A stretch of 64,000 nucleotides of DNA. Source: an uncultured Gammaproteobacteria bacterium (GTDB lineage: Bacteria > Patescibacteriota > Patescibacteriia > Magasanikbacterales > UBA922). A program made the translations under genes and the position numbers. This document shows, piece by piece, positions 1 through 64,000 of this stretch; position 1 is the stretch's first letter; each line of letters begins with the position of its first letter. The stretch is taken from contig OZ246405.1 in the NCBI GenBank assembly GCA_965231005.1, positions 295,204 to 359,203 of the forward strand. Reading direction: 5' to 3'. The notes beneath the pieces are model-generated. The model worked only from the letters and a program-made list of their open reading frames with translations, did no database searches and had not been told where the DNA came from.

Positions 1-1
1 T

Positions 2-730
2 GCAGTACGTGATCTTGGAGACAAAGCAACTCGAGATGCACGTCGCAAAGAAGAGACAAATATTTTATTACAAAAAATTGATGATCAGTCAGCTGCGAAA
101 GAAAAAATGACTTTGCAAGGTGATGTGATAGCAGAAGATATTGTTGCAACCTCATCAGAACCAATTCCTGGGTCTGCAAACCCTGTACAAGAAATTGATG
201 TTCCCAAGATTCCTGGAATGGAGAATCCTGCTGGAAAGCACAAAGCTGTTGAGCTTACACCTGCTCAAAAGGCAAAATTTCGTAAACCTATTTCAGAAAG
301 AAGAATGCCTCGTGCACCAGGACAAGTAGACCATGACAGGGCAATGGCAGCACGAGAAGCAAGATTAAAAGCAAAAAGAGCTGGAGAAAGAGCTGGAGAA
401 AGAGGTGGAGAAAAGGCAATGGGAAGATTGGCGCCCAGCGACAAAAAGGTTGGTATAACAGCTGCAGAAGTACAGGCAGCAGCAGAGGCAGTTGAAAGAA
501 ATAAAATTATTATTGCTTCTGAAAAAGCAAAGTATTTAAAACCGGGTGGAGTATTAGATCGACTTTATAATCAACATGATAGAGCTGCAATCCAAGAAAT
601 GCACGAGAGTGTAAATGATCTTGTTGCAGAATTAGAAGCAATGGAGCACCTGGATGATAATGAGGATAGAAAAAGATTGCTTATGGAATTTAAAGCACTG
701 CAAAAACAGGGTTATGGACGAGCTGCGTAA
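2..730 (+). CDS. hypothetical protein; 5' end probably outside the window. Lys/Ala/Glu-rich, charged and helical.
   Basis: The frame is open from the window edge with no stop. An internal ATG at 107 is an alternative start. Stop at 728-730. No recognisable domain. Confidence 0.5.
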   Translation, partial: AVRDLGDKATRDARRKEETNILLQKIDDQSAAKEKMTLQGDVIAEDIVATSSEPIPGSANPVQEIDVPKIPGMENPAGKHKAVELTPAQKAKFRKPISERRMPRAPGQVDHDRAMAAREARLKAKRAGERAGERGGEKAMGRLAPSDKKVGITAAEVQAAAEAVERNKIIIASEKAKYLKPGGVLDRLYNQHDRAAIQEMHESVNDLVAELEAMEHLDDNEDRKRLLMEFKALQKQGYGRAA

Positions 731-747
731 AAATGATTGATAAAAAT

Positions 748-780
748 AGGTCCCAAAAAAGGACTTATTTTTTTATTTTT
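748..780 (+). terminator. Rho-independent terminator after the first CDS
   Basis: Hairpin AGGTCC-caaaaaa-GGACTT followed by a T-run. Confidence 0.4.
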
Positions 781-887
781 AGCATGCCACGAGGGCGCGC
801 CAATTCTAGATTTCTTGCTGCCACGTAAAGGCACTTCGTGCCCACGTGGCACTCAAAGGCGCTCGCAAGCTCGCGCCTTTTCGTGGT
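781..887 (+). ncRNA. conserved structured element A, copy 1. Nested helices with a UUCG-capped hairpin; function unknown.
   Basis: TGCCACGAG...GCGCC...[GCCACGT-AAA-stem-UUCG-stem-ACGTGGC]-CTCAAA...CTCGCGCC-TTTTCGTGG. The outer CCACGA/TCGTGG and GGCGCG/CGCGCC arms are complementary. A second copy lies at 31813-31918. Confidence 0.35.
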
Positions 888-902
888 TGACAAAACTGAT
901 AT

Positions 903-2303
903 TTGTGGCATACTTCTATATACAATATGCGCTATTTTGGATACAAAATACTCTTAGCAATCCTCCGTTTCTTCATGTATATAAAACGGGGGCTTTTTTG
1001 GCTATGGGATCGTGCGTGGCCTGTATTGCAAATTATTGGAAAATTTTATAATGATACACTTGGTTTTTGGTTCTACAAAATAACATTTTTTTTAAGACGG
1101 AGAATTGCAAGACTTATTGAGCCATGGAGAGAAGATATTGTTGACGTGTTTGGAAAACGGTCGACACTTCAGTTTGTTGTACTACTTGTCGCAGTGGTTG
1201 TTCTTATTCCACATACAAAATTATATAGTCAAGATACAGCGTCTATTCCAGGACGAAAAACATTATTGTATGAAATGATTGGTCCAGGAGAATTTGATTT
1301 TGACATTGAAGAAGTTGAAATTGATATCACAACACTGTCAAAACAGGATGAAAGAACATGGACACAAGGTTCTGTTGTTTCTCCACAAGTTTCAACAGGT
1401 GCACAAGACGATATTGTTGTTCCTCAAGAGATTGCAAGTATTAGTGCAGGTGGAACAGCAATAAGTAAACCAACAATTATTTCTGGAGATGCTGTTGCAA
1501 CCATTCCTGCAGGACAAACAGCACCATCGTCTGATAGATCAAAAGTTGTTACTCATGTTGTTTCAGCTGGAGATACAATTGGTGCGATTGCAGAATCATA
1601 TGGTATTAGTGTTGAAACAATTTTGTGGGCAAATAATTTGTCTGTTCGTTCGTACATACGTCCAGGAGACTCGCTCAAGATTCTTCCATCAACAGGTGTC
1701 TTACATAAAGTGAAGAGAGGTGAGACCTTGTCTAAGATTGCAAAAACATATGGTGCAAAAACAGAGGATATTATTGAAAAAAATAAATTGCAAAACGATG
1801 GATCAGATATTGTTATAGGAGAACAACTCATCATTCCTGGTGGAAGAAGACCACAACCAGTCAGACGAGTTGCATCTACACGTCGATATACATCATTGAG
1901 TAATGTTGCTGCTCCACCTCCATCTGTTGCAGCGCCTGCAGGGTCAGGGTATCTTTGGCCAACAAATGTAAGACGGATTACCCAATACTATGGTTGGCGC
2001 CACACTGGACTTGATGTTGCTGGGCCGCTTGGCTCTCCAATTTATGCATCTCGTGCTGGTCGTGTTATTAAGTCACAATGTGGATGGAATGGTGGATATG
2101 GTTGTCATATTGTTATTGATCATGGTGGTGTACAAACACTTTATGCGCATAATTCTCGTAACTATGTAAAAGTTGGTCAGCAGGTTTCACAAGGACAAAC
2201 AATTGCACTTATGGGATCAACTGGTCGGTCAACAGGTTCTCATATTCACTATGAAATTCGTGTGAATGGAAGACGGCAGAATCCGTTGCGATACATTAGA
2301 TAA
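903..2303 (+). CDS. LysM-domain M23 family metallopeptidase (two LysM repeats plus a C-terminal M23 peptidase domain), with an N-terminal TM segment
   Basis: LysM motifs: VVSAGDTIGAIAESYGIS and HKVKRGETLSKIAKTYGAK. M23 motifs: HTGLDVAG ... HIHYEIR. The start could be a later Met. Confidence 0.85.
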   Translation: MWHTSIYNMRYFGYKILLAILRFFMYIKRGLFWLWDRAWPVLQIIGKFYNDTLGFWFYKITFFLRRRIARLIEPWREDIVDVFGKRSTLQFVVLLVAVVVLIPHTKLYSQDTASIPGRKTLLYEMIGPGEFDFDIEEVEIDITTLSKQDERTWTQGSVVSPQVSTGAQDDIVVPQEIASISAGGTAISKPTIISGDAVATIPAGQTAPSSDRSKVVTHVVSAGDTIGAIAESYGISVETILWANNLSVRSYIRPGDSLKILPSTGVLHKVKRGETLSKIAKTYGAKTEDIIEKNKLQNDGSDIVIGEQLIIPGGRRPQPVRRVASTRRYTSLSNVAAPPPSVAAPAGSGYLWPTNVRRITQYYGWRHTGLDVAGPLGSPIYASRAGRVIKSQCGWNGGYGCHIVIDHGGVQTLYAHNSRNYVKVGQQVSQGQTIALMGSTGRSTGSHIHYEIRVNGRRQNPLRYIR

Positions 2304-2432
2304 AAATTTAAAAGGCTTTAAATGCCGTAAAGGCCATAAAGGCAAAAAGGCTCCTGGTTTGAGGAGTTTTTTTGTTTCTCAATATTTATTTTTATGCTAT
2401 CATTCTAAAGTTCCACAACAAGGGGGTGATTC

Positions 2433-3275
2433 ATGGGGACAAGAATTCAGGCAAGACTCGTGGGTGCAAAGTTTTTCAGGTCAATGTCCTGGAAGCTGTT
2501 CAATGTTGGTCGCCCAGCGACTGGCATTTACGCGTTCTTACTGACGCTCATCAGCTTCAGTTTTGACGACGGGGCATCATGGTATGTCAGACTCGTAACA
2601 GCAGCTTGCTTTGCTGGCATCACCATGAGCATCATGGCGTTCAATGACTGGACTGACAGGTACCACGATCGAAAAAAAGGAAAGACATTCGTAAGCGAGA
2701 ATGAGGCCGCTGTGATCCGGTACTGGCTCCGACTCGCTGCAGTGACAGCTGCGCTTTTGCTCATGGTTGTGAGTTCGAGCCTTGCACTCGGTGCACTCTG
2801 CTCGCTGGTTTGGGCTGTTGGTCTTGCATACTCTTTCGTGCCTCACTGGTTTGTTACACAGAACGTCATGGTCGCACTTTGTTCTGGCTCTCCAGCGCTC
2901 TGCGGAATGGCGTACCATCAGCAATACTCAAAAGCTGCTGTGGCCACATTTCTCATCCTTGTGTTTTTAGTTCTTTGGAATGAAGTGCTCAAAGACATTG
3001 AGGATGCAGGGATTGACCTTGGGTACAAAGAAACGTTCCCGCTTCGCATAGGTCATGTGCGAAGTGTTGCCATGCTGATTGGTTTCCAGTCTATGCTCGC
3101 TATGATGTTTTTATTTCATCCAAACGAGTGGGTGGTTTCTGTCGGGATCGTCTCAATGCCGCTGCTTGCGTTTCAGCTTGCATACCTACTCCTCCATCCC
3201 GAACGTGTGAAGCGACCAAAGTTCATCATTCAACACACGATCACAGCTCTTTTGACCGTCCTTCTCTTTACGTAG
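2433..3275 (+). CDS. UbiA-family prenyltransferase-like integral membrane protein (GC-rich island gene)
   Basis: Multiple TM helices. First Asp-rich motif NDWTDRYHD (NDxxDxxxD); second D-rich motif DIEDAGID. Preceded by ACAAGGGGGTG at 2418-2428. GC content is visibly higher than in neighbouring genes. Confidence 0.55.
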   Translation: MGTRIQARLVGAKFFRSMSWKLFNVGRPATGIYAFLLTLISFSFDDGASWYVRLVTAACFAGITMSIMAFNDWTDRYHDRKKGKTFVSENEAAVIRYWLRLAAVTAALLLMVVSSSLALGALCSLVWAVGLAYSFVPHWFVTQNVMVALCSGSPALCGMAYHQQYSKAAVATFLILVFLVLWNEVLKDIEDAGIDLGYKETFPLRIGHVRSVAMLIGFQSMLAMMFLFHPNEWVVSVGIVSMPLLAFQLAYLLLHPERVKRPKFIIQHTITALLTVLLFT

Positions 3276-3380
3276 GTCTAGAGGCGATCGGTGGAACAAA
3301 AAAACCGTCCGTGAGCCTTGCAATGGTTCTCATATTGGGGAATATTGCAAGGAGACTACGGGCGGTTTTTGATTTTCAAA

Positions 3381-3881
3381 TTATTCTATTGACTTTTGAA
3401 GTCGAGCACGAGTTGTTTCTGAAAGTTTTGTAAATTTTTTAAGAACGGCTTCAATATGTTCGTCATACATGTACTGTTCCATTTTTGAGACGAATTCATC
3501 CTGATCAATTTCAGGAAGAAGGTCAATGTGTTTTGTTACAAATTCGATTTGTATTTCTTCATCTTGGAAAATTTTTAAAAGCTTAGCAATATCCAGATTC
3601 CGTCTTCGAAACTCTGCAATAAAATGTTCTCCGTGGGTAATGATCCATCTTCTGTCTTCATAATCTGCAAGCATTCCAATTAATAGTTCTTCAGGAACAT
3701 GTGGTAATACAGATTCTGCTATGCCGTCATGAACTGCAGCAAGAACATCGTGCATGTTGTCATCCCAAATGAGTGTTCCTGTTTTATCATAATCAAAATC
3801 AACCTCTGGCCATTGCACACTTGCCCAATTACGTTGTTCTAGTATTTGTCTACGAGTTAGTTTTTGTTCTGGACTTCCCAT
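3381..3881 (-). CDS. hypothetical protein (acidic, cytoplasmic)
   Basis: The ORF 3381..3956 has an N-terminus that runs into a GC-rich island. The internal Met at 3881 (MGSPEQ...) is the more likely start. Confidence 0.45.
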   Translation of the reverse strand: MGSPEQKLTRRQILEQRNWASVQWPEVDFDYDKTGTLIWDDNMHDVLAAVHDGIAESVLPHVPEELLIGMLADYEDRRWIITHGEHFIAEFRRRNLDIAKLLKIFQDEEIQIEFVTKHIDLLPEIDQDEFVSKMEQYMYDEHIEAVLKKFTKLSETTRARLQKSIE

Positions 3882-4005
3882 ATAAATACATTTTTTTGTG
3901 CGACCCCAGGATCGACACACAGAACAGTGGCTTGCGCCACATTGTACCGGAGGCATGCCTGTGGTTGTTCGTGCGTCGACCCTGGGTCGGTTGTTGGCGC
4001 CTTGC

Positions 4006-4107
4006 TCAGATGGTGAGGGTGAGCTCGCAGGAACGGTCGCCGTCGTGGGGCGTGCTCATGATGCAGAGCTGGTCGTCGGTCGGGATGTGCGTGCTGTGCT
4101 TGTGCAT
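4006..4107 (-). CDS. candidate small ORF (33 aa, MHKHSTHIPTDDQLCIMSTPHDGDRSCELTLTI) inside a GC-rich island
   Basis: ATG is preceded by AAGGAGA at a 7-nt spacing. It lies in a 270-bp GC-rich insert between two AT-rich genes. Could be spurious. Confidence 0.2.
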   Translation of the reverse strand: MHKHSTHIPTDDQLCIMSTPHDGDRSCELTLTI

Positions 4108-4183
4108 GGTGCCGTCTCCTTGGTGTGTGGCGATTGTGAAGGTAGTGTATCAAAGGAATAAGAGATCTTCAAACAAAAAAGCG

Positions 4184-5706
4184 TCATTGAATTCTGGTCC
4201 GATATTGCAATGCCTCTGCAATATGTTCGGTTTTAATTTGTTTTTCACCAGCAAGATCTGCAATTGTTCTGCCTAACTTTAAAATTCTATGATAACTTCT
4301 TGCAGAAAGCTGCATTTGTGTTACTGCTTGTCGCAACAAATTTGTTGATGCAGTATCGAGCACACAATATTCTCGAATTTGCTTATTTGTCATTTCACTA
4401 TTAGTTTTGCAAGATGTTTTTTCAAATCGTTTGTATTGAATAGTTCTTGCTGCTTCAACACGGAGCCTAATGTTTTCTGAAGATTCTTCCAAGTCTTCTT
4501 TTCGCAGTTTTTCAAAAGGAATACGGGGAACTTCAACATGTAAGTCTATTCTGTCGAGGAGTGGTCCACTTATCTTTTTCTGGTACCGTGCAATTTGAAT
4601 TGGAGAACATACACATTGCTTTTCTGTGTCTGTTGCAAAACCACAGGGACAAGGATTTTGACTTGCAATTAAACTAAATTCTGCAGGAAATGTTATTGTT
4701 CCTTGTGCTCGCGAAATTGTAATCACTCCATCTTCAAGTGGTTGGCGGAGTGTTTCTAATACTTGTCTTGGAAATTCAGGAAATTCATCTAAAAATAATA
4801 CACCGCGGCGTGCAAGAGAAATTTCTCCTGGACGAGGAAATGTTCCTCCACCAACTAGCGCGACACCACTTGCACTGTGATGTGGTGCACGAAATGGTCG
4901 TTCGGTAATGAGTGGTTTATCTTGTTTTAGTAATCCTGCAACTGAATAGACTTTTGTTACTTCAATTGCTTCATCAACGGAAAGTCTTGGAAGGATTGTT
5001 GGAAACGTTCTAGCAAGCAATGTTTTTCCAGAACCAGGTGGTCCATTTAGAATAATATTATGACCTCCGCTTGCTGCGATCTCAAGCGCGCGCTTTACAA
5101 ACGATTGCCCTTTTACATATGCCATGTCTAGCTCATATTTTCCATGCGTAAACCACTCTTCAATTGGTTGTGGTTTTAATTTTGTAATTATTTTTTTCTT
5201 TTGTATGTGCTCCACAAGAGCATGAAATGTTTTACAGGATAAATTGAAATATCAGAAATAACACTCGCCTCTTTTGCATTTACTGCAGGGACGAACAGTT
5301 CTTTGTATCCTTTTTCTTTTGCAAAAATTGCAAGAGGAAGAATACCAGTTGTGTGGCGCAGTGTTCCGTCGAGTGCAAGTTCACCAACAAAAAGAGCGTC
5401 AGAAATATCAACGCCCTTTATTTTTTGACTTGCTATAAACATTCCCACTGCCATTGGCAAATCATATGCTGTTCCTGATTTTCTCACATCGGCTGGAGCA
5501 AGATTAACAATAACACGACTATTGTATGGAAATGTAATTCCAGCATTTTTCCACGTTGTACGAATACGATGCTTTGCTTCTTGTACAGCAGCATCTGGCA
5601 ATCCAATAATTTGATATCCTGGCCATGTGCCAGCAATATCTACTTCAACAGTAATTGGTTCACAATCCAAACCAAGAACTGCTACAGAGTTTATCTTTGT
5701 AAACAT
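4184..5706 (-). pseudogene. comM: comM/yifB (Mg-chelatase-like AAA+ ATPase, competence protein ComM), split by a frameshift in an A7 homopolymer
   Basis: The N-terminal Lon-like domain (ORF 5188..5706) and the AAA+/ChlI domain with GPPGSGKT (ORF 4184..5215) are in different frames. They overlap by 28 nt around a T7/A7 run at 5191-5197. Normally this is one ~500 aa protein. Confidence 0.7.
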
Positions 5707-5749
5707 ATTCCCTCCTTGTTATTAGTTAATAGATACTAGTTAATAGTTA
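5707..5749. repeat. TAATAG/TTATTAG-rich repeat (left flank of the four-helix-bundle gene)
   Basis: ttattagttaatagatactagttaatagttattag. Inverted relative to 6131-6175. Related copies lie at 10495-10530, 57505-57530 and 58797-58889. Confidence 0.4.
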
Positions 5750-6130
5750 TTAGTCACTTCGCTCTTTTGTTGTAGAGATAAGACTATTAATAAGTTTTTT
5801 TACTTCAATTGTTAATTTTGCTATATCGTTGAATCTATCTTTTGCTAAGTATCCAATGTCCCTAGAAATAAGTAATTGATTTTGGACTTCATTTAATGAA
5901 GCAAAAGAAATTGAATAAAATTGAATTTTTTGCTTTTTTGACTTTCTTCCAAAGCCTTCTGATATATTTGATGTAATAGATACTACCGCTCTTCTGATTT
6001 GAATCGTCAGGCCAAACTGTTCTTCTTTTGGAAATGATTTTGTTATTTGGTAAATCAAAATAACTAGTCGATGCGCTTTTTTCCATGCATCCAATTGAGT
6101 AAAAGATCTCAAATAATTTCCCTCCCTCAT
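5750..6130 (-). CDS. four-helix-bundle protein (the family usually found in the 23S rRNA intervening sequence, TIGR02436-like)
   Basis: The sequence FTQLDAWKKAHRLV...ISEGFGR...NQLLISRDIGYL is typical of the family. Here it is free-standing and flanked by inverted TAATAG repeats. Confidence 0.65.
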   Translation of the reverse strand: MREGNYLRSFTQLDAWKKAHRLVILIYQITKSFPKEEQFGLTIQIRRAVVSITSNISEGFGRKSKKQKIQFYSISFASLNEVQNQLLISRDIGYLAKDRFNDIAKLTIEVKKLINSLISTTKERSD

Positions 6131-6175
6131 GTTTGTATATTAACTATTAACTAATAGCTATTAACTATTTTTTTT
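6131..6175. repeat. TAATAG/TTATTAG-rich repeat (right flank, inverted)
   Basis: The reverse complement of ttaactattaactaatagctattaactat matches the left-flank motif. Confidence 0.4.
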
Positions 6176-6601
6176 CCGCTCTCCCTTAATTAAGAGTATT
6201 ACCCCCAGCACAATTATGATATCTGCAATATTAATCACCGACGTTGCAATGCGAAGATAATCAATCGTAATTCCAAATAACATTCTATCAATAAAGTTTG
6301 AAACTGCACCAAATATAATGAGTACAAGTCCTGCAACAAGAAAATTATTTTGTTTTTTTTCTTTGCTTACTGCGTAATAAAGCCAGAGTAAAATAATTGG
6401 TGTAAGAATTGCAAGAAGAATTTGAGAAAAGGGAAGAGAAAAGGCAATTCCTGGATTTGCAAAATATTCCCACCCTAACCATGGTTTCCAAATATAAAAA
6501 CTAGAAAACGGATTTGTTCTTATTATATATTTTAGTAATTGGTCCAGAAATAAAAAAACCCCTCCCATAATCACGAACCAGATTGTTTTTTTTGGCATCA
6601 T
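6161..6601 (-). CDS. lspA: lipoprotein signal peptidase (signal peptidase II)
   Basis: Motifs ANPGIAFSL, VSNFIDR and NIADIII. Four TM helices. Confidence 0.85.
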   Translation of the reverse strand: MMPKKTIWFVIMGGVFLFLDQLLKYIIRTNPFSSFYIWKPWLGWEYFANPGIAFSLPFSQILLAILTPIILLWLYYAVSKEKKQNNFLVAGLVLIIFGAVSNFIDRMLFGITIDYLRIATSVINIADIIIVLGVILLIKGERKKNS

Positions 6602-6607
6602 AGGTTA

Positions 6608-6994
6608 TTACACCTCATCTTTCAATGTTTTTTTACAACTAACGCAAGATGATGATGTTGGTCTTGCTTGAAGTCTAGGAATGCTAATAGGTTCATCACA
6701 GTATTTACAAATACCATAATCGCCTTTTTCAATTCTGTCGAGTGACTTATTAATATCACGCAATCTTTTTTCAAGTGTAATCTCAAGTGACTTGCTTACT
6801 TGGTATTGTGCAACTTCTTGTACACTATCGTCCACTTCGTCACCAACATCTTCAAATTTTGCATTGTAATCACCTTCAACATGAGGATTCTTTTCTGAGA
6901 ATCCTGAAAGTTCTTTTTGAAGTCGTTCTCGTTCTTCTAAAAGCTGTGCTTTTATAATATCTAGGTCTTGGAGCTTGTGTTTTTTCGCAGCCAT
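6608..6994 (-). CDS. DksA/TraR family C4 zinc-finger protein
   Basis: N-terminal coiled coil and a C-terminal CKYCDEPISIPRLQARPTSSSCVSC (CxxC...CxxC). Confidence 0.7.
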   Translation of the reverse strand: MAAKKHKLQDLDIIKAQLLEERERLQKELSGFSEKNPHVEGDYNAKFEDVGDEVDDSVQEVAQYQVSKSLEITLEKRLRDINKSLDRIEKGDYGICKYCDEPISIPRLQARPTSSSCVSCKKTLKDEV

Positions 6995-7145
6995 ATATCG
7001 GTTGGTTATTTATTATCTCTAGGAGGCTATTATACTCAATTTGTCTTGGTGTTGCAAGTAGTAAGTATTAAGAATTAAGACTAAGGATTAAGAATTAAAA
7101 TTTACTAGATGCAGTCTTAATTATTAATGCTTAATCTTAATTTTT

Positions 7146-7175
7146 GTTATTAAAAAAAGCCCTTCTCGGCTTAAT
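7146..7175 (-). terminator. Rho-independent terminator (minus strand)
   Basis: Minus strand reads AAGCC-gagaag-GGCTT followed by TTTTTTT. Confidence 0.4.
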
Positions 7176-7204
7176 CATTCTTCTATAATATGAAATTTTT
7201 GTAA

Positions 7205-7250
7205 ATAAAAAGGCGACATAGCGCCCTAGGTATTTTTTGGCGTGTCGCCT
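7205..7250 (-). terminator. Rho-independent terminator (minus strand) at the 3' edge of the candidate ncRNA region
   Basis: Minus strand reads AGGCGACA...TGTCGCCT (8-bp stem with a nested CGCC/GGCG) followed by TTTTTATTT. Confidence 0.4.
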
Positions 7251-7640
7251 TAAAATCCCAGGGAGAAATTGCAGTGGAACAGGAGTTCCAGGTGAATATT
7301 GGCTCAATGGGATCATAATTCACCATCCGTTCCAGGGGTGTAGCTCCTCTATACTCAGAGCGCGAAGCATCGAGTATTATAGGCGAGGAAGCACCAGTTT
7401 CCAGTTCGCTTCTAAGTGTTTGACGTTTATGTTTGTTTTTACCTAATTTCGGGGAAATTAGGGTGGGAAAAATGGGAGCTGCCACAAAGGCGCTCAACCG
7501 TTCCCGAAGTCATTGGTACTTTTTATGGAAAGTACCAAAAGTGAACTGGAACAAGAGGAATAGATAGGTGAATAATCATGTTGTTCACGACAAGTCGCGG
7601 ACAACTGATTGGTTGTGAATGAGCGAATCATTTACATATA
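7251..7640 (-). ncRNA. candidate structured non-coding RNA (~390 nt), identity undetermined
   Basis: A 450-bp gap holds only implausible ORFs. It has moderate GC, several perfect hairpins (GGTGAAT/ATTCACC; GGTACTTT/AAAGTACC) and two minus-strand terminators at its 3' side. No CCGG P4 motif, so RNase P is unlikely. No tRNA-like ends on the plus strand, so tmRNA is unlikely. Confidence 0.2.
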
Positions 7641-7754
7641 TATAATACCATAATTTTTTAGTTTTGTCAATAGTAGGCATTTATTGGCTAAAATAAGCTA
7701 ATAAATTAGCTTTTTTGCAGATTTTTTTGTCTAGAATAGTCTATACAAAATTAT

Positions 7755-7910
7755 AAATGTGTGGAAAAGGTAGATAATTTTTGCAATGTTATCCACAATT
7801 TTGTTCACTTTCCCACAGACTTATCCACAATGTATAGAGTAGTGTATACAAATTACAGTTAAAAATGTGGATTGTTTGCGGGAAAAAAAACTTCTTTGAT
7901 GTGGAAATCT
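7755..7910. other. DnaA-box cluster; candidate oriC or a DnaA-regulated region
   Basis: Perfect TTATCCACA at 7789-7797 and 7821-7829. Near-consensus boxes at 7760-7768 (TTTTCCACA, minus), 7809-7817, 7866-7874 (ATCCACA core, minus) and 7900-7908 (TTTCCACA, minus). An AT-rich tract at 7640-7750 could be a DNA unwinding element. Confidence 0.45.
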
Positions 7911-8032
7911 TGCAAAATTCCTATTTTTTGGCTTAAAAAAGGTAAAAACAGCCCATTTGAGCTGCTTTATTCCTTCCCTGACCGCCGCAAGCACGAACGG
8001 TCAGGGGGTTGGCATGGTCATCTTGAAGATCC

Positions 8033-8236
8033 TCAACAGTGGTTGTCAGCAGAGTAGCTATTGCACTGGCTGCAGTAGAAGAGTGACTTGGGGCCTTGGT
8101 CGGTTTGGGTGGTCCTTACGGCCAAAACCCTGTTCTGGCAGCCAGATGTACCACATTCTCGCTTTCTGTTGAACTTTCTTGTGCGAAGCACATGCCGCAT
8201 GAGAACGATTCCTTCTTGTCCTTGGACGTCCTGCAT
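8033..8236 (-). CDS. small zinc-ribbon-like hypothetical protein (67 aa), GC-rich island gene
   Basis: GGAGGAGG Shine-Dalgarno 5 nt before the ATG. Contains CGTSGC...CSQC. Confidence 0.4.
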   Translation of the reverse strand: MQDVQGQEGIVLMRHVLRTRKFNRKRECGTSGCQNRVLAVRTTQTDQGPKSLFYCSQCNSYSADNHC

Positions 8237-8583
8237 GACCTCCTCCTATAGGTTGGAAACGCTGATTGTGCGTTTTGGTCCTATAGAAATATATAAGAGA
8301 TATTGAGGAGTGTCAACGTTTTTAAGGGTGATTTTTATATAAAAGGCTTATTTTAGCCAAATATTGCCATTTTCCTCTTGACAAAAGCCCTTTTTTGTGC
8401 TATACTGCTATGTCTACTTACAATGGAATATAGTACGAGAATCGTGGTATATTTCTGTAAGGGATGGATCTTTACAAACATCATCACACTAGTCGGATGG
8501 GTGATTGTAGTTAAGCTGAAAAAAGACTGATTACAACCACTCATTCGACAACAACGTTCGCAAACATAGCACAAGGAGCTCAC

Positions 8584-9066
8584 ATGCGATACATCTTTCT
8601 GGCCATCATCAGCGCGGCCTTCCTCATTCCCACCCACAACGCCGAGGCAGCGACCAAAGCGTCCGATGTCGCCAAGGTCATCAAGCTCATGACCAAGCCT
8701 GGTCGCACCAAGGGCGCGCTGTCCAAGAAGCGCTACAACAAGGGCAGCAGCTACCAGATCGTATTCCGGTCCAAGGGGATGCGCTACACGTTCTACTACT
8801 CGGGCAAGACCTTCGGCAACGGCATGAAGGTCGACGAGCCGTGGCTGGCAGTCTGGGTTCGCAAGGACGGTACTCGCGGTCTTCGACACCTCGATTCTTT
8901 CTCCGACCGTATGCTCGACGGCACCGTCAATGGTGGTGGCGCCAAGAACGGCAAGGAGAAGAACTTCGATGACCACCCACGTCGAGCTGAAGGCAAGCAG
9001 TACCGTGCGTACTGGCAGCGTCAGTACGATCTCGCGATCAAGCGTGCCCTGAAGCGACTTCGCTGA
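8584..9066 (+). CDS. secreted hypothetical protein (signal peptide), GC-rich island gene
   Basis: N-terminal signal peptide MRYIFLAIISAAFLIPTHNAEA. RBS ACAAGGAG. The antisense ORF 8353..9162 is judged spurious. Confidence 0.6.
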   Translation: MRYIFLAIISAAFLIPTHNAEAATKASDVAKVIKLMTKPGRTKGALSKKRYNKGSSYQIVFRSKGMRYTFYYSGKTFGNGMKVDEPWLAVWVRKDGTRGLRHLDSFSDRMLDGTVNGGGAKNGKEKNFDDHPRRAEGKQYRAYWQRQYDLAIKRALKRLR

Positions 9067-9516
9067 CGGACAACAGAAGGTGTGATGATGTGGTCGGAGT
9101 GATCTGACCAAAGATTCTTTGGGGCGTAGATGCAAGTCACGCCCCCACCTTCTTTTGTACATTTATAAAGTGTGCAGAAGAGGAAAAATATTTCAAGAAT
9201 ATTTTTTCTGTCGTTATGAGTGTGACACAATTTGATTTGAGTAATCTATTTACTTTTTAATAAGTCGAAAGAGTACTTCGTCACTTTGTTCCTCGCAATG
9301 ACAGTAGAGGCTCTTTACAAGTCGTCAATCAAGTGAAGTATTTGTTACACTATAATATAGTGTGTCGTATGCTTCACTTGAAAAAGTTGGAGTGCAATAT
9401 GCTTTGCGTGTACAGAAGATTCGTTCCATTTGGGGAACGCATCAAGATTCAAACGAATCGTTGTACGGGACGCTTAGCATCCTTCTGTCATGCGTGACAA
9501 GAGAAGGGAGAGAAAA

Positions 9517-10266
9517 ATGGCTACCACAACTTCAACCATCGAACCACCTGCCCCGCCCCGTTACCGTGAACCCACCTGGTGGGACAAATTCCGCGAGACG
9601 CCTCACTGGCTGCCGAACGGCACGTACCGTCAGGACGCGGCCATCTGGTTCGGCATGTTCGGCTCGTTCATCTTCCTCGCCGCACCGATCGTGGGTTATG
9701 TCCAGCCGACCTCGCATAACATCCTGGATGCGTACATGGCGGTCTGGACTTTCCTGACTTCGGAGTCCACCTGGATTGGTGCTGGCAAGCTCGTCGGTTT
9801 CCTCGGCGGTGGGACGATCGCAGTGTTTCTTGCGCTCGCCATTTTCTTCGGAAGCCTGTACCTCGCCTTTCGGTTCGTGCTAGAGCCGATCGGTCGGGGA
9901 TGGAACAGGCTCATGGCCTGGGATCATCGTCGGCTGTACGGCAAGTACGAAGACGAGATCGCAGAGCTCCGCAGGAAGCTGTGGGCGTCCAATGACAAGG
10001 TCGAGTCGCAGCTGACAGAGCTGGAAATGCGAGACCGGCAGGTCGAAAACCTTGAGCAAGCCCAGTCCGACCTGACCTGGTCAGTGGCATGTGTTGCTGC
10101 TGAGCTCAAGGCGGACGTGCGGAAGCGAGGAGCAGCGAACGCTCGTGTCAAGAAGGGCATTCGGAGGAAACTGATCCAGGGTCTGAAGCTTTCGATCCCA
10201 GAGCAGCGTCGACTGGACCACCTCCTGGCTCAGGCCAACCGCGTAGTCAACGGCGACATCGACTAG
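9517..10266 (+). CDS. hypothetical membrane protein with a C-terminal coiled coil, GC-rich island gene
   Basis: RBS AAGGGAGAG before the internal ATG (MATTTS). Two or three TM helices, then a coiled coil. Confidence 0.5.
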   Translation: MATTTSTIEPPAPPRYREPTWWDKFRETPHWLPNGTYRQDAAIWFGMFGSFIFLAAPIVGYVQPTSHNILDAYMAVWTFLTSESTWIGAGKLVGFLGGGTIAVFLALAIFFGSLYLAFRFVLEPIGRGWNRLMAWDHRRLYGKYEDEIAELRRKLWASNDKVESQLTELEMRDRQVENLEQAQSDLTWSVACVAAELKADVRKRGAANARVKKGIRRKLIQGLKLSIPEQRRLDHLLAQANRVVNGDID

Positions 10267-10543
10267 TACAACTCACTAACTCTTCGGAGTTTGGGCAAGA
10301 GTGATTGTACGCATGTTCAACAATTCACAAGGGGGGATCGAGACTACTTGCCCAGTCTCGATATCCCATCATGCTTCTCAATATTGAGAAACATGTAGGA
10401 CAAAAAATCTGTCTTTTACGACAGTTTTTTTGTTGCTATTTTTGATTTTGTTTAAAAAAGGCCTGTTTTTATTGATTTATTTGATCTAAATTATTAGGTA
10501 CTAGATAATAGTTATTAGTTATTATTTTTAATAGGGAGGGAAT

Positions 10544-12565
10544 ATGAAATATGCAACGCACTATTCGTTGCCTGTCATATGTATTGTTCTTTTTTTTCTA
10601 AGCTCATCAGTTGTGTTTGCTCAAACAACAACAAGTACACAAGCCATTGAAAAAAAATATGCAGCATGTGTAAAAGAATATGAAGATGCAAAAAAGAAAC
10701 TTGAAACAAATGCAACGACTTCAACAAAAAAAAATGCTGTGAAAGAGAAAAGTCATTCTTCATCTTCAAATAATAATTCATCACAACAAGTTTTACCCAT
10801 TATCACATCAGTTGTTATCAATGAAGTGCTACCAAACCCAAAAGGAACAGACAGTGAAGATGAATTTATTGAAATAAAAAATGCCTCAGCAAAAGAAATT
10901 AATTTAGATAAATGGAAATTAGCAGATGCAACAAAAAAAAGATTTACATTAAAAAATATATCAATTGGACCGCATGAAATTATTGTTTTTAAAAGAACAG
11001 AAACAAATATTTCTTTAAACAATTCAGGAAAGGAGGATGTGCGATTATTTGATCAGCATGATCGACTTGTAGAACAAATTACCTATGAAGGAAAGGTAGA
11101 AGAAGACCAAAGTTATGCACGCGGAAAAGACAATTTATTTTTTTGGACAAAAAATATAACGCCCGGGTTTGAAAATAAAGTTGTAAACGATGTTGCAGAA
11201 AATCATTTATCTGAGAATACAACAACGAGTACAAAACATACAACCACAACAGAACAATTAAAAATTAAGGATTCAAAGAAAAGAGAAGGAAGCGCTGAGT
11301 CTTCTCAGGATCAAAAGAAAGAAGTTGATGCAGATAATACTGTATCCCAAAATTTGTCTAATAAATTTTGGTCACATATTGAAATTTCAGAATTTATTCC
11401 AAATCCAATTGGATCTGATGATTCTGAGTTTATTGAACTGTATAATCCAACTGAAACAGATATTGATATTTCTAGTATACAAATTGACGATGAAGAAGGT
11501 GGTTCCAAACCGTATACAATACCAGATAATACAATAATACAGGCAAAGAAATTTTTGGTTTTTCAAAGAGAAGATACTGGATTAGCCCTAAATAATACAG
11601 GAGATGCTGTACGCTTGCTTCTTAAAGATGGAAAGGTTCTACAGCAAGCTCGTTATGAAAAAGCAGTTGAAGGTGTGAGCTATATTAAAGATGAAGATGG
11701 GGATTGGGTTATGACAGATTTTGTTACGCCAGGGGAAGAAAATAAAATGCAAGTGGTAGAGCAAGAAGATCCTGGCACAATTGAGGAAAAAGATAAACCA
11801 GTTATAGAGACAATGGCTAGTCAGATTTCACAATTTGATGTTGGAGATAGAATTTCCATTCAAGGAGTTGTTGGTGTGTTGCCAGGAGTATATGGTTCTC
11901 AATATTTTTATATTGCAGAAACTGATTCTGCTAGCACAACATATGGTGTACAAATATATCAGTACAAGAAAGAATTTCCAGATTTGCACGTTGGCGATGC
12001 GGTTCAAATTATTGGAGAGATGTCAGAAACACAAGGAGAAGCGCGTATTAAAGTTAAAACAAAAGAAGATATTGTTTTTTTAGAAGATGGAATTTTGCTA
12101 TCTCCCGTACAAACAGAGCTTGCAAATGTTAGTGAGTCAACTGTTGGTTCTTTTGTAAAAGTGAAAGGCGAAATAACAGAATTAAAAGGTTCGTATATGT
12201 ATATTGATGATGGGACAGCAGAGCTGAGAATTTATTTTAAACGTGGAGCAAACATTAGCAAAGAAAAATTAAAGCTTGGAGATATTGTGACAGTTGTTGG
12301 ATTTGTAAATAAAACAAAACAAGGGTATCAAGTGCTCCCTCGATCACAAGATGATATTAAAAAAATAGGGGTTGCCCAATCTGCAGTTCTTGAACATAAA
12401 GATAAAGAAAAAGAAAGTCAAAAAGAAGTTGCAGAAAAATATTTAACAGCCACGGCTGGAGGTCTCACTTCACTCATTGTCGGTTTATTTGCAAAGACAA
12501 GAGGCGCCATTGCAAAGGGGATTATGATGAAGCTAAAAGATGGAATTTCGTTTGTCTTTAAGTAA
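10544..12565 (+). CDS. secreted protein with two lamin-tail domains (LTD) and a C-terminal TM anchor
   Basis: Signal peptide. LTD motifs VVINEVLPNPKGTDSEDEFIEIKN and IEISEFIPNPIGSDDSEFIELYN. Confidence 0.7.
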   Translation: MKYATHYSLPVICIVLFFLSSSVVFAQTTTSTQAIEKKYAACVKEYEDAKKKLETNATTSTKKNAVKEKSHSSSSNNNSSQQVLPIITSVVINEVLPNPKGTDSEDEFIEIKNASAKEINLDKWKLADATKKRFTLKNISIGPHEIIVFKRTETNISLNNSGKEDVRLFDQHDRLVEQITYEGKVEEDQSYARGKDNLFFWTKNITPGFENKVVNDVAENHLSENTTTSTKHTTTTEQLKIKDSKKREGSAESSQDQKKEVDADNTVSQNLSNKFWSHIEISEFIPNPIGSDDSEFIELYNPTETDIDISSIQIDDEEGGSKPYTIPDNTIIQAKKFLVFQREDTGLALNNTGDAVRLLLKDGKVLQQARYEKAVEGVSYIKDEDGDWVMTDFVTPGEENKMQVVEQEDPGTIEEKDKPVIETMASQISQFDVGDRISIQGVVGVLPGVYGSQYFYIAETDSASTTYGVQIYQYKKEFPDLHVGDAVQIIGEMSETQGEARIKVKTKEDIVFLEDGILLSPVQTELANVSESTVGSFVKVKGEITELKGSYMYIDDGTAELRIYFKRGANISKEKLKLGDIVTVVGFVNKTKQGYQVLPRSQDDIKKIGVAQSAVLEHKDKEKESQKEVAEKYLTATAGGLTSLIVGLFAKTRGAIAKGIMMKLKDGISFVFK

Positions 12566-12605
12566 TATTGACGGACGAGAATATTATTCATATAATGCAT
12601 AAGCT

Positions 12606-12920
12606 ATGACAAAACAAATAATGAAAAAATTAAAAGAACATGACAAGAGATTCGACAAGATGGATAAAAGGTTTGATTCACATGAGAAGAGACTAGACAC
12701 GTTAGGAAATTATATGTTGAAGAATACTCGTAGGATTGATGAGCTATCAGAGAAAGTTGATACGTTGTTGCAAAGAATTCCAGAAGGGCTGCATGAAATT
12801 TTAGATGCACTTGTTGGAAACGATAAAAGACATGACCAAGAATTGATTTTTGCAAACGAACACTTCAAAAGAATTGACAAAGATATTGAAAAAATAAAAC
12901 CATTAGTCGGGCTTACATAA
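12606..12920 (+). CDS. hypothetical coiled-coil protein
   Basis: Repeated KRFD/KRLD heptad-like segments. A terminator follows at 12932-12958. Confidence 0.45.
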   Translation: MTKQIMKKLKEHDKRFDKMDKRFDSHEKRLDTLGNYMLKNTRRIDELSEKVDTLLQRIPEGLHEILDALVGNDKRHDQELIFANEHFKRIDKDIEKIKPLVGLT

Positions 12921-12973
12921 ATTGTAAACAAAGGCCACTCACAATTTGAGTGGTTTTTTGGTATAATAAATAC

Positions 12974-14674
12974 ATGGACAATATTTTTCTTCAAATAAGT
13001 GCACTACTTGGTATTACCATAAGTATTGCATTTGTCATTCGCTTTTTACGACAACCACTTATGGTTGCGTATATTATTGCAGGCATGGTCGCAGGCCCGC
13101 TCTTTTTAAATTTGATCCAAGGTGACTCCCATTTATTTGAGGCATTTGCAGAATTTGGTGTTGTACTGTTGTTGTTTGTGGTAGGATTGAGTTTAAATTT
13201 TGATCATATTAAAAAAATTGGGAAAGTTTCAACTGTGACAGGTATTGGTCAAGTAATATTTACGTCATTCATTGGGTATGCCATTCTACGCTATCTTGGA
13301 TTTGAACATATTTCTTCTTTATATGTTGCACTCGCTCTCACATTTTCAAGTACAATTATTATTGTAAAACTTTTGGCAGATAAAAAGGATTCTCAGTCAG
13401 TGTATGGTCGTCATGTTATTGGTCTCATGGTTGTGCAGGATCTTATTGCGATTCTCGTTATGGTTGTTATTACTTCTATTGGAAGTGAAGGGGGAGTACT
13501 ATCGGGTGTGAGTCTTTCTTTACTAAAATTATTAGCACTTGTTGGATTCATTTATTTACTTGCTAAATTTGTTCTTCCAAAAATTTTGGATCAAGTTGCA
13601 AACTCATCTGAATTTTTATTTATATTTACGATCGCGTGGTGTTTTGGCATTGCCAGCTTGTTGTATGCGTTAGGATTTTCAATAGAAATCGGAGCAATAA
13701 TCGCAGGACTTTCTCTTGGCTCCTCACCGTACCAACCAGAGATTAGTAGTCGTATTCGTCCGCTCAGAGATTTTTTCATTGTTCTCTTTTTCATTATTTT
13801 GGGAAGTGAAATGCAAATTGGGGATATTGATTCAATGTTGGCTCCAGCACTTATTCTTTCAGCTTTCATTCTTTTTGGAAATTCACTTCTTTTGTACATT
13901 TTGTTTCGATTGCTCAAGTTTACCAGGCGGAACAGTTTTTTGGCCGGCGTCACCGCAGCACAAGTAAGTGAGTTTGGTTTTGTTCTTTTGTTTGTTGGTG
14001 TGCAAGCTGGTCATATTAGTGGGGCAGAAATGCCAATTTTTACTATTGTTGCACTTATTACAATTTTTGTTTCGTCATATGCAATTACATACAATGAACA
14101 ATTGTATAGTTTCTTTTTGCCAATTTTTAATTTTTTTGGAAAAGATAAATATCAGCAACTTGAAAAAGACCAAGAACCATTTACTGTCTGGGTATTTGGA
14201 TATCATCGTATTGGATGGAAAGTCGTTGAAGCACTGCAAGAAAAAAAGATTCGGTTTGCAGTTGTTGATTTTGATCCGAAAGCAATTTCTCGTTTAAAGC
14301 ACCGAGGAATGGATGCCTACTTTGGTGATGCGGCTGACGTTGAGTTTTTATCTACTTTACCGCTTGAAAAATCAAAATTGATCATCTCTACACTTCCAGA
14401 ATCTGATGACCAAGTTACTATGATTAAATATGTTCGAGGAAAATCTGAGAAGCCATTTATCATTGCAAATTTATATGAAAATAAATATTTAGAAGATTTG
14501 TATGAATCAGGTGCAGATTATGTTATGATGCCACATCTTCTTGGTGGAAGTTGGGTGTCAAATATTTTAAAAAATGAACCATGGACGAAGAGAACATTTG
14601 GAAGATTGCGGAAAGAACAAAAAGAAGAAATGAAGTTGCGGTTTAGCTCTGATACAACAACAGTAGAAATATAA
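12974..14674 (+). CDS. CPA2-family cation:proton antiporter (Kef-type) with a C-terminal TrkA-N/RCK domain
   Basis: About 12 TM helices, then a Rossmann segment WVFGYHRIGWKVVEAL. A TATAAT hexamer lies 6 nt before the ATG, so the mRNA may be leaderless. Confidence 0.8.
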   Translation: MDNIFLQISALLGITISIAFVIRFLRQPLMVAYIIAGMVAGPLFLNLIQGDSHLFEAFAEFGVVLLLFVVGLSLNFDHIKKIGKVSTVTGIGQVIFTSFIGYAILRYLGFEHISSLYVALALTFSSTIIIVKLLADKKDSQSVYGRHVIGLMVVQDLIAILVMVVITSIGSEGGVLSGVSLSLLKLLALVGFIYLLAKFVLPKILDQVANSSEFLFIFTIAWCFGIASLLYALGFSIEIGAIIAGLSLGSSPYQPEISSRIRPLRDFFIVLFFIILGSEMQIGDIDSMLAPALILSAFILFGNSLLLYILFRLLKFTRRNSFLAGVTAAQVSEFGFVLLFVGVQAGHISGAEMPIFTIVALITIFVSSYAITYNEQLYSFFLPIFNFFGKDKYQQLEKDQEPFTVWVFGYHRIGWKVVEALQEKKIRFAVVDFDPKAISRLKHRGMDAYFGDAADVEFLSTLPLEKSKLIISTLPESDDQVTMIKYVRGKSEKPFIIANLYENKYLEDLYESGADYVMMPHLLGGSWVSNILKNEPWTKRTFGRLRKEQKEEMKLRFSSDTTTVEI

Positions 14675-14705
14675 AAAGATGAACGGCAGTCGATGACTGC
14701 CGTTT

Positions 14706-15344
14706 TTAACCTCCCTTTGTTTGTTCTCTGGACGCAGCCGTCGCGACTGCTTGTGCAACTGCTGCCACGCTTCGCTGGTTTGCTGCAGTAACATTGCTTC
14801 CTTTGTAGAGGTTGGAGACATGATGGTCAAGCTCTGTTGATCCCCAGATGACAACCACGTCAGCCCAGGCAATGTCTGCCCTTGCTTGTGTTCGGTTTCT
14901 CCGCTTTGTGCCGTGCACAAGCCGCAGATTGATATCGCTTCCAACAAAACCAGCCAAGGCTTTTCGACTGCTTGGAGAGCCACCGACTACACAGACTTGG
15001 CTCCATCCAACATTGCGACAAGCTTGAATCATTTTGCGTACAGCTCGTTGGTTTGATGATCCTCCACAGATCTGGCAGAAATGCTGCTTTGCAGCGCGCG
15101 CTACAAACCGTTCTCCCTTGACCACACCTGCCTCAGTTCTGCAATCCCCTCGATCGCAGACGAGCAATACGAATTCTGCAAGAAGTTTCTTTGCCGTTTC
15201 GATTTTTTTTGTACTGATTCGTTTCTTGCTAGGTCTACTAACCCCAGCATCTTCGAGAATCAACTCAAAGATCTCCATGTCACCGGCATACCCAAGCGAC
15301 AAAAGGAGATCAGCTTTTGACACATCGGGATTTCCCTTAGTCAT
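14706..15344 (-). CDS. hypothetical protein (possibly DUF2325-like), GC-rich island gene
   Basis: AAGGAGG Shine-Dalgarno 5 nt upstream of the ATG. C-terminal VVVIWGSTELDHH. GC content is visibly higher than in the neighbours. Confidence 0.45.
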   Translation of the reverse strand: MTKGNPDVSKADLLLSLGYAGDMEIFELILEDAGVSRPSKKRISTKKIETAKKLLAEFVLLVCDRGDCRTEAGVVKGERFVARAAKQHFCQICGGSSNQRAVRKMIQACRNVGWSQVCVVGGSPSSRKALAGFVGSDINLRLVHGTKRRNRTQARADIAWADVVVIWGSTELDHHVSNLYKGSNVTAANQRSVAAVAQAVATAASREQTKGG

Positions 15345-15448
15345 GTCTTCCTCCTTATGAAAGGGTTTTGCCGAAAGAGTATTTTACGGTATTCCACACC
15401 ATTTGTCAATGGTTGGATATGAAGTTTTGCTAATTTTTTAATAAAAAA

Positions 15449-15470
15449 AAAGACCTTGCGGTCTTTTTTG
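15449..15470 (-). terminator. terminator of the tRNA operon (bidirectional hairpin)
   Basis: AGACC-ttgc-GGTCT flanked by an A-run and a T-run. Confidence 0.5.
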
Positions 15471-15474
15471 TTCG

Positions 15475-15548
15475 TCGGAGTGAAAGGACTTGAACCTTCG
15501 ACCCCTGCGTCCCAAACGCAGTGCTCTAGCCAACTGAGCTACACTCCG
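15475..15548 (-). tRNA. tRNA-Pro (UGG)
   Basis: Cloverleaf. Acceptor CGGAGTG/CACTCCG. Anticodon loop TTTGGGA. T-loop TTCAAGT. Confidence 0.85.
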
Positions 15549-15589
15549 GTATAGGCTGTTATTATTATTTTTGTTTTTATATTGGATTT

Positions 15590-15653
15590 CAGATTGTGCT
15601 CTAGCCTCAGCCAAAGGCTGATCCGCCTCTGGCGGAAACTGAGCTACACTCCG
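15590..15653 (-). pseudogene. tRNA-Pro 5'-end fragment (CGGAGTGTAGCTCAG) fused to a hairpin-rich insert
   Basis: The first 15 nt are identical to the tRNA-Pro 5' end. Hairpins CCGCC-agag-GCGG and CAGCC-tttg-GCTG follow. There is no anticodon, T-arm or 3' acceptor. Confidence 0.35.
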
Positions 15654-15689
15654 ATGTGTTTTTTCACATTGTGAAGTGTGCCAGTTTAT

Positions 15690-15775
15690 CCCAACTGTCC
15701 CGAAGCCTCGACTTTGTCGAGGGTACGGGACTCCGACTGAACGCTTTGCGTTCACGTCGGAGAGCTACACTCCGA
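15690..15775 (-). pseudogene. second tRNA-Pro 5'-end fragment (CGGAGTGTAGCTC) fused to a strongly structured insert
   Basis: Contains a 13-bp stem TCCGACGTGAACGC/GCGTTCAGTCGGA and a GTCCCG...CGGGAC helix. Confidence 0.3.
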
Positions 15776-15838
15776 TGCTTCATCAATGCTTTGCAGCGCA
15801 AGCGAGTGTGCCTGCACTTCGAAGCCTTGGCGAAGAAG

Positions 15839-15910
15839 TGCCGAGGGTGAGAATCGAACTCACGACACGAGGCTCTTCAGGCCCCTGCTCTACCACTGAG
15901 CTACCTCGGC
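15839..15910 (-). tRNA. tRNA-Phe (GAA)
   Basis: GCCGAGGTAGCTCAGTGGTAGAGC...CTGAAGA...GTTCGATTC...CCTCGGCA. Confidence 0.9.
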
Positions 15911-15951
15911 GTTATACAATAATCGTCCATCGAAAGATGGACGATGTTTGT

Positions 15952-16027
15952 TGGTGGACCGAACAGGACTCGAACCCGCCACCTCCGCAGTGCAAATGCG
16001 GCGCTCTACCAGATGAGCTATCGGCCC
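15952..16027 (-). tRNA. tRNA-Ala (UGC), CCA encoded
   Basis: GGGCCGATAGCTCA...anticodon loop TTTGCAC...GGTTCGAGTCC...TCGGTCCACCA. Confidence 0.9.
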
Positions 16028-16069
16028 GTGATTTTTATTCTTTCTTCCAAAGTAAATAAAAGCGACATA

Positions 16070-16098
16070 ATTATACCAATAGATGGAATAAATGTCAA
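16070..16098 (-). promoter_or_regulatory. consensus sigma-70 promoter driving the tRNA-Ala/Phe/Pro operon
   Basis: Minus strand reads TTGACA, then a 17-nt spacer, then TATAAT. Confidence 0.6.
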
Positions 16099-16176
16099 TG
16101 GTTTCTGTGAGTAATGAGAAAGAACAAAAAAATCCCTTTATATTCCTGTTTTGATGGATAATATATAGAGATTCTT

Positions 16177-16464
16177 TTATTTTTTTACAATTTTGTAGAA
16201 TTCTTGAAGATAAAGAAGATCCTCTTTTATGTCTTTTAAGATGCTATTCTTTTTGTTTGCTTTTTGATCGAGTAGGTCGATCACTGTTGCTAGCGTTGAA
16301 AAATAGCTGTCAGTTTCAATATGAAATGCCAGATTTTTTCTTCTGCACTCTGCTCTCTCTTCTTTGTCATGTAAAAGAAGACAATGGTCATTGTTTCCAA
16401 TAACAAAATCTTTTAGGGCAATTGGTTTATATAGTTTTGTTTGTATCATATTACATGTATTCAT
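16177..16464 (-). CDS. hypothetical protein
   Basis: ORF downstream of radC. The start is ambiguous, at 16464 or 16449. Confidence 0.35.
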   Translation of the reverse strand: MNTCNMIQTKLYKPIALKDFVIGNNDHCLLLHDKEERAECRRKNLAFHIETDSYFSTLATVIDLLDQKANKKNSILKDIKEDLLYLQEFYKIVKK

Positions 16465-17200
16465 GAGGCACGCTTGTAAATCCTTTTTTTGTAATAATAA
16501 TATGATCAAGTAGGTCAACACCAAGAATGTCTGCAGCTTGTGAAAGCTGCTGCGTTACTTCGATGTCAGCCTTGGTTGGCTTTGCACTCCCAGATGGATG
16601 ATTGTGTGCAATAATCACTGCCGCTGCTGAGTACTCAAATGCAGGTTTAAATACTTCACGTGGGTGAACAATATTTGCAGTAAGACTTCCAATAGAAATT
16701 ATTTCATCATGAATTAATTTGTATCTGCTGTTTAGATAGAGTCCACGTAATTGTTCTTTTGGCAATTCTCGCATGTCTCTTAAATAATTGTATGCTTGCT
16801 TTGCTGTGCGAATAGTAATTGCACGTCCTGGTTTTTTTTGAAAAAAACGTCTTCCAAGTTCAAAGCAGGCAACAACCTGACAAGATTTTCCGAGTGGAAT
16901 TGATAATTCTTTTTGCAGCACGGTTGGATCTGTCTGGGTACTTATATTTTTCTCACCGTATTCTTGAATAATGCGAGAAGACATAGCAAGTACTTCTTCT
17001 TTTTTTGTACCGACACTCAAAACGATTGCCATAAGTTCTTTTGTAGAGAGTGCTTGTACTCCATGTTTGATAAGACGTTCACGAGGTTTGTCTTCTTCTG
17101 CGAGGTCCCTTACTTTTAGAACATATGATTTTCCCACATTGTCGAGAATGAGATCATTGTCTCGTAACATATATATTGGTTGTATAGTTTGTGTTTTCAT
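16451..17200 (-). CDS. radC: RadC-like JAB/MPN domain protein (UPF0758)
   Basis: JAMM motif HNHPSGSAKPTKADIEVT. HhH region GVQALSTKELMAIVL. Confidence 0.85.
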   Translation of the reverse strand: MKTQTIQPIYMLRDNDLILDNVGKSYVLKVRDLAEEDKPRERLIKHGVQALSTKELMAIVLSVGTKKEEVLAMSSRIIQEYGEKNISTQTDPTVLQKELSIPLGKSCQVVACFELGRRFFQKKPGRAITIRTAKQAYNYLRDMRELPKEQLRGLYLNSRYKLIHDEIISIGSLTANIVHPREVFKPAFEYSAAAVIIAHNHPSGSAKPTKADIEVTQQLSQAADILGVDLLDHIIITKKGFTSVPHEYM

Positions 17201-17400
17201 ATGAATTCATTGTATCAAATTATATTTTTTGCGTACATTTTTTTTATTTTTATTTATAAAATTAAACAAATTGTTTAATTTGCAGCAGAAAACACAAGAC
17301 TGGACAGAATAAAATAAAACGTGTAAGATGGGAATAATTTTTTATTAGAACATATATGCCCCTAAAGATTTTATTGATTCAAATTAGAGGAGACAAAAAA

Positions 17401-18090
17401 ATGGCTGAGCATGAGTTTTCAGTTGTTGCCAGAACTGCTGGTCTTTCAGAAGAAAGTATCACATCTATTAATGTGTTGCACAATGAGAAATTGCCACTAG
17501 AGGAACTAAAAACATATGATGCTGTGATTATGGGTGGTTCAGGTGGACATTCAGTTGTAGACAAGAATTCTTGTGATATATATTTGGAAGATGCTGTTCG
17601 ATTTTGTAAAGAAAATGACATTCCTTTTCTAGGATTATGCTATGGATTTCAAATTGCAGTAAATGCTCTTGGTGGAAAAGTAATAAATGATATTGAAAAC
17701 ATGGAAACAGGAATGTATACACTTTACAGAACAGATGATTCAGACAATGATCCGCTTGTTGGTCAATTGCCAAAGGAATTTCTTGCTGGATGTGGAAGGC
17801 AAGATAGAGCAGAAACATTGCCTCCTGGAGCCGTTAATTATGTGTATAGTGATCGTTGTCCATATCATTATTTCACATTCCCAAATAGCACATTTTTTGC
17901 TGTTCAATTTCATCCAGAATTATGGAAAAAAGAGGATAATATTATTCGAATAAAATTCTATATGGAAAAATATGGTTTGGATGAAGAAAAATTGCAAGAA
18001 CAGCTAAAAATGTTTCAAGTTGATGCGCCTGAGAGTGCACCTATTTTAAAGAATTTTATTGAAGTGGTAAAAAGGAATAAGAGGAATTAA
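17401..18090 (+). CDS. class I glutamine amidotransferase-like protein
   Basis: GLCYGFQIAVNALGG with the catalytic Cys; FHPE motif. RBS GAGGAG. A paralog lies at 32285..33031. Confidence 0.7.
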   Translation: MAEHEFSVVARTAGLSEESITSINVLHNEKLPLEELKTYDAVIMGGSGGHSVVDKNSCDIYLEDAVRFCKENDIPFLGLCYGFQIAVNALGGKVINDIENMETGMYTLYRTDDSDNDPLVGQLPKEFLAGCGRQDRAETLPPGAVNYVYSDRCPYHYFTFPNSTFFAVQFHPELWKKEDNIIRIKFYMEKYGLDEEKLQEQLKMFQVDAPESAPILKNFIEVVKRNKRN

Positions 18091-18346
18091 TTCTGCTCAA
18101 ACCTCTGCACACCTACGGCTGAACAAAAAACAAAACACCTCGACAGAATCGGGGTGTTTTGTACTGCGCCATACAGTATGGATTGATTTAACATTAATCC
18201 ACGAGTTATTAACTCGATGGGAAAAGTATAGCATACCTTATTAAAAATGGCAAAATAAGGATATCCCCAAGTGGTTTTAGGTGAAAGATATTGTTTGTTA
18301 TACTCAAAAACAGCCCCCATCATCCACCAAATCATAGGAGCACAAC

Positions 18347-18850
18347 ATGCCAGAAGCAGCTGATATCCCTTTGGAAGTCCATCCAGATGGAAGACTCGGT
18401 CCGCCCTTTCCTTTACCCGAAGAGTGCGATACTCCAGCCTGTCGAGACGCCCGCCAGGAGTTGGGGAGAATTCGTAAAAAGATCACAGATCTTTGCACTC
18501 AACAGAGCGATGCAAGGCAGAAAGAAAAAGATGCTGATGACGAGATGGTCTTTGCAGCGTCTTTGGTCCCTATCCTCATGATTGCTGCGTTAGCGCTCGC
18601 GTTCATTCCTTTTGTCGGGATTTGGCTTGCAGGGCTTGCACTCGCTGCAGCATTCGAAGCTGGTCGAAGAGCAAACAAAGCTCGACAACGGAGAGACAGG
18701 TATCGGAGACTGATTCAAGATCTGTATCGCATGATCGATGATGAGCAAGCAAAGTGGGTTCGTGCGATTATTCGATTTCACAGAGAATGTGCAGAACCCT
18801 GTCGGGTTGGCATTGATGAAGACATGCCAAGCTGTCCGTCGTACGTGTAA
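18347..18850 (+). CDS. hypothetical membrane protein, GC-rich island gene
   Basis: RBS TAGGAGCA. One central TM helix; charged, Arg-rich tails. Confidence 0.5.
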   Translation: MPEAADIPLEVHPDGRLGPPFPLPEECDTPACRDARQELGRIRKKITDLCTQQSDARQKEKDADDEMVFAASLVPILMIAALALAFIPFVGIWLAGLALAAAFEAGRRANKARQRRDRYRRLIQDLYRMIDDEQAKWVRAIIRFHRECAEPCRVGIDEDMPSCPSYV

Positions 18851-19044
18851 CAAGGAGACATCAGTTCCACATCAACGCCGGCTTATTGAGTCAATCAATA
18901 GCCGGTTTTATTTTAGATAGGTTTCAATTTTGACATTATCAAAAAAACAACGTATATTTCCTATAGTAAATACTAGCGTCTAATCTCAAAAGGGGCTTTT
19001 TTTTACAAACTTTTAGATTTGTCATTTTTTTTGCGAAATGATAT

Positions 19045-20070
19045 ATGAAGCATTCAATAATTGTTATTAATGATAAAGAGGTAATTAAAGGGGAGGGGTT
19101 TGGAGCATGTGGTGTATATCCAGGTGAGCTAGTTTTTAATACATCAATGATAGGATATGTAGAAGCAATGACAGATCCTTCGTATGCAGGCCAAATTTTA
19201 GTTTTTTCTTACCCACTGATTGGTAATTATGGTGTGGGTCAATCTTGGCAAGGGTCTTCTAAGATCCAACCGAAGGCTGTTATTGTGTCTGAGCTTTCGG
19301 ATGTATTTTCACATAAAGATGGCTATCAAAGTTTTGAAGATTTTTGTAAGGAGCATAACGTTGGTGGAATGAAGGGGGTTGATGTGAGATTCCTCGTAAA
19401 AAGACTTACTCAAGAAGAAATAGAAAGCGCAGTTCTGTGTGTGTATGAAGACACTCCTGAAGATTTGGTGCGCACAGTTACGAGAAGTAGTGTTGAAGTT
19501 AGAAATTTAGGTGGTCAGAAGCGTGTTGGTATCATTGACTATGGAGTCAAGGAAAGTATCATCAGTTCATGTACAAAAAGAAATGCAGAAGTCATTATTT
19601 TTCCGGCAACCGTAAAAACTACTGAGATTATTTCATATGATGTCGACGGCATAATTTTGTCAAATGGACCAGGAGATCCGGAGTCATACGAGTACACTCA
19701 CAAGACGATCAATGAATTGCTGGAATCTGGTTTACCTTTGTTTGGTATATGTCTTGGCCACCAACTTGTTGCGTGTGCTACAGGCGCTAAGGCGTATAAG
19801 TTGCCGTTTGGACATCGTGGTGTGAATCATCCTGTCTTTGACATGAGAAAGAAAAAAGCATATATAACATCTCAAAATCATGGATATGCAATTGATTCAG
19901 AAACACTTCACGAAGATTTTGTTCCTAGATTTAAACATCTAAACGATGGATCAGTCGAAGGTGTTAGTCATAAAACAAAACCAGTTTTTACAGTTCAGTT
20001 TCACCCAGAAGCACGACCAGGGACACAGGATACTTCGTTTCTCTTTGATGAATTTTTTTCATTTTTTTAA
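19045..20070 (+). CDS. carA: carbamoyl-phosphate synthase small subunit
   Basis: N-terminal CPSase small domain plus a GATase domain: GICLGHQL...FHPE. Confidence 0.9.
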   Translation: MKHSIIVINDKEVIKGEGFGACGVYPGELVFNTSMIGYVEAMTDPSYAGQILVFSYPLIGNYGVGQSWQGSSKIQPKAVIVSELSDVFSHKDGYQSFEDFCKEHNVGGMKGVDVRFLVKRLTQEEIESAVLCVYEDTPEDLVRTVTRSSVEVRNLGGQKRVGIIDYGVKESIISSCTKRNAEVIIFPATVKTTEIISYDVDGIILSNGPGDPESYEYTHKTINELLESGLPLFGICLGHQLVACATGAKAYKLPFGHRGVNHPVFDMRKKKAYITSQNHGYAIDSETLHEDFVPRFKHLNDGSVEGVSHKTKPVFTVQFHPEARPGTQDTSFLFDEFFSFF

Positions 20071-20071
20071 T

Positions 20072-22795
20072 ATGACAAATAAGAAAGTACTCGTTATCGG
20101 CTCAGGACCAATAGTAATTGGACAAGCAGCAGAGTTTGATTATTCTGGAACACAGGCTTGTTTGGCATTGAGAGAAGTAGGAATAAGAACTGTTCTTGTT
20201 AATTCCAACCCTGCGACAATTCAAACAGATCATGAAACTGCAGATACCGTTTATATTGAGCCACTTACTGTTTCGTCGCTTGAGAGTATTATTAACAAAG
20301 AGCGGCCAGATGCTCTTATTCCAACAGTCGGTGGGCAGACTGCGCTGAATTTAACAATGGAACTAGAGCAGCAGGGTATTCTTAAAAAATACAACGTAGA
20401 AATTCTTGGAACTGGGATTTCAGCAATTGTAGATGGAGAAGATCGTGGAAGATTCAGGACAATCATGGAGCAGATTAGTCAACCTGTTTTACCAAGTATT
20501 GTTGTTTCTTCTTTTCAGGAAGGTTTACGTTTTGCAGAAGAGGTCCGATATCCGGTTATAATTAGAAGTTTGTATACATTGGGTGGAACAGGAAGTAGTA
20601 TTGCTCATTCAGACACTGAGCTCGAGGAGAAAATAGGAATTGGGATTACTATGAGTCCAGTAAATCAGGTCTTACTTGAAAAAAGTGTTGTTGGGTGGGG
20701 AGAATTTGAATATGAAATGATGAGAGACTCTGCAGGAAATATTATCATGATTTGCAACATGGAAAATATCGATCCTATGGGTGTGCATACTGGAGAGTCT
20801 ATTGTTGTTGCACCCTCCCAGACATTGTCTGATCAGGATCACCAAATATTGAGAACAGCTGCTTGTAAAATTGTTGAACGTCTAGATATCCAAGGAGGTT
20901 GTAATGTTCAGTTTGCTTTTGATTATGAGACAGGTGATTTTTATGTTATTGAGGTTAATCCACGTCTTTCGAGAAGTTCTGCTTTGGCATCTAAAGCAAC
21001 AGGCTATCCAATTGCAAAGATAGCAGCACATATTGCACTTGGGAAAACTCTACCTGAAATAGAAAATACAATTACTGGAAAGAGTGCGTTTTTTGAGCCA
21101 GCGCTAGATTATGTTGTTATAAAGATTCCTAGATGGGCAGACGATAAATTTGCTGATATGAATATAAATATTGAGATGACCATGAAGAGTACAGGAGAGA
21201 CCATGGCTATTGCAACAACATTTGAACAAGCTTTTTATAAGGCAATAGTAGGATTAGAGTTTAAGAAAACATTCACAGACCTGATAAAAGAAATTCCAGA
21301 AGATAAGGTCAAAGAAATGCTTATGTTTCCTTCGACGAAACGTCTTTTTGCTATTTTAGCTGCATTTAGGTGTGGGCTAGATCAAGAGGCTGTTGCTAGG
21401 ATGACAAAAATTCACCCGTGGTTTATAAGAAAAATATATAATCTGTTCTGTAATTATAAAACAATTAAAAAGTCATTTACTGTGTTTAAACAAGTGGATA
21501 CTTGTGCTGGTGAATTTACAGCGCATACTCCATATTATTATTCTTCACAAGGCGTAGAAGATGAGGTTCCTCCATTGGAGGGCCCAAAAGTTATTATTCT
21601 TGGGTCCGGGCCGATTCGCATTGGGCAAGGAATTGAATTTGACTACATGACCGTTCATGCAGTCAAAGCTCTCCAAAAATTAGGAATTAAAGCAATTATT
21701 ATTAATAATAATCCTGAGACAGTTAGCACTGACTATACTGTTTCAGACAGACTATATTTTGAGCCACTTCGTTCTGAATTTGTTTTGAATGTTATCAAAA
21801 AAGAGGCAGATGGACTGCTTGGAGTTATCCCTCAGTTTGGAGGTCAAACATCTATCAATTTAGTCAAAGATTTAGAATCGGCAGGTGTACATATCCTTGG
21901 AACAAATTCTTCATATATTTTTGCAGCAGAAGATAGAGAGGTCGCAGCAAACTATATACAGAAGATTGGTCACAACATGCCGCGCTGGGTTGTTTCTAAA
22001 GGTAAAAAAGATTTTTTGCTGAAAACACAAGAACTTGGTTTTCCACTTCTTGTTCGTCCTTCGTTTGTTCTTGGTGGAGAAGGAATGATTATTGCACGAA
22101 GTCTAGAAGATGTTGAATCATATGCTGAAAATCTCGAAGAGCAATTTTCTCAACCAATTTTAATTGACCAATTTCTTGAAGATGCAGTTGAGATTGATAT
22201 TGATTTAATTTCAGATGGAAAGAGAACAATAAGTTTTGTTATTGAGCAACTTGATCCAGCAGGTGTCCATTCGGGAGATAGTCGCTGTGTTTTTCCTGCA
22301 CAAAGCCTGGACAAAAATGTGCACGAAAAGCTTAATAAAATTGCATCTGATATAGCTACAGTTTTTGGTATTGTTGGTGTAGCAAATATACAATGTGCAA
22401 TAAAAAACGATAAGATTTATATATTAGAGGTAAATCCAAGAGGTTCCAGAACAATACCTTTTTTAGGTAAATGTCTTGGTATTTCTTTGCCTGCAATTGC
22501 AACGCAGGTCATTATGGGAGAAGAATTGCCGACAATTATGAAAGATATGTTTGGAGATCGAGTCTGTATAAAATATCCAGTGTTTTCGTTAGAAAAACTT
22601 CCAGGTGTTTGTTCTCGTTTGAGTCCTTTGATGAAAAGTACAGGAGAGGGAATGTGTATTGGGAAAAGCTTTGAAGAGGCACTGAAGAAAGTCGATCATG
22701 ATGTTGATTGCGACGGGTTATTAAATATATATCCATTGATTTCATCTCATTTCAACATAAAAGAAAAAGTTGACAGTATTCGGCAGGTCGCGTAA
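20072..22795 (+). CDS. carB: carbamoyl-phosphate synthase large subunit (908 aa; the C-terminal MGS-like allosteric domain appears to be absent)
   Basis: Two ATP-grasp halves, each followed by an MKSTGE(T/G)M motif. The protein ends about 50 aa after the second motif. Confidence 0.9.
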   Translation: MTNKKVLVIGSGPIVIGQAAEFDYSGTQACLALREVGIRTVLVNSNPATIQTDHETADTVYIEPLTVSSLESIINKERPDALIPTVGGQTALNLTMELEQQGILKKYNVEILGTGISAIVDGEDRGRFRTIMEQISQPVLPSIVVSSFQEGLRFAEEVRYPVIIRSLYTLGGTGSSIAHSDTELEEKIGIGITMSPVNQVLLEKSVVGWGEFEYEMMRDSAGNIIMICNMENIDPMGVHTGESIVVAPSQTLSDQDHQILRTAACKIVERLDIQGGCNVQFAFDYETGDFYVIEVNPRLSRSSALASKATGYPIAKIAAHIALGKTLPEIENTITGKSAFFEPALDYVVIKIPRWADDKFADMNINIEMTMKSTGETMAIATTFEQAFYKAIVGLEFKKTFTDLIKEIPEDKVKEMLMFPSTKRLFAILAAFRCGLDQEAVARMTKIHPWFIRKIYNLFCNYKTIKKSFTVFKQVDTCAGEFTAHTPYYYSSQGVEDEVPPLEGPKVIILGSGPIRIGQGIEFDYMTVHAVKALQKLGIKAIIINNNPETVSTDYTVSDRLYFEPLRSEFVLNVIKKEADGLLGVIPQFGGQTSINLVKDLESAGVHILGTNSSYIFAAEDREVAANYIQKIGHNMPRWVVSKGKKDFLLKTQELGFPLLVRPSFVLGGEGMIIARSLEDVESYAENLEEQFSQPILIDQFLEDAVEIDIDLISDGKRTISFVIEQLDPAGVHSGDSRCVFPAQSLDKNVHEKLNKIASDIATVFGIVGVANIQCAIKNDKIYILEVNPRGSRTIPFLGKCLGISLPAIATQVIMGEELPTIMKDMFGDRVCIKYPVFSLEKLPGVCSRLSPLMKSTGEGMCIGKSFEEALKKVDHDVDCDGLLNIYPLISSHFNIKEKVDSIRQVA

Positions 22796-22942
22796 TTAAT
22801 TTATTTCAATCAAAAAAACACCATATTATGATGTTTTTTTGTCTTTGGGTAATCATATAGATTACCCACTCCTATTACCCGATATAGCTCGGGCCAGGCC
22901 TCCGCAGTTGCGGGATTGTTGCCAGCTGCTACTGGCTCGTTG

Positions 22943-23167
22943 TCAGCACCATGACTCGCGCTGCAGCTCATGGCCGTAGGCGACTTGCACGCGGTGCTTG
23001 ATGTCCTCCTCGCAGTCCTTGTGGTCGCAGCAGCGGATCGCGATCGTGGAGGAACGGTTCTCGGGGAAGGCCTCACGCACCGACGGCCTGCCGCATTCGT
23101 TGATGCAGTCATCGCCCTGCCAGCTTGCTTTGGAGCGAAAAGCCACCTCGATCTTGTTATCGCTCAT
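22943..23167 (-). CDS. small Cys-rich hypothetical protein (74 aa), GC-rich island gene
   Basis: GGAG 7 nt before the ATG. A TTGACA promoter lies upstream on the minus strand. Motifs CINECGRP...CCDHKDC. Confidence 0.4.
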   Translation of the reverse strand: MSDNKIEVAFRSKASWQGDDCINECGRPSVREAFPENRSSTIAIRCCDHKDCEEDIKHRVQVAYGHELQRESWC

Positions 23168-23343
23168 GATGTTCTCCAGATGAGTGTACCGGTGTTGTTC
23201 ACTGGCACGGTTTGGGTTGATCTGTTGCCAAGCGTAGCGGAAAAAGAGGTGTATGTCAATAATGAAATAAAAAAAAACAGGCTATTCACCTGTTTTTCTT
23301 TGAGCTACACCTGGCCTAAAGGCCAGGCAAGGACTCTTTTTTG

Positions 23344-23395
23344 TGGAGCGGCAGACCGGACTTGAACCTGCCTGCCGGCAGGCAGGCCGGCGACA
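23344..23395 (-). repeat. element B copy 1: tRNA-Gly-like 3' end (T-arm plus acceptor plus CCA) fused to a perfect 20-bp palindrome
   Basis: The reverse complement reads GGTTCAAGTCCGGTCTGCCGCTCCA, which is one mismatch from the tRNA-Gly(GCC) acceptor arm. It is preceded by the palindrome CCTGCCTGCCGGCAGGCAGG at 23367-23386. Confidence 0.5.
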
Positions 23396-23405
23396 ACAAA
23401 ACAAA

Positions 23406-23430
23406 AAGGTCAGCTATTTGCTGACCTTTT
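23406..23430 (-). terminator. bidirectional terminator after tRNA-Gly(GCC)
   Basis: GGTCAGC-tatt-GCTGACC flanked by A- and T-runs. Confidence 0.5.
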
Positions 23431-23439
23431 CGCTTTTAG

Positions 23440-23511
<72 letters not shown>

Positions 23512-23546
23512 TTGTTTCCTTCACCCATTTGGTAGGCGAAGCCTAG

Positions 23547-23620
23547 TTGCGGGGGCCGGATTCGAACCGGCGACCTTCGGGTTATGAGCCCGACGAGCTG
23601 CCTGACTGCTCTACCCCGCT
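23547..23620 (-). tRNA. initiator tRNA-fMet (CAU)
   Basis: Near-identical to E. coli tRNAfMet: AGCGGGGTAGAGCAGTCAGG...CTCATAACCCGAAGGTCGCCGGTTCGAATCC. The 1:72 position is an A:A mismatch. Confidence 0.85.
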
Positions 23621-23631
23621 ATGTAGACCAC

Positions 23632-23660
23632 AGTATAGTTTAAAAGACATATTATGTCAA
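23632..23660 (-). promoter_or_regulatory. sigma-70 promoter of the tRNA-fMet/tRNA-Gly operon
   Basis: Minus strand reads TTGACA, a 17-nt spacer, then TATACT. The TSS falls close to the tRNA 5' end. Confidence 0.55.
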
Positions 23661-23735
23661 GATAATCGCCTTAGTTGACAGGAGTGTTCATTATTGTTAG
23701 ACTGAATATTCTTTCCAGTACAAGGGGGTGGAATT

Positions 23736-24143
23736 ATGAGTGTAACTCAGACAGAACAAAGGTCAATGATCAAGCATCACGTCCTTGTCGCCGTGTTGTC
23801 GGTCTGGTCGGCATGCTTTGGCGTTGCTATGGCAGTGCTGCAATTCGAGAATGAGGAGTGGGCAAGACTTACCTGGGCAGTCATAATCATAATGGTTATC
23901 CTGTCATTTACAGTTAGTCGGTTGAGTCAAGGTGCGCTTTTCAGGCTCACCGTCTATACGTTCATCTTCGAGCTGAGTCTGCTGCCAGGACTTTTTATCC
24001 CTTCGTGGTTCGATATTCTTGCAACTTCCGCCGAGGGAGGAACAGTAAGAACGGTCGGCTTTATTGGGGGGATCTTTGGCATTGCCTCGCTGATGTTCGT
24101 ACTCATTATTTTCGTGAACAATTTGAAAAAAATGATCGAGTGA
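23736..24143 (+). CDS. hypothetical integral membrane protein (135 aa), GC-rich island gene
   Basis: Preceded by ACAAGGGGGTG at 23720-23730 and a TTGACA promoter. Three or four TM helices. Confidence 0.5.
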   Translation: MSVTQTEQRSMIKHHVLVAVLSVWSACFGVAMAVLQFENEEWARLTWAVIIIMVILSFTVSRLSQGALFRLTVYTFIFELSLLPGLFIPSWFDILATSAEGGTVRTVGFIGGIFGIASLMFVLIIFVNNLKKMIE

Positions 24144-24267
24144 GATAGTTCAGGAACTGGAAAGAGCGACCCGACGGTGTCAACCAACCGTCACGCTCAA
24201 AAGAATCTGTCTCTGACAGATTTTTTTGATTGACCATTATAAAAAAAATTGATACGGTTAATATATT

Positions 24268-24894
24268 ATGGAATATCTAATAGTAATTGGAACTGTAACG
24301 TTAATTCATTTATTGGGCGTTGTAACACCAGGTCCAGATTTTATTGTTGCAGTAAAAAATTCACTTATATATTCTCGACGCATTGGAATATGGACTGCAG
24401 TTGGTTTTGGATTGGGTATTGCAGTACATATTTTTTATTCTCTGGCTGGACTTGCTGTTATTATTTCTCAATCAATTTTATTGTTTAATACTATTAAATA
24501 TATTGGAGCAATGTATTTAATTTATATTGGTATTAAATCGTATAAATCAAAGTCTTCGCATATATCAGTGGAAAAAGAAAACGTTACTCAAGATATATCT
24601 CCTGCAGCAGCAGTAAAAATGGGATTTTTAACAAACGTACTCAATCCAAAAGCAACACTTTTTTTTCTTAGTCTGTTTACTCTTGTTATTTCACCTTCAA
24701 CACCAGCGTTTGTTTTGGGAATTATGAGTATTATAATGATTGTAAATACCATACTGTGGTTTTCTTTTGTTGCTGTTGTACTTTCTCAAAAAAGAATGCA
24801 GCAAACATTTGAAACATATCAAACAATATTTAATAAAACACTCGGTGGCTTGCTTGTTGCTCTTGGTTTAAAAGTTGCATTGTCAGATAAATAA
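24268..24894 (+). CDS. LysE/RhtB family amino-acid exporter
   Basis: N-terminal GVVTPGPDF motif. Six TM helices. Confidence 0.8.
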   Translation: MEYLIVIGTVTLIHLLGVVTPGPDFIVAVKNSLIYSRRIGIWTAVGFGLGIAVHIFYSLAGLAVIISQSILLFNTIKYIGAMYLIYIGIKSYKSKSSHISVEKENVTQDISPAAAVKMGFLTNVLNPKATLFFLSLFTLVISPSTPAFVLGIMSIIMIVNTILWFSFVAVVLSQKRMQQTFETYQTIFNKTLGGLLVALGLKVALSDK

Positions 24895-24900
24895 TTTTTT

Positions 24901-25977
24901 ATGAAATTTTCTAGATTTTTTTTGCTCGGTGCTGTTGCACTACTTTTTGTTGGTTGTTCATCAAACCAATTACCATCTGTTTCAGACATGTTGAATAATA
25001 AGTCAGAAGAAAAGGAAGAAAAAAATGTCGTATTAGATTTTGCAACGGTAGATAAAACGTATCAATTTTCAGCTGAGATCCCAAAAGGATTTGCAGTTGA
25101 GTATATTTCTGCAATAGATAGTATAAATATTTATAAACCAGGTGCAGGAGAAAATAATTTAGAATCTTCTCAAATATTTATTCGAAACTTTCGTGCGAAT
25201 TCGTTCTTAACATTGCAGACAGTAGATATTTCTAAAAAAGTAGAAATGCAGCAGGGAAATCATGAAGCAGTGCTTTATAAGATAAAGAAAAAAGAAGGTG
25301 TTCCAAATTTTCCAAATCAACCTTCATGGAGAAATCAAGAACATGAAGTGTTAGATATTCGTTATTCAAATAATAATCCATCAACATTTTTTGTTTTTTC
25401 TCATACTCCTGATTTTAGTAATGAAGAGTTTGAAACATTTATTGGAAGTGTTGTATTTCATAATGATAAAGAAAGTTTGAAAGAACCACTGTACCTTTCA
25501 AAAGATCGTGTAACAAAAAAACCATTTGGTATTCAAGTGTCACCAGACAATTCTCCTGTTCCATATGAACGGTTTTCTGGATTTCACACAGGAACAGATT
25601 ATGAAATCTCAAAAGAAGAAGACTGGAAACCAGTTCCAGTAGATGCTGTTTGTTCTGGAGAAATTGTAGGAATTCAAAAAGCAACTGGCTATGGTGGTGT
25701 GATTTTGCAACGATGTTCGTTTGCTGACCAAGTTGTGACGGTTATTTATGGACATGTTGCAATCGATCAAGTTTCATACAAAAAAGGGGATCATGTTACA
25801 GCCGGCACGCAACTGACTGTTCTTGGAGAAGGAGACACAGAAGAAACCGGTGGAGAAAGAAAACATTTGCATCTTGGTATTAGAAAAGGCGTTGGAGCTG
25901 ATATTCGTGGGTATGTTCCAAATAAATTTGATCTTGAAAATTGGATTGATTTCCAAAAGTGGCGATCAGTAGATTAG
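24901..25977 (+). CDS. M23 family metallopeptidase lipoprotein
   Basis: Lipobox LLFVGCSS. Motifs HTGTDY ... HLHLGI. Confidence 0.75.
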   Translation: MKFSRFFLLGAVALLFVGCSSNQLPSVSDMLNNKSEEKEEKNVVLDFATVDKTYQFSAEIPKGFAVEYISAIDSINIYKPGAGENNLESSQIFIRNFRANSFLTLQTVDISKKVEMQQGNHEAVLYKIKKKEGVPNFPNQPSWRNQEHEVLDIRYSNNNPSTFFVFSHTPDFSNEEFETFIGSVVFHNDKESLKEPLYLSKDRVTKKPFGIQVSPDNSPVPYERFSGFHTGTDYEISKEEDWKPVPVDAVCSGEIVGIQKATGYGGVILQRCSFADQVVTVIYGHVAIDQVSYKKGDHVTAGTQLTVLGEGDTEETGGERKHLHLGIRKGVGADIRGYVPNKFDLENWIDFQKWRSVD

Positions 25978-26039
25978 CATCAAAAAAACTCCCGAATGGA
26001 GAGTCAGCAGATAATATGAGAAGCATTGCTTAATGTGTC

Positions 26040-26312
26040 TTATAAATATTTATAAATGTCGTGCTTTCCAATTGAAAAGAAAAGAAGATCTCCATTTTTT
26101 TGTCTTTCAAATAGAATTCTATACCCCTTTGTGATTGAAATCGACCAAATGTCCTCAAATTTTCCATGAAGCTGGTGTAGTCTCAAAGATGGATGAAGCG
26201 GATTATCTCGAAATATTTGCTCCTTTCTTACAGCAATTTTTTTTATCTTCTCTGGCAATTTCTCAAATTCTTTGACGAATTGGGTTGAATATTCTATCTC
26301 CTTAATAATCAT
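26040..26312 (-). CDS. RelE/YoeB-like type II toxin
   Basis: 90 aa with a LHGKFEDIWSISITKGYRILF...FFSIGKHD fold signature. Confidence 0.7.
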   Translation of the reverse strand: MIIKEIEYSTQFVKEFEKLPEKIKKIAVRKEQIFRDNPLHPSLRLHQLHGKFEDIWSISITKGYRILFERQKNGDLLFFSIGKHDIYKYL

Positions 26313-26313
26313 A

Positions 26314-26538
26314 TTACATCAGGTCAGCAAGTGTTTTTCCTTTGATAGTTTTTCCAGCTTTGTATTCTCTTCGAGCAGATTTTAAAGAGGAAAGAATTTT
26401 CTCCTCAGAAATAAGATCTTTGTCAAGCTCTACCAGATGTTTTATATAGCTACTCACCGAAGTAAAGCCTCTTTTTTTTGAAAGATTTTTAATTTCTTTT
26501 CTAGATTTAGCTGGGAGTGAAAGGGATAAAACCTGTCT
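26314..26538 (-). CDS. putative antitoxin partner (start at the internal Met MRQVLSLSL)
   Basis: Small helical protein immediately upstream of the toxin. The stop-to-start gap is 1 nt. Confidence 0.45.
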   Translation of the reverse strand, partial: RQVLSLSLPAKSRKEIKNLSKKRGFTSVSSYIKHLVELDKDLISEEKILSSLKSARREYKAGKTIKGKTLADLM

Positions 26539-26671
26539 CATATGGGGGAAAGTTAAGTATGTTGATATTGTAATACATCTGTAATATTTTGTCAAGCAAA
26601 CAAAAATTTTCAAATAATTTTTTTGATTTAAAAACACCTCTGTATATTGAGGTGTTTTTATTTCATCTTCT

Positions 26672-26872
26672 TTAAAAATCAAGTCCAGGAAGTTCAGGTT
26701 TTTCTTTTTTTGCGTATTCTTCAACTGCTCCAACTGCTTCATCTAATCCTTTTTTTGATTCATCAAGCTTTCCTTCAAGCTCTGCCATTGCAACTTCACA
26801 ACCTTTCATGTGTCCAGCTTCTTTTGGACTACCACAACTTGAGCAAGCTCCTTGATTTAATGTCTCAGGCAT
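26672..26872 (-). CDS. small acidic hypothetical protein (66 aa)
   Basis: N-terminal CxxC-like CSSCGSP, then a helical acidic tail. No strong RBS. Confidence 0.3.
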   Translation of the reverse strand: MPETLNQGACSSCGSPKEAGHMKGCEVAMAELEGKLDESKKGLDEAVGAVEEYAKKEKPELPGLDF

Positions 26873-26897
26873 AAAATATTTTTAATTTATTAATTTT

Positions 26898-27443
26898 TTA
26901 TGGATTCTTATAAAATTCAGGATTATTCCCAAAAGTAGATTTAACAAAATTTATTGATTCATTCAGGTGAAGTGCAGCAGCCTTTACCTGCTCTTCAATA
27001 CTGTCAGAGCCTTTTCGTTGGTATTCAAAAAAGGGTCTTACATTTTCGGCTTCCTTACCATGAATTAGGGAGAACATTCCAGGATCTAATTTGTAAATTG
27101 ATTCTATGATTGCATTGTTTTGTGCCTTGAATTCGGGACCATCCTCAGATGCTTTTGAGGCATCATAAAGACTCTGTTGCCAAGTATATATAATATCTGC
27201 TGTTTCTTCAAAAAGATCTCGTAGCGTTTCCAGCTCCGACTCTCTGTTTGGGGCTTTAGAATCAGTTATTAACTCAACAGCTTGTTCAAGGGCTTGCCCA
27301 ATTTTATCAATGGCAGAAATAGCTTCTCTTGTTTTGGTTTCAAATTCACCCAACACCTCCTCTTTACTTTTTGGCTTAAAGACATTGTCTCTACTGAATT
27401 GTTGTCTGCGGGCATCTCTTCTTCTTTCTCTTGCTTTTGACAT
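26898..27443 (-). CDS. hypothetical protein
   Basis: The internal Met MSKARERRRD is the likely start. Charged, helical. Confidence 0.45.
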   Translation of the reverse strand: MSKARERRRDARRQQFSRDNVFKPKSKEEVLGEFETKTREAISAIDKIGQALEQAVELITDSKAPNRESELETLRDLFEETADIIYTWQQSLYDASKASEDGPEFKAQNNAIIESIYKLDPGMFSLIHGKEAENVRPFFEYQRKGSDSIEEQVKAAALHLNESINFVKSTFGNNPEFYKNP

Positions 27444-27602
27444 AAATGTCAGATTAAGTAGCTTAGGATTTTTTATTTCAAGATTTACTAAACTATACCT
27501 GGTTTTTATAAGCTTTGCAAAAAAAAAGTAAAAAAATTCACCTGCCCATGCCATTGCTCAGAGAGCGGCACGGGCAGGCGGTCGTTTGCATCTGATGATC
27601 AG

Positions 27603-27800
27603 TCAGTTGGCGGGCAGGGCGTTGCAGGCCTTCACCTCCTGGAGTCCGATCGGCGTCTTGGCGGTCGTGTTCCAGCCACTGGCCAGCAAGACCGTGCCGT
27701 TCGGCAGCCTGATGCACCGCGGAATCGTCCCATCCTTGCTGTGTCCTTCCAGATCGAGTCTGTACTTGATTCCTTCCCACGTGATCGTGATCGTTTCCAT
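27603..27800 (-). CDS. small hypothetical protein (65 aa), GC-rich island gene
   Basis: GGAGGT 7 nt before the ATG. The composition is beta-rich (METITITWEGIKYRLDLEGH...). Confidence 0.4.
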   Translation of the reverse strand: METITITWEGIKYRLDLEGHSKDGTIPRCIRLPNGTVLLASGWNTTAKTPIGLQEVKACNALPAN

Positions 27801-27923
27801 TCGAACACCTCCAATGTGTTGGCTCGACTATATATTAGAAACAAGATTTTGTCAATGTTGAAACATGAAAATAACCCAGCGCATTGACTGGGCTATTTTT
27901 CCTTTATTTGAGGTTAGGAAGAG

Positions 27924-28316
27924 CTATTTTTTTATTTCAGATTTCAATTGATTTATTATCCAGTATATGGATGCATAAAGGAGTGCAGCAAAGAAAAGTC
28001 GTGAAATCAATCCAAGCTCTCCCAGGTCTCCACATTTGTAAAAAAATGTTTGAAAAAATTCTGAAGAACAACTTCTTGTAGCTCTATCAATCAAGATGAA
28101 AATAAAACCAACTGCTATATGATAAAGAATATAAGGAGCAAAGAAAACATAAAAAATTCCTTGGCCAATTATATCAAGCGTAGGATTGTCTGTAATTATA
28201 TTCAAGAAAAATAATTGCCAAACTAACTCAGAAATAATTAATATAGGGATAAGTCCTATCCAAAATATTTTTTTATTAAAAATTGTTTTTTGTTGATTTT
28301 TCATTTTAGATTTCAT
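27924..28316 (-). CDS. hypothetical membrane protein
   Basis: Three or four TM helices. The start was adjusted to avoid overlap with the upstream gene. Confidence 0.4.
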   Translation of the reverse strand: MKSKMKNQQKTIFNKKIFWIGLIPILIISELVWQLFFLNIITDNPTLDIIGQGIFYVFFAPYILYHIAVGFIFILIDRATRSCSSEFFQTFFYKCGDLGELGLISRLFFAALLYASIYWIINQLKSEIKK

Positions 28317-28965
28317 TATAAGGATCTCCCCACGCATCTTTGTATTGTTTATAAAAATTACTGTCAATTAAGGCTTCTCCATTTCCTAAATATGCATTGT
28401 CTAGCCACATGTCCAAAAATTTTTTTCCAAATTTTTTTGCTCCATCAAGACAAATTTTTAAATAAGATTCATTTGGGAAATGGTCGTCTCTTATAAGGTG
28501 TCCAAATTCTTTACAACTTTTGTCTCCAATAAGTATGTATGCCTTTCCTTTTATTTCAGAATGTTCAAATCCAACATATTCAACTTCTTGTACATCGTAT
28601 CCTGCTTCGTGTTTTACAAAATCATCAATGTCTTTTTCATATAGCGGATTAATGATTCCGTTTACTACATCGCTGTCATTTCCAGTAAATACTACATTAA
28701 GACTTGCATCATGATTTTCATATTTTGATTTTTTGTATTTTCCTGTTTCAAATTCCCAATCAAAAAAGCCATAATTAAATATTCTTTTAAACCCCTTTGC
28801 GACAACAACATTATTTTTGCCAAGTCTACCATGTCTTCTTTTGATTTCATCTGGGTTAACAAGAGAGCCATAGCAAAAGAAAAAGACCTTTCCATTTGTC
28901 TTTGCTTTCTTTTTTATTATATCCACCCAGTCAGGCCAGCTGTACAATATTTTTTTTCTTTGCAT
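28306..28965 (-). CDS. gamma-glutamyl cyclotransferase (GGCT/AIG2)-like protein
   Basis: FFFCYGSLVNPD matches the (Y/F)GSL motif near the N-terminus. The start is probably the internal Met at 28965. Confidence 0.5.
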   Translation of the reverse strand: MQRKKILYSWPDWVDIIKKKAKTNGKVFFFCYGSLVNPDEIKRRHGRLGKNNVVVAKGFKRIFNYGFFDWEFETGKYKKSKYENHDASLNVVFTGNDSDVVNGIINPLYEKDIDDFVKHEAGYDVQEVEYVGFEHSEIKGKAYILIGDKSCKEFGHLIRDDHFPNESYLKICLDGAKKFGKKFLDMWLDNAYLGNGEALIDSNFYKQYKDAWGDPYNEI

Positions 28966-29062
28966 ACAATCTACTCTACAGGATTCTGGTGTTTGTGTAA
29001 ATAAGAGATTTGACAAAGTGATACACTTATGATACACTTTTAATATATATAAATTTTATATT

Positions 29063-29284
29063 ATGCCAACCATGAAAAGACGTATAAATGTCACACTCCC
29101 AAAAACAATAGATGCTGTGTTAGAAAAAGTTGCCATGCGTGATGGTGTTCCGATTGCAACGAAGGCATTGGAGCTCCTTCGTACTGCTCTGGAAATAGAA
29201 GAGGATCAAGTGTGGGACAAACTTGCAAAGAGTCGAGATACAAAAGATGCAAAATTTGTTAGTCATGAAAAAGCTTGGCTATGA
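29063..29284 (+). CDS. ribbon-helix-helix type II antitoxin
   Basis: N-terminal RRINVTLPKTIDAVLE (an RHH beta-strand). It overlaps the toxin start by 10 nt. Confidence 0.6.
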   Translation: MPTMKRRINVTLPKTIDAVLEKVAMRDGVPIATKALELLRTALEIEEDQVWDKLAKSRDTKDAKFVSHEKAWL

Positions 29285-29556
29285 AATACCTCATTGCCTA
29301 TCACCAGGCAGTGGTGAAGGAGGACATTTCAAAATTAAGTAGTACTCATAGGAAGAGGATAAAAAAAGCAATTGAGGATAAGCTATTTGAACATCCAGAA
29401 GTTTTTGGGAAACCACTTAGAAAGTCTTTAAGAGGATATAGAAAATTGCGAGTTGGTGATTATAGAGTTATTTTTCGAATTGAGAAAAAAAGGGTAAAGA
29501 TATTTATTATCGAACATAGGAGAGTTGTCTATGAAGAAATCCACAAAAGATTGTGA
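29275..29556 (+). CDS. RelE/ParE family type II toxin
   Basis: LRVGDYRVIFRIEKKRVKIFIIEHR. Confidence 0.7.
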   Translation: MAMKYLIAYHQAVVKEDISKLSSTHRKRIKKAIEDKLFEHPEVFGKPLRKSLRGYRKLRVGDYRVIFRIEKKRVKIFIIEHRRVVYEEIHKRL

Positions 29557-29598
29557 TATGTAGTAGTTTTGATGTTTAGTATAATATGATTACAAAGT

Positions 29599-30180
29599 AT
29601 GAAACCAAATGAAATTCCTCTTAGACTCAGTCTTCTAAACGTCACACTTAAAGGACTGACTTTTGGTGCAAAAAATCCAAATGACCTTTCAGACGAGGAA
29701 ATTTTTGAGTTGTATAAAAAAGCACGTAAAGAAGTTGAACGACCATTTGATCAGCTAATGAAAGATGCAGAAGAAGAATTTGGTGAGAATGTTAAAACCC
29801 TTACCAATCACCAAGGGTATTACGCGGTATATAAAGAGGTTCCAACCAATTCGCTCCATTTTGATGAAAGCCATTCTCAACTTGAAGAATTCAGAGGTAC
29901 GTCTGTAAAGCGAGGCGAATTACTAGTTGGTTTTTATAGGAAACATAAAGATCATCCAGAGCTTAGAAAAAGTGTAGATTTTATTTCCAAACACATGGAA
30001 TTCTTCAATAAGTATGTTCCAATTATCGTGAGAAAGAACGGCGGTTCGTACGAAGTAGTAGAAGGAAATCACAGGGTTTTTGCAGCAATAGAAAATGGAG
30101 ATGAATTAATTCCTGCAATAATAGAAACTGAGGATAAACCAGAAGATCAATTGACTAGTCTTGATTTTGGAAAGATCTGA
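29599..30180 (+). CDS. ParB-like nuclease domain protein
   Basis: YEVVEGNHRVFAAIENGDELIPAII matches the ParB/Srx N-terminal domain consensus. Confidence 0.5.
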   Translation: MKPNEIPLRLSLLNVTLKGLTFGAKNPNDLSDEEIFELYKKARKEVERPFDQLMKDAEEEFGENVKTLTNHQGYYAVYKEVPTNSLHFDESHSQLEEFRGTSVKRGELLVGFYRKHKDHPELRKSVDFISKHMEFFNKYVPIIVRKNGGSYEVVEGNHRVFAAIENGDELIPAIIETEDKPEDQLTSLDFGKI

Positions 30181-30262
30181 TGAAGGTTTTTTTGATTTTA
30201 AAAACAGTCAGGCTTTTGGTCAGGCTGTTTTTTGTTTTAAAGATTGACCAAAGTAAATAAGT

Positions 30263-30649
30263 ATGATACATTTTTTATTACGCTCGGGAAAATTCTGCAA
30301 ACTTGTGCAGATGTATTCGAGTAAGGAGGTTCGCATGTTGGAATGGAACGGGATAAAAAGCTCACTATCACGTCCTGGGAAAGACAAGATGTCTTTTAGT
30401 CAAGTAATCGTTTCTGTCTTTGTGGTATTTGCGTTTTTATTTGCCCTCGTTGTCGGAGGAATCAATTTCGCGATATCAAAAATCATAGAAAAGGATCCAG
30501 CCGAGGCAGTGTATACCATGAGTTCAGAGACAAAAACAGTGGTCCTCACCATTGGTCCTGACCTGGTTGATCAGTGTAAAGACGTCCCAAAGGACGACTT
30601 GCCTGGTTGCATTCAAAAGGTCGTGGACAAAAAGAGAAAGAGCGACTGA
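30263..30649 (+). CDS. hypothetical small membrane protein
   Basis: One TM helix (VIVSVFVVFAFLFALVVGG). The start may be a later Met. Confidence 0.4.
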   Translation: MIHFLLRSGKFCKLVQMYSSKEVRMLEWNGIKSSLSRPGKDKMSFSQVIVSVFVVFAFLFALVVGGINFAISKIIEKDPAEAVYTMSSETKTVVLTIGPDLVDQCKDVPKDDLPGCIQKVVDKKRKSD

Positions 30650-30805
30650 CGATTCTTCGTTAAGGGCTCTTACGTTGTGCTACTAAGTATTTGTCTACTT
30701 AGGAGGAAGGGCTCGCATCACTCGAAAGAGAAGTATGTGGGCCCAGCGAAACAAATTTTTTCTGATAATCATCACCAAGTTTGGTGTTTTTTTATCTCTG
30801 TATTA

Positions 30806-31102
30806 CTAATTGTAACTTTGTTCAAGTTCATCCAACAGCTCTACCAGCTCAGCAACCATGTCCGGATTAATTTTTCCTTCTTGTGCCCAGCTTGCAGCAT
30901 GAACCACTAAGTCTGGAGTATCAAGTCCGAGAAATTTTTTGCTCGGAATAGGGCTATTTTCCAAAATAGCAATGATTCTGCTCACTTTCGCCTTGTTTGC
31001 GTTTGTGTCTTGAGTGGTGAGCGGCTTCTTCTCGCTTATTTCGTATCCTGGATGTGATATTTTTTTTGTAAAAGTATTTTCCCAGGAGCTTTTTTCTGAC
31101 AT
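30806..31102 (-). CDS. hypothetical protein
   Basis: 98-aa ORF with no recognisable domain. Confidence 0.4.
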   Translation of the reverse strand: MSEKSSWENTFTKKISHPGYEISEKKPLTTQDTNANKAKVSRIIAILENSPIPSKKFLGLDTPDLVVHAASWAQEGKINPDMVAELVELLDELEQSYN

Positions 31103-31281
31103 ATGAGGATTTACATTATTATATAACTACATTATACATGGTAGCTAAAAAAACAACGCTCTACAAGGCGTTGTTTCGTTTACGCGGTGGCTAGGGGAGG
31201 ACTTTAGGACTGTGGAACCTTGAACTATTGCATTTTTTTATGTACAATTCTATTTGAATCCTTTTCTCACTTGGAGGTGTC

Positions 31282-31593
31282 ATGAACAAGAGTGAAAAGA
31301 TTGCAAAACTTGCACGACATGAGATTGGGTGGTGGAAAGCCCATCACAGAAGGCAAAAAGATCTATTTGTTCTCGAGATGACCTATCTTTATGTCTTGCA
31401 GTTTGGCATCGATGAGGATGCTGCGAGACAAGCAGTACTTTTCCGTGCTGAGGCGGCAGACTATCACGATGAGGCTGAGAAGTACGAGGACGCGGGGGAC
31501 CAGTCGCAGGCAGACGTCTATTGGCGCAGAGCTGAAGAAAGTCTTCTCAAGCACTTCGCAATTTTGGAGGAACACAACACCGACAGCGAATAG
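31282..31593 (+). CDS. hypothetical protein, GC-richer island gene
   Basis: RBS GGAGGTG 4 nt before the ATG. A terminator follows at 31651-31681. Confidence 0.5.
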   Translation: MNKSEKIAKLARHEIGWWKAHHRRQKDLFVLEMTYLYVLQFGIDEDAARQAVLFRAEAADYHDEAEKYEDAGDQSQADVYWRRAEESLLKHFAILEEHNTDSE

Positions 31594-31812
31594 TCGGAAT
31601 ACCCGAACGGTGCTCACGGCAAGTTCGGGAGCATCAAAAGAACATCTTAGAAAGGTGTTTTTTTGATATAAAAAACACCCCGACCAGGCAGGCGCCCCCT
31701 CCTTCGCTCATCTCTATGCTCGCTACGCTTCGCATCGGTGAGCTTCGGCGGGCAGGCGCAATCGAACTAGAGTAAAACAAAGACTCCCCTTAGGGGAGTT
31801 TTTATTTTGGAG

Positions 31813-31918
31813 CGTGCCACGAGATGGCGCCCATTGGAATATTGTCGCACGTGGCCACGTAAAATGACCTTCGGTCATCACGTGGCTCACTCAAAATGGC
31901 TCGCGCCATTTTTCGTGG
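31813..31918 (+). ncRNA. conserved structured element A, copy 2
   Basis: Same architecture as 781-887. The inner hairpin is ATGACC-TTCG-GGTCAT, against GGCAC-TTCG-TGCC in copy 1, so the changes are compensatory. It directly follows a terminator at 31770-31800. Confidence 0.35.
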
Positions 31919-31950
31919 AGCGGACCTGCCTGCCGGCAGGCAGGCGACCC
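31916..31950 (-). repeat. element B copy 2: tRNA-Gly(UCC) acceptor-3'-end-plus-CCA-like fragment fused to the same 20-bp palindrome
   Basis: The reverse complement reads CCTGCCTGCCGGCAGGCAGG-TCCGCTCCA. GTCCGCT matches the 3' acceptor strand of the adjacent tRNA-Gly(UCC). The palindrome lies at 31925-31944. Confidence 0.5.
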
Positions 31951-32024
31951 TGCCTACGCTTTCAGCTCCGGCAGGTAAACTCCATCTCAGCAAGTTCAAT
32001 TCCTTGCCCGTCAGGCCCAAACTA

Positions 32025-32052
32025 AAAATCGCCCACCCTTTCGGGTGAACGA
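32025..32052 (-). terminator. terminator of tRNA-Gly(UCC)
   Basis: Minus strand reads CACCC-gaaa-GGGTG, then GGCGATTTTT. Confidence 0.5.
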
Positions 32053-32062
32053 TTTTCAGTAG

Positions 32063-32133
32063 AGCGGACGACCGGAATCGAACCGGCGTCATTGGCTTGG
32101 AAGGCCAAGGTAATACCATTATACCACGTCCGC
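32063..32133 (-). tRNA. tRNA-Gly (UCC)
   Basis: GCGGACGTGGTATAATGGTA...anticodon loop CTTCCAA...GGTTCGATTCC...CGTCCGCT. Confidence 0.9.
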
Positions 32134-32174
32134 GTTTGTGGGAACGTACGTTCAATCTACGTTCTGGCTGCATT

Positions 32175-32203
32175 AGTATAGTGCTTTTTCTTTTTTTTGT
32201 CAA
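32175..32203 (-). promoter_or_regulatory. sigma-70 promoter of tRNA-Gly(UCC)
   Basis: Minus strand reads TTGACA, a 17-nt spacer, then TATACT. Confidence 0.55.
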
Positions 32204-32284
32204 TATCTATTGTTGTGGCCCTATGCTTGCCAAAACTGGAATTCTTTGCTAAAGTTAAAGGAGTTTTATTTTTTATAATTTATT

Positions 32285-33031
32285 ATGCCAGAGAAGAAGA
32301 AGATTTTTGTTATCCAATTTCGAACAGACGAAACACTAGAACAAGATAAAAAATGTATTATAGAATCTTTAGAAGGAATTGATGTTGACATCATTTTTAC
32401 AAATGGTGCACTTGGAGAATTTCCAGAACATCCTGAAAAAGCTGCTGCTGTTATTTATGGTGGAAGTAGTGAGTTTTTTGTTGGTCGTGGTGAAAAAACA
32501 GATGCTTGGGTGCCAAAAGCACATACTTATTTAGACGAACTTGCAGAAAAAGATATCCCAGTTATTGGACTTTGTTATGGAGCACAATTTATTGGAGAAC
32601 ATTTTGGTGGACGCATAACAGAAGAAGAAAAATATCAAGAAGTCGGAACTTATGAACTCACACTTACTGACGCAGCAAAAGACGATCCTGTTTTTTCTTC
32701 TGTCCCAGAAAAGTTTATGATGGTGACTGGCCACAAAGAAACAGTTGTCGATCTTCCAGAAAATCTTATTGTCCTTGGTAGCACAGAAAGAGTCGAATCT
32801 CACGCGTTACGTGTAAAAGGAAAAAAGATCTGGGCAACACTGTATCATCCAGAAATTAATAAGAGACAACTTATTGAACGTCTTACTTCTCATCCAGAAT
32901 ATTTGGATGATCCATCTGAACTTGCAAAACTCAATGATAGGTTTGCAGATGTTCCAGAAGCAGTAACAGCATTGCGGTCGTTTACCAAATATGCAATGGA
33001 GGATTTTGACAAAAAATATCCTACATCATAA
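32285..33031 (+). CDS. class I glutamine amidotransferase-like protein (paralog of 17401..18090)
   Basis: GLCYGAQFIGEHFGG...YHPE. Confidence 0.7.
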   Translation: MPEKKKIFVIQFRTDETLEQDKKCIIESLEGIDVDIIFTNGALGEFPEHPEKAAAVIYGGSSEFFVGRGEKTDAWVPKAHTYLDELAEKDIPVIGLCYGAQFIGEHFGGRITEEEKYQEVGTYELTLTDAAKDDPVFSSVPEKFMMVTGHKETVVDLPENLIVLGSTERVESHALRVKGKKIWATLYHPEINKRQLIERLTSHPEYLDDPSELAKLNDRFADVPEAVTALRSFTKYAMEDFDKKYPTS

Positions 33032-33036
33032 CAGAT

Positions 33037-34194
33037 ATGAATGTACAAAAAAGTCAGGAGCGAACAGATGAAATTTTAGATCTTGCAAAAAAACTCATCT
33101 CGTTTAAAAGTACAGAAAAAAATAAACAAGGATTAAAAGAATGTGCTGATTTTGTTGCAGATTATTTTAAAGGTACTTCCTTTTCTGTTGAACGTTTTGA
33201 ATGCAAAGAAATTCCTTCTGTTGTTATTACAAAAAATACAAAAACGCCAACTGTTTTTCTTTACGCACATCTTGATGTTGTAGATGCAGAAGAAACGCAA
33301 TACAATGCGTATATTGAAGATGGAAAATTATATGGTAGAGGTTCCATGGATATGAAAACACCCTTGGCAATTTTTATGGTACTCATGAAAGAGTTGGAAA
33401 AGACAGGTCATGACGTTGGACTTATGGTTGTGGGAGATGAAGAACGTGGTGGATTTCGAAGTACTGAACAAGTGTTGAATGCAGGGTATGACTGTAAGGT
33501 TGTTCTTATGCCAGATGGGGGAGAAAAAGTTGGGAGAATTGTTAGAAAGGAAAAAGGACTTACACGACTAATGTTTAAAGCAAAGGGAAAATCATCACAC
33601 GGTTCAAAAGTTTGGAAAGGAAAAAATGCGATTGATTTTCTTTATTCCACTTTGCAAGAAATCAAAACACTTTTCTTGCCAATTGAAGACCATCCAGAAG
33701 ATCATTGGGCAGCTACCATGAATATTGGATTATTTAATGGTGGGACAGACTACAATAAAGTTCCCAAATATGCGACGGCAGAGGTCGATGTGCGCTTTAC
33801 TGAAAAAGAAAACTCAAAAGAGTTAGTTGAGCAAATTCGATCAATGCTCCCAGAGGGAGTAACAATGGAAGAACAATTTATGGCATGTGGGTATGTTCTT
33901 CCAGAAGATAGTGAGTTTGTAAAAACATTTATAGAAACATTGGGTGAGGTAGGCCGCATTCATGAGTATTATGATACACATGGAAGTTCAGATGCAAAGT
34001 TTTTTTACAAAAGACATATTCCTGTTATTATGACACAGCCAGACGGACTAAATCTGCATGGTCCAGATGAATGGGTAGATATTAATTCAGTTGAAGATTA
34101 TGATTTTTTAGTTCGTTTATATATTGAAAGAGTTGCGTCGTCTTCTGCAGAGCATGTTCCGATTAATACAGAGGAAATTGTAGGAGTTGCATAA
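33037..34194 (+). CDS. M20 family metallopeptidase (ArgE/DapE-like)
   Basis: Motifs HLDVVD, GRGSMDMK, GDEERGG, HGS. Confidence 0.8.
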   Translation: MNVQKSQERTDEILDLAKKLISFKSTEKNKQGLKECADFVADYFKGTSFSVERFECKEIPSVVITKNTKTPTVFLYAHLDVVDAEETQYNAYIEDGKLYGRGSMDMKTPLAIFMVLMKELEKTGHDVGLMVVGDEERGGFRSTEQVLNAGYDCKVVLMPDGGEKVGRIVRKEKGLTRLMFKAKGKSSHGSKVWKGKNAIDFLYSTLQEIKTLFLPIEDHPEDHWAATMNIGLFNGGTDYNKVPKYATAEVDVRFTEKENSKELVEQIRSMLPEGVTMEEQFMACGYVLPEDSEFVKTFIETLGEVGRIHEYYDTHGSSDAKFFYKRHIPVIMTQPDGLNLHGPDEWVDINSVEDYDFLVRLYIERVASSSAEHVPINTEEIVGVA

Positions 34195-34406
34195 ATTTTG
34201 ATTTCTTGATAGAGTATTACCGTATGAAATACAGACATCAAAACAACCGATTTTTCTTCTTTTACTTTCACCCCCGTTTGAGTGGTCTTGTATAGTGCGC
34301 AAAAAAGTATTATCATCAACCACTCAAAGGTGGTTGTTTTTTTTCGGGATCAATGTTGACGGGAGCATACATTGGTTCCGAATAATTCGGGCCTAAAGGG
34401 GGTTTC

Positions 34407-35714
34407 ATGAACAAGACACTGTACATTCACAACGCACGACGAGCACTTCCTTGGTTTACGTTTCCAGGGATTCATTTTTACCCAGATCGCACGCTGTCTC
34501 TCGACGAGGGGCAAACGGTTCTCAGTACTGGTCTCGAAGATGGAGTGGCTCGCGGTCAGTTTGCCTACTACCGAAGCATTGGGATCGGTCCAGATCACAT
34601 CATCGAGGTGCCTGCGCATCGTTTTGATGGTGATTTGTACCAGGCAGTTCTCAACACGCCAGGTGCTGTCCGGCATGTGCGGCGGCTCGTGTTTGACCAG
34701 GGATTCAAGATTCAGTTTTTCTGTACAAGAATGCCAGTCATTGGCGAGGCAGCAGATCTGACCACTGGTTTCGAAGAAAGCTTCATTCGTGATCTTGGTA
34801 TGGTCTGGGACGAGCATGTTCTGTCCTTGCCAAGCCAGATCGCTGACATAGGGAACAGCAAAGCTGCTGTTCGTCGCATCGCAACAAGCGACTTGAACGG
34901 AAGCAGTCAATTTCTGCCACACAAGATCTCCAAGACAGGCATCGGCCTTGTCCAGGCTGCGTGGGAGATGAAAAAAGAACATGGTCGCATCATCGTCAAG
35001 CTGCCAAACTGGGCTTCTTGCCTGGGCATGGTTGCCAATCCTTCTCCGGCTGAACTCGCTCGGTTCATGTGGCATCACCGTTCACGACTCTCTGACGTCA
35101 TTGTCGAGCCGTGGATGGGTGCAGACCATGTTGCCATGTCAGTCCTCGTCCGATACGAAAACGGATACGAGGTTGATCGATGGCATACTGAGCAGCTCTG
35201 TGAGTCCCATGAAGATGGAACGATCTCGCTGAACGGAAATGTGCTTTCGCCCAACCTCGAGAACGTGACAAAAGAAGACATCGACTGGCTGAACAAGTCG
35301 GCCGATGCAATGAACGCTCGAATTCTGGCTCGGAAGTCAAACCTGACTGGACTCATCTGCTGGGACGGGCTTCGGGATTCAGACGGTGAGCGATGGCTGC
35401 TCGAAGGAAACGCTCGCGAGACCTTTACCAGCTATGTCCGTTCAATGCAGCGGGCGCTTTCAAGACAGATTGGGTACATCCCGACCTGCCTGCTCTACAA
35501 GGTGCACCCAAAGAACATCCTGTCGTTCAGTGAGATCAAAAGACGGCTCGACTCTGATTTGTATGGTCCGATCAGGCGATGCGGTGTGATTCCAATGATG
35601 ATTCGTTGCCAGCTCGGTGCAGGCCAGCCTTACTTCTACTGCGTTGCAGTGGGCAAGTCAGTCCAGCATGCAAGTGCCATCATGGGCCGTGCAAAGATCG
35701 TGCTCGAAAAGTGA
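34407..35714 (+). CDS. hypothetical protein, possibly ATP-grasp-like; GC-rich island gene
   Basis: RBS AAGGGGG. The C-terminal ERWLLEGNAR resembles the ATP-grasp E-x-N motif. No other recognisable motif. Confidence 0.4.
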   Translation: MNKTLYIHNARRALPWFTFPGIHFYPDRTLSLDEGQTVLSTGLEDGVARGQFAYYRSIGIGPDHIIEVPAHRFDGDLYQAVLNTPGAVRHVRRLVFDQGFKIQFFCTRMPVIGEAADLTTGFEESFIRDLGMVWDEHVLSLPSQIADIGNSKAAVRRIATSDLNGSSQFLPHKISKTGIGLVQAAWEMKKEHGRIIVKLPNWASCLGMVANPSPAELARFMWHHRSRLSDVIVEPWMGADHVAMSVLVRYENGYEVDRWHTEQLCESHEDGTISLNGNVLSPNLENVTKEDIDWLNKSADAMNARILARKSNLTGLICWDGLRDSDGERWLLEGNARETFTSYVRSMQRALSRQIGYIPTCLLYKVHPKNILSFSEIKRRLDSDLYGPIRRCGVIPMMIRCQLGAGQPYFYCVAVGKSVQHASAIMGRAKIVLEK

Positions 35715-35743
35715 GTACAGAAACCTACAAGGGGGTGAGTCGG

Positions 35744-35767
35744 ATGTCTTCATGGCGTCCGGCATAA
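35744..35767 (+). CDS. 7-codon mini-ORF (MSSWRPA) behind a copy of the ACAAGGGGGTG motif
   Basis: Motif at 35727-35737, ATG at 35744, stop TAA. It lies immediately upstream of epmA. Confidence 0.15.
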   Translation: MSSWRPA

Positions 35768-35801
35768 CCTTATTACCACAATAATTTGTGATAATAAGAT
35801 T

Positions 35802-36803
35802 ATGAGTCAGGTTCATCATATTGAAAAAAATAAAGATCTTTTAGAAATGCGAGCGAACATTATTCGTCTTATCCGCAAATTTTTTTGGTTAAAAAATTTT
35901 ATTGAAATCGACAGTCCATCACTGGTCAAACTTCCAGGACAAGAACCGTACTTATCTCCAATGAAACTTGAGATTCATAATGAACGCGGAGACAATCATC
36001 CAGTTTATCTTCACACCTCTCCAGAATATGCAATGAAAAAAAGTTTAGCAGCAGGGTTTGAAAATATTTTTTATTTGGGAAAATGTTTTCGAGATTATGA
36101 AAGTTTTGGAGGATTACATAGTCCAGAATTCACTATGCTTGAGTGGTATAGAAAAGATAAAGACATGGAAAGTATTATGGATGATTGTGAGTCATTGTTC
36201 ACGCATGTTGTTACTGGCCTTTCTAATCAAATTAATAGTAAAGAATACTACGACACATGGGAGCGAATGCACATGAAAGACATTTGGAAAAAGTATGTTG
36301 CTGTTGATTTGGATGAATACTTAAATAAAGAATCATTGAAAGAACTTTGCAGAGAAAAAGGATTTCAGGTAGAAGATGATGAAGCCTACGAAGACTTGTT
36401 TTATAGAATTTTTCTCAATCTCATAGAACCACATCTTGGAAAAGACAAGCCAACCATTATCCATCACTACCCAGCGCAAATGGCAGCACTTGCAAAACTT
36501 GATGACAACGATTCTCGCTATGCTGAACGATTTGAAATATATATAAAGGGTGTTGAACTTGCCAATGCCTTTTCAGAGCTTTGTGATCCAATTGAACAGA
36601 GAAAAAGATTAGAAGAAGAGCGTTTGCAACGGCAAAAACTTGGAAAAGAAATATATAGTATCGATGAGGAATTTGTGCAAGCACTTGAACATATTGATTC
36701 TGCAGCAGGCATTGCGCTGGGCGTTGATCGTATGGTTCAAGTACTTACTGGTTGCAAAGACATTACTGATGTGATACTGTTGCCAATGAAAAAGAACAAA
36801 TAA
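35802..36803 (+). CDS. epmA: EF-P lysine-34 lysyltransferase (truncated LysRS paralog, EpmA/PoxA/GenX)
   Basis: Class II aaRS catalytic-core motifs, with no anticodon-binding domain. Adjacent to efp. Confidence 0.8.
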   Translation: MSQVHHIEKNKDLLEMRANIIRLIRKFFWLKNFIEIDSPSLVKLPGQEPYLSPMKLEIHNERGDNHPVYLHTSPEYAMKKSLAAGFENIFYLGKCFRDYESFGGLHSPEFTMLEWYRKDKDMESIMDDCESLFTHVVTGLSNQINSKEYYDTWERMHMKDIWKKYVAVDLDEYLNKESLKELCREKGFQVEDDEAYEDLFYRIFLNLIEPHLGKDKPTIIHHYPAQMAALAKLDDNDSRYAERFEIYIKGVELANAFSELCDPIEQRKRLEEERLQRQKLGKEIYSIDEEFVQALEHIDSAAGIALGVDRMVQVLTGCKDITDVILLPMKKNK

Positions 36804-36936
36804 TAAGAAACAAAAAATAAGCATTATCTTGGTGCGTGATTAGAGTAAAATTACTTTGATCAATTGAGAGTCGAATATAATTCGACCGTTTTCCAAAGTT
36901 TGTTAATTGTTTTTTGTTAATTGTTAATTGTTTAGT

Positions 36937-37503
36937 ATGGCCGAGACATCAGAAATTAAAAAAGGTGCAGTTATTCGACATCAAAATGATTTGTATGTTG
37001 TTGTTGATTTCAATTTTGTAAATCCAGGAAAAGGATCTGCATTTACAAAAACAAAAATGAAAAGTATTTCGACAGGAAAGAATATTGAAATTACATACAA
37101 AAGTGGTGAAAACGTGGATATTGTTCAAGTCAAAAGACAAACAATGCAGTATTTGTATGAAAATGGTGGGGTGTATTCCTTTATGAATAAGGAGACATTT
37201 GAAACAGTAGAAGCAAACCAAGATATTGTTGGGGATGATGGTAAATATTTAAAAGAAGGATTAGATATCATTGCCATCCTTCATGAAGGAAATTTGGTTG
37301 CAATTCAATTGCCAAAAAAGATTCAATATAGTGTTACACAGGCAGAACCAGCAGTGAAGGGTGATACAGCAAGTGGAAATGTGACAAAGGCAGTGACATT
37401 ACACAATGGTCTAGAAGTTCAAGTACCTATTTTTATCAAAGAAGGTGAGGAAATTCTCATTAATACAGACAAGGGTGATTATGGAGGACGGGTGAGTGAA
37501 TAA
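36937..37503 (+). CDS. efp: elongation factor P
   Basis: KOW, OB and OB domains. Loop NPGKGSA carries the conserved Lys target. A terminator follows at 37522-37546. Confidence 0.9.
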   Translation: MAETSEIKKGAVIRHQNDLYVVVDFNFVNPGKGSAFTKTKMKSISTGKNIEITYKSGENVDIVQVKRQTMQYLYENGGVYSFMNKETFETVEANQDIVGDDGKYLKEGLDIIAILHEGNLVAIQLPKKIQYSVTQAEPAVKGDTASGNVTKAVTLHNGLEVQVPIFIKEGEEILINTDKGDYGGRVSE

Positions 37504-37600
37504 TCAGGTTGATTTTTAAAAAACCGCTTAACAGCGGTTTTTAATATTGATTTAATACCGAAAGTCTGCTAGTGTGGTTTTACAGAACCTGGAGGTCACT

Positions 37601-38653
37601 ATGCGAACGTTCTTTTCGTGCACACTACTTTTTTCGATTCTCATCTTGAGTGGCTGTAGCGGCCCAACCTACAGTTCAACACCTGCTGCCAATTCCATGA
37701 ATGCGAGCGTTGTCAAAAGGACGATGAACCCGGATTTCAAGACAGAGATTCCAGTTCAGAATCTGCTTGGCCAGCTCGCAGTTCAGAGTGGGCAGCACTG
37801 GGTGGTGTCCACTCGCTTTCATCATCTTCTCCTGAATCCACCACAATTCGGACTTGCTGACAAGTGGGGAGCTTTTCTGAAGTTTCCCATTCACTCTCTC
37901 CGAGGCAAACGAATTCGGTCTGCTCGGCTGGTAGTTGCCAAGATCGGAGGATGGAACAGTGAAAACTCCCATTCATTTGTTGTCCAACAGCTATCAAGAG
38001 CACTCGAAGTGCAGAACTTTTCGAGGAATGAGAATCGGATTTGTACTGCAAATGTGCAAGGGCTCATTGATCCCAAAAAGGTCTTCACCGAAAAATGGAC
38101 AACTCAGAAAGAAAGTGGACCAAAAGAGATGAAGTATCCTCATTTGCTGGAATGCAAGATCGGTCCTGGAAGCAAGGTCCCGCCGACGTGTCGGGATCTG
38201 ATCGGAACGTTTGGGAACCTTTACGCCCTCATGAACTGCCTGACCAGGATTGGTCATCCACCACAGCAGGTTTACTTCAATGGCGCGATCGGATCAGTAG
38301 ACGTGTCAGCCTCACTGAACGCAGCTCTTACGAGCAACAAGCGTGAAGTGGTATTTTGGTTCAAGCAATTGGGCGGGGGAGCCTTCGTGCATGATACTTA
38401 TACTGCTTTTCAAGGCTACGGTTCTCCAATCGGACCAAAGCTGATCGTTGATGCTGTTGCTGATCCTTCTGCCTCAGATTCACTTGGTGAGCCAAGAGAC
38501 CATCGTACTCGGCCAACAGCTTATGGCTGTACCAAGGATACAGACTGCAAGGGTGATCGGATTTGCGAAAACGGAAAGTGTGTCAGTCCTGAGCGCCCAA
38601 AGAAAAAGAAGAAAAGGAAAAAGCGTCGTCGCAAGCGCAAGAAGTCCAAGTAA
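37601..38653 (+). CDS. secreted lipoprotein with a C-terminal Cys-rich module and a poly-Lys/Arg tail; GC-rich island gene
   Basis: RBS GGAGGT. Lipobox ILILSGCSG. The C-terminus reads CTKDTDCKGDRICENGKCVSPERPKKKKKRKKRRRKRKKSK. Confidence 0.6.
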   Translation: MRTFFSCTLLFSILILSGCSGPTYSSTPAANSMNASVVKRTMNPDFKTEIPVQNLLGQLAVQSGQHWVVSTRFHHLLLNPPQFGLADKWGAFLKFPIHSLRGKRIRSARLVVAKIGGWNSENSHSFVVQQLSRALEVQNFSRNENRICTANVQGLIDPKKVFTEKWTTQKESGPKEMKYPHLLECKIGPGSKVPPTCRDLIGTFGNLYALMNCLTRIGHPPQQVYFNGAIGSVDVSASLNAALTSNKREVVFWFKQLGGGAFVHDTYTAFQGYGSPIGPKLIVDAVADPSASDSLGEPRDHRTRPTAYGCTKDTDCKGDRICENGKCVSPERPKKKKKRKKRRRKRKKSK

Positions 38654-38722
38654 GCACGGTTCTGAAATAAGCCCACAAACAACAAGGAGAAGAAAAAACC
38701 GCCACTTTCGAGTAGGCGGTTT

Positions 38723-39880
38723 CTATTTTTTGTCATGTTCTCTGCCGTAATACCAGGCTGCTAATCCAGTAGTCAGAGGAACTGCCAAGACCAGTGCTAT
38801 GCTCCCTACCAACATGCGTACAACTTCTTCGATTACGATTTCACTGTTCAAGACCAGCCATGTTGGTCTTTCATATACTTCAAACAACAGTAGTAACGGT
38901 AAGGAAGTTCCAGTGTAAGCAAGAATTAAAGTGTTTACCAAAGATATAATATGTTCCCGACCAACTGATGAGCCTCTTAAAAATAATTCACGCACACTAA
39001 AAGCAGGATTTGCTTTGTGTAGCTCTTCAACCACTGCGGCTTGTGCTGTTGTTATATCATCAAGCACACCTAGTGTTCCAATAATAATACCGGCCAGCAA
39101 TATTCCTCGCAGATTAAATATTTTTTCTGGTGCAGCTTGAAGATAAAAAGCTTCTTCACTTCCAAGACCAAACAAATGCATAAGATCAGTAACAAACATT
39201 GCTAAAAGTAAGGCAACAAAAATCGTGATGAGCGTACTTATAAATGCAATTGTTGTGCGAGAACGAAATCCATGGGCAATAAATATTGACGCTGTAGCAA
39301 TAAAAAGAGTTCCAACAAGACCAATGATGAGTGTGTTTTGTCCATCAATAATGCGAGGTACAATAAACCAAATAATCACTGCAAAACTGATAAGTAGACC
39401 AATCAGTGCTCGGACGCCCGCCCATCTCGTGAACAGTATGACCAGAATCAAGAATAATCCAAAAAGGAGCCAGAGTGAGTTAAGGCGGTATACATCACTA
39501 ATATAATAAGTGACATCTTCATTGAAAGCACTTTTGCCAACAACAACGCGATCTGATGTGGTCAGCCGCGCACTTCCTGGGCTGCCGGCTGGTATACTGA
39601 ATTCTAATTCTAGTTCTGTTCCTTTGTCTGGTCCATTTTCGATTTTGACTGGTACAGATTGAATAAGTGTTGTTTGTCCAAATTCTGTAATCATTTCTTC
39701 GGTTGGTTCTCCAATAACAGATGCACGATAAAATTCATCCTGCTGTATGGTCGGGGTTTCAAAGTCAACAGTATCTGGCACGTCACTGGCTTGCGCAGGT
39801 TGTCCTAAAGCAATACAAAAAAATGCAAGTAGTATTGGCATCATTTTTGTGAGAAATGATTTGTATCTTTGTATAGTCAT
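38723..39880 (-). CDS. YibE/F family membrane protein
   Basis: N-terminal signal peptide, a periplasmic domain, then about 8 TM helices. Confidence 0.55.
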   Translation of the reverse strand: MTIQRYKSFLTKMMPILLAFFCIALGQPAQASDVPDTVDFETPTIQQDEFYRASVIGEPTEEMITEFGQTTLIQSVPVKIENGPDKGTELELEFSIPAGSPGSARLTTSDRVVVGKSAFNEDVTYYISDVYRLNSLWLLFGLFLILVILFTRWAGVRALIGLLISFAVIIWFIVPRIIDGQNTLIIGLVGTLFIATASIFIAHGFRSRTTIAFISTLITIFVALLLAMFVTDLMHLFGLGSEEAFYLQAAPEKIFNLRGILLAGIIIGTLGVLDDITTAQAAVVEELHKANPAFSVRELFLRGSSVGREHIISLVNTLILAYTGTSLPLLLLFEVYERPTWLVLNSEIVIEEVVRMLVGSIALVLAVPLTTGLAAWYYGREHDKK

Positions 39881-40162
39881 GAGTCCGATGTATTCATTCT
39901 TGTTTCTATATTATAGCAGATTGAGAATGTTATACGTTTTAGAAGCGTTATCGTGCTGTTGCGTCCATTATTTTTGTCGATTTTTTTTAGTGTAGTGCCA
40001 TAGTGTAGAAATTTTTTTTCCACAAAGGCGAGAGAATTTTTTTGAAAACATAACAAGTCCACTCAACACAAGTGTTGCATAACCAAACAACAGAGACAGG
40101 AGTGTACTAATGCCAGAAGGCCCTTGGTTTTGGATAAATTCACATCCAACGCACATATGAGA

Positions 40163-40993
40163 CTATTGAGATGATTGGAAAAAATTTCTTAGTGTGAATG
40201 CGAGCAAGAAAATAATAGTACCAGATATAATTATGGTTGCTCCGGTAGGCAAATCAAGGAGTACAGAAAATAAAAGTCCAAGAATGACGATAATGCATGC
40301 TGCCAAGACACTCTTCCACTGAAATGAAGAAAATGTTCTAGAGAGAATTTGACTTGTTGCGCTTGGAGTAATAAGCAGCGCAGAAACCAAGACGATTCCT
40401 ACCAGCTTAATTGAAAGAACAATTGCAAGTGCTGTCAGTATATATAATGTGAGGATATATTTAGATGGATTGAGTCCACTTAAGTACGCGCCTTCTTGGT
40501 CTAATAACACAAATGATAACCGTTTTGATATGAGAATTGTTGTAATAAGAAGGGGTAAACCAACAAGGAATGTCAAAAGCATATCTTGCGTTTGAATTGC
40601 TAGAATATTCCCAAATAAGAAGCTAATAAGTTCTGGCTGAAAACCAGGAGTAAAGTGAAGGAGTATAACACCAAGTGCCATACCAGTGGTGAACAAAATG
40701 CCAATAGCTGCATCTCCTGAAATTTGTGAATACTTTTCAATCGAAAAAATACTTATCGCTAAGATAACAGATAGAACAAGTGCAGTAACAGTCGGCATCC
40801 AACCCACAAGAAGTGCAAGTGCAATCCCTGCAAGCGACGCATGAGCAATTCCATCACCTAAAAAACTTAACTTATGTATATTTACAAATACACCAAGCGT
40901 TCCTAGGAGTACAGCGACCATAAGTCCTGAGAAAATGGCTCGCTGCATAAATGGTTCTAAAAAAATTTCTAGCATAAGTATTAATGTATACAT
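40163..40993 (-). CDS. znuB: zinc ABC transporter permease
   Basis: Eight TM helices typical of TroCD/ZnuB. Overlaps znuC by 13 nt. Confidence 0.8.
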   Translation of the reverse strand: MYTLILMLEIFLEPFMQRAIFSGLMVAVLLGTLGVFVNIHKLSFLGDGIAHASLAGIALALLVGWMPTVTALVLSVILAISIFSIEKYSQISGDAAIGILFTTGMALGVILLHFTPGFQPELISFLFGNILAIQTQDMLLTFLVGLPLLITTILISKRLSFVLLDQEGAYLSGLNPSKYILTLYILTALAIVLSIKLVGIVLVSALLITPSATSQILSRTFSSFQWKSVLAACIIVILGLLFSVLLDLPTGATIIISGTIIFLLAFTLRNFFQSSQ

Positions 40994-41724
40994 TGGTGAT
41001 GATAATGCGCTTGATGGCGTTCTCCGTACATCTCATTCAAAATTTCTTCGGTGAGTGCCTCTTTTGGTTTACCTTGGCAGAGCATTCTTTTATCAATACA
41101 TAAAACATTATCCGCATATCTGAATACTGTATCGAGTTCATGCGATATGAGTATAACTGTTGTCCCATTTTTTTGATTGAGTTCTTTTAGCAATTCATGA
41201 ATAGATTTTCTTCCTTCAATATCTAATCCAGCAACAGGCTCATCCATAATCAGTAGTTCTTTCTTCATCAAAAGAGAGCGAGCAATTAACACACGTTGTA
41301 GTTGCCCTCCTGAAAGCTCACCCAATTGTTTTTTCATTGTCTCTTTTGGTAGACCAACATCGCTGAACTTTTTTTGAATTATTTTCAATTGTTTCTGATC
41401 TTGCTTGCCAATCACGTAAAGTGATAGTAAAAGAAATTCTTCCACCGTGATAGGAATATGTGGATTGTATGTAAATCGTTGTGGGACATATCCAATTGAC
41501 GTTCGTGCGCTTTCTGGAGTTTTTCCATTTATTGTGATTGTTCCTTTGTCTGGTTTTATAAGTCCCATGATCATTTTTGCAAGTGTTGATTTTCCAGCTC
41601 CATTTGGTCCAATAAGGGCGACGATCGAACCTTTTGGTATTACAAATGAGACATCATCAACAACAGGAATATCTCCATACGTTTTCGTTACGTTATGTAT
41701 TGCAATATAATCAGACTTTTTCAT
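40981..41724 (-). CDS. znuC: zinc ABC transporter ATP-binding protein
   Basis: Walker A GPNGAGKST, signature LSGGQLQR, Walker B LIMDEP. Confidence 0.85.
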   Translation of the reverse strand: MKKSDYIAIHNVTKTYGDIPVVDDVSFVIPKGSIVALIGPNGAGKSTLAKMIMGLIKPDKGTITINGKTPESARTSIGYVPQRFTYNPHIPITVEEFLLLSLYVIGKQDQKQLKIIQKKFSDVGLPKETMKKQLGELSGGQLQRVLIARSLLMKKELLIMDEPVAGLDIEGRKSIHELLKELNQKNGTTVILISHELDTVFRYADNVLCIDKRMLCQGKPKEALTEEILNEMYGERHQAHYHHQCIH

Positions 41725-41729
41725 GATGT

Positions 41730-42713
41730 TTATTTAAGCGCTTTTACAACAGTCTCCACATTATAATCTATGAGTTCAATGTATGAGTCACGCCCTGATG
41801 TACCACCGATCGGGTCAAGAACAGAAACAGAAATATCATTGTCTTTGGCAAATTGTTCTAAAGATGCGCCGTGGAGTTGTGGTTCAGTAAAGAGGGCTGT
41901 AATATCATGTTCTTCAATAGTATGTCTAAGTTCCTGAAGATAAGATGGTGTTGGCTCTTTTCCTGGGAACGGTTCAAATGTAGTAAGAATTTCTAAATCA
42001 AAGTGATGAGCAAAGTAAGAGAATGCATTATGGAAAGTCACGAGCTCACGTGTTTTTACCTTCTTAAGAGTATTATCCCATTCTGCATTTTTGTTTTCAA
42101 GTGCTTTGGCAAATGTTTTTGCGTTTTTTTCGTAGGCATTTTTGTTTGCAGGATCAATATTCCCAAGTTCCTTTGCAATCTTGTTCGCCATAAGAACAGC
42201 ATTATCAGGAGCAAGCCAATAGTGTGGATCAAATTCACCATGGTCATGATCATGTTCATCTTCATCTTCATGCTCATCGTGGTGATCATCGTGATCTTCT
42301 TCGTGCTCATCATGATCGTCATGGTCATCTCCTTCTTCGTATTTACGGAGTTTCATATCTTTATCAAGTTCAATCACTTTTGCATTACGAATATTATTAG
42401 CAATACCTGTTGTCCATTCATCCAAACCTTGTCCTATTGAAAAGATCGCTTTTGTCCCTTGGAGTTTAGTAAGCTCAGATGGTGTTGGTTCAAATGTGTG
42501 TGGGCTTGCTCCAGGTTGAAGAATAAGTTTAACATCAGCAAGATCATCAGCAACAGTTTGTGCTATGTCATAGATAGGAAATATTGTCGCAGCAATTTTT
42601 ATGTTGCCATTACTTTGTTTTGCTTCTTCCGTATGTTGTTTTGACGTGTAAGAAAACAATGCGAAGATTGTGACTAGCAGTAAACCTGCAATAAAGAGTA
42701 ATTTTTTGTTCAT
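41730..42713 (-). CDS. znuA: zinc ABC transporter substrate-binding protein with a His/Asp/Glu-rich loop
   Basis: Signal peptide. The loop DHDDHDEHEEDHDDHHDEHEDEDEHDHDHGEFDPH is typical of ZnuA. Confidence 0.85.
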   Translation of the reverse strand: MNKKLLFIAGLLLVTIFALFSYTSKQHTEEAKQSNGNIKIAATIFPIYDIAQTVADDLADVKLILQPGASPHTFEPTPSELTKLQGTKAIFSIGQGLDEWTTGIANNIRNAKVIELDKDMKLRKYEEGDDHDDHDEHEEDHDDHHDEHEDEDEHDHDHGEFDPHYWLAPDNAVLMANKIAKELGNIDPANKNAYEKNAKTFAKALENKNAEWDNTLKKVKTRELVTFHNAFSYFAHHFDLEILTTFEPFPGKEPTPSYLQELRHTIEEHDITALFTEPQLHGASLEQFAKDNDISVSVLDPIGGTSGRDSYIELIDYNVETVVKALK

Positions 42714-42753
42714 ATTATTGTTTTAGTAAGTAAATAAGAGTTTTATGTATGAT

Positions 42754-43146
42754 TTATGTTGCACAGGAATTGCATAATCCTGTAAACACCATGGTATGGT
42801 GTATTTTCTTAAATGATGAAAATTTTTTTTGTGGCAATTCACATGGAATGCATTCATTTTTTTCACATTCTGTGCAAACAATATGGTGATGATGATTTTT
42901 TGCTTCATGGACTTCGTAATGCTGTTCCCCGTGAAGGGATAGCGTGGTATGGATTATGTCCAATTTGCAAAATAACTCTAATGTCCTATAAACAGACACT
43001 CTGTCTAAATTCTTCAGAGCAGTATAAATTTCAGGTGCAGAAAATACCCCTTTCTTCTTTGCTATCCACTTAGAAATTTCCTTTCGAGGATTGGTGAGCT
43101 TGTAACCTGCATCAGTTAGCATTGTATATATTTCTTTAGGTTTCAT
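42754..43146 (-). CDS. zur: Fur family transcriptional regulator, probably Zur
   Basis: Winged-helix N-terminus; HHHHIVCTECEKNECIPCE metal sites. First gene of the znu operon. Confidence 0.7.
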   Translation of the reverse strand: MKPKEIYTMLTDAGYKLTNPRKEISKWIAKKKGVFSAPEIYTALKNLDRVSVYRTLELFCKLDIIHTTLSLHGEQHYEVHEAKNHHHHIVCTECEKNECIPCELPQKKFSSFKKIHHTMVFTGLCNSCAT

Positions 43147-43176
43147 AGGGAGTTAAATAAAGAGTATAGCTAGTTT

Positions 43177-43195
43177 AATGCAAATGAGTTGCATT
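43177..43195 (-). promoter_or_regulatory. candidate Zur operator (7-5-7 inverted repeat AATGCAA-atgag-TTGCATT)
   Basis: A perfect inverted repeat 31-50 nt upstream of the zur-znuACB operon. Confidence 0.3.
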
Positions 43196-43298
43196 TGTCA
43201 AGATATGATGTCCACACGGTCCTTTTTCTCTTTATGGAGAATAAATAATAAAAAAGACCGCTTATTCAAAAGTAACGGTCTTTTCAGTATGATTTGTT

Positions 43299-45224
43299 TT
43301 ATTTTTTCAGCATCTTCCTCACTTCTTTCAGAATCCCACTACTATCAATTCCAACAGCTTTATACAGATCTTTCCAAGTTCCAGAAAGTTGGTATTCATT
43401 TACTCCCAAGATCTTAAATGCATCAAGTCTAATATTATTTTGTGTTATATAACTTGCAAGTTGGTTCCCAAGTCCACAATTTACCTCATGATCTTGCACC
43501 ACAAGTACTTTTTCATTTTTCTTTATTGACCTTAAAAGTGTGTTATCAAATCTTTTGATTGAACTTGCAATCACAATTTCAGCAAGAATCCCTTCTTTTT
43601 TCAATTTGTCGTATGCTTCCAAGGCTTCAGCCGCTGTTGCACCGGCAGTAACTATTGTTATTGCTTTTCCTTTTCTTAGCACATCACATTTTCCATATTC
43701 ATATTTGTAGCTTGCATCAAAAAATGGCTTTCCATTTTCTTTTGTTAGTACAGGGGTTTTATGTCGCCCCATTCGAACATAAAAATTTCCATAATGACTG
43801 GCAACATACCGAATAATTCTATCGCAATGGTTTGGATCTGCAGGCTCAATTACCATTGTATTTACTAATCCAAGCATTGAACCAAGATCATCAATAGATT
43901 GATGTGTTGGTCCATCTTCTCCAACAGAAAGACCACAGTGCGTTGCAACCATTTTTACATTTGTTTGATTAATATCATTTACACGTGCTTGATCTTTTGC
44001 ACGACTTGTCATAAATGCACCAAAGGTTGAACAAAATGGTACAAATCCATTTAGGCTGAGTCCACCAGAACACGAAACCATGTGCTGCTCTGCAATACCA
44101 CATTCTACAAATTGTTTTGGAAGTTCTTTTTTCACATAATCAGTTTTTACAGAACCACCGACATCAGCAGTCAATGCCACCACTCCCTTATTTTTCTTTG
44201 CAAGATCAAGCAATGCTTTTCCATATGCAGTTCTACAGTCAGTCAATTCATCTGCAGAGTATAGTTTTGCTTTTCCTGTTTTTATTTTTGCATTTGAAAG
44301 TGGTTTTTGAAAACGTGGTTTTGCAGGCTTATATTTAATTTTCTTTTTAAATGCAGCAATCATCTTTTCTTGTTCTGTTGTCACTTTAAGATGTTTGAGC
44401 ATTTCTTTTGCCTGTTCTGGTTTTGCTGCTTTTCCGTGCCATGTTGCCTTGTATGCTTTTCCTTCTTTTTCCATTCCATGAACACCTTGCCCCATGACGG
44501 TATTTCCAAGAAGTAACACTGGTTTGTGTTTTACTTTATACGCAAGATGAAGTGCTCTCCACATGTCTTCAAAGTCATGTCCATCTACTTCTATAATGTG
44601 CCAATTTGCTGCACCAAAAAGTGCTTTTGGATTTATTGGCATAACTTGTTTTAGACTTTCAGAAAGCTGTACTTGATTGTAATCCATGAACACAATCAAA
44701 TTATTTAATTCATATTTATGTGCAAAATTCATCATTTCATACACTTGTCCTTCTTCTGATTCTCCATCTCCAAGAAGTGCAAAGACTTTTTCTTTGCTAT
44801 GTTTCATTTTTTCTGCAAGTGCAAAACCAGCAGCAGCAGAAATTCCAGCACCGAGTGGTCCTGTACCATACCATACACCAGGCACGTGCCGTGTGACATG
44901 TCCTTCATATGGAAACCCAATCTTTCTAAAACCTTGGATCACTTCTTTTTTTGGAATATATCCAAGTTCAGCAAGAACAGCATAAACTGCAGGAGAAATA
45001 TGTCCATTTGAAACAATAATTTTTTCTCCTGTTTGGCTCAGAATAAAACTATATATAAGTGCAAGATAGTCAATGCAAGATAATGCACCACCAGGATGAC
45101 CACTTGCAGCATTTGTTGTCATTTCAATAATAGATCGTCTGCAAGATGTTGAAAATGCATGCAAAAAATCAAGGTGTTTTTTTTGTAATTTTGCATGTAT
45201 GTTTGGAATGGTAAGTGTTTTCAT
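43299..45224 (-). CDS. tkt: transketolase
   Basis: Motifs GHPGG, GDGESEEGQ, GEDGPTHQ. A terminator follows at 43250-43285. Confidence 0.9.
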   Translation of the reverse strand: MKTLTIPNIHAKLQKKHLDFLHAFSTSCRRSIIEMTTNAASGHPGGALSCIDYLALIYSFILSQTGEKIIVSNGHISPAVYAVLAELGYIPKKEVIQGFRKIGFPYEGHVTRHVPGVWYGTGPLGAGISAAAGFALAEKMKHSKEKVFALLGDGESEEGQVYEMMNFAHKYELNNLIVFMDYNQVQLSESLKQVMPINPKALFGAANWHIIEVDGHDFEDMWRALHLAYKVKHKPVLLLGNTVMGQGVHGMEKEGKAYKATWHGKAAKPEQAKEMLKHLKVTTEQEKMIAAFKKKIKYKPAKPRFQKPLSNAKIKTGKAKLYSADELTDCRTAYGKALLDLAKKNKGVVALTADVGGSVKTDYVKKELPKQFVECGIAEQHMVSCSGGLSLNGFVPFCSTFGAFMTSRAKDQARVNDINQTNVKMVATHCGLSVGEDGPTHQSIDDLGSMLGLVNTMVIEPADPNHCDRIIRYVASHYGNFYVRMGRHKTPVLTKENGKPFFDASYKYEYGKCDVLRKGKAITIVTAGATAAEALEAYDKLKKEGILAEIVIASSIKRFDNTLLRSIKKNEKVLVVQDHEVNCGLGNQLASYITQNNIRLDAFKILGVNEYQLSGTWKDLYKAVGIDSSGILKEVRKMLKK

Positions 45225-45480
45225 ATTTTTTTATTTTAGCATGTTTTAGCGTAATAAACTAATTTTTAATATTTTTTTAAAGGGTGTTTGCTATTGTAAA
45301 AAGGCTATATTAAGCTAAAAAAAAGAATATCATTGACAATAGGTTATTTTTTTGCTAATTTTAGCTGTTTCGTGTATTCAATCACGGCTGTTATTTTGTG
45401 ATTTTTTTAAGTCATTAAGTGATAGTCGTGGTAGGTAATCACGACATCTTGATCTTTGAAAACTAAACCAGGGGGTCTAA

Positions 45481-47883
45481 ATGAAGATGACAAGAATCAT
45501 CATGACGATCGCGGCGTGTCTTGCGATCATAAGCGGATGTGCTGCTGATTCAGTAGCCGATGGTCCATCGACGAGCACTGCACAGGATGCAGTCGCTTAC
45601 GACGACGGATCCATCCGTCAGTCCGACATCGAAAGTCTCGACACAGGAAAGGGCGACATTCAAAACGACATCGGTGAGCTGGACTCGATCGAAAGCAACC
45701 AGACCGAGGACGCTGTAAAGTTGCCTCCGGAATGTATCGTTGACAAGGATTGCGACGATGGTGTTTCGTGCACTGTCGGTAAATGCAACTCGCTTGGTGC
45801 TTGTGTCTATAACCCAGATGCACAGCTGTGCGACAAGGGCAATTTCTGCGAGTTGTATTACTGTGACGTCATCAAAGGTTGCGTGTCCACGAGTCTACCA
45901 GATGGTAAGGATTGCGGTTCATACGGCTGTCTCAAGAAGACCTGCGTCAGCAAGGAGTGCATCAGCAAAATCATTCTGAGTACATGTAAGGACGGTGATG
46001 TCTGTAGCCAGGCACACTGTAACGCACTTGGCGTCTGTGAATACTCGATCAAGTCGGGTTGCTGCAAGGAAGATAGTCAATGTGAAGACGGTCTGTACTG
46101 CACGCTTAACAAGTGCAACAAGTCTGACAACACGTGCTATGAGCTGCTCGCTAACTGCGACGATGGCAATGTTTGTACGGCTGACTACTGTGATGAAAAC
46201 GCGCCCAAGGACAAGAAGTGCAAGCATGTTCCGATCAAGGATTGCTGTAACAGTGCCAAGGATTGTGTGGATGATAGTAAGTGTAATGTCGACAAGTGCG
46301 TCAAGTCGTGGCACAAGTGCGTCTACGCAACAAAGGACTGCAATGACAACAAGCCGTGCACTAAAGATTTCTGTGACGTTGACACAGGTAAGTGTGTGAA
46401 CACAACCATCAAAGGATGTTGCACCAAGCTTACGGATTGTGGCGTGACTCAGTCGCACGACAAGACGGGCTGTCTGTTCACGCTTTGTAACCCGACTGTC
46501 GGTCTCGCTGGCACTTGCACCACCGTCAATGCAAAGGATGGATCTGAGTGTCTCGACGGTGACCTGTGTAACGGAGCAGATCACTGCGAAAGCGGGAAAT
46601 GCGTTCCAAACAAGAAGACTGTTGTCGCGTGCGATGATGGGAATCTCTGTACCACGGATTACTGTACTCAGGGGGCAAATGGCGGGTGCAAGTTTGTTCC
46701 GGTGAAGAGCAAGACTCCGTGTAGCGATGGTAATGCCTGTACTTCTAGCAAGTGTTTCGATGGCTTTTGTAAGGTGTGGAACCAGAATCTTTGTGATGAT
46801 GGTGTCCAATGCACGCTGAACTCCTGCGCTTCGATCGCTCTTCCTGGCCCAGGCGGAAAGTCGTACAAGCAGTGTTTCCTCCCGACTTTTGTTCACTCAC
46901 TTTGTAGCGACAACAAGCCCTGCACTGTAGATACCTGCACGAAGAAGGGATGTGTGAACACGCCAAAGAAGTGCGACGACGGGAATTCCTGCACCACTGA
47001 TTCTTGCGACAAGAAGACCGGAACGTGTAAGTACACTCCGATTAAGGATTGCTGCGCGAAAGACAGCGATTGTGTTGGTGACAAGTGTACTCAAGTGTTG
47101 TGCAATAAGAAGACAGGGAAGTGTGGGACCACTCTCCTCCATTACAACGATTGTATGAGCAAGGCACCGAACTGTACCACGCGTATTGCATGCCACAGAA
47201 AGAGCGGGGCATGTAAATACGACGAGCTGGTGTCCGGAAAGGAATGGGTGTCCATTGGTGTTGGTGTCTGTGTGGATACAAGCCCTTGCTCTGCGCAGAA
47301 ATGCGATCCGAAGACGGGTAAGTGCGTGTCCAAACAAGTCTGCGATGACGGGAACAAGTGCACCGACGACAGTTGTCAGGGTGGAAAAAAGTGCAAGCAT
47401 GTTCCGGTCAAGAATTGCTGCAACACCGCTAAGGACTGCGACGACGGCAACCCATGCCGGATTTACAAGTGCCAGAAAGAGTATAATCATTGCACCTACG
47501 TCCCGGCCAAAAACTGTGACGATGGAAACAAGTGTTCGGTCGACAGTTGCGACGAAAAGACTGGCAAGTGCAAGCATCTGCCGTTTATCGGGAAGGGTTG
47601 TTGTGAAAAGCCTACGGACTGTAACGACAACAACAAGTGTACCATCGAAAAGTGCGAGAACTTCAAGTGTTCTAACAAGCAAAAATGTGACGATCACAAT
47701 CCATGCACAGTTGACACTTGCGATAAGTGGGATGGAAGTTGTAGCTTCAAGAAAACTGACCCAACATGCTGTAAAACAGGTGATGATTGCAAAACTCCAC
47801 CTAACTTTTGCCCTAGTTGGATCGCTGTCTGCGAAAAGTCCAAGTGTCTATATTTGAATGGTAAAGGAGATTTCTGCAAATAG
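45481..47883 (+). CDS. large secreted lipoprotein built from about 25 Cys-rich repeats (CDDGNxCTxDxC ... CC), similar to the Myxococcus cysteine-rich repeat; GC-rich island gene
   Basis: RBS CCAGGGGGT. Lipobox LAIISGCA. Tandem CxDGNxC(T/S)xDxC modules. The long antisense ORFs are artefacts. A terminator follows at 47907-47950. Confidence 0.65.
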   Translation: MKMTRIIMTIAACLAIISGCAADSVADGPSTSTAQDAVAYDDGSIRQSDIESLDTGKGDIQNDIGELDSIESNQTEDAVKLPPECIVDKDCDDGVSCTVGKCNSLGACVYNPDAQLCDKGNFCELYYCDVIKGCVSTSLPDGKDCGSYGCLKKTCVSKECISKIILSTCKDGDVCSQAHCNALGVCEYSIKSGCCKEDSQCEDGLYCTLNKCNKSDNTCYELLANCDDGNVCTADYCDENAPKDKKCKHVPIKDCCNSAKDCVDDSKCNVDKCVKSWHKCVYATKDCNDNKPCTKDFCDVDTGKCVNTTIKGCCTKLTDCGVTQSHDKTGCLFTLCNPTVGLAGTCTTVNAKDGSECLDGDLCNGADHCESGKCVPNKKTVVACDDGNLCTTDYCTQGANGGCKFVPVKSKTPCSDGNACTSSKCFDGFCKVWNQNLCDDGVQCTLNSCASIALPGPGGKSYKQCFLPTFVHSLCSDNKPCTVDTCTKKGCVNTPKKCDDGNSCTTDSCDKKTGTCKYTPIKDCCAKDSDCVGDKCTQVLCNKKTGKCGTTLLHYNDCMSKAPNCTTRIACHRKSGACKYDELVSGKEWVSIGVGVCVDTSPCSAQKCDPKTGKCVSKQVCDDGNKCTDDSCQGGKKCKHVPVKNCCNTAKDCDDGNPCRIYKCQKEYNHCTYVPAKNCDDGNKCSVDSCDEKTGKCKHLPFIGKGCCEKPTDCNDNNKCTIEKCENFKCSNKQKCDDHNPCTVDTCDKWDGSCSFKKTDPTCCKTGDDCKTPPNFCPSWIAVCEKSKCLYLNGKGDFCK

Positions 47884-47960
47884 AGGAGGAAAGGAGTCTA
47901 AAACCCACGCAAACACTGAGAGATCAGTGTGCGCGTGGGGTTTTTTTTTGGGATAGTAAC

Positions 47961-48266
47961 TTATGACAAAAGTTGCAGTACAATAACAATTTGCAGCGCA
48001 AGAATAATTGCCATGCCTGCCTGGAAAGACGCTTTTTTTGTTTTATGACGAAAAAAATTCATTCCAAGGAGCGCACCAATTGACCCTCCGATAAGTGATA
48101 ATATCCAAAGTGTTCTTTCTCTAATTCTACGTGAATCCCAATGTGCCTTTATTTTATCGAGACCAAAATAAAAAAAAGTAATAATGTTTATTATTACAAG
48201 ATAAAGAATGGTTGTCTGGATCCAGAGTTCTAATTCAATAAATGATTTTACAATGTCTAAAAACAT
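47961..48266 (-). CDS. DUF1294 family membrane protein
   Basis: FGLDKIKAHWDSRRIRERTLWILSLIGGSIGALLGMNFFRHKT. Confidence 0.6.
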   Translation of the reverse strand: MFLDIVKSFIELELWIQTTILYLVIINIITFFYFGLDKIKAHWDSRRIRERTLWILSLIGGSIGALLGMNFFRHKTKKASFQAGMAIILALQIVIVLQLLS

Positions 48267-48271
48267 ACAAA

Positions 48272-48823
48272 CTATTTATTTCCAGGTTGATTGTAATGAT
48301 ATTTTCTATCTTCGTGAGAAAGGTGAATCAAGTGTTCGCGTATTTTATTTGGATGTGGGACGTTTCTTGCAATAATATCAACATTCATTGAAGCGGTTTT
48401 AACTTCAACATCTCCATACTTAAAAAATGTTGCAAAAAAACCATGTGTCTGTGAAGTAACATCTTGAATACGGAAAAGGTCAACTTCTGAGATAGAACGG
48501 GAAAATAAGCTTACTTGTTCAACATCAATAATGCGGTCATTTGTAATAATCCAAACGTCCAAATAGAATGTAATGAATTGTGCAAAAAAGAACAAAAAAA
48601 TGCTTAAAAAATACATACTGCCTACAAGGACAGCAATTGGATATACAATATCACCGTTTAAAATTGTAGGGTATAAATTATTAAACAAAAAATAAAGTGC
48701 AATAGGTACAGCCGCAAGGGTAATAAACATTGCCGTTTGTGGAATAAAAGTGACAGGATGTCGCCGTAGAACATGTTCTACACGTTCATATGATTTTTGT
48801 TTTATGAGCGCTGAAATTATCAT
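48272..48823 (-). CDS. membrane-anchored bacterial PH (bPH_2/YdbT-like) domain protein
   Basis: Two TM helices followed by a PH-like domain. Confidence 0.45.
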   Translation of the reverse strand: MIISALIKQKSYERVEHVLRRHPVTFIPQTAMFITLAAVPIALYFLFNNLYPTILNGDIVYPIAVLVGSMYFLSIFLFFFAQFITFYLDVWIITNDRIIDVEQVSLFSRSISEVDLFRIQDVTSQTHGFFATFFKYGDVEVKTASMNVDIIARNVPHPNKIREHLIHLSHEDRKYHYNQPGNK

Positions 48824-48831
48824 ATGTGTTA

Positions 48832-49104
48832 TTAAAATCCACCTTGCTCTTTAGCAACATCAGAAAACCAGTTGGCATCGAGGAGTGTGACGGGTTGTGT
48901 CCAGTCTACTGTTGCCAAGAGTTGAAATGTAAAATATAACGTAAATACTGTCACGACCATGACAAAAAATGTCATAGTAAAACTTGCAAGGGTAAAGCTC
49001 GCACTTTGAAAAATGTGGTAAATATTAATAAAGGCAAATGCAAAAAACACGCAAAGAAAAGCGAGATAGAGAAACAAAAATGTATAAAGGGGGATTGTGA
49101 TCAT
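48832..49104 (-). CDS. hypothetical small membrane protein
   Basis: Two or three TM helices. The start was trimmed to avoid overlap with ruvB. Confidence 0.3.
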   Translation of the reverse strand: MITIPLYTFLFLYLAFLCVFFAFAFINIYHIFQSASFTLASFTMTFFVMVVTVFTLYFTFQLLATVDWTQPVTLLDANWFSDVAKEQGGF

Positions 49105-49114
49105 AACTATTGTG

Positions 49115-50164
49115 CTACAAGAGTCTATCTTCTCCAACGCCTAAATGTGTATGAGCATGAGCTGTTACTTTTCTTCCACGAGGTGTTCGCTCAATCATAC
49201 CTATTTGCAACAAATAGGGTTCATAAATTGTTTCAACTGTATCTACATCTTCGGCAACCGATGCTGCAAGTGTGCTAAGCCCGACAGGTCCACCATTAAA
49301 TTTTGTAATAATTGTTGAAAGAATTTTTCTATCAATTGCATCTAGTCCTTTTTCATCAATATTAAGGAGAGATAACGCTTGGTCAGTTATTGTTTCATCT
49401 ATTATACCATTCGCCTTTACTTGCGCATAATCGCGAACGCGCTTCAGTAGTCGGTTTGCAACTCGAGGAGTTCGTCTTGCCCGTTGTGCGATCATCTCTG
49501 CTCCTGCAGGATTTATTCCAACATCAAGGAGTGAGGCGTTTCTCTTAATAATATCTGTAATATGGTCAGTCTCGTAAAAATCCAAATGATAGACATGACC
49601 AAATCTGTCTCTGAGTGGACTTGAGAGAAGATTCAGTTTTGTTGTTGCACCAATGAGTGTAAATTTTTCAAGTGGCATTCTTAGTGTCCGTGCTGCTGGA
49701 CCCTTTCCTACAACAATATCAAGGGCATAATCTTCCATGGCTGCATACATTACTTCTTCGATACTTCTGTTCATTCTATGAATTTCATCAATAAATAACA
49801 CATCGCCTTCTGACAAATTTGAAAGTATTGCAGCAAGATCACCAACACGTTCAAGTGCTGGACCTGCAGTAACCTTGATATTTACATTCATTTCTTTCGC
49901 AATGATATTTGCTAGGGTTGTCTTGCCCAGTCCTGGATTGCCATACAATAAAATATGCTCGATCGGCTCACTTCGATGTTTTGCTGCTTGTATTGAAATG
50001 TCGAGCGGCTCTTTTATATGTGCTTGTCCGACGAAGTCTTCTAATCGTTTGGGCCTAAGTGTCATTTCAATATAATCTTCTTCTTCACTGTGATTACCCA
50101 TACTGCTCACAATGCGAGATTCTTCGTTTTCTACTGCTAAATTGTCTGTATCAGGTGTTGTCAT
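49115..50164 (-). CDS. ruvB: Holliday junction branch migration DNA helicase RuvB
   Basis: Walker [17 protein letters not shown], sensor and winged-helix regions. Confidence 0.9.
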
Positions 50165-50308
50165 AGTAGGGGTATTGTACGTTGTTATGAAAAGAAAATC
50201 AATTTATTGGTGAGAATGTTTTTTTCTTATTTTTACTGTGTGGATAACTTTTTTTTCTAAAGAATTTTGTTGCTAGATTAAGTCAAAACTTGGAATTTGA
50301 AAATATAT

Positions 50309-50338
50309 TTGGAGGCAAAACAAAAAATATGGTATAAT
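50309..50338 (+). promoter_or_regulatory. nrdAB promoter with an extended -10
   Basis: TTGGAG, an 18-nt spacer, then TGgTATAAT. Confidence 0.4.
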
Positions 50339-50355
50339 GTCTTAGCTTTAACAAA

Positions 50356-50400
50356 ACACAATATATAGTGGTTGAAATAACTTTCAATACGTATATATTG
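50356..50400 (+). promoter_or_regulatory. tandem NrdR-box-like palindromes between the promoter and nrdA
   Basis: ACACAATATATAGTGG at 50356-50371 and CAATACGTATATATTG at 50385-50400, compared with the consensus acaCwAtATaTwGtgt. Centres are about 29 bp apart. Confidence 0.4.
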
Positions 50401-50492
50401 TTAACGCCTTGCCTGTCGACTTCTGTCTATTACCAAAAAGTAATAGATATTTTTTCCTGACAGACCTTAATACATAATTAAACATAAACAAT

Positions 50493-53360
50493 ATGTACAA
50501 TTCCTCATTGACAACAATTAAAAAACGCAGCGGAGAAATTACAGAGTTTGATGCTGCAAAGATTGCTTTGGCTATCCAAAAAGCAACAGTTGAGACAATG
50601 GGGAAATATGATCCAGAACTTGTCAAAAAGATGACGCTGGAAATTATCGCAACATTGGAAAAGCAATTTGTGGAAAAAACACCTTCAGTCGAAGATGTAC
50701 AGAACGTAGTTGAACGTTCTCTTATGGATCAAGGAATGTTTGCTGTTGCAAAGGCATACATTATTTATAGATATGAACACCAAAAGCGACGTGAAGTAAA
50801 GAAAAGAGAAGTGCAAGAAAAAATTGAAGAAGGTGGACTATATATTACAAAACGGTCAGGGCAAAAAGAACTTTTTTCTCTTGAAAAACTAAAAAAGAGT
50901 TTAGAATATATTGTAAAAGGATACGAAGATGTTGTAGATGTACATGTTATTGCAAATCAAGTTCGTACAGAAATTTATGAGGATATTAGTACAGCTGAGA
51001 TTGAACGTTCTGTGGTTATGGTCTTCCGTTCTTGGATTGAGCAAGATCCAGCATATTCTACTGTTGCATCAAAGGCACTTCTAATAAGAAATTATAAATA
51101 TGTAATTGGTCATGACAAATTTGATGTATCACGTCTGCATGACCAACTACGGCAATCGTTTGCTGAAAATATTGTAAAGGGAGTTGGTTTGGGTAAAATT
51201 GACCCACGCATGCTTACATATGATATTGAAGCGCTTGCTGAAAAATTAGACTTTAGCCGAGATGCTGACCATACATATCTCAGCACACAAACATTGGTAG
51301 ACAGATACTTTATTCGAAATCCAAAAACAAACGATGTACTTGAAACACCACAGGGATTCTGGATGCGTGTTGCCATGGGACTTGCTATTGCTGAAAAAGA
51401 TCGACAAGCTCGTGCAGTTGAATTTTATACTGTCATGAGTAAGTTGTTGTTTGTTCCTTCAACACCAACATTGTTCCATGCAGGGACAAGTCATCCACAA
51501 CTCAGCTCATGTTATCTTACAACAATTGATGATTCGCTTGAACATATCTTCAAATGTATTTCAGACAATGCTCAACTTTCTAAATGGTCTGGTGGAATTG
51601 GGAACGACTGGACAAATCTTCGTGGTATTGGATCACTCATTCGCGGAACAGGTGTATCAAGTCAAGGGATTATCCCATTCTTGAAAATTGCAAACGACAC
51701 AACCGCAGCTATCAACAGAAGCGGCAGAAGACGTGGCGCAACATGTGCGTACCTTGAAACATGGCACTGGGATATTGAAGATTTCTTAGAACTACGAAAA
51801 AATACAGGAGATGAACGTCGACGAACACACGACATGAATACATCAAATTGGATTCCTGATCTGTTTATGAAGCGTGTTCGCGAAGATGGAGAATGGAGTT
51901 TATTCTCACCAGACGAAGCACCAGACCTTCATCATTTATACGGAAAAGAATTTGAAGCGCGGTACGCTGAATATGAAGAAAAAGGGAAACGTGGTGATCT
52001 TACATTGTACAGAAGCATGAAAGCACGTGATTTATGGAAAAAAATGTTAACAATGTTGTTTGAGACAGGACATCCATGGATTACATTTAAAGACCCATGT
52101 AATTTACGCTCACCACAAGACCATGTTGGTGTTGTGCATAGTTCAAATCTTTGTACTGAAATTACATTAAATACATCTCCAGATGAAACTGCAGTATGTA
52201 ATTTAGGATCAGTGAACTTGGAACGTCATGTTGTAAATGGTTCGTTTGATGAAGCCCTTGTACAAAAGACAGTGAAGACTGCCATGCGCATGCTCGACAA
52301 TGTGATTGATATTAACTTTTATCCAACAAAAGAAGCAAAAAACGCAAACATGCGTCATCGTCCAGTTGGGCTTGGTGTCATGGGATTCCAAAATGCGCTC
52401 TACAAAATGAATATTAACTTTGATTCCGATGCAGCAGTTACATTTGCAGATTACACACAAGAAGTTGTGTCATACCATGCAATTATGACTTCATCAGAAC
52501 TAGCAAAAGAACGTGGGGCATATTCAACATACAAAGGATCAAAATGGTATCGCAACATTTTCCCAGTAGACACCATTGATTTACTTGAACAAGAACGTGG
52601 TGTACCTATTGAAATGTCACGAGAAGGAAGACTTGATTGGGGACCTGTAAGAAAATCAGTACAAATGTATGGAATGAGAAATTCAAATTGTATGGCTGTT
52701 GCGCCAACAGCAACTATTTCAAATATTTCTGGCACAACTCCTACTATTGAACCGATCTACAAGAACATTTATGTAAAATCAAACCAAGCAGGTGACTTTA
52801 CTATTGTAAATCCATTCCTTGTCCGAGAATTGAAAGTATTAAATTTATGGGATAGTGAAATGCTTGGAAAACTAAAATATAATGATGGAAGCATTTCAAA
52901 GATTACTGAAATTCCAGAAGAAGTTCGTGGTAAATACAAAGAAGTATTTGAAATTTCTCCAGAATGGCTTATCAAAGTTGCAGCGCACAGAGGAAAGTGG
53001 ATTGATCAAAGTCAATCACTCAATGTGTTCTATGCAGGAAAGTCCGGAAGAGAAATCGCAGGTATTTACATGTATGCATGGGAACTTGGATTAAAGACAA
53101 CATATTACTTGAGAACAATGGCAGTATCACAGGTTGAAAAATCTACAGTGAATACAACACAATACGGAGAAACACATCATAGAAATGCTGGGACTACAGA
53201 GAAAAAAGAACCCCCAGCAGCTCCAGCGCCAGTTGCAATGACTGTTCCTGCGCCAGCTGCTCCAAAGGCCCCAACACCAGCGCCAGTTCCAGTACAGACA
53301 CCAGTTGCAGAAATTAAACTGTGTCGCATTGAAGATCCCGATTGTGAAGCTTGTCAATAA
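50493..53360 (+). CDS. nrdA: ribonucleoside-diphosphate reductase alpha subunit (class I, with an N-terminal ATP cone)
   Basis: ATP-cone at the N-terminus. Catalytic Cys/Asn/Glu motifs. C-terminal CxxC tail CRIEDPDCEAC. Confidence 0.9.
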   Translation: MYNSSLTTIKKRSGEITEFDAAKIALAIQKATVETMGKYDPELVKKMTLEIIATLEKQFVEKTPSVEDVQNVVERSLMDQGMFAVAKAYIIYRYEHQKRREVKKREVQEKIEEGGLYITKRSGQKELFSLEKLKKSLEYIVKGYEDVVDVHVIANQVRTEIYEDISTAEIERSVVMVFRSWIEQDPAYSTVASKALLIRNYKYVIGHDKFDVSRLHDQLRQSFAENIVKGVGLGKIDPRMLTYDIEALAEKLDFSRDADHTYLSTQTLVDRYFIRNPKTNDVLETPQGFWMRVAMGLAIAEKDRQARAVEFYTVMSKLLFVPSTPTLFHAGTSHPQLSSCYLTTIDDSLEHIFKCISDNAQLSKWSGGIGNDWTNLRGIGSLIRGTGVSSQGIIPFLKIANDTTAAINRSGRRRGATCAYLETWHWDIEDFLELRKNTGDERRRTHDMNTSNWIPDLFMKRVREDGEWSLFSPDEAPDLHHLYGKEFEARYAEYEEKGKRGDLTLYRSMKARDLWKKMLTMLFETGHPWITFKDPCNLRSPQDHVGVVHSSNLCTEITLNTSPDETAVCNLGSVNLERHVVNGSFDEALVQKTVKTAMRMLDNVIDINFYPTKEAKNANMRHRPVGLGVMGFQNALYKMNINFDSDAAVTFADYTQEVVSYHAIMTSSELAKERGAYSTYKGSKWYRNIFPVDTIDLLEQERGVPIEMSREGRLDWGPVRKSVQMYGMRNSNCMAVAPTATISNISGTTPTIEPIYKNIYVKSNQAGDFTIVNPFLVRELKVLNLWDSEMLGKLKYNDGSISKITEIPEEVRGKYKEVFEISPEWLIKVAAHRGKWIDQSQSLNVFYAGKSGREIAGIYMYAWELGLKTTYYLRTMAVSQVEKSTVNTTQYGETHHRNAGTTEKKEPPAAPAPVAMTVPAPAAPKAPTPAPVPVQTPVAEIKLCRIEDPDCEACQ

Positions 53361-53381
53361 TTAGTTTGTAACATATTTTTT

Positions 53382-54416
53382 ATGCCTATTACAAAAACAA
53401 CTGAACGAGTTGACATTAACAAGCGGCGCATTATCAATGGTGTGGACGCAGATGTTATGCAGCTTTATCCCATGAAACACACCTTTGCATGGGATGCATA
53501 CAATGCAGGAAATGCAAATCACTGGCTTCCAACTGAGATTATCATGCAAAATGATATTGAGCAGTGGCGAGCAGCAGACGCTCTTACCGATGATGAACGT
53601 CATGCATTCAAGACCGTGCTGGGATTTTTCACAACAGCTGATTCTATTGCCGCAAATAATATTGTTATTGCAGCGTACAGACATATTACATCTCCAGAAT
53701 GTCGTATGTATTTGCTTCGCCAAGCATATGAAGAAGCAATTCACACACATGCATACCAGTATATTGTAGAAAGTCTTGGACTGGACGAAGGTGAAATTTT
53801 TAACATGTATCGTGAAGTAGATGCAATTTATAACAAAGCATCATTCATTTTGACATTTAATGAAGGAATCTTTAACCCACAGTTTGAAACTGGTACGTTT
53901 GAATCAGATCAGAAATTCTTAGAAAATATTATTGTATTCTCATTGATTATGGAAGGAATATTTTTCTACAGTTCTTTTGCCGTCATGTTTGGATTCCAAA
54001 GACAAAATAAAATGGTTGGTTCAGCGGAACAGATTCAGTACATTATGCGTGACGAGTCACAACATTTGAATTTTGGTATTAATTTAATCAACACTATTAA
54101 AGAAGAACAGCCAGAATTGTGGACACCAGAATTTCAACAACACATTATTAATTTAGTAAGAGAAGGAACAGAACTTGAATATACATTTGCTGCAACAGTA
54201 TTTCCTAAGGGAATTTTTGGTATGAATGCGGAAGGATTTAAACAGTACATTGAGCATATTGCAGACAGACGTTTAGCACGTATTGGATTACCAGCGCAAT
54301 ACAATGTAAATAATCCTTTCCCATGGATGAGTGAAGCGATTGATTTGAACAAGGAAAAGAATTTCTTTGAAACGAGAGTTATTGAATACCAGACTGGAGG
54401 AGCATTGGATTGGTAA
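53382..54416 (+). CDS. nrdB: ribonucleoside-diphosphate reductase beta subunit
   Basis: Di-iron ligands (EEAIHTHAY...EGIFFYSSFA...DESQHLNF). A terminator follows at 54461-54490. Confidence 0.9.
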   Translation: MPITKTTERVDINKRRIINGVDADVMQLYPMKHTFAWDAYNAGNANHWLPTEIIMQNDIEQWRAADALTDDERHAFKTVLGFFTTADSIAANNIVIAAYRHITSPECRMYLLRQAYEEAIHTHAYQYIVESLGLDEGEIFNMYREVDAIYNKASFILTFNEGIFNPQFETGTFESDQKFLENIIVFSLIMEGIFFYSSFAVMFGFQRQNKMVGSAEQIQYIMRDESQHLNFGINLINTIKEEQPELWTPEFQQHIINLVREGTELEYTFAATVFPKGIFGMNAEGFKQYIEHIADRRLARIGLPAQYNVNNPFPWMSEAIDLNKEKNFFETRVIEYQTGGALDW

Positions 54417-54498
54417 ATATTAACAACAATTCCTTTGCGCACAAATGCTTGTCGTGCAAAGAACCCTCGGCCCTGGCTGAGGGTTTTGTTATGTTACA

Positions 54499-54527
54499 TT
54501 GACAAAGCTAAAAAACTCTGCTACTGT
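54499..54527 (+). promoter_or_regulatory. sigma-70-like promoter of the small GC-rich gene
   Basis: TTGACA, a 17-nt spacer, then TACTGT. It is followed by ACAAGGGGGTG at 54542-54552. Confidence 0.4.
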
Positions 54528-54555
54528 GTTTTTAATCAACAACAAGGGGGTGGCA

Positions 54556-54825
54556 ATGTTGCCGACGCAAATCGAGGTTTCGTATTCAGGTCAAGCATGG
54601 AAGCGCTTCATCAGTCCGCGGATGATCCACGATGATCATCGTGCGTTCTTCGAACAGGACGATCTGACCGGCAAGGTCATTGTCTGCGGGAGCAAACGGA
54701 TGACCGTGACAGAAGACACGCAGAACGGAAACACACTCGTTCCCGAGCGAACGCTGGTGTGCAAGCCGCTTCAGAACGGTGTGCCGCCGATCACATTTTT
54801 TCTGTCTCCGGGCGAGGATGAGTAG
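54556..54825 (+). CDS. small hypothetical protein (89 aa), GC-rich island gene
   Basis: The ATG lies 4 nt after ACAAGGGGGTG. No recognisable domain. Confidence 0.45.
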   Translation: MLPTQIEVSYSGQAWKRFISPRMIHDDHRAFFEQDDLTGKVIVCGSKRMTVTEDTQNGNTLVPERTLVCKPLQNGVPPITFFLSPGEDE

Positions 54826-54928
54826 GATCGATTTCTCCAACAACAAGGAGGCGCTGTCTCAGAAGTACTGGGACGGCGCAACACGAAAAACCCTCATATG
54901 TATGGGGTTTTTTTGTTTTAGATATAGT

Positions 54929-55483
54929 TTAGTTTTTTAGAGTAAACTCCCAGCCTGGCTTCCATGCCTTGGTGTGCCTCCAATCCTCGTCTATAGCCTG
55001 TTGCCAAGTTTTTCCATTGAGTAGCACTTCAAGCGCAAGTTGTGGTGCTTGGTGTGCAACTATTGCAATATGTTTTCCTGCGTATTCTTTTTTTAGGTAA
55101 GAAAGAAAGTCATTTATTCTGTTTTCAACGTCTTTGTAACTTTCTCCATTTGGAAATGATGCATTGATGTATTCTTTCATTTTTGGTTTGAAGGATGACC
55201 CGGGCGCCTCGTTAAAATCACCATAGTTTGCCTCACGAAGTCGTGCATCATGAATTATTTTATATGTACCACCAAATGCCAGTTCAGATGAATCAATTGC
55301 TCTTTTTAAATCAGAGCAAAACACAACATCAAATTGTTTATCTGCAACCATTGGTCCAAGATCTTTTGCTTGTTGGATTCCAAGTTCAGAAAGTTTTCCT
55401 TGTGCCCAACCAGTTGCAAGACCTTGTTCGTTATCGGTTGTTGTACCGTGAACAAAGTATGTAATTGTAACATCTTGCGACAT
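54929..55483 (-). CDS. histidine phosphatase family protein (phosphoglycerate mutase-like)
   Basis: N-terminal FVHGTT (RHG-like) and C-terminal VAHQAP. Confidence 0.7.
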   Translation of the reverse strand: MSQDVTITYFVHGTTTDNEQGLATGWAQGKLSELGIQQAKDLGPMVADKQFDVVFCSDLKRAIDSSELAFGGTYKIIHDARLREANYGDFNEAPGSSFKPKMKEYINASFPNGESYKDVENRINDFLSYLKKEYAGKHIAIVAHQAPQLALEVLLNGKTWQQAIDEDWRHTKAWKPGWEFTLKN

Positions 55484-55484
55484 A

Positions 55485-56192
55485 TTACACAGTCTTTACT
55501 ATTTTATCTCCACCACCAGTTCGTTTTTGTTCATGATACCAATCAACGGCCTTTTTTAAATCATCTTTACTAAACGCAGGCCATTTTACTTTTGGAAAAT
55601 ACAATTCTGCATACGATGCTTGCCAAAGCATATACCCAGAAAATCGTTGATGGTCTGATGTTCGGATCATAAGGTCAACGTTTGGCATGTCTGCAGTATC
55701 TAAATATTTCTCAAATGACTCCTCGGTAAGTTCATCAGATGACACATCTGAATCAATAACTTTGTGGATCGCACGAATCATTTCATCTCGTCCACCATAA
55801 TTAATTGCTAATGTAAGAACTGTCCCAGTGTGGTCTTTTGTTTTATCTTTTAATTCCTGCATGACTTCCTGTGTTCTTTCTGGAAGTTTTGTAAGATCAC
55901 CAATGGTATTAAAACGAACATTGTATTCTTTAAAATCATTTAGATGATTAAGGATTTTATTTGCAAGGGAAAATAAATGTTCTAATTCTTTTTCACTTCT
56001 TTTTTTGAAATTTTCAGTTGAAAGTGCCCAGAGTGTCAAATAGGGGATGTTGAATTCAGTCGCTGCTATGGCAATAGTGCGTACGTTTTTTGCTCCTTCT
56101 GTGTGCCCAACCAGTTTTGGAAGTCCTTTTGCAGTAGCCCATGTTCTGTTCCCATCCATTACTATTGCGATATGTCTAAGCTCATTCTTCAT
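55485..56192 (-). CDS. uppS: undecaprenyl-diphosphate synthase (cis-prenyltransferase)
   Basis: IAIVMDGNRTWA and the RTSDHQRFSGYMLWQ...ELYF motifs. Confidence 0.9.
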   Translation of the reverse strand: MKNELRHIAIVMDGNRTWATAKGLPKLVGHTEGAKNVRTIAIAATEFNIPYLTLWALSTENFKKRSEKELEHLFSLANKILNHLNDFKEYNVRFNTIGDLTKLPERTQEVMQELKDKTKDHTGTVLTLAINYGGRDEMIRAIHKVIDSDVSSDELTEESFEKYLDTADMPNVDLMIRTSDHQRFSGYMLWQASYAELYFPKVKWPAFSKDDLKKAVDWYHEQKRTGGGDKIVKTV

Positions 56193-56303
56193 AAGAAATA
56201 TATAATAACAGTTCTAATATTAGCCCAATTCAGTGAATAAATCAAGGCTAGAGGTACTTGATTTTCAATTTTCAGTATGATAGTCTATGGATATTGTATA
56301 CCT

Positions 56304-56384
56304 GCCGCGGTGGTGGAACGGTATACACGAGGGACTTAAAATCCCTTGCCTTCGGGCTTGCGGGTTCAAATCCCGCCCGCGGTA
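56304..56384 (+). tRNA. tRNA-Leu (UAA), class II with a UUCG-capped variable arm
   Basis: Acceptor GCCGCGG/CCGCGGT. Anticodon stem-loop AGGGA-CTTAAAA-TCCCT. Variable arm TGCCTTCGGGCTT. T-arm GCGGG-TTCAAAT-CCCGC. Confidence 0.85.
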
Positions 56385-56388
56385 CAAA

Positions 56389-56420
56389 AAAATTCCTGGT
56401 AAAGACCAGGAATTTTTGTT
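56389..56420. terminator. bidirectional terminator
   Basis: AATTCCTGG-taaagacc-CCAGGAATT flanked by A- and T-runs. It serves tRNA-Leu on the plus strand and the AI-2E gene on the minus strand. Confidence 0.5.
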
Positions 56421-56429
56421 TTAGTTTTA

Positions 56430-57500
56430 TCAGTTATGCGACAACTCGTGTTTGTAGTAGTGGTTGTAAATTGACATGATTGCTAGGTAAAGGGACACAA
56501 TAATTGGTCCAATTACAAATCCTGATATTCCAAAGAGGAAGATTCCACCAAGTGTAGAAAGCAGAACAAGAAGTGGATGCATTTCAACATCTTTTCCAAT
56601 AAGTGGTGGTCGTAATAAATTATCGATTAAACCTATTACAAATGTTCCAATCACCAGAATAAGTACTCCTTGCCAGATATTTCCAAGTGCAAGCATAATT
56701 AGTCCTGCAGGAAGCCAAACAATTACAGAACCAATCGCAGGAATGATTGAAAGAATTGTCATAATAACTCCCCAAATAAGTGCACCTTCAATGCCAACCG
56801 CCCAAAATAATACACCAGCCAAAAATCCTTGAATACCACCGATAATAAATGTGCTTTTCATTGTTGCTCGTGTTACGGAGTTAAATCGGTCAAAGAGCAT
56901 TTGCTCATACTTGTCTCCAAGTGGAGATAAGTACATAAGTCGTTTTAACATTCGCTTTCCATCTTTGAAAAAATAATACAGTGTATATAAAAGTAAGAAG
57001 AACATGAACATGAACTTCGCAGAATTTTGTGTTATATTTTTTGCCCAGAGTAAAATGTAATTTGTTGATTTTTCTGCAACAGTTGAAATATATGTTGGCC
57101 ATTGTTCTCTTGCCTGATCAAAAAATGGCATAAGTGCAGTTCCTTCTATCCACTTTGTTGCCAATTCTACATCGTGTTGTAAATCTCTCTGCGCAATTGA
57201 TTGATATAATTCAAATGATTGACCAACAATAAGCGTTGAAAGAATCGCAAGCGGAATAATTAAAATAACTACCACAAGTACAAGCATGAAAAATGCTGCC
57301 ATGGCATCATGCTTTATTTTTTTTAACATCCATTTGTGAACAGGAGCAAACATAACAGCAATAATAGCTGCCCAAAAGATTGGATAAAAAAATGGCTCAA
57401 AAAGATAGAGCATTGCAATACTTAGTAATATAATAAGACCAAAAAAGAAAATGGTTCTCATGGTATCAAAACTAAGTGTGTGCTTTTTTGATGGAGGCAT
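56430..57500 (-). CDS. AI-2E family transporter (UPF0118)
   Basis: Eight TM helices with a conserved C-terminal region. Confidence 0.75.
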   Translation of the reverse strand: MPPSKKHTLSFDTMRTIFFFGLIILLSIAMLYLFEPFFYPIFWAAIIAVMFAPVHKWMLKKIKHDAMAAFFMLVLVVVILIIPLAILSTLIVGQSFELYQSIAQRDLQHDVELATKWIEGTALMPFFDQAREQWPTYISTVAEKSTNYILLWAKNITQNSAKFMFMFFLLLYTLYYFFKDGKRMLKRLMYLSPLGDKYEQMLFDRFNSVTRATMKSTFIIGGIQGFLAGVLFWAVGIEGALIWGVIMTILSIIPAIGSVIVWLPAGLIMLALGNIWQGVLILVIGTFVIGLIDNLLRPPLIGKDVEMHPLLVLLSTLGGIFLFGISGFVIGPIIVSLYLAIMSIYNHYYKHELSHN

Positions 57501-57562
57501 CGGTTTGGGTTAATATTTAATAGTTATTACCCCTAGAGTATAACAAACTTTTTTAAGATCTG

Positions 57563-58789
57563 CTATGCTGCTGGTCGCATTCTTTCTTTTTTCATTCTAT
57601 CTCTTGCCCGTGCCATCATTTCATCTGCCTCGGCAATTGCTTCAGCAATAAGTTCTGCTGTACTTTTTTTCTCCCCTAATGGAATTTGCATTGTTTCTTT
57701 GTGTTGTTTTCTCAGTTGTTTATCAACTTGAGCATTTTTCCTTGCAATGTGTTCTCTTGCAGAGAGTCTGCCTGTCTTTTCCCTGTTGGGATATAGTTTT
57801 TCTCTATTAATAGCAAACATGAGATCTTTTTCAGCAATCTGGTCTGAAATTGTTTTTTCAGCATATGTGGCTTGTGGATCAAGACGTATAATTTCTTCCT
57901 CAAGTTTTCTTACAGCGTCTGCTGCACCTTCAAGCTGTCCAGAATGTTCAAATGCTGTGAGTTCTTTTTCTAATTCATCTTCAAGGTCTAAAAATTTTTG
58001 TAATGCTGATTCAAATTCCTTTTCAGCATCTTCAACAGCGTCATAAGCATCTGGTTCACCACGTATTTCAGCATTTCTTGCCACTGTTCTTTTGTCGTAG
58101 GCTTTTACAATGCCGGGTTTGTATTTGTAGTCGAGAAGCTCTGCTGCGTCTTTTTCTATATCTGAGAGCGCTTGTAGATCATTACTTTTATTATGTGAAC
58201 TACTTGATGAAAAATATACTTTTCTTCGATCTTTTGGAAGTGTCTTTTTTAATTTATATATTTTTGAAAGGACATTTACAAAGTGTTGCTCTTTGTAAAC
58301 TGCCTCTAGTCTTTCTTTATCTGCTTCAGGAAGTATTTTCCTTGCTTGTGTAAGTGTTTCTGCATCTTCAATTTTTTTTCTTAGTAGTTGTATATCAATT
58401 TCAAGCTTTGCTGCGGCCGCTGCATGCTCTTCCTTTTTACCATGTTCTTCATCCCATCCGTCTGTTTTAGGTCCAGCAAGTATTTCTTGTTGAATTACTA
58501 ATTCTTGTAGTTTTTGTTTGTCCCATTCCAAATGGGCTGCATCTAATTCTTCAGATCTATAGTAGGTGTATTTCCCTCCGCGTCGATGTCTAACGTCTCT
58601 TTCAATTTCATCTACTGCTTGCTGTGCCTTGATACGTTTTCCAGTTTGCTCATTAAGTTGTTGTTTCTTTTCACTATAAAATTTCTCCATTGCCTGAAGT
58701 TTTTCTGATAGGTCAGATTCTGGCTGTTTTTTATCTTTCCAAAATTTATTAGCAAGGGAAAATCTTCCCTCTACAAATCCAAATGGCAT
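57563..58789 (-). CDS. hypothetical coiled-coil protein (Lys/Glu-rich)
   Basis: 408 aa of predominantly charged helical sequence. No recognisable domain. Confidence 0.45.
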   Translation of the reverse strand: MPFGFVEGRFSLANKFWKDKKQPESDLSEKLQAMEKFYSEKKQQLNEQTGKRIKAQQAVDEIERDVRHRRGGKYTYYRSEELDAAHLEWDKQKLQELVIQQEILAGPKTDGWDEEHGKKEEHAAAAAKLEIDIQLLRKKIEDAETLTQARKILPEADKERLEAVYKEQHFVNVLSKIYKLKKTLPKDRRKVYFSSSSSHNKSNDLQALSDIEKDAAELLDYKYKPGIVKAYDKRTVARNAEIRGEPDAYDAVEDAEKEFESALQKFLDLEDELEKELTAFEHSGQLEGAADAVRKLEEEIIRLDPQATYAEKTISDQIAEKDLMFAINREKLYPNREKTGRLSAREHIARKNAQVDKQLRKQHKETMQIPLGEKKSTAELIAEAIAEADEMMARARDRMKKERMRPAA

Positions 58790-58796
58790 ATTACTA

Positions 58797-58889
58797 CTAG
58801 TTATTAGTCATTAGTTAATAGTTATTAGTTTTTCTAGAAAATTTTGTCCTAGTTGCCTAATAACTAATAGCTAGTAACTACTAACTAAT
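58797..58889. repeat. inverted pair of TAATAG/TTATTAG-rich repeats around a 24-bp spacer (MITE-like, or a promoter module)
   Basis: Left arm tactagttattagtcattagttaatagttattag. The reverse complement of the right arm is cattagttagtagttactagctattagttattagg. Confidence 0.4.
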
Positions 58890-58890
58890 G

Positions 58891-59619
58891 TTAGACAATA
58901 TCTGTTTTTTTGACAAACTTCCATTTTCCTATTGGGAGTGTGCCTAGTTTGAGTTTGTGTATGCGAGTCCTTTTTAATACAAGAACATCATATCCAAGTG
59001 TTCCGAACATTTTTCTAATTTGTCTATTTTTTCCTTCTTTCAAAATAACAGTAATAATAATTCTTCGTCCTATTTTTTGTTCTCTTTTAATCTTAATTCC
59101 TTGAACAAAACCGTCTTCTATATCCATGCCGTTTTCCAATACTTTTTTTGCATCTCGTGAAAGTGCCTTTCCTATTGTTACTTCGTATTCTTTTTGATGT
59201 TCGTATCGTGGATGGGTGAGTTTGTTTGCAAGTTCACCATCATTGGTAAGGAGAATAAGCCCCTCAGAATCTTTATCTAATCTTCCTACAGGGTAGACAC
59301 GTTCAGTAAGTGGAATATTTTTTCTTCCAATTTGATTTTCAACCTGCAAAAAATCCATAACAGATGTTCCTTGTGAACTTGTTGCACTTGTAATAACATC
59401 TGTTGGTTTATGAAATGCTATATATACTTTTTTTCCAAAGCTTTGCGGCGTTTTTTTTGTTTGTACAGTAACCTTGTCTTTTTCTGGATCTACTTTTGTG
59501 CCAAGTGTTGTAACAATGTTACCATTTACTTTTACTTTTCCTTCTTGGATGTATACTTCTGCCTTTCTACGAGAACAATAACCTAGATCAGCAATATGTT
59601 TTTGCAGACGTACTAACAT
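58891..59619 (-). CDS. rluB: 23S rRNA pseudouridine synthase (RluB/RsuA family; S4 domain plus catalytic domain)
   Basis: S4 motif RLQKHIADLGYCSRR. Catalytic motif GRLDKDSEGLILLTND. Confidence 0.8.
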   Translation of the reverse strand: MLVRLQKHIADLGYCSRRKAEVYIQEGKVKVNGNIVTTLGTKVDPEKDKVTVQTKKTPQSFGKKVYIAFHKPTDVITSATSSQGTSVMDFLQVENQIGRKNIPLTERVYPVGRLDKDSEGLILLTNDGELANKLTHPRYEHQKEYEVTIGKALSRDAKKVLENGMDIEDGFVQGIKIKREQKIGRRIIITVILKEGKNRQIRKMFGTLGYDVLVLKRTRIHKLKLGTLPIGKWKFVKKTDIV

Positions 59620-59620
59620 G

Positions 59621-60841
59621 TTAGCTTTTCTTAATCTGCACCAATTCAATTGAACGTTTTTTCACACTTTCTACTTTAATTTCTACATTGTTAAGTGTGA
59701 TTTTTGTATTTTTACGAGGTGCTTTTTTAATATTATCAAGGATAACTTGTGCAATTGTATCGTAATCTTCTCCTGGAATATCTACATTTAAGAAATCGTT
59801 GATATCTCGAATATCTTCATCTCCAGAAACAAGGATTGTTTTCTTATCTATACGTTTAATAATGTTGTCTTCAATATCATGCTCGTCAGCAATTTCTCCA
59901 ACAAGTTCTTCCAGAACATCTTCAAGCGTAATAATTCCTTCTGTTCCACCAAATTCATCCATAACAACAGCAATATGTGTTTTTGATCTTTGAAATTCTT
60001 CTAACACATCGTCAATAAGCATTTGTTTTGGCACACGCAAGATTGGGTGCATAATATTCTTGATTGATTTCTGTTCTGCATCGTGCGCGTATGAGATTAA
60101 TAGATCTCTTGAATGTGCAAACCCAATAATTTCATCTGGAGAATCTTCTGCAACAGGAAATCGTGTGTGTGGATTTTTCTCAACAATTTTTGTTGCATCT
60201 TTAATAGACATTTTTGCATCAAGATAAATACATTTTACGCGTGGTGTCATAATATCTTCAGCAGTAATGTCATTAAATTTAAATAATCGTTCTATCATGG
60301 CTTGTTCGTCTTCTTCGATTGCTCCTTGTTTAAATGCAGCAATTGCCATTGCTTTTAATTCTTCTTCACTTACATTATCTTGTGTATGTTTCCCGGCAAA
60401 GATATTTGTTAACCATTCAAAAATAATAACAAGAGGGAGTGTGATCCATTGAAGTAGTTTTAAATATGGTGTTGCAAAGATTGCAAATTTTTTATTGTGA
60501 TTTGTTGCATATGATTTTGGAATAATTTCTCCAAAAATCAACACAAGGAGTGTCATTACACCAGTTGTTATTCCAATAACAGCAGAGGCAAAAAGATCTG
60601 CTGCCACAACCGTTGCAAACGATGCAGATCCAATATTGACGATGTTGTTTCCAATCAAAATGGTCACCAAAAGGCGACGTGGATTTTGTTTTAATTTTTG
60701 GATTTGCTTTGCACGCGGGAGCTTCCTTTTCACCATTGTTTCTACTTTTGCATCAGTTAAAGAGACAAATGCGACTTCTGCAGCAGAAAAAAAGGCAGAA
60801 AGGGCAAGGAGGATAATTAAAATAATGATACTTGTTGTCAT
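59621..60841 (-). CDS. CNNM/HlyC-CorC family transporter (DUF21 TM domain, CBS pair and a CorC_HlyC domain)
   Basis: Four TM helices in the N-terminal DUF21, followed by a CBS pair and a transporter-associated domain. Confidence 0.8.
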   Translation of the reverse strand: MTTSIIILIILLALSAFFSAAEVAFVSLTDAKVETMVKRKLPRAKQIQKLKQNPRRLLVTILIGNNIVNIGSASFATVVAADLFASAVIGITTGVMTLLVLIFGEIIPKSYATNHNKKFAIFATPYLKLLQWITLPLVIIFEWLTNIFAGKHTQDNVSEEELKAMAIAAFKQGAIEEDEQAMIERLFKFNDITAEDIMTPRVKCIYLDAKMSIKDATKIVEKNPHTRFPVAEDSPDEIIGFAHSRDLLISYAHDAEQKSIKNIMHPILRVPKQMLIDDVLEEFQRSKTHIAVVMDEFGGTEGIITLEDVLEELVGEIADEHDIEDNIIKRIDKKTILVSGDEDIRDINDFLNVDIPGEDYDTIAQVILDNIKKAPRKNTKITLNNVEIKVESVKKRSIELVQIKKS

Positions 60842-60943
60842 AAAAGATAGATCTATTAGGTATACCTGTATATACTTAGTTTATTGTATTTTCATAGTTT
60901 TTGCAATGACAGTAGGAGGGAAAAGACATAAATTCTAGCAACA

Positions 60944-60972
60944 ATTGACAATGAGTGTATTTTTTGTTATTG
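60944..60972 (+). promoter_or_regulatory. sigma-70-like promoter followed by a ~145-nt structured leader
   Basis: TTGACA, a 17-nt spacer, then TATTGT. The leader contains an 11-bp helix AAGATGGTGGGG/CCCCCATCTTT. Confidence 0.35.
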
Positions 60973-61117
60973 TAGGTCATTGTTCTTTATATTTTGTCGG
61001 AGTATTTCCACAAAGATGGTGGGGAATTACTGGGTTTGCGTCCTGTGGTTTTCCCCCATCTTTACACACAACAGAGCAGAATGGGTGGGGATGTACTGCT
61101 TTGTGAGGTACTTTATT

Positions 61118-61822
61118 ATGAGTATTGAAATCCGTATGGCAGCAGATGAGGTCGTCCCTGGTCTGATGCGGGCTGCTGGCCTGAAGGTTGCGTTTTTTTT
61201 GGTAGATGGCAGATCTCCGTCCCTGGGTATGGTGTCCTGTAGTGTCATCCGGAAGAATCTCGTCCACCTGGCCATGGTGCATGATCTCACGACCGAAGAC
61301 ATGGATGCTTTGCAAAGCGAGCTGGCTTCACTGGAACTTGCAGAGGATTCGTCTGAGGTCATTGCGCGCATTGTGGCGATCGCCGACCCGGCACAGGGGA
61401 CCGGCCGGTTTGAATACAGAGCGTGCGATTGCCCATTGCCGGTCAATCACGGCTACATCTACGAAAACGGCGTCAGGATCTCGGACAAAATCACGTTCCA
61501 AATGGCAGTAATGGGAGCCCTGAACGAGATGGTGAGCCAGGGGTTGCTCTTGCCGGTGCAGGCTGCGAACCTTTTCGTGCAGATGGCTGATCTTGTTGTC
61601 GATGAAGTAGACGCTGCAATGGCTTCTGCTGCCTCGGACCTTGATCGTGGAGCAGCCTTTGCTGGTGCACAAGTCAATCCGGTCACGGATCCAGACGGAC
61701 AGACCACGCTTCACGTCCGCATGGATCTGGGTCGTGTCGCAGAGATCATCGCGGCTGGCTGGCGTCCGGGGGACCCGATCCCGACCAGCAACGAAGAGCT
61801 TGAAAAACTCCGCAAGACGTAG
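61118..61822 (+). CDS. hypothetical protein, GC-rich island gene
   Basis: Start chosen at MSIEIR after GAGGT. No recognisable domain. The antisense ORFs are judged spurious. Confidence 0.4.
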   Translation: MSIEIRMAADEVVPGLMRAAGLKVAFFLVDGRSPSLGMVSCSVIRKNLVHLAMVHDLTTEDMDALQSELASLELAEDSSEVIARIVAIADPAQGTGRFEYRACDCPLPVNHGYIYENGVRISDKITFQMAVMGALNEMVSQGLLLPVQAANLFVQMADLVVDEVDAAMASAASDLDRGAAFAGAQVNPVTDPDGQTTLHVRMDLGRVAEIIAAGWRPGDPIPTSNEELEKLRKT

Positions 61823-61945
61823 CGTCTGCGACCAGGCGCATTCGCGCTGCCAAGCCTCTTGCAAGAGGCTTGGCAGCGCATCATTCTTGTTTGCATTATT
61901 GCTTAGTGCAAAGAAGAATTTAAAAGAACCCGTAGAGGGTTCTGT

Positions 61946-63358
61946 TTAGTATCTATAGTGATCTGGCTTGTACGGTCCATCTTTTGGTATGCCGACGTAG
62001 GTTGATTGATCTTCTGTCATTTCTGTTAGTTTTACTCCAAGTTTTCCAAGATGAAGTCGTGCGACTTCTTCATCAAGTTTTTTCGGTAGAGTAAATACTC
62101 CTATATCATAATTATTTTTTACTAATTCGATCTGTGCAAGCACTTGATTTGAAAAACTATTACTCATGACAAAACTTGGATGACCTGTTGCGCAGCCCAA
62201 GTTCATCAGTCGTCCTTCTGCAAGCAAGAACATTTCTTTTCCACTTGGGAAAATATATTTATCTACTTGCGGCTTAATATTTACTCTTGTAATATCGCTT
62301 CTTTCATTCAATGGTTCTACTTGGATTTCATTGTCAAAGTGGCCAATGTTACATACAACTGCCTGATCTTTCATTTTTTCCATGTGATCAACACGAATAA
62401 TATCTTTGTTTCCTGTTGCAGTTACATAAATATCAATTTCTCCAAGTGTATCTTCTACAGTTGACACTTCATATCCTTCCATTGTTGCTTGAAGTGCACA
62501 GATTGGATCAATTTCTGTGACAATAACTCGACATCCTTGTCCTTTCAATGCTTGTGCACATCCTTTTCCAACATCACCATATCCACAAATCAATGCTGTT
62601 TTTCCTGCAAGCATGACATCGAGTGCACGGTTTAATCCATCAATAACAGAGTGACGACATCCATATACATTGTCAAATTTACTTTTTGTAACAGAGTCAT
62701 TTACATTAATAACAGGGAATAGAAGTGTACCTGCTTTTTGCATTTGATACAGTCTATGAATTCCTGTTGTTGTTTCTTCAGAAACACCTTTTACAACCTT
62801 TGAAACTTCTGTCCAACGTGTTGGATTTTTTTCGTATTCTTTTTTAATTAATTTCATCAATTCTCGAAAATCTTCACCTTCATTACTATAATCTTTTTCT
62901 AAAAGAGATGGATCTTTTTCTACTTCAACACCTTTATGAATGAGAAGGGTTGCATCACTTCCGTCGTCAACGATTTGATCCGGACCTTTTCCGTTCCCGA
63001 AATCAAGTGCGCGTTCTGTACACCACCAATATTCTTCGAGTGTTTCACCTTTCCAAGCAAATACTGAAATGCCAGCTTTTGCAATTGCAGCAGCAGCTTG
63101 GTCTTGTGTTGAAAAAATATTACAACTTGCCCAGCGAACATTTGCACCCAGAGCAGTCAATGTTTCGATCAACACTGCTGTTTGAATAGTCATGTGCAAA
63201 GATCCCATAATATTAAGACCTTTGAGCGGTTGTTCAGCTGCGTATTGCTCGCGAATTGCCATGAGTCCTGGCATTTCTTTTTCTGCAATTTCAATTTCCT
63301 TGCGTCCAAGATCGGCAAGTGATAAATCCTTTACTTTATAATCTTGAGTTTCGTCCAT
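61946..63358 (-). CDS. ahcY: adenosylhomocysteinase
   Basis: 470 aa with an NAD-binding GYGDVGKG motif and the conserved catalytic regions. Confidence 0.9.
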
Positions 63359-63389
63359 ACGGTTATTGAGTATTAGTTTTTAATATAGA

Positions 63390-64000
63390 TTATCCTCGTA
63401 CAACAATGAACGTTGTATATGCAATATAGAGGAGTATAAATAATATTCCTTGCCATCTGCGCAGCTCATAATGTCTACGTTTTCCTCCTGTGAACATGAA
63501 GATGAACAAGAGGACAGAAGCAATTCCAGCGATAAAAATGTCTGTGTTTATTTCACCTGTAACAGTCATAGGTGAAACAACTGGGGTGAGTCCTAAGACC
63601 CAAAGGACATTAAATATGTTTGATCCTACTACGTTTCCTATGGCAATGTCAACATGTCCTTTGTACGCAGCAATTGCTGAGATAACAAGTTCTGGAAGAG
63701 AAGTTCCAACCGCTGTGATTGTAAGTCCAATAAGGAGTTCAGAAAGACCTGCAATTTTAGCCAAGATAATAGCGTTGTCTACCATTAATTTTCCTCCCAA
63801 GGTAAGACAGATAATACCACCAAGAATAAATACACTTGATGTTGAAAATTTATATGTTTCCACATCGTCTTTTTCACCTTCTACTTTTGTTAGTCCATAG
63901 GTGTAGTACATAAAGATAAGGAAATAACTCATCAATACTAATCCATCGCCACGAGTCAAAATATTTTGTCCATTGTTTCCAAACATAACATCATTGGTCA
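63390..64000 (-). CDS. sodium/calcium exchanger (CaCA/YrbG) family membrane protein; N-terminus beyond the window end
   Basis: Alpha-repeat GTSLPELVISAIAAYKG. The ORF is open to the window edge. Confidence 0.7.
   Translation of the reverse strand, partial: TNDVMFGNNGQNILTRGDGLVLMSYFLIFMYYTYGLTKVEGEKDDVETYKFSTSSVFILGGIICLTLGGKLMVDNAIILAKIAGLSELLIGLTITAVGTSLPELVISAIAAYKGHVDIAIGNVVGSNIFNVLWVLGLTPVVSPMTVTGEINTDIFIAGIASVLLFIFMFTGGKRRHYELRRWQGILFILLYIAYTTFIVVRG

Follow-up and report, generated by a model that had tools for sequence, protein, structure and literature searches.

Two tRNA-Gly genes are each followed by a tRNA 3′ end interrupted by a palindrome

The 64-kb stretch of DNA analyzed here (the window) is a low-GC (~38%) segment of a bacterial chromosome that carries carA, carB, a LysE exporter gene, toxin-antitoxin genes, and seven tRNA genes. 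A near-consensus promoter precedes both the tRNA-Met/tRNA-Gly(GCC) pair and the tRNA-Gly(UCC) gene. CCA is not encoded by the resident tRNA-Met, tRNA-Gly(GCC), or tRNA-Gly(UCC) genes at these two loci, and CTA stands at the CCA position in both tRNA-Gly genes. Downstream of each minus-strand tRNA-Gly gene, beyond its terminator hairpin, lies a fragment of a tRNA-Gly 3′ end that does include CCA, and with it the same perfect 20-bp palindrome, CCTGCCTGCCGGCAGGCAGG (hereafter PAL). This arrangement had been described in an earlier note on the sequence, with PAL at 23367-23386 and 31925-31944, and our analysis bears it out. The window holds exactly two copies of PAL, and dinucleotide shuffles of the window gave zero matches. 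The features of the two loci are as follows.

23269-23301, minus strand: second intrinsic-terminator-like hairpin after fragment 1 (terminator scan)
23310-23327, no strand assigned: second GC hairpin, CCTGGCCTAAAGGCCAGG, between GAGT and TGTAGCTCA (direct reading)
23344-23366, minus strand: 3′ part of fragment 1, TTCAAGTCCGGTCTGCCGCTCCA, the exact tRNA-Gly(GCC) 3′ end in nine metagenome contigs
23367-23386, no strand assigned: PAL copy 1, separating the T-loop of fragment 1 from the 5′ strand of its T-stem
23387-23394, minus strand: 5′ part of fragment 1, GTCGCCGG, variable-loop and T-stem bases
23404-23430, minus strand: terminator hairpin directly 3′ of the resident tRNA-Gly(GCC) gene (self-complementary 27-mer)
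23439-23511, minus strand: resident tRNA-Gly(GCC), an apparent hybrid whose T-arm, acceptor 3′ strand, and CTA (not CCA) differ from the version in other contigs
23620-23439, minus strand: tRNA-Met and tRNA-Gly(GCC) pair
31685-31694, plus strand: half-palindrome-like motif CAGGCAGGCG, exact, with a one-mismatch copy at 31749-31758
31893-31913, minus strand: small hairpin with adjoining T run, immediately beyond fragment 2 (minus-strand sequence AAAATGGCGCGAGCCATTTT; direct reading)
31916-31924, minus strand: 3′ part of fragment 2, TCCGCTCCA
31925-31944, no strand assigned: PAL copy 2, after the first two bases of the fragment 2 acceptor 3′ strand
31945-31949, minus strand: 5′ part of fragment 2, GGTCG
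32027-32053, minus strand: terminator hairpin 3′ of tRNA-Gly(UCC) (hairpin and U run in alignment)
32062-32133, minus strand: resident tRNA-Gly(UCC), ending ...GGTCGTCCGCTCTA, without CCA

Read on the minus strand, site 1 runs terminator...GTCGCCGG-PAL-TTCAAGTCCGGTCTGCCGCTCCA and site 2 runs terminator...GGTCG-PAL-TCCGCTCCA. The earlier note had the palindrome fused to the end of each fragment. Instead, it lies inside tRNA-like sequence, with 8 (23387-23394) and 5 (31945-31949) tRNA bases beyond it. Removal of PAL at site 1 joins GTCGCCGG to TTCAAGTCCGGTCTGCCGCTCCA in a continuous 31-nt tRNA 3′ end, and in the predicted fold of this fragment the T-stem still pairs around PAL. Removal at site 2 leaves GGTCGTCCGCTCCA, in which 13 of 14 bases are those of the resident tRNA-Gly(UCC) end, the sole mismatch being CCA versus CTA; the fragment agrees with the resident acceptor strand, GGTCGTCCGCTC. 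The second copy had also been taken for a deletion variant of the first, but the two match different tRNAs. Their acceptor strands are unlike (CTGCCGC in copy 1 versus CGTCCGC in copy 2), and PAL sits at the T-stem/T-loop junction in copy 1 versus the acceptor strand in copy 2.

Both loci share the order tRNA, terminator, fragment, and second terminator-like hairpin. The spacing from gene to fragment is 44 bp at site 1, where the spacer is the terminator only, and 112 bp at site 2, where the spacer consists of the terminator and 74 bp of unassigned sequence. We infer that the hairpin at 23269-23301 was the original terminator of the ancestral tRNA-Gly(GCC) gene; the one at 31893-31913 is possibly the original terminator at site 2. 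GAGT and TGTAGCTCA, on either side of the hairpin at 23310-23327, bear what may be a faint resemblance to a tRNA 5′ start, the tRNA-Pro of the window beginning CGGAGTGTAGCTCA. Near PAL copy 2, the caggcaggcg-like copies listed previously are indeed present, CAGGCAGGCG being exact at 31685 and carrying one mismatch at 31749; the two flank a 54-bp GC-rich stretch.

When the window was searched with Rfam covariance models, only its seven tRNA genes reached threshold, and no family covered either fragment even at E values up to 10. A 13-kb contig assembled independently with MEGAHIT in the same study (L122) was 100% identical across both PAL sites. Exact-protein matches to window proteins came from the same strain only, and the search for closer relatives gave a best CarB match only ~63% identical, in a different gene context. 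A GC-rich 74-aa orphan ORF in the adjacent DNA looks imported, and no homologues of it were found.

Fragment 1 matches the 3′ end of tRNA-Gly(GCC) in distant relatives

A scan of JGI metagenomes with the 23-base 3′ part of fragment 1 returned nine contigs. Eight of these hold an intact tRNA-Gly(GCC) gene that terminates in the 23-mer, and the ninth breaks off within the gene. Fragment 1 matches the tRNA-Gly(GCC) 3′ end of the nine contigs at 31 of 31 positions. Where complete, the tRNA-Gly(GCC) of these contigs reads GCGGCAGTAGTTCAG(C)TGGTAGAACGTCTCCTTGCCAAGGAGAAGGTCGCCGGTTCAAGTCCGGTCTGCCGCTCCA; one contig differs by an additional two compensating changes in its anticodon stem. In six of the nine, the tRNA adjoins a collinear set of homologues of the window genes at 900-7009 (35-52% amino acid identity), and we therefore regard these six as coming from distant relatives. 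PAL was not found in 106 kb of control loci, which include the nine contigs.

The resident tRNA-Gly(GCC) is identical to the contigs' version over nucleotides 1 to 48, except for C5T. After nucleotide 48, two T-stem pairs and one T-loop base are changed, acceptor base 68 is changed and pairs with the altered base 5, and CTA replaces CCA. The differences are thus limited to the 3′ 25 nt and the compensating C5T. The resident T-arm is of the type AGGGTTCAACTCCCT, and the putative ancestral type is CCGGTTCAAGTCCGG. Searches for a viral source of the two tRNA-Gly 3′-end versions found none.

Judged by this pattern of substitutions, site 1 looks like an integration-type 3′-end replacement scar in which the old 3′ end would have been displaced by an incoming one. 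The terminator at 23404-23430 presumably came along with the new 3′ end. Fragment 1, which ought to be free to accumulate mutations, shows no decay (31/31), and the resident gene holds a compensating change, a combination that is awkward for an old event and would fit a recent import of foreign DNA. At site 2, the fragment and the resident end differ only by CCA versus CTA, which gives no direction of change.

PAL is a discrete 20-bp insertion

Comparisons of filled and empty sites show that PAL is inserted as a unit. Five related viral contigs (L172 to L176) carry an intact tRNA-Met gene at one shared position. In a further viral contig, L152, the same gene contains exactly the 20-bp PAL between CACGAGG and TCGCCGG, and the insertion site is otherwise unaltered; in L129, the same tRNA-Met carries PAL and an 11-nt deletion. 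A 29-kb viral contig holds ~13 copies of the hairpin CCCATCCTTGCG..GCAAGGGTGGG, three of which contain PAL at an identical position in the loop. Six bacterial loci (L107, L038, L084, L031, L005, and L119) each pair an intact tRNA gene with a neighboring partial copy that contains PAL. These partial copies are colinear with the intact gene once the 20 bp are removed, with 46 of 46 bases identical in L107 and 30 of 30 in L038. PAL can also be nested within another PAL (L019 and L043).

The insertion leaves no target-site duplication: flank repeats of ≥5 bp occur at only 8 of 167 sites, all of them tandem-repeat contexts, and the length distribution of flank repeats equals that of controls. Five of these eight repeats are exactly 7 bp. 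The flanks are unrelated among loci, the sole bias being A (41%) at position -1. A larger conserved element around PAL was considered and rejected, as k-mer sharing ends at the 20-mer. PAL is therefore a true insertion that arrives as a unit, without target duplication or a fixed target.

The predicted stability of the PAL hairpin is -13.9 kcal/mol. Among the loci examined, all 38 PAL variants with 1 to 3 mismatches are asymmetric, with the dyad broken. This fits decay from a perfect master copy and speaks against selection for pairing.

PAL occurs in at least 10 bacterial phyla and in viral contigs

We scanned 596 Gb of sequence, one genome per species, for exact copies of PAL. The scan yielded at least 120 loci in species-representative genomes, each from a different species, against a chance expectation of ~0.03 to 0.5 copies in 596 Gb (~0.03 to 0.15 at the median locus GC of 42%). 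The matches listed span at least 10 bacterial phyla. By record titles, the carriers listed include many Patescibacteria lineages, Bacteroidota, Omnitrophota, Planctomycetota, Verrucomicrobia, and Elusimicrobia, as well as Ignavibacteria, Thermodesulfovibrionales, Thermodesulfobacteriota, Bdellovibrionales, Gammaproteobacteria, and Chloroflexi. Seven of the listed matches are cultured isolates, all Bacteroidota, and some are long-read assemblies, judging from contig names. Winogradskyella echinorum KCTC 22026 and Longitalea luteola SYSU D00799 are examples of isolates that bear PAL. Viral contigs contributed 35 loci. Neither 50,697 cultured phage genomes nor 72,556 plasmids contained PAL. Its density is low, with two copies in the 64-kb window and one to two per 8-kb locus elsewhere, which is unusual for an actively transposing repeat family. 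Among the papers searched, none contained the 20-mer or CCGCCAGCTGGCGG, and keyword searches gave nothing relevant.

PAL sites are mostly intergenic and enriched in tRNA-like sequence

Most PAL sites are intergenic. Insertion into coding sequence or translational bypass was considered and rejected, the sites lying mostly between genes. PAL junctions fall in tRNA-like sequence at 15 of 167 sites, compared with 83 of 3,981 control intergenic positions (odds ratio, 4.6; P = 6e-6), and a tRNA gene lies within 300 bp of 17 of 127 PALs versus 3.1% of random positions. The neighboring tRNAs include tRNA-Met, Lys, Leu, Ser, Val, and Thr; other PALs have no tRNA beside them. With the exception of the viral tRNA-Met gene (L152 and its decayed relative L129), the tRNA hits that we inspected are partial copies. 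Dead tRNA ends may be preferred targets of PAL, or they may be the sole tRNA-like DNA that tolerates a hit.

The position of PAL in the T-arm here, in the anticodon arm in L107, and in the D-arm in L159, L086, and L100 suggested a rule of insertion at stem-loop boundaries, as did host hairpins in L020, L068, L092, and L148. This rule was not retained: the preference was weak for perfect-arm hairpins (11% versus 6.5%, P = 0.017) and not significant by MFE folding (24.5% versus 20%, P = 0.06). Of ~14 tRNA cases mapped by hand, 6 have PAL at a boundary, 4 within a stem, and 3 within a loop.

All-against-all clustering of the ORFs at ~155 loci revealed no common family that would link an enzyme to PAL. 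A GIY-YIG protein is encoded at 7 of these loci and a four-helix-bundle protein at 5. L038, L107, L119, and L159 have a small GIY-YIG nuclease gene with a PAL-bearing 5′ fragment on one side and an intact tRNA on the other. These loci represent a second route, besides integration, to dead tRNA ends. The window contains no GIY-YIG gene.

Interpretation of the tRNA-Gly loci

For both tRNA-Gly genes, the probable history is a 3′-end replacement that left a scar, followed by a separate insertion of PAL into each dead fragment. An incoming DNA segment with its own tRNA 3′ part and terminator would have recombined into the tRNA-Gly gene. The displaced original 3′ end, still bearing CCA and followed by the terminator of the old gene, would have remained downstream as a dead fragment. 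Any cargo between gene and fragment would later have been deleted, and a copy of PAL would then have inserted into each fragment, in what appears to be this order of events. Because the same 20 bases recur in many phyla and in viral contigs, we suggest that a common template serves to spread or regenerate PAL. PAL itself would be non-autonomous and either moved or template-copied by a trans-acting activity. That this activity is an enzyme working on single-stranded or hairpin DNA is a tentative guess to which we give low probability. We give roughly even odds to the broader idea that PAL is an ultra-small mobile DNA present in at least 10 phyla and in phages, drawn from a wider set of cosmopolitan mini-hairpins (such as TCCGCC-N3-4-GGCGGA) that colonize dead tRNA ends produced by integrating or homing elements; whether it represents an undescribed mode of DNA mobility we consider equally balanced.

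The earlier note read the two fragments as attL/attR-type repeats of an element specific for tRNA-Gly, the palindrome as a possible arm-type recombinase site, and the block at 26-31.6 kb as perhaps its cargo. The 3′-end duplications downstream of both tRNA-Gly genes are integration-like, as that reading held; fragment 1 resembles a displaced native end, and the block holds toxin-antitoxin genes and a ParB-like gene of the kind typical for accessory DNA. The remainder fares poorly, and as a whole we consider this account very improbable. The note had already seen no integrase; in our scan of 33 ORFs, which covered all of the 26-31.6 kb block, no integrase, recombinase, or transposase family was found. 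Gene and fragment have no cargo between them. Nor is there a distal repeat: neither tRNA-Gly 3′ end recurs at the edge of the block. The palindrome lies within the tRNA-like core, at a different tRNA position in each copy, and the same 20-mer recurs in 35 viral contigs and at least 120 unrelated species. Specificity for tRNA-Gly is contradicted by unrelated flanks and by PALs that lie beside many different tRNAs or none. The note had set against its own reading a palindrome that is widespread and unrelated to tRNAs; PAL proved widespread but not unrelated to tRNAs, since it is enriched in tRNA-like sequence.

The fragments could also be foreign DNA of related bacteria, captured by homology-facilitated illegitimate recombination or break repair. 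PAL could have been present already in the captured fragments or added later. The undecayed, 100% identity of fragment 1 to tRNA genes of other organisms fits such a capture, as do the CCA that the fragments have and the resident tRNA-Gly genes lack, the imported-looking GC-rich orphan ORF in the flanking DNA, and the possible second tRNA start 7 nt after fragment 1. We nevertheless think capture unlikely, though it deserves some weight: the changes in the resident gene are confined to the part duplicated by the fragment, as replacement predicts, a separate terminator-like hairpin, correctly oriented and in the expected order, comes after each fragment, and the control loci described above, the nine tRNA-Gly contigs among them, lack PAL. 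That PAL is instead a selected cis-acting site, either an operator bound by a dimeric DNA-binding protein or a hairpin in RNA through which transcripts are stabilized or terminated, would account for its perfect dyad, its stable hairpin, its exact conservation across phyla, and its mostly intergenic location. This seems improbable to us, given that its presence varies between orthologous and paralogous sites, that it occurs inside tRNA genes and fragments (with a further 11-nt deletion in the L129 gene) and inside other PAL copies, that its variants lack compensatory changes, that no U tract follows it, and that no conserved neighbor gene was found. Chance, or an artifact of assembly or library preparation, is scarcely credible. 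Most matches are metagenome-assembled genomes, which speaks for an artifact, but well under one copy is expected by chance in the 596 Gb at 35-50% GC. The flanks of PAL match host composition and include the host's own tRNA duplicates; the seven cultured isolates and the assemblies with long-read contig names carry it as well, and the independent assembly is identical across both window sites.

Relationship to known systems

Replacement with subsequent insertion, the reading that we prefer, has precedents for its first part. Phages with tyrosine integrases, integrative and conjugative elements, and genomic islands restore the tRNA 3′ end at att sites in tRNA genes; the 2002 work of Williams is reportedly an example for such sites of integrative elements. 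The loci here share with them a functional gene with a substituted 3′ part, the original end downstream as a direct partial repeat, and a new terminator that the element would have supplied. Unlike such sites, they have a gap of 44 or 112 bp between gene and repeat, no cargo, no integrase in the 33 ORFs scanned, and a repeat split by an unrelated 20-bp insertion. The tRNA-Gly scars would be ordinary remnants of tRNA att sites, and the cosmopolitan 20-bp insertion is the more interesting result.

REP and REPIN sequences are imperfect, species-specific palindromes with a GTAG head, present in tens to hundreds of copies per genome and mobilized by RAYTs (HUH/Y1). PAL is likewise a short, GC-rich, extragenic palindrome that is presumably non-autonomous and makes no target duplication, and one viral contig (L150) has REPIN-like doublets. 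PAL differs in its perfect dyad, the lack of a GTAG head, a flank consensus limited to 41% A at -1, few copies per locus, the same sequence in many phyla, and no RAYT seen nearby. By analogy, HUH/Y1 systems (REP-RAYT and IS200/IS605) would be the closest precedents for its movement. IS200/IS605-type (peel-and-paste) elements insert 3′ of a fixed 4-5 nt target and make no duplication; PAL leaves no duplication and has only the A bias at -1.

The GC clusters and byp-type palindromes of yeast mitochondria are organellar and lineage-restricted, 30-60 bp long, and often flanked by short target duplications. They pepper AT-rich DNA. Like them, PAL is a tiny GC-rich palindrome that can be nested and that varies in presence between relatives; unlike them, it is 20 bp long and occurs across phyla, in bacteria and viral contigs. 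In behavior, and as far as the analogy carries, PAL resembles these clusters more closely than REP. With MITEs, Correia, and RPE-type elements, PAL shares the character of a short, presumably non-autonomous insertion, sometimes in genes or RNA genes. Those elements are 100-300 bp long, with terminal inverted repeats and target-site duplications made by DDE transposases; PAL has no room for terminal inverted repeats and no target-site duplication. Nor is PAL an intrinsic terminator by appearance, as it is followed by TTCAAG or TCCGCT with no U tract, and the terminator scan reports other hairpins.

Free-standing GIY-YIG homing endonuclease genes occur in tRNA gene regions, for example, segB of phage T4, encoding SegB (PMC2330249). 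The four loci described above in which a small GIY-YIG gene accompanies a tRNA and its partial duplicate resemble this arrangement. The window, which has no such gene, does not, and PAL lies outside the ORF and mostly occurs without GIY-YIG.

With both tRNA-Gly 3′ ends apparently rebuilt, the tRNA-Gly genes of this chromosome would have been landing sites for foreign DNA. PAL, for its part, is unsuited as a lead for integrase hunting. It is letter-perfect across distant bacteria and viral contigs and variable between close relatives, and it is hard to explain by known transposition chemistry because it is too short for transposase ends, makes no duplication, and is present in few copies. If mobile, PAL would rank among the smallest mobile DNAs known; it would be a ready marker for an unrecognized DNA-hairpin transaction and would give rise to tRNA pseudogenes, both in phages and in bacteria. 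As an ultra-small mobile DNA, it would have to depend for its movement on an activity toward hairpin DNA that is widely shared among hosts or phages. The seven cultured Bacteroidota isolates that carry PAL make this question testable at the bench.

Mini-hairpins in a partial copy of tRNA-Pro

The interruption of tRNA fragments in the window extends beyond tRNA-Gly. The 5' end of tRNA-Pro (CGGAGTGTAGCTC...) is partially copied twice upstream of the intact gene, in the following region:

15598-15777, minus strand: tRNA-Pro debris between tRNA-Phe and tRNA-Pro

In one of these copies, the D-loop is interrupted at 15607-15636 by two 15-nt GC hairpins, TCCGCCAGAGGCGGA and TCAGCCTTTGGCTGA. This precise insertion of 30 nt, not accompanied by a duplication, represents the same phenomenon that affects the tRNA-Gly sites, with other mini-hairpins.

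The pattern TCCGCC-N3-4-GGCGGA, with a copy in the window at 15622-15636, defines a second cosmopolitan mini-hairpin family. It was matched 24 times in 17 sources (16 loci and the window), while a composition-matched control pattern yielded 0 matches. Carriers include loci L012, L016, L017, L020, L021, L033, L041, L044, L104, L109, L111, and L119 from other genomes or viral contigs. The hairpin frequently adjoins PAL, the 20-bp palindrome of the tRNA-Gly fragments, and sometimes lies within tRNA-like sequence (L119). The pair of hairpins at 15607-15636 is also present, in identical order, in a Planctomycetales metagenome-assembled genome (L020).

Nuclease genes beside tRNA genes

At four loci, a small GIY-YIG nuclease gene (~85 aa) is sandwiched by a PAL-carrying 5' partial tRNA copy and an intact tRNA gene:

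L038, 2115-2402: GIY-YIG gene, confirmed by Pfam
L107, 3741-3998: GIY-YIG gene, confirmed by Pfam
L119, 5881-6264: GIY-YIG gene, confirmed by Pfam
L159, ~570 onwards: GIY-YIG gene

The arrangement resembles that of a selfish nuclease gene targeting tRNA genes, which it interrupts by insertion and restores by duplication.

Other repeats and structured DNA

Window positions 9270-9305 hold TCCTCGCAATGACA (GTCATTGCGAGGA on the opposite strand), a motif that is common to eight of the PAL-bearing loci and is part of another short hairpin-like sequence recurring in unrelated environmental genomes. Elsewhere, viral contig L161 (IMGVR_UViG_3300025106_000007) carries at 3916-4142 a tandem array of at least 10 21-bp units of the PAL variant CATGCCTACCGGCAGGCAGGC, extending to the contig end. 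In a second viral contig, L150, a 10-kb span contains eight copies resembling PAL, including one inverted doublet.

Two structured elements lie near tRNA-Gly(UCC) and its PAL-split 3'-end piece, fragment 2:

31980-32013, plus strand: inverted tRNA-3'-end-like hairpin GCAAGTTCAATTCCTTGCCCGTCAGGCCCA, abutting the tRNA-Gly(UCC) terminator
31780-31915: structured stretch of ~110 nt past fragment 2, ending in a second ...GGCACGCTCCA and then a terminator (31783-31799)

These elements could represent additional remnants of tRNA genes, or a small RNA.

Protein-coding genes of the window

Against a genome GC of 32-38%, the window contains GC-rich ORFs (50-60%) that match no family:

22943-23167 and 27603-27800, minus strand: small ORFs
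8353-10266, 14706-15344, 18347-18850, 34407-35714, and 60980-61822: further GC-rich patches

At least two, the small ORFs at 22943-23167 and 27603-27800, have a near-consensus promoter and a terminator. For the 74-aa ORF adjoining site 1, the PAL-bearing fragment past tRNA-Gly(GCC), a search of 5.8 billion proteins returned no homologue.

The carB product (19946-22795; 907 aa) lacks the usual C-terminal allosteric domain, and its nearest homologues (L125-L127; ~60% identity) occur together with carA in sugar/capsule biosynthesis clusters. Therefore, the carAB pair may act in a carbamoylation pathway instead of in the synthesis of arginine or pyrimidines.

Finally, the gene at 45481-47883 (plus strand) encodes a protein of 800 aa in which a Dictyostelium-type repeat (Dicty_CTDC) occurs eight times. 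Together with the 1.23-Mb size of the source contig, this protein suggests that the bacterium has a small genome and associates with amoebae or other protists.
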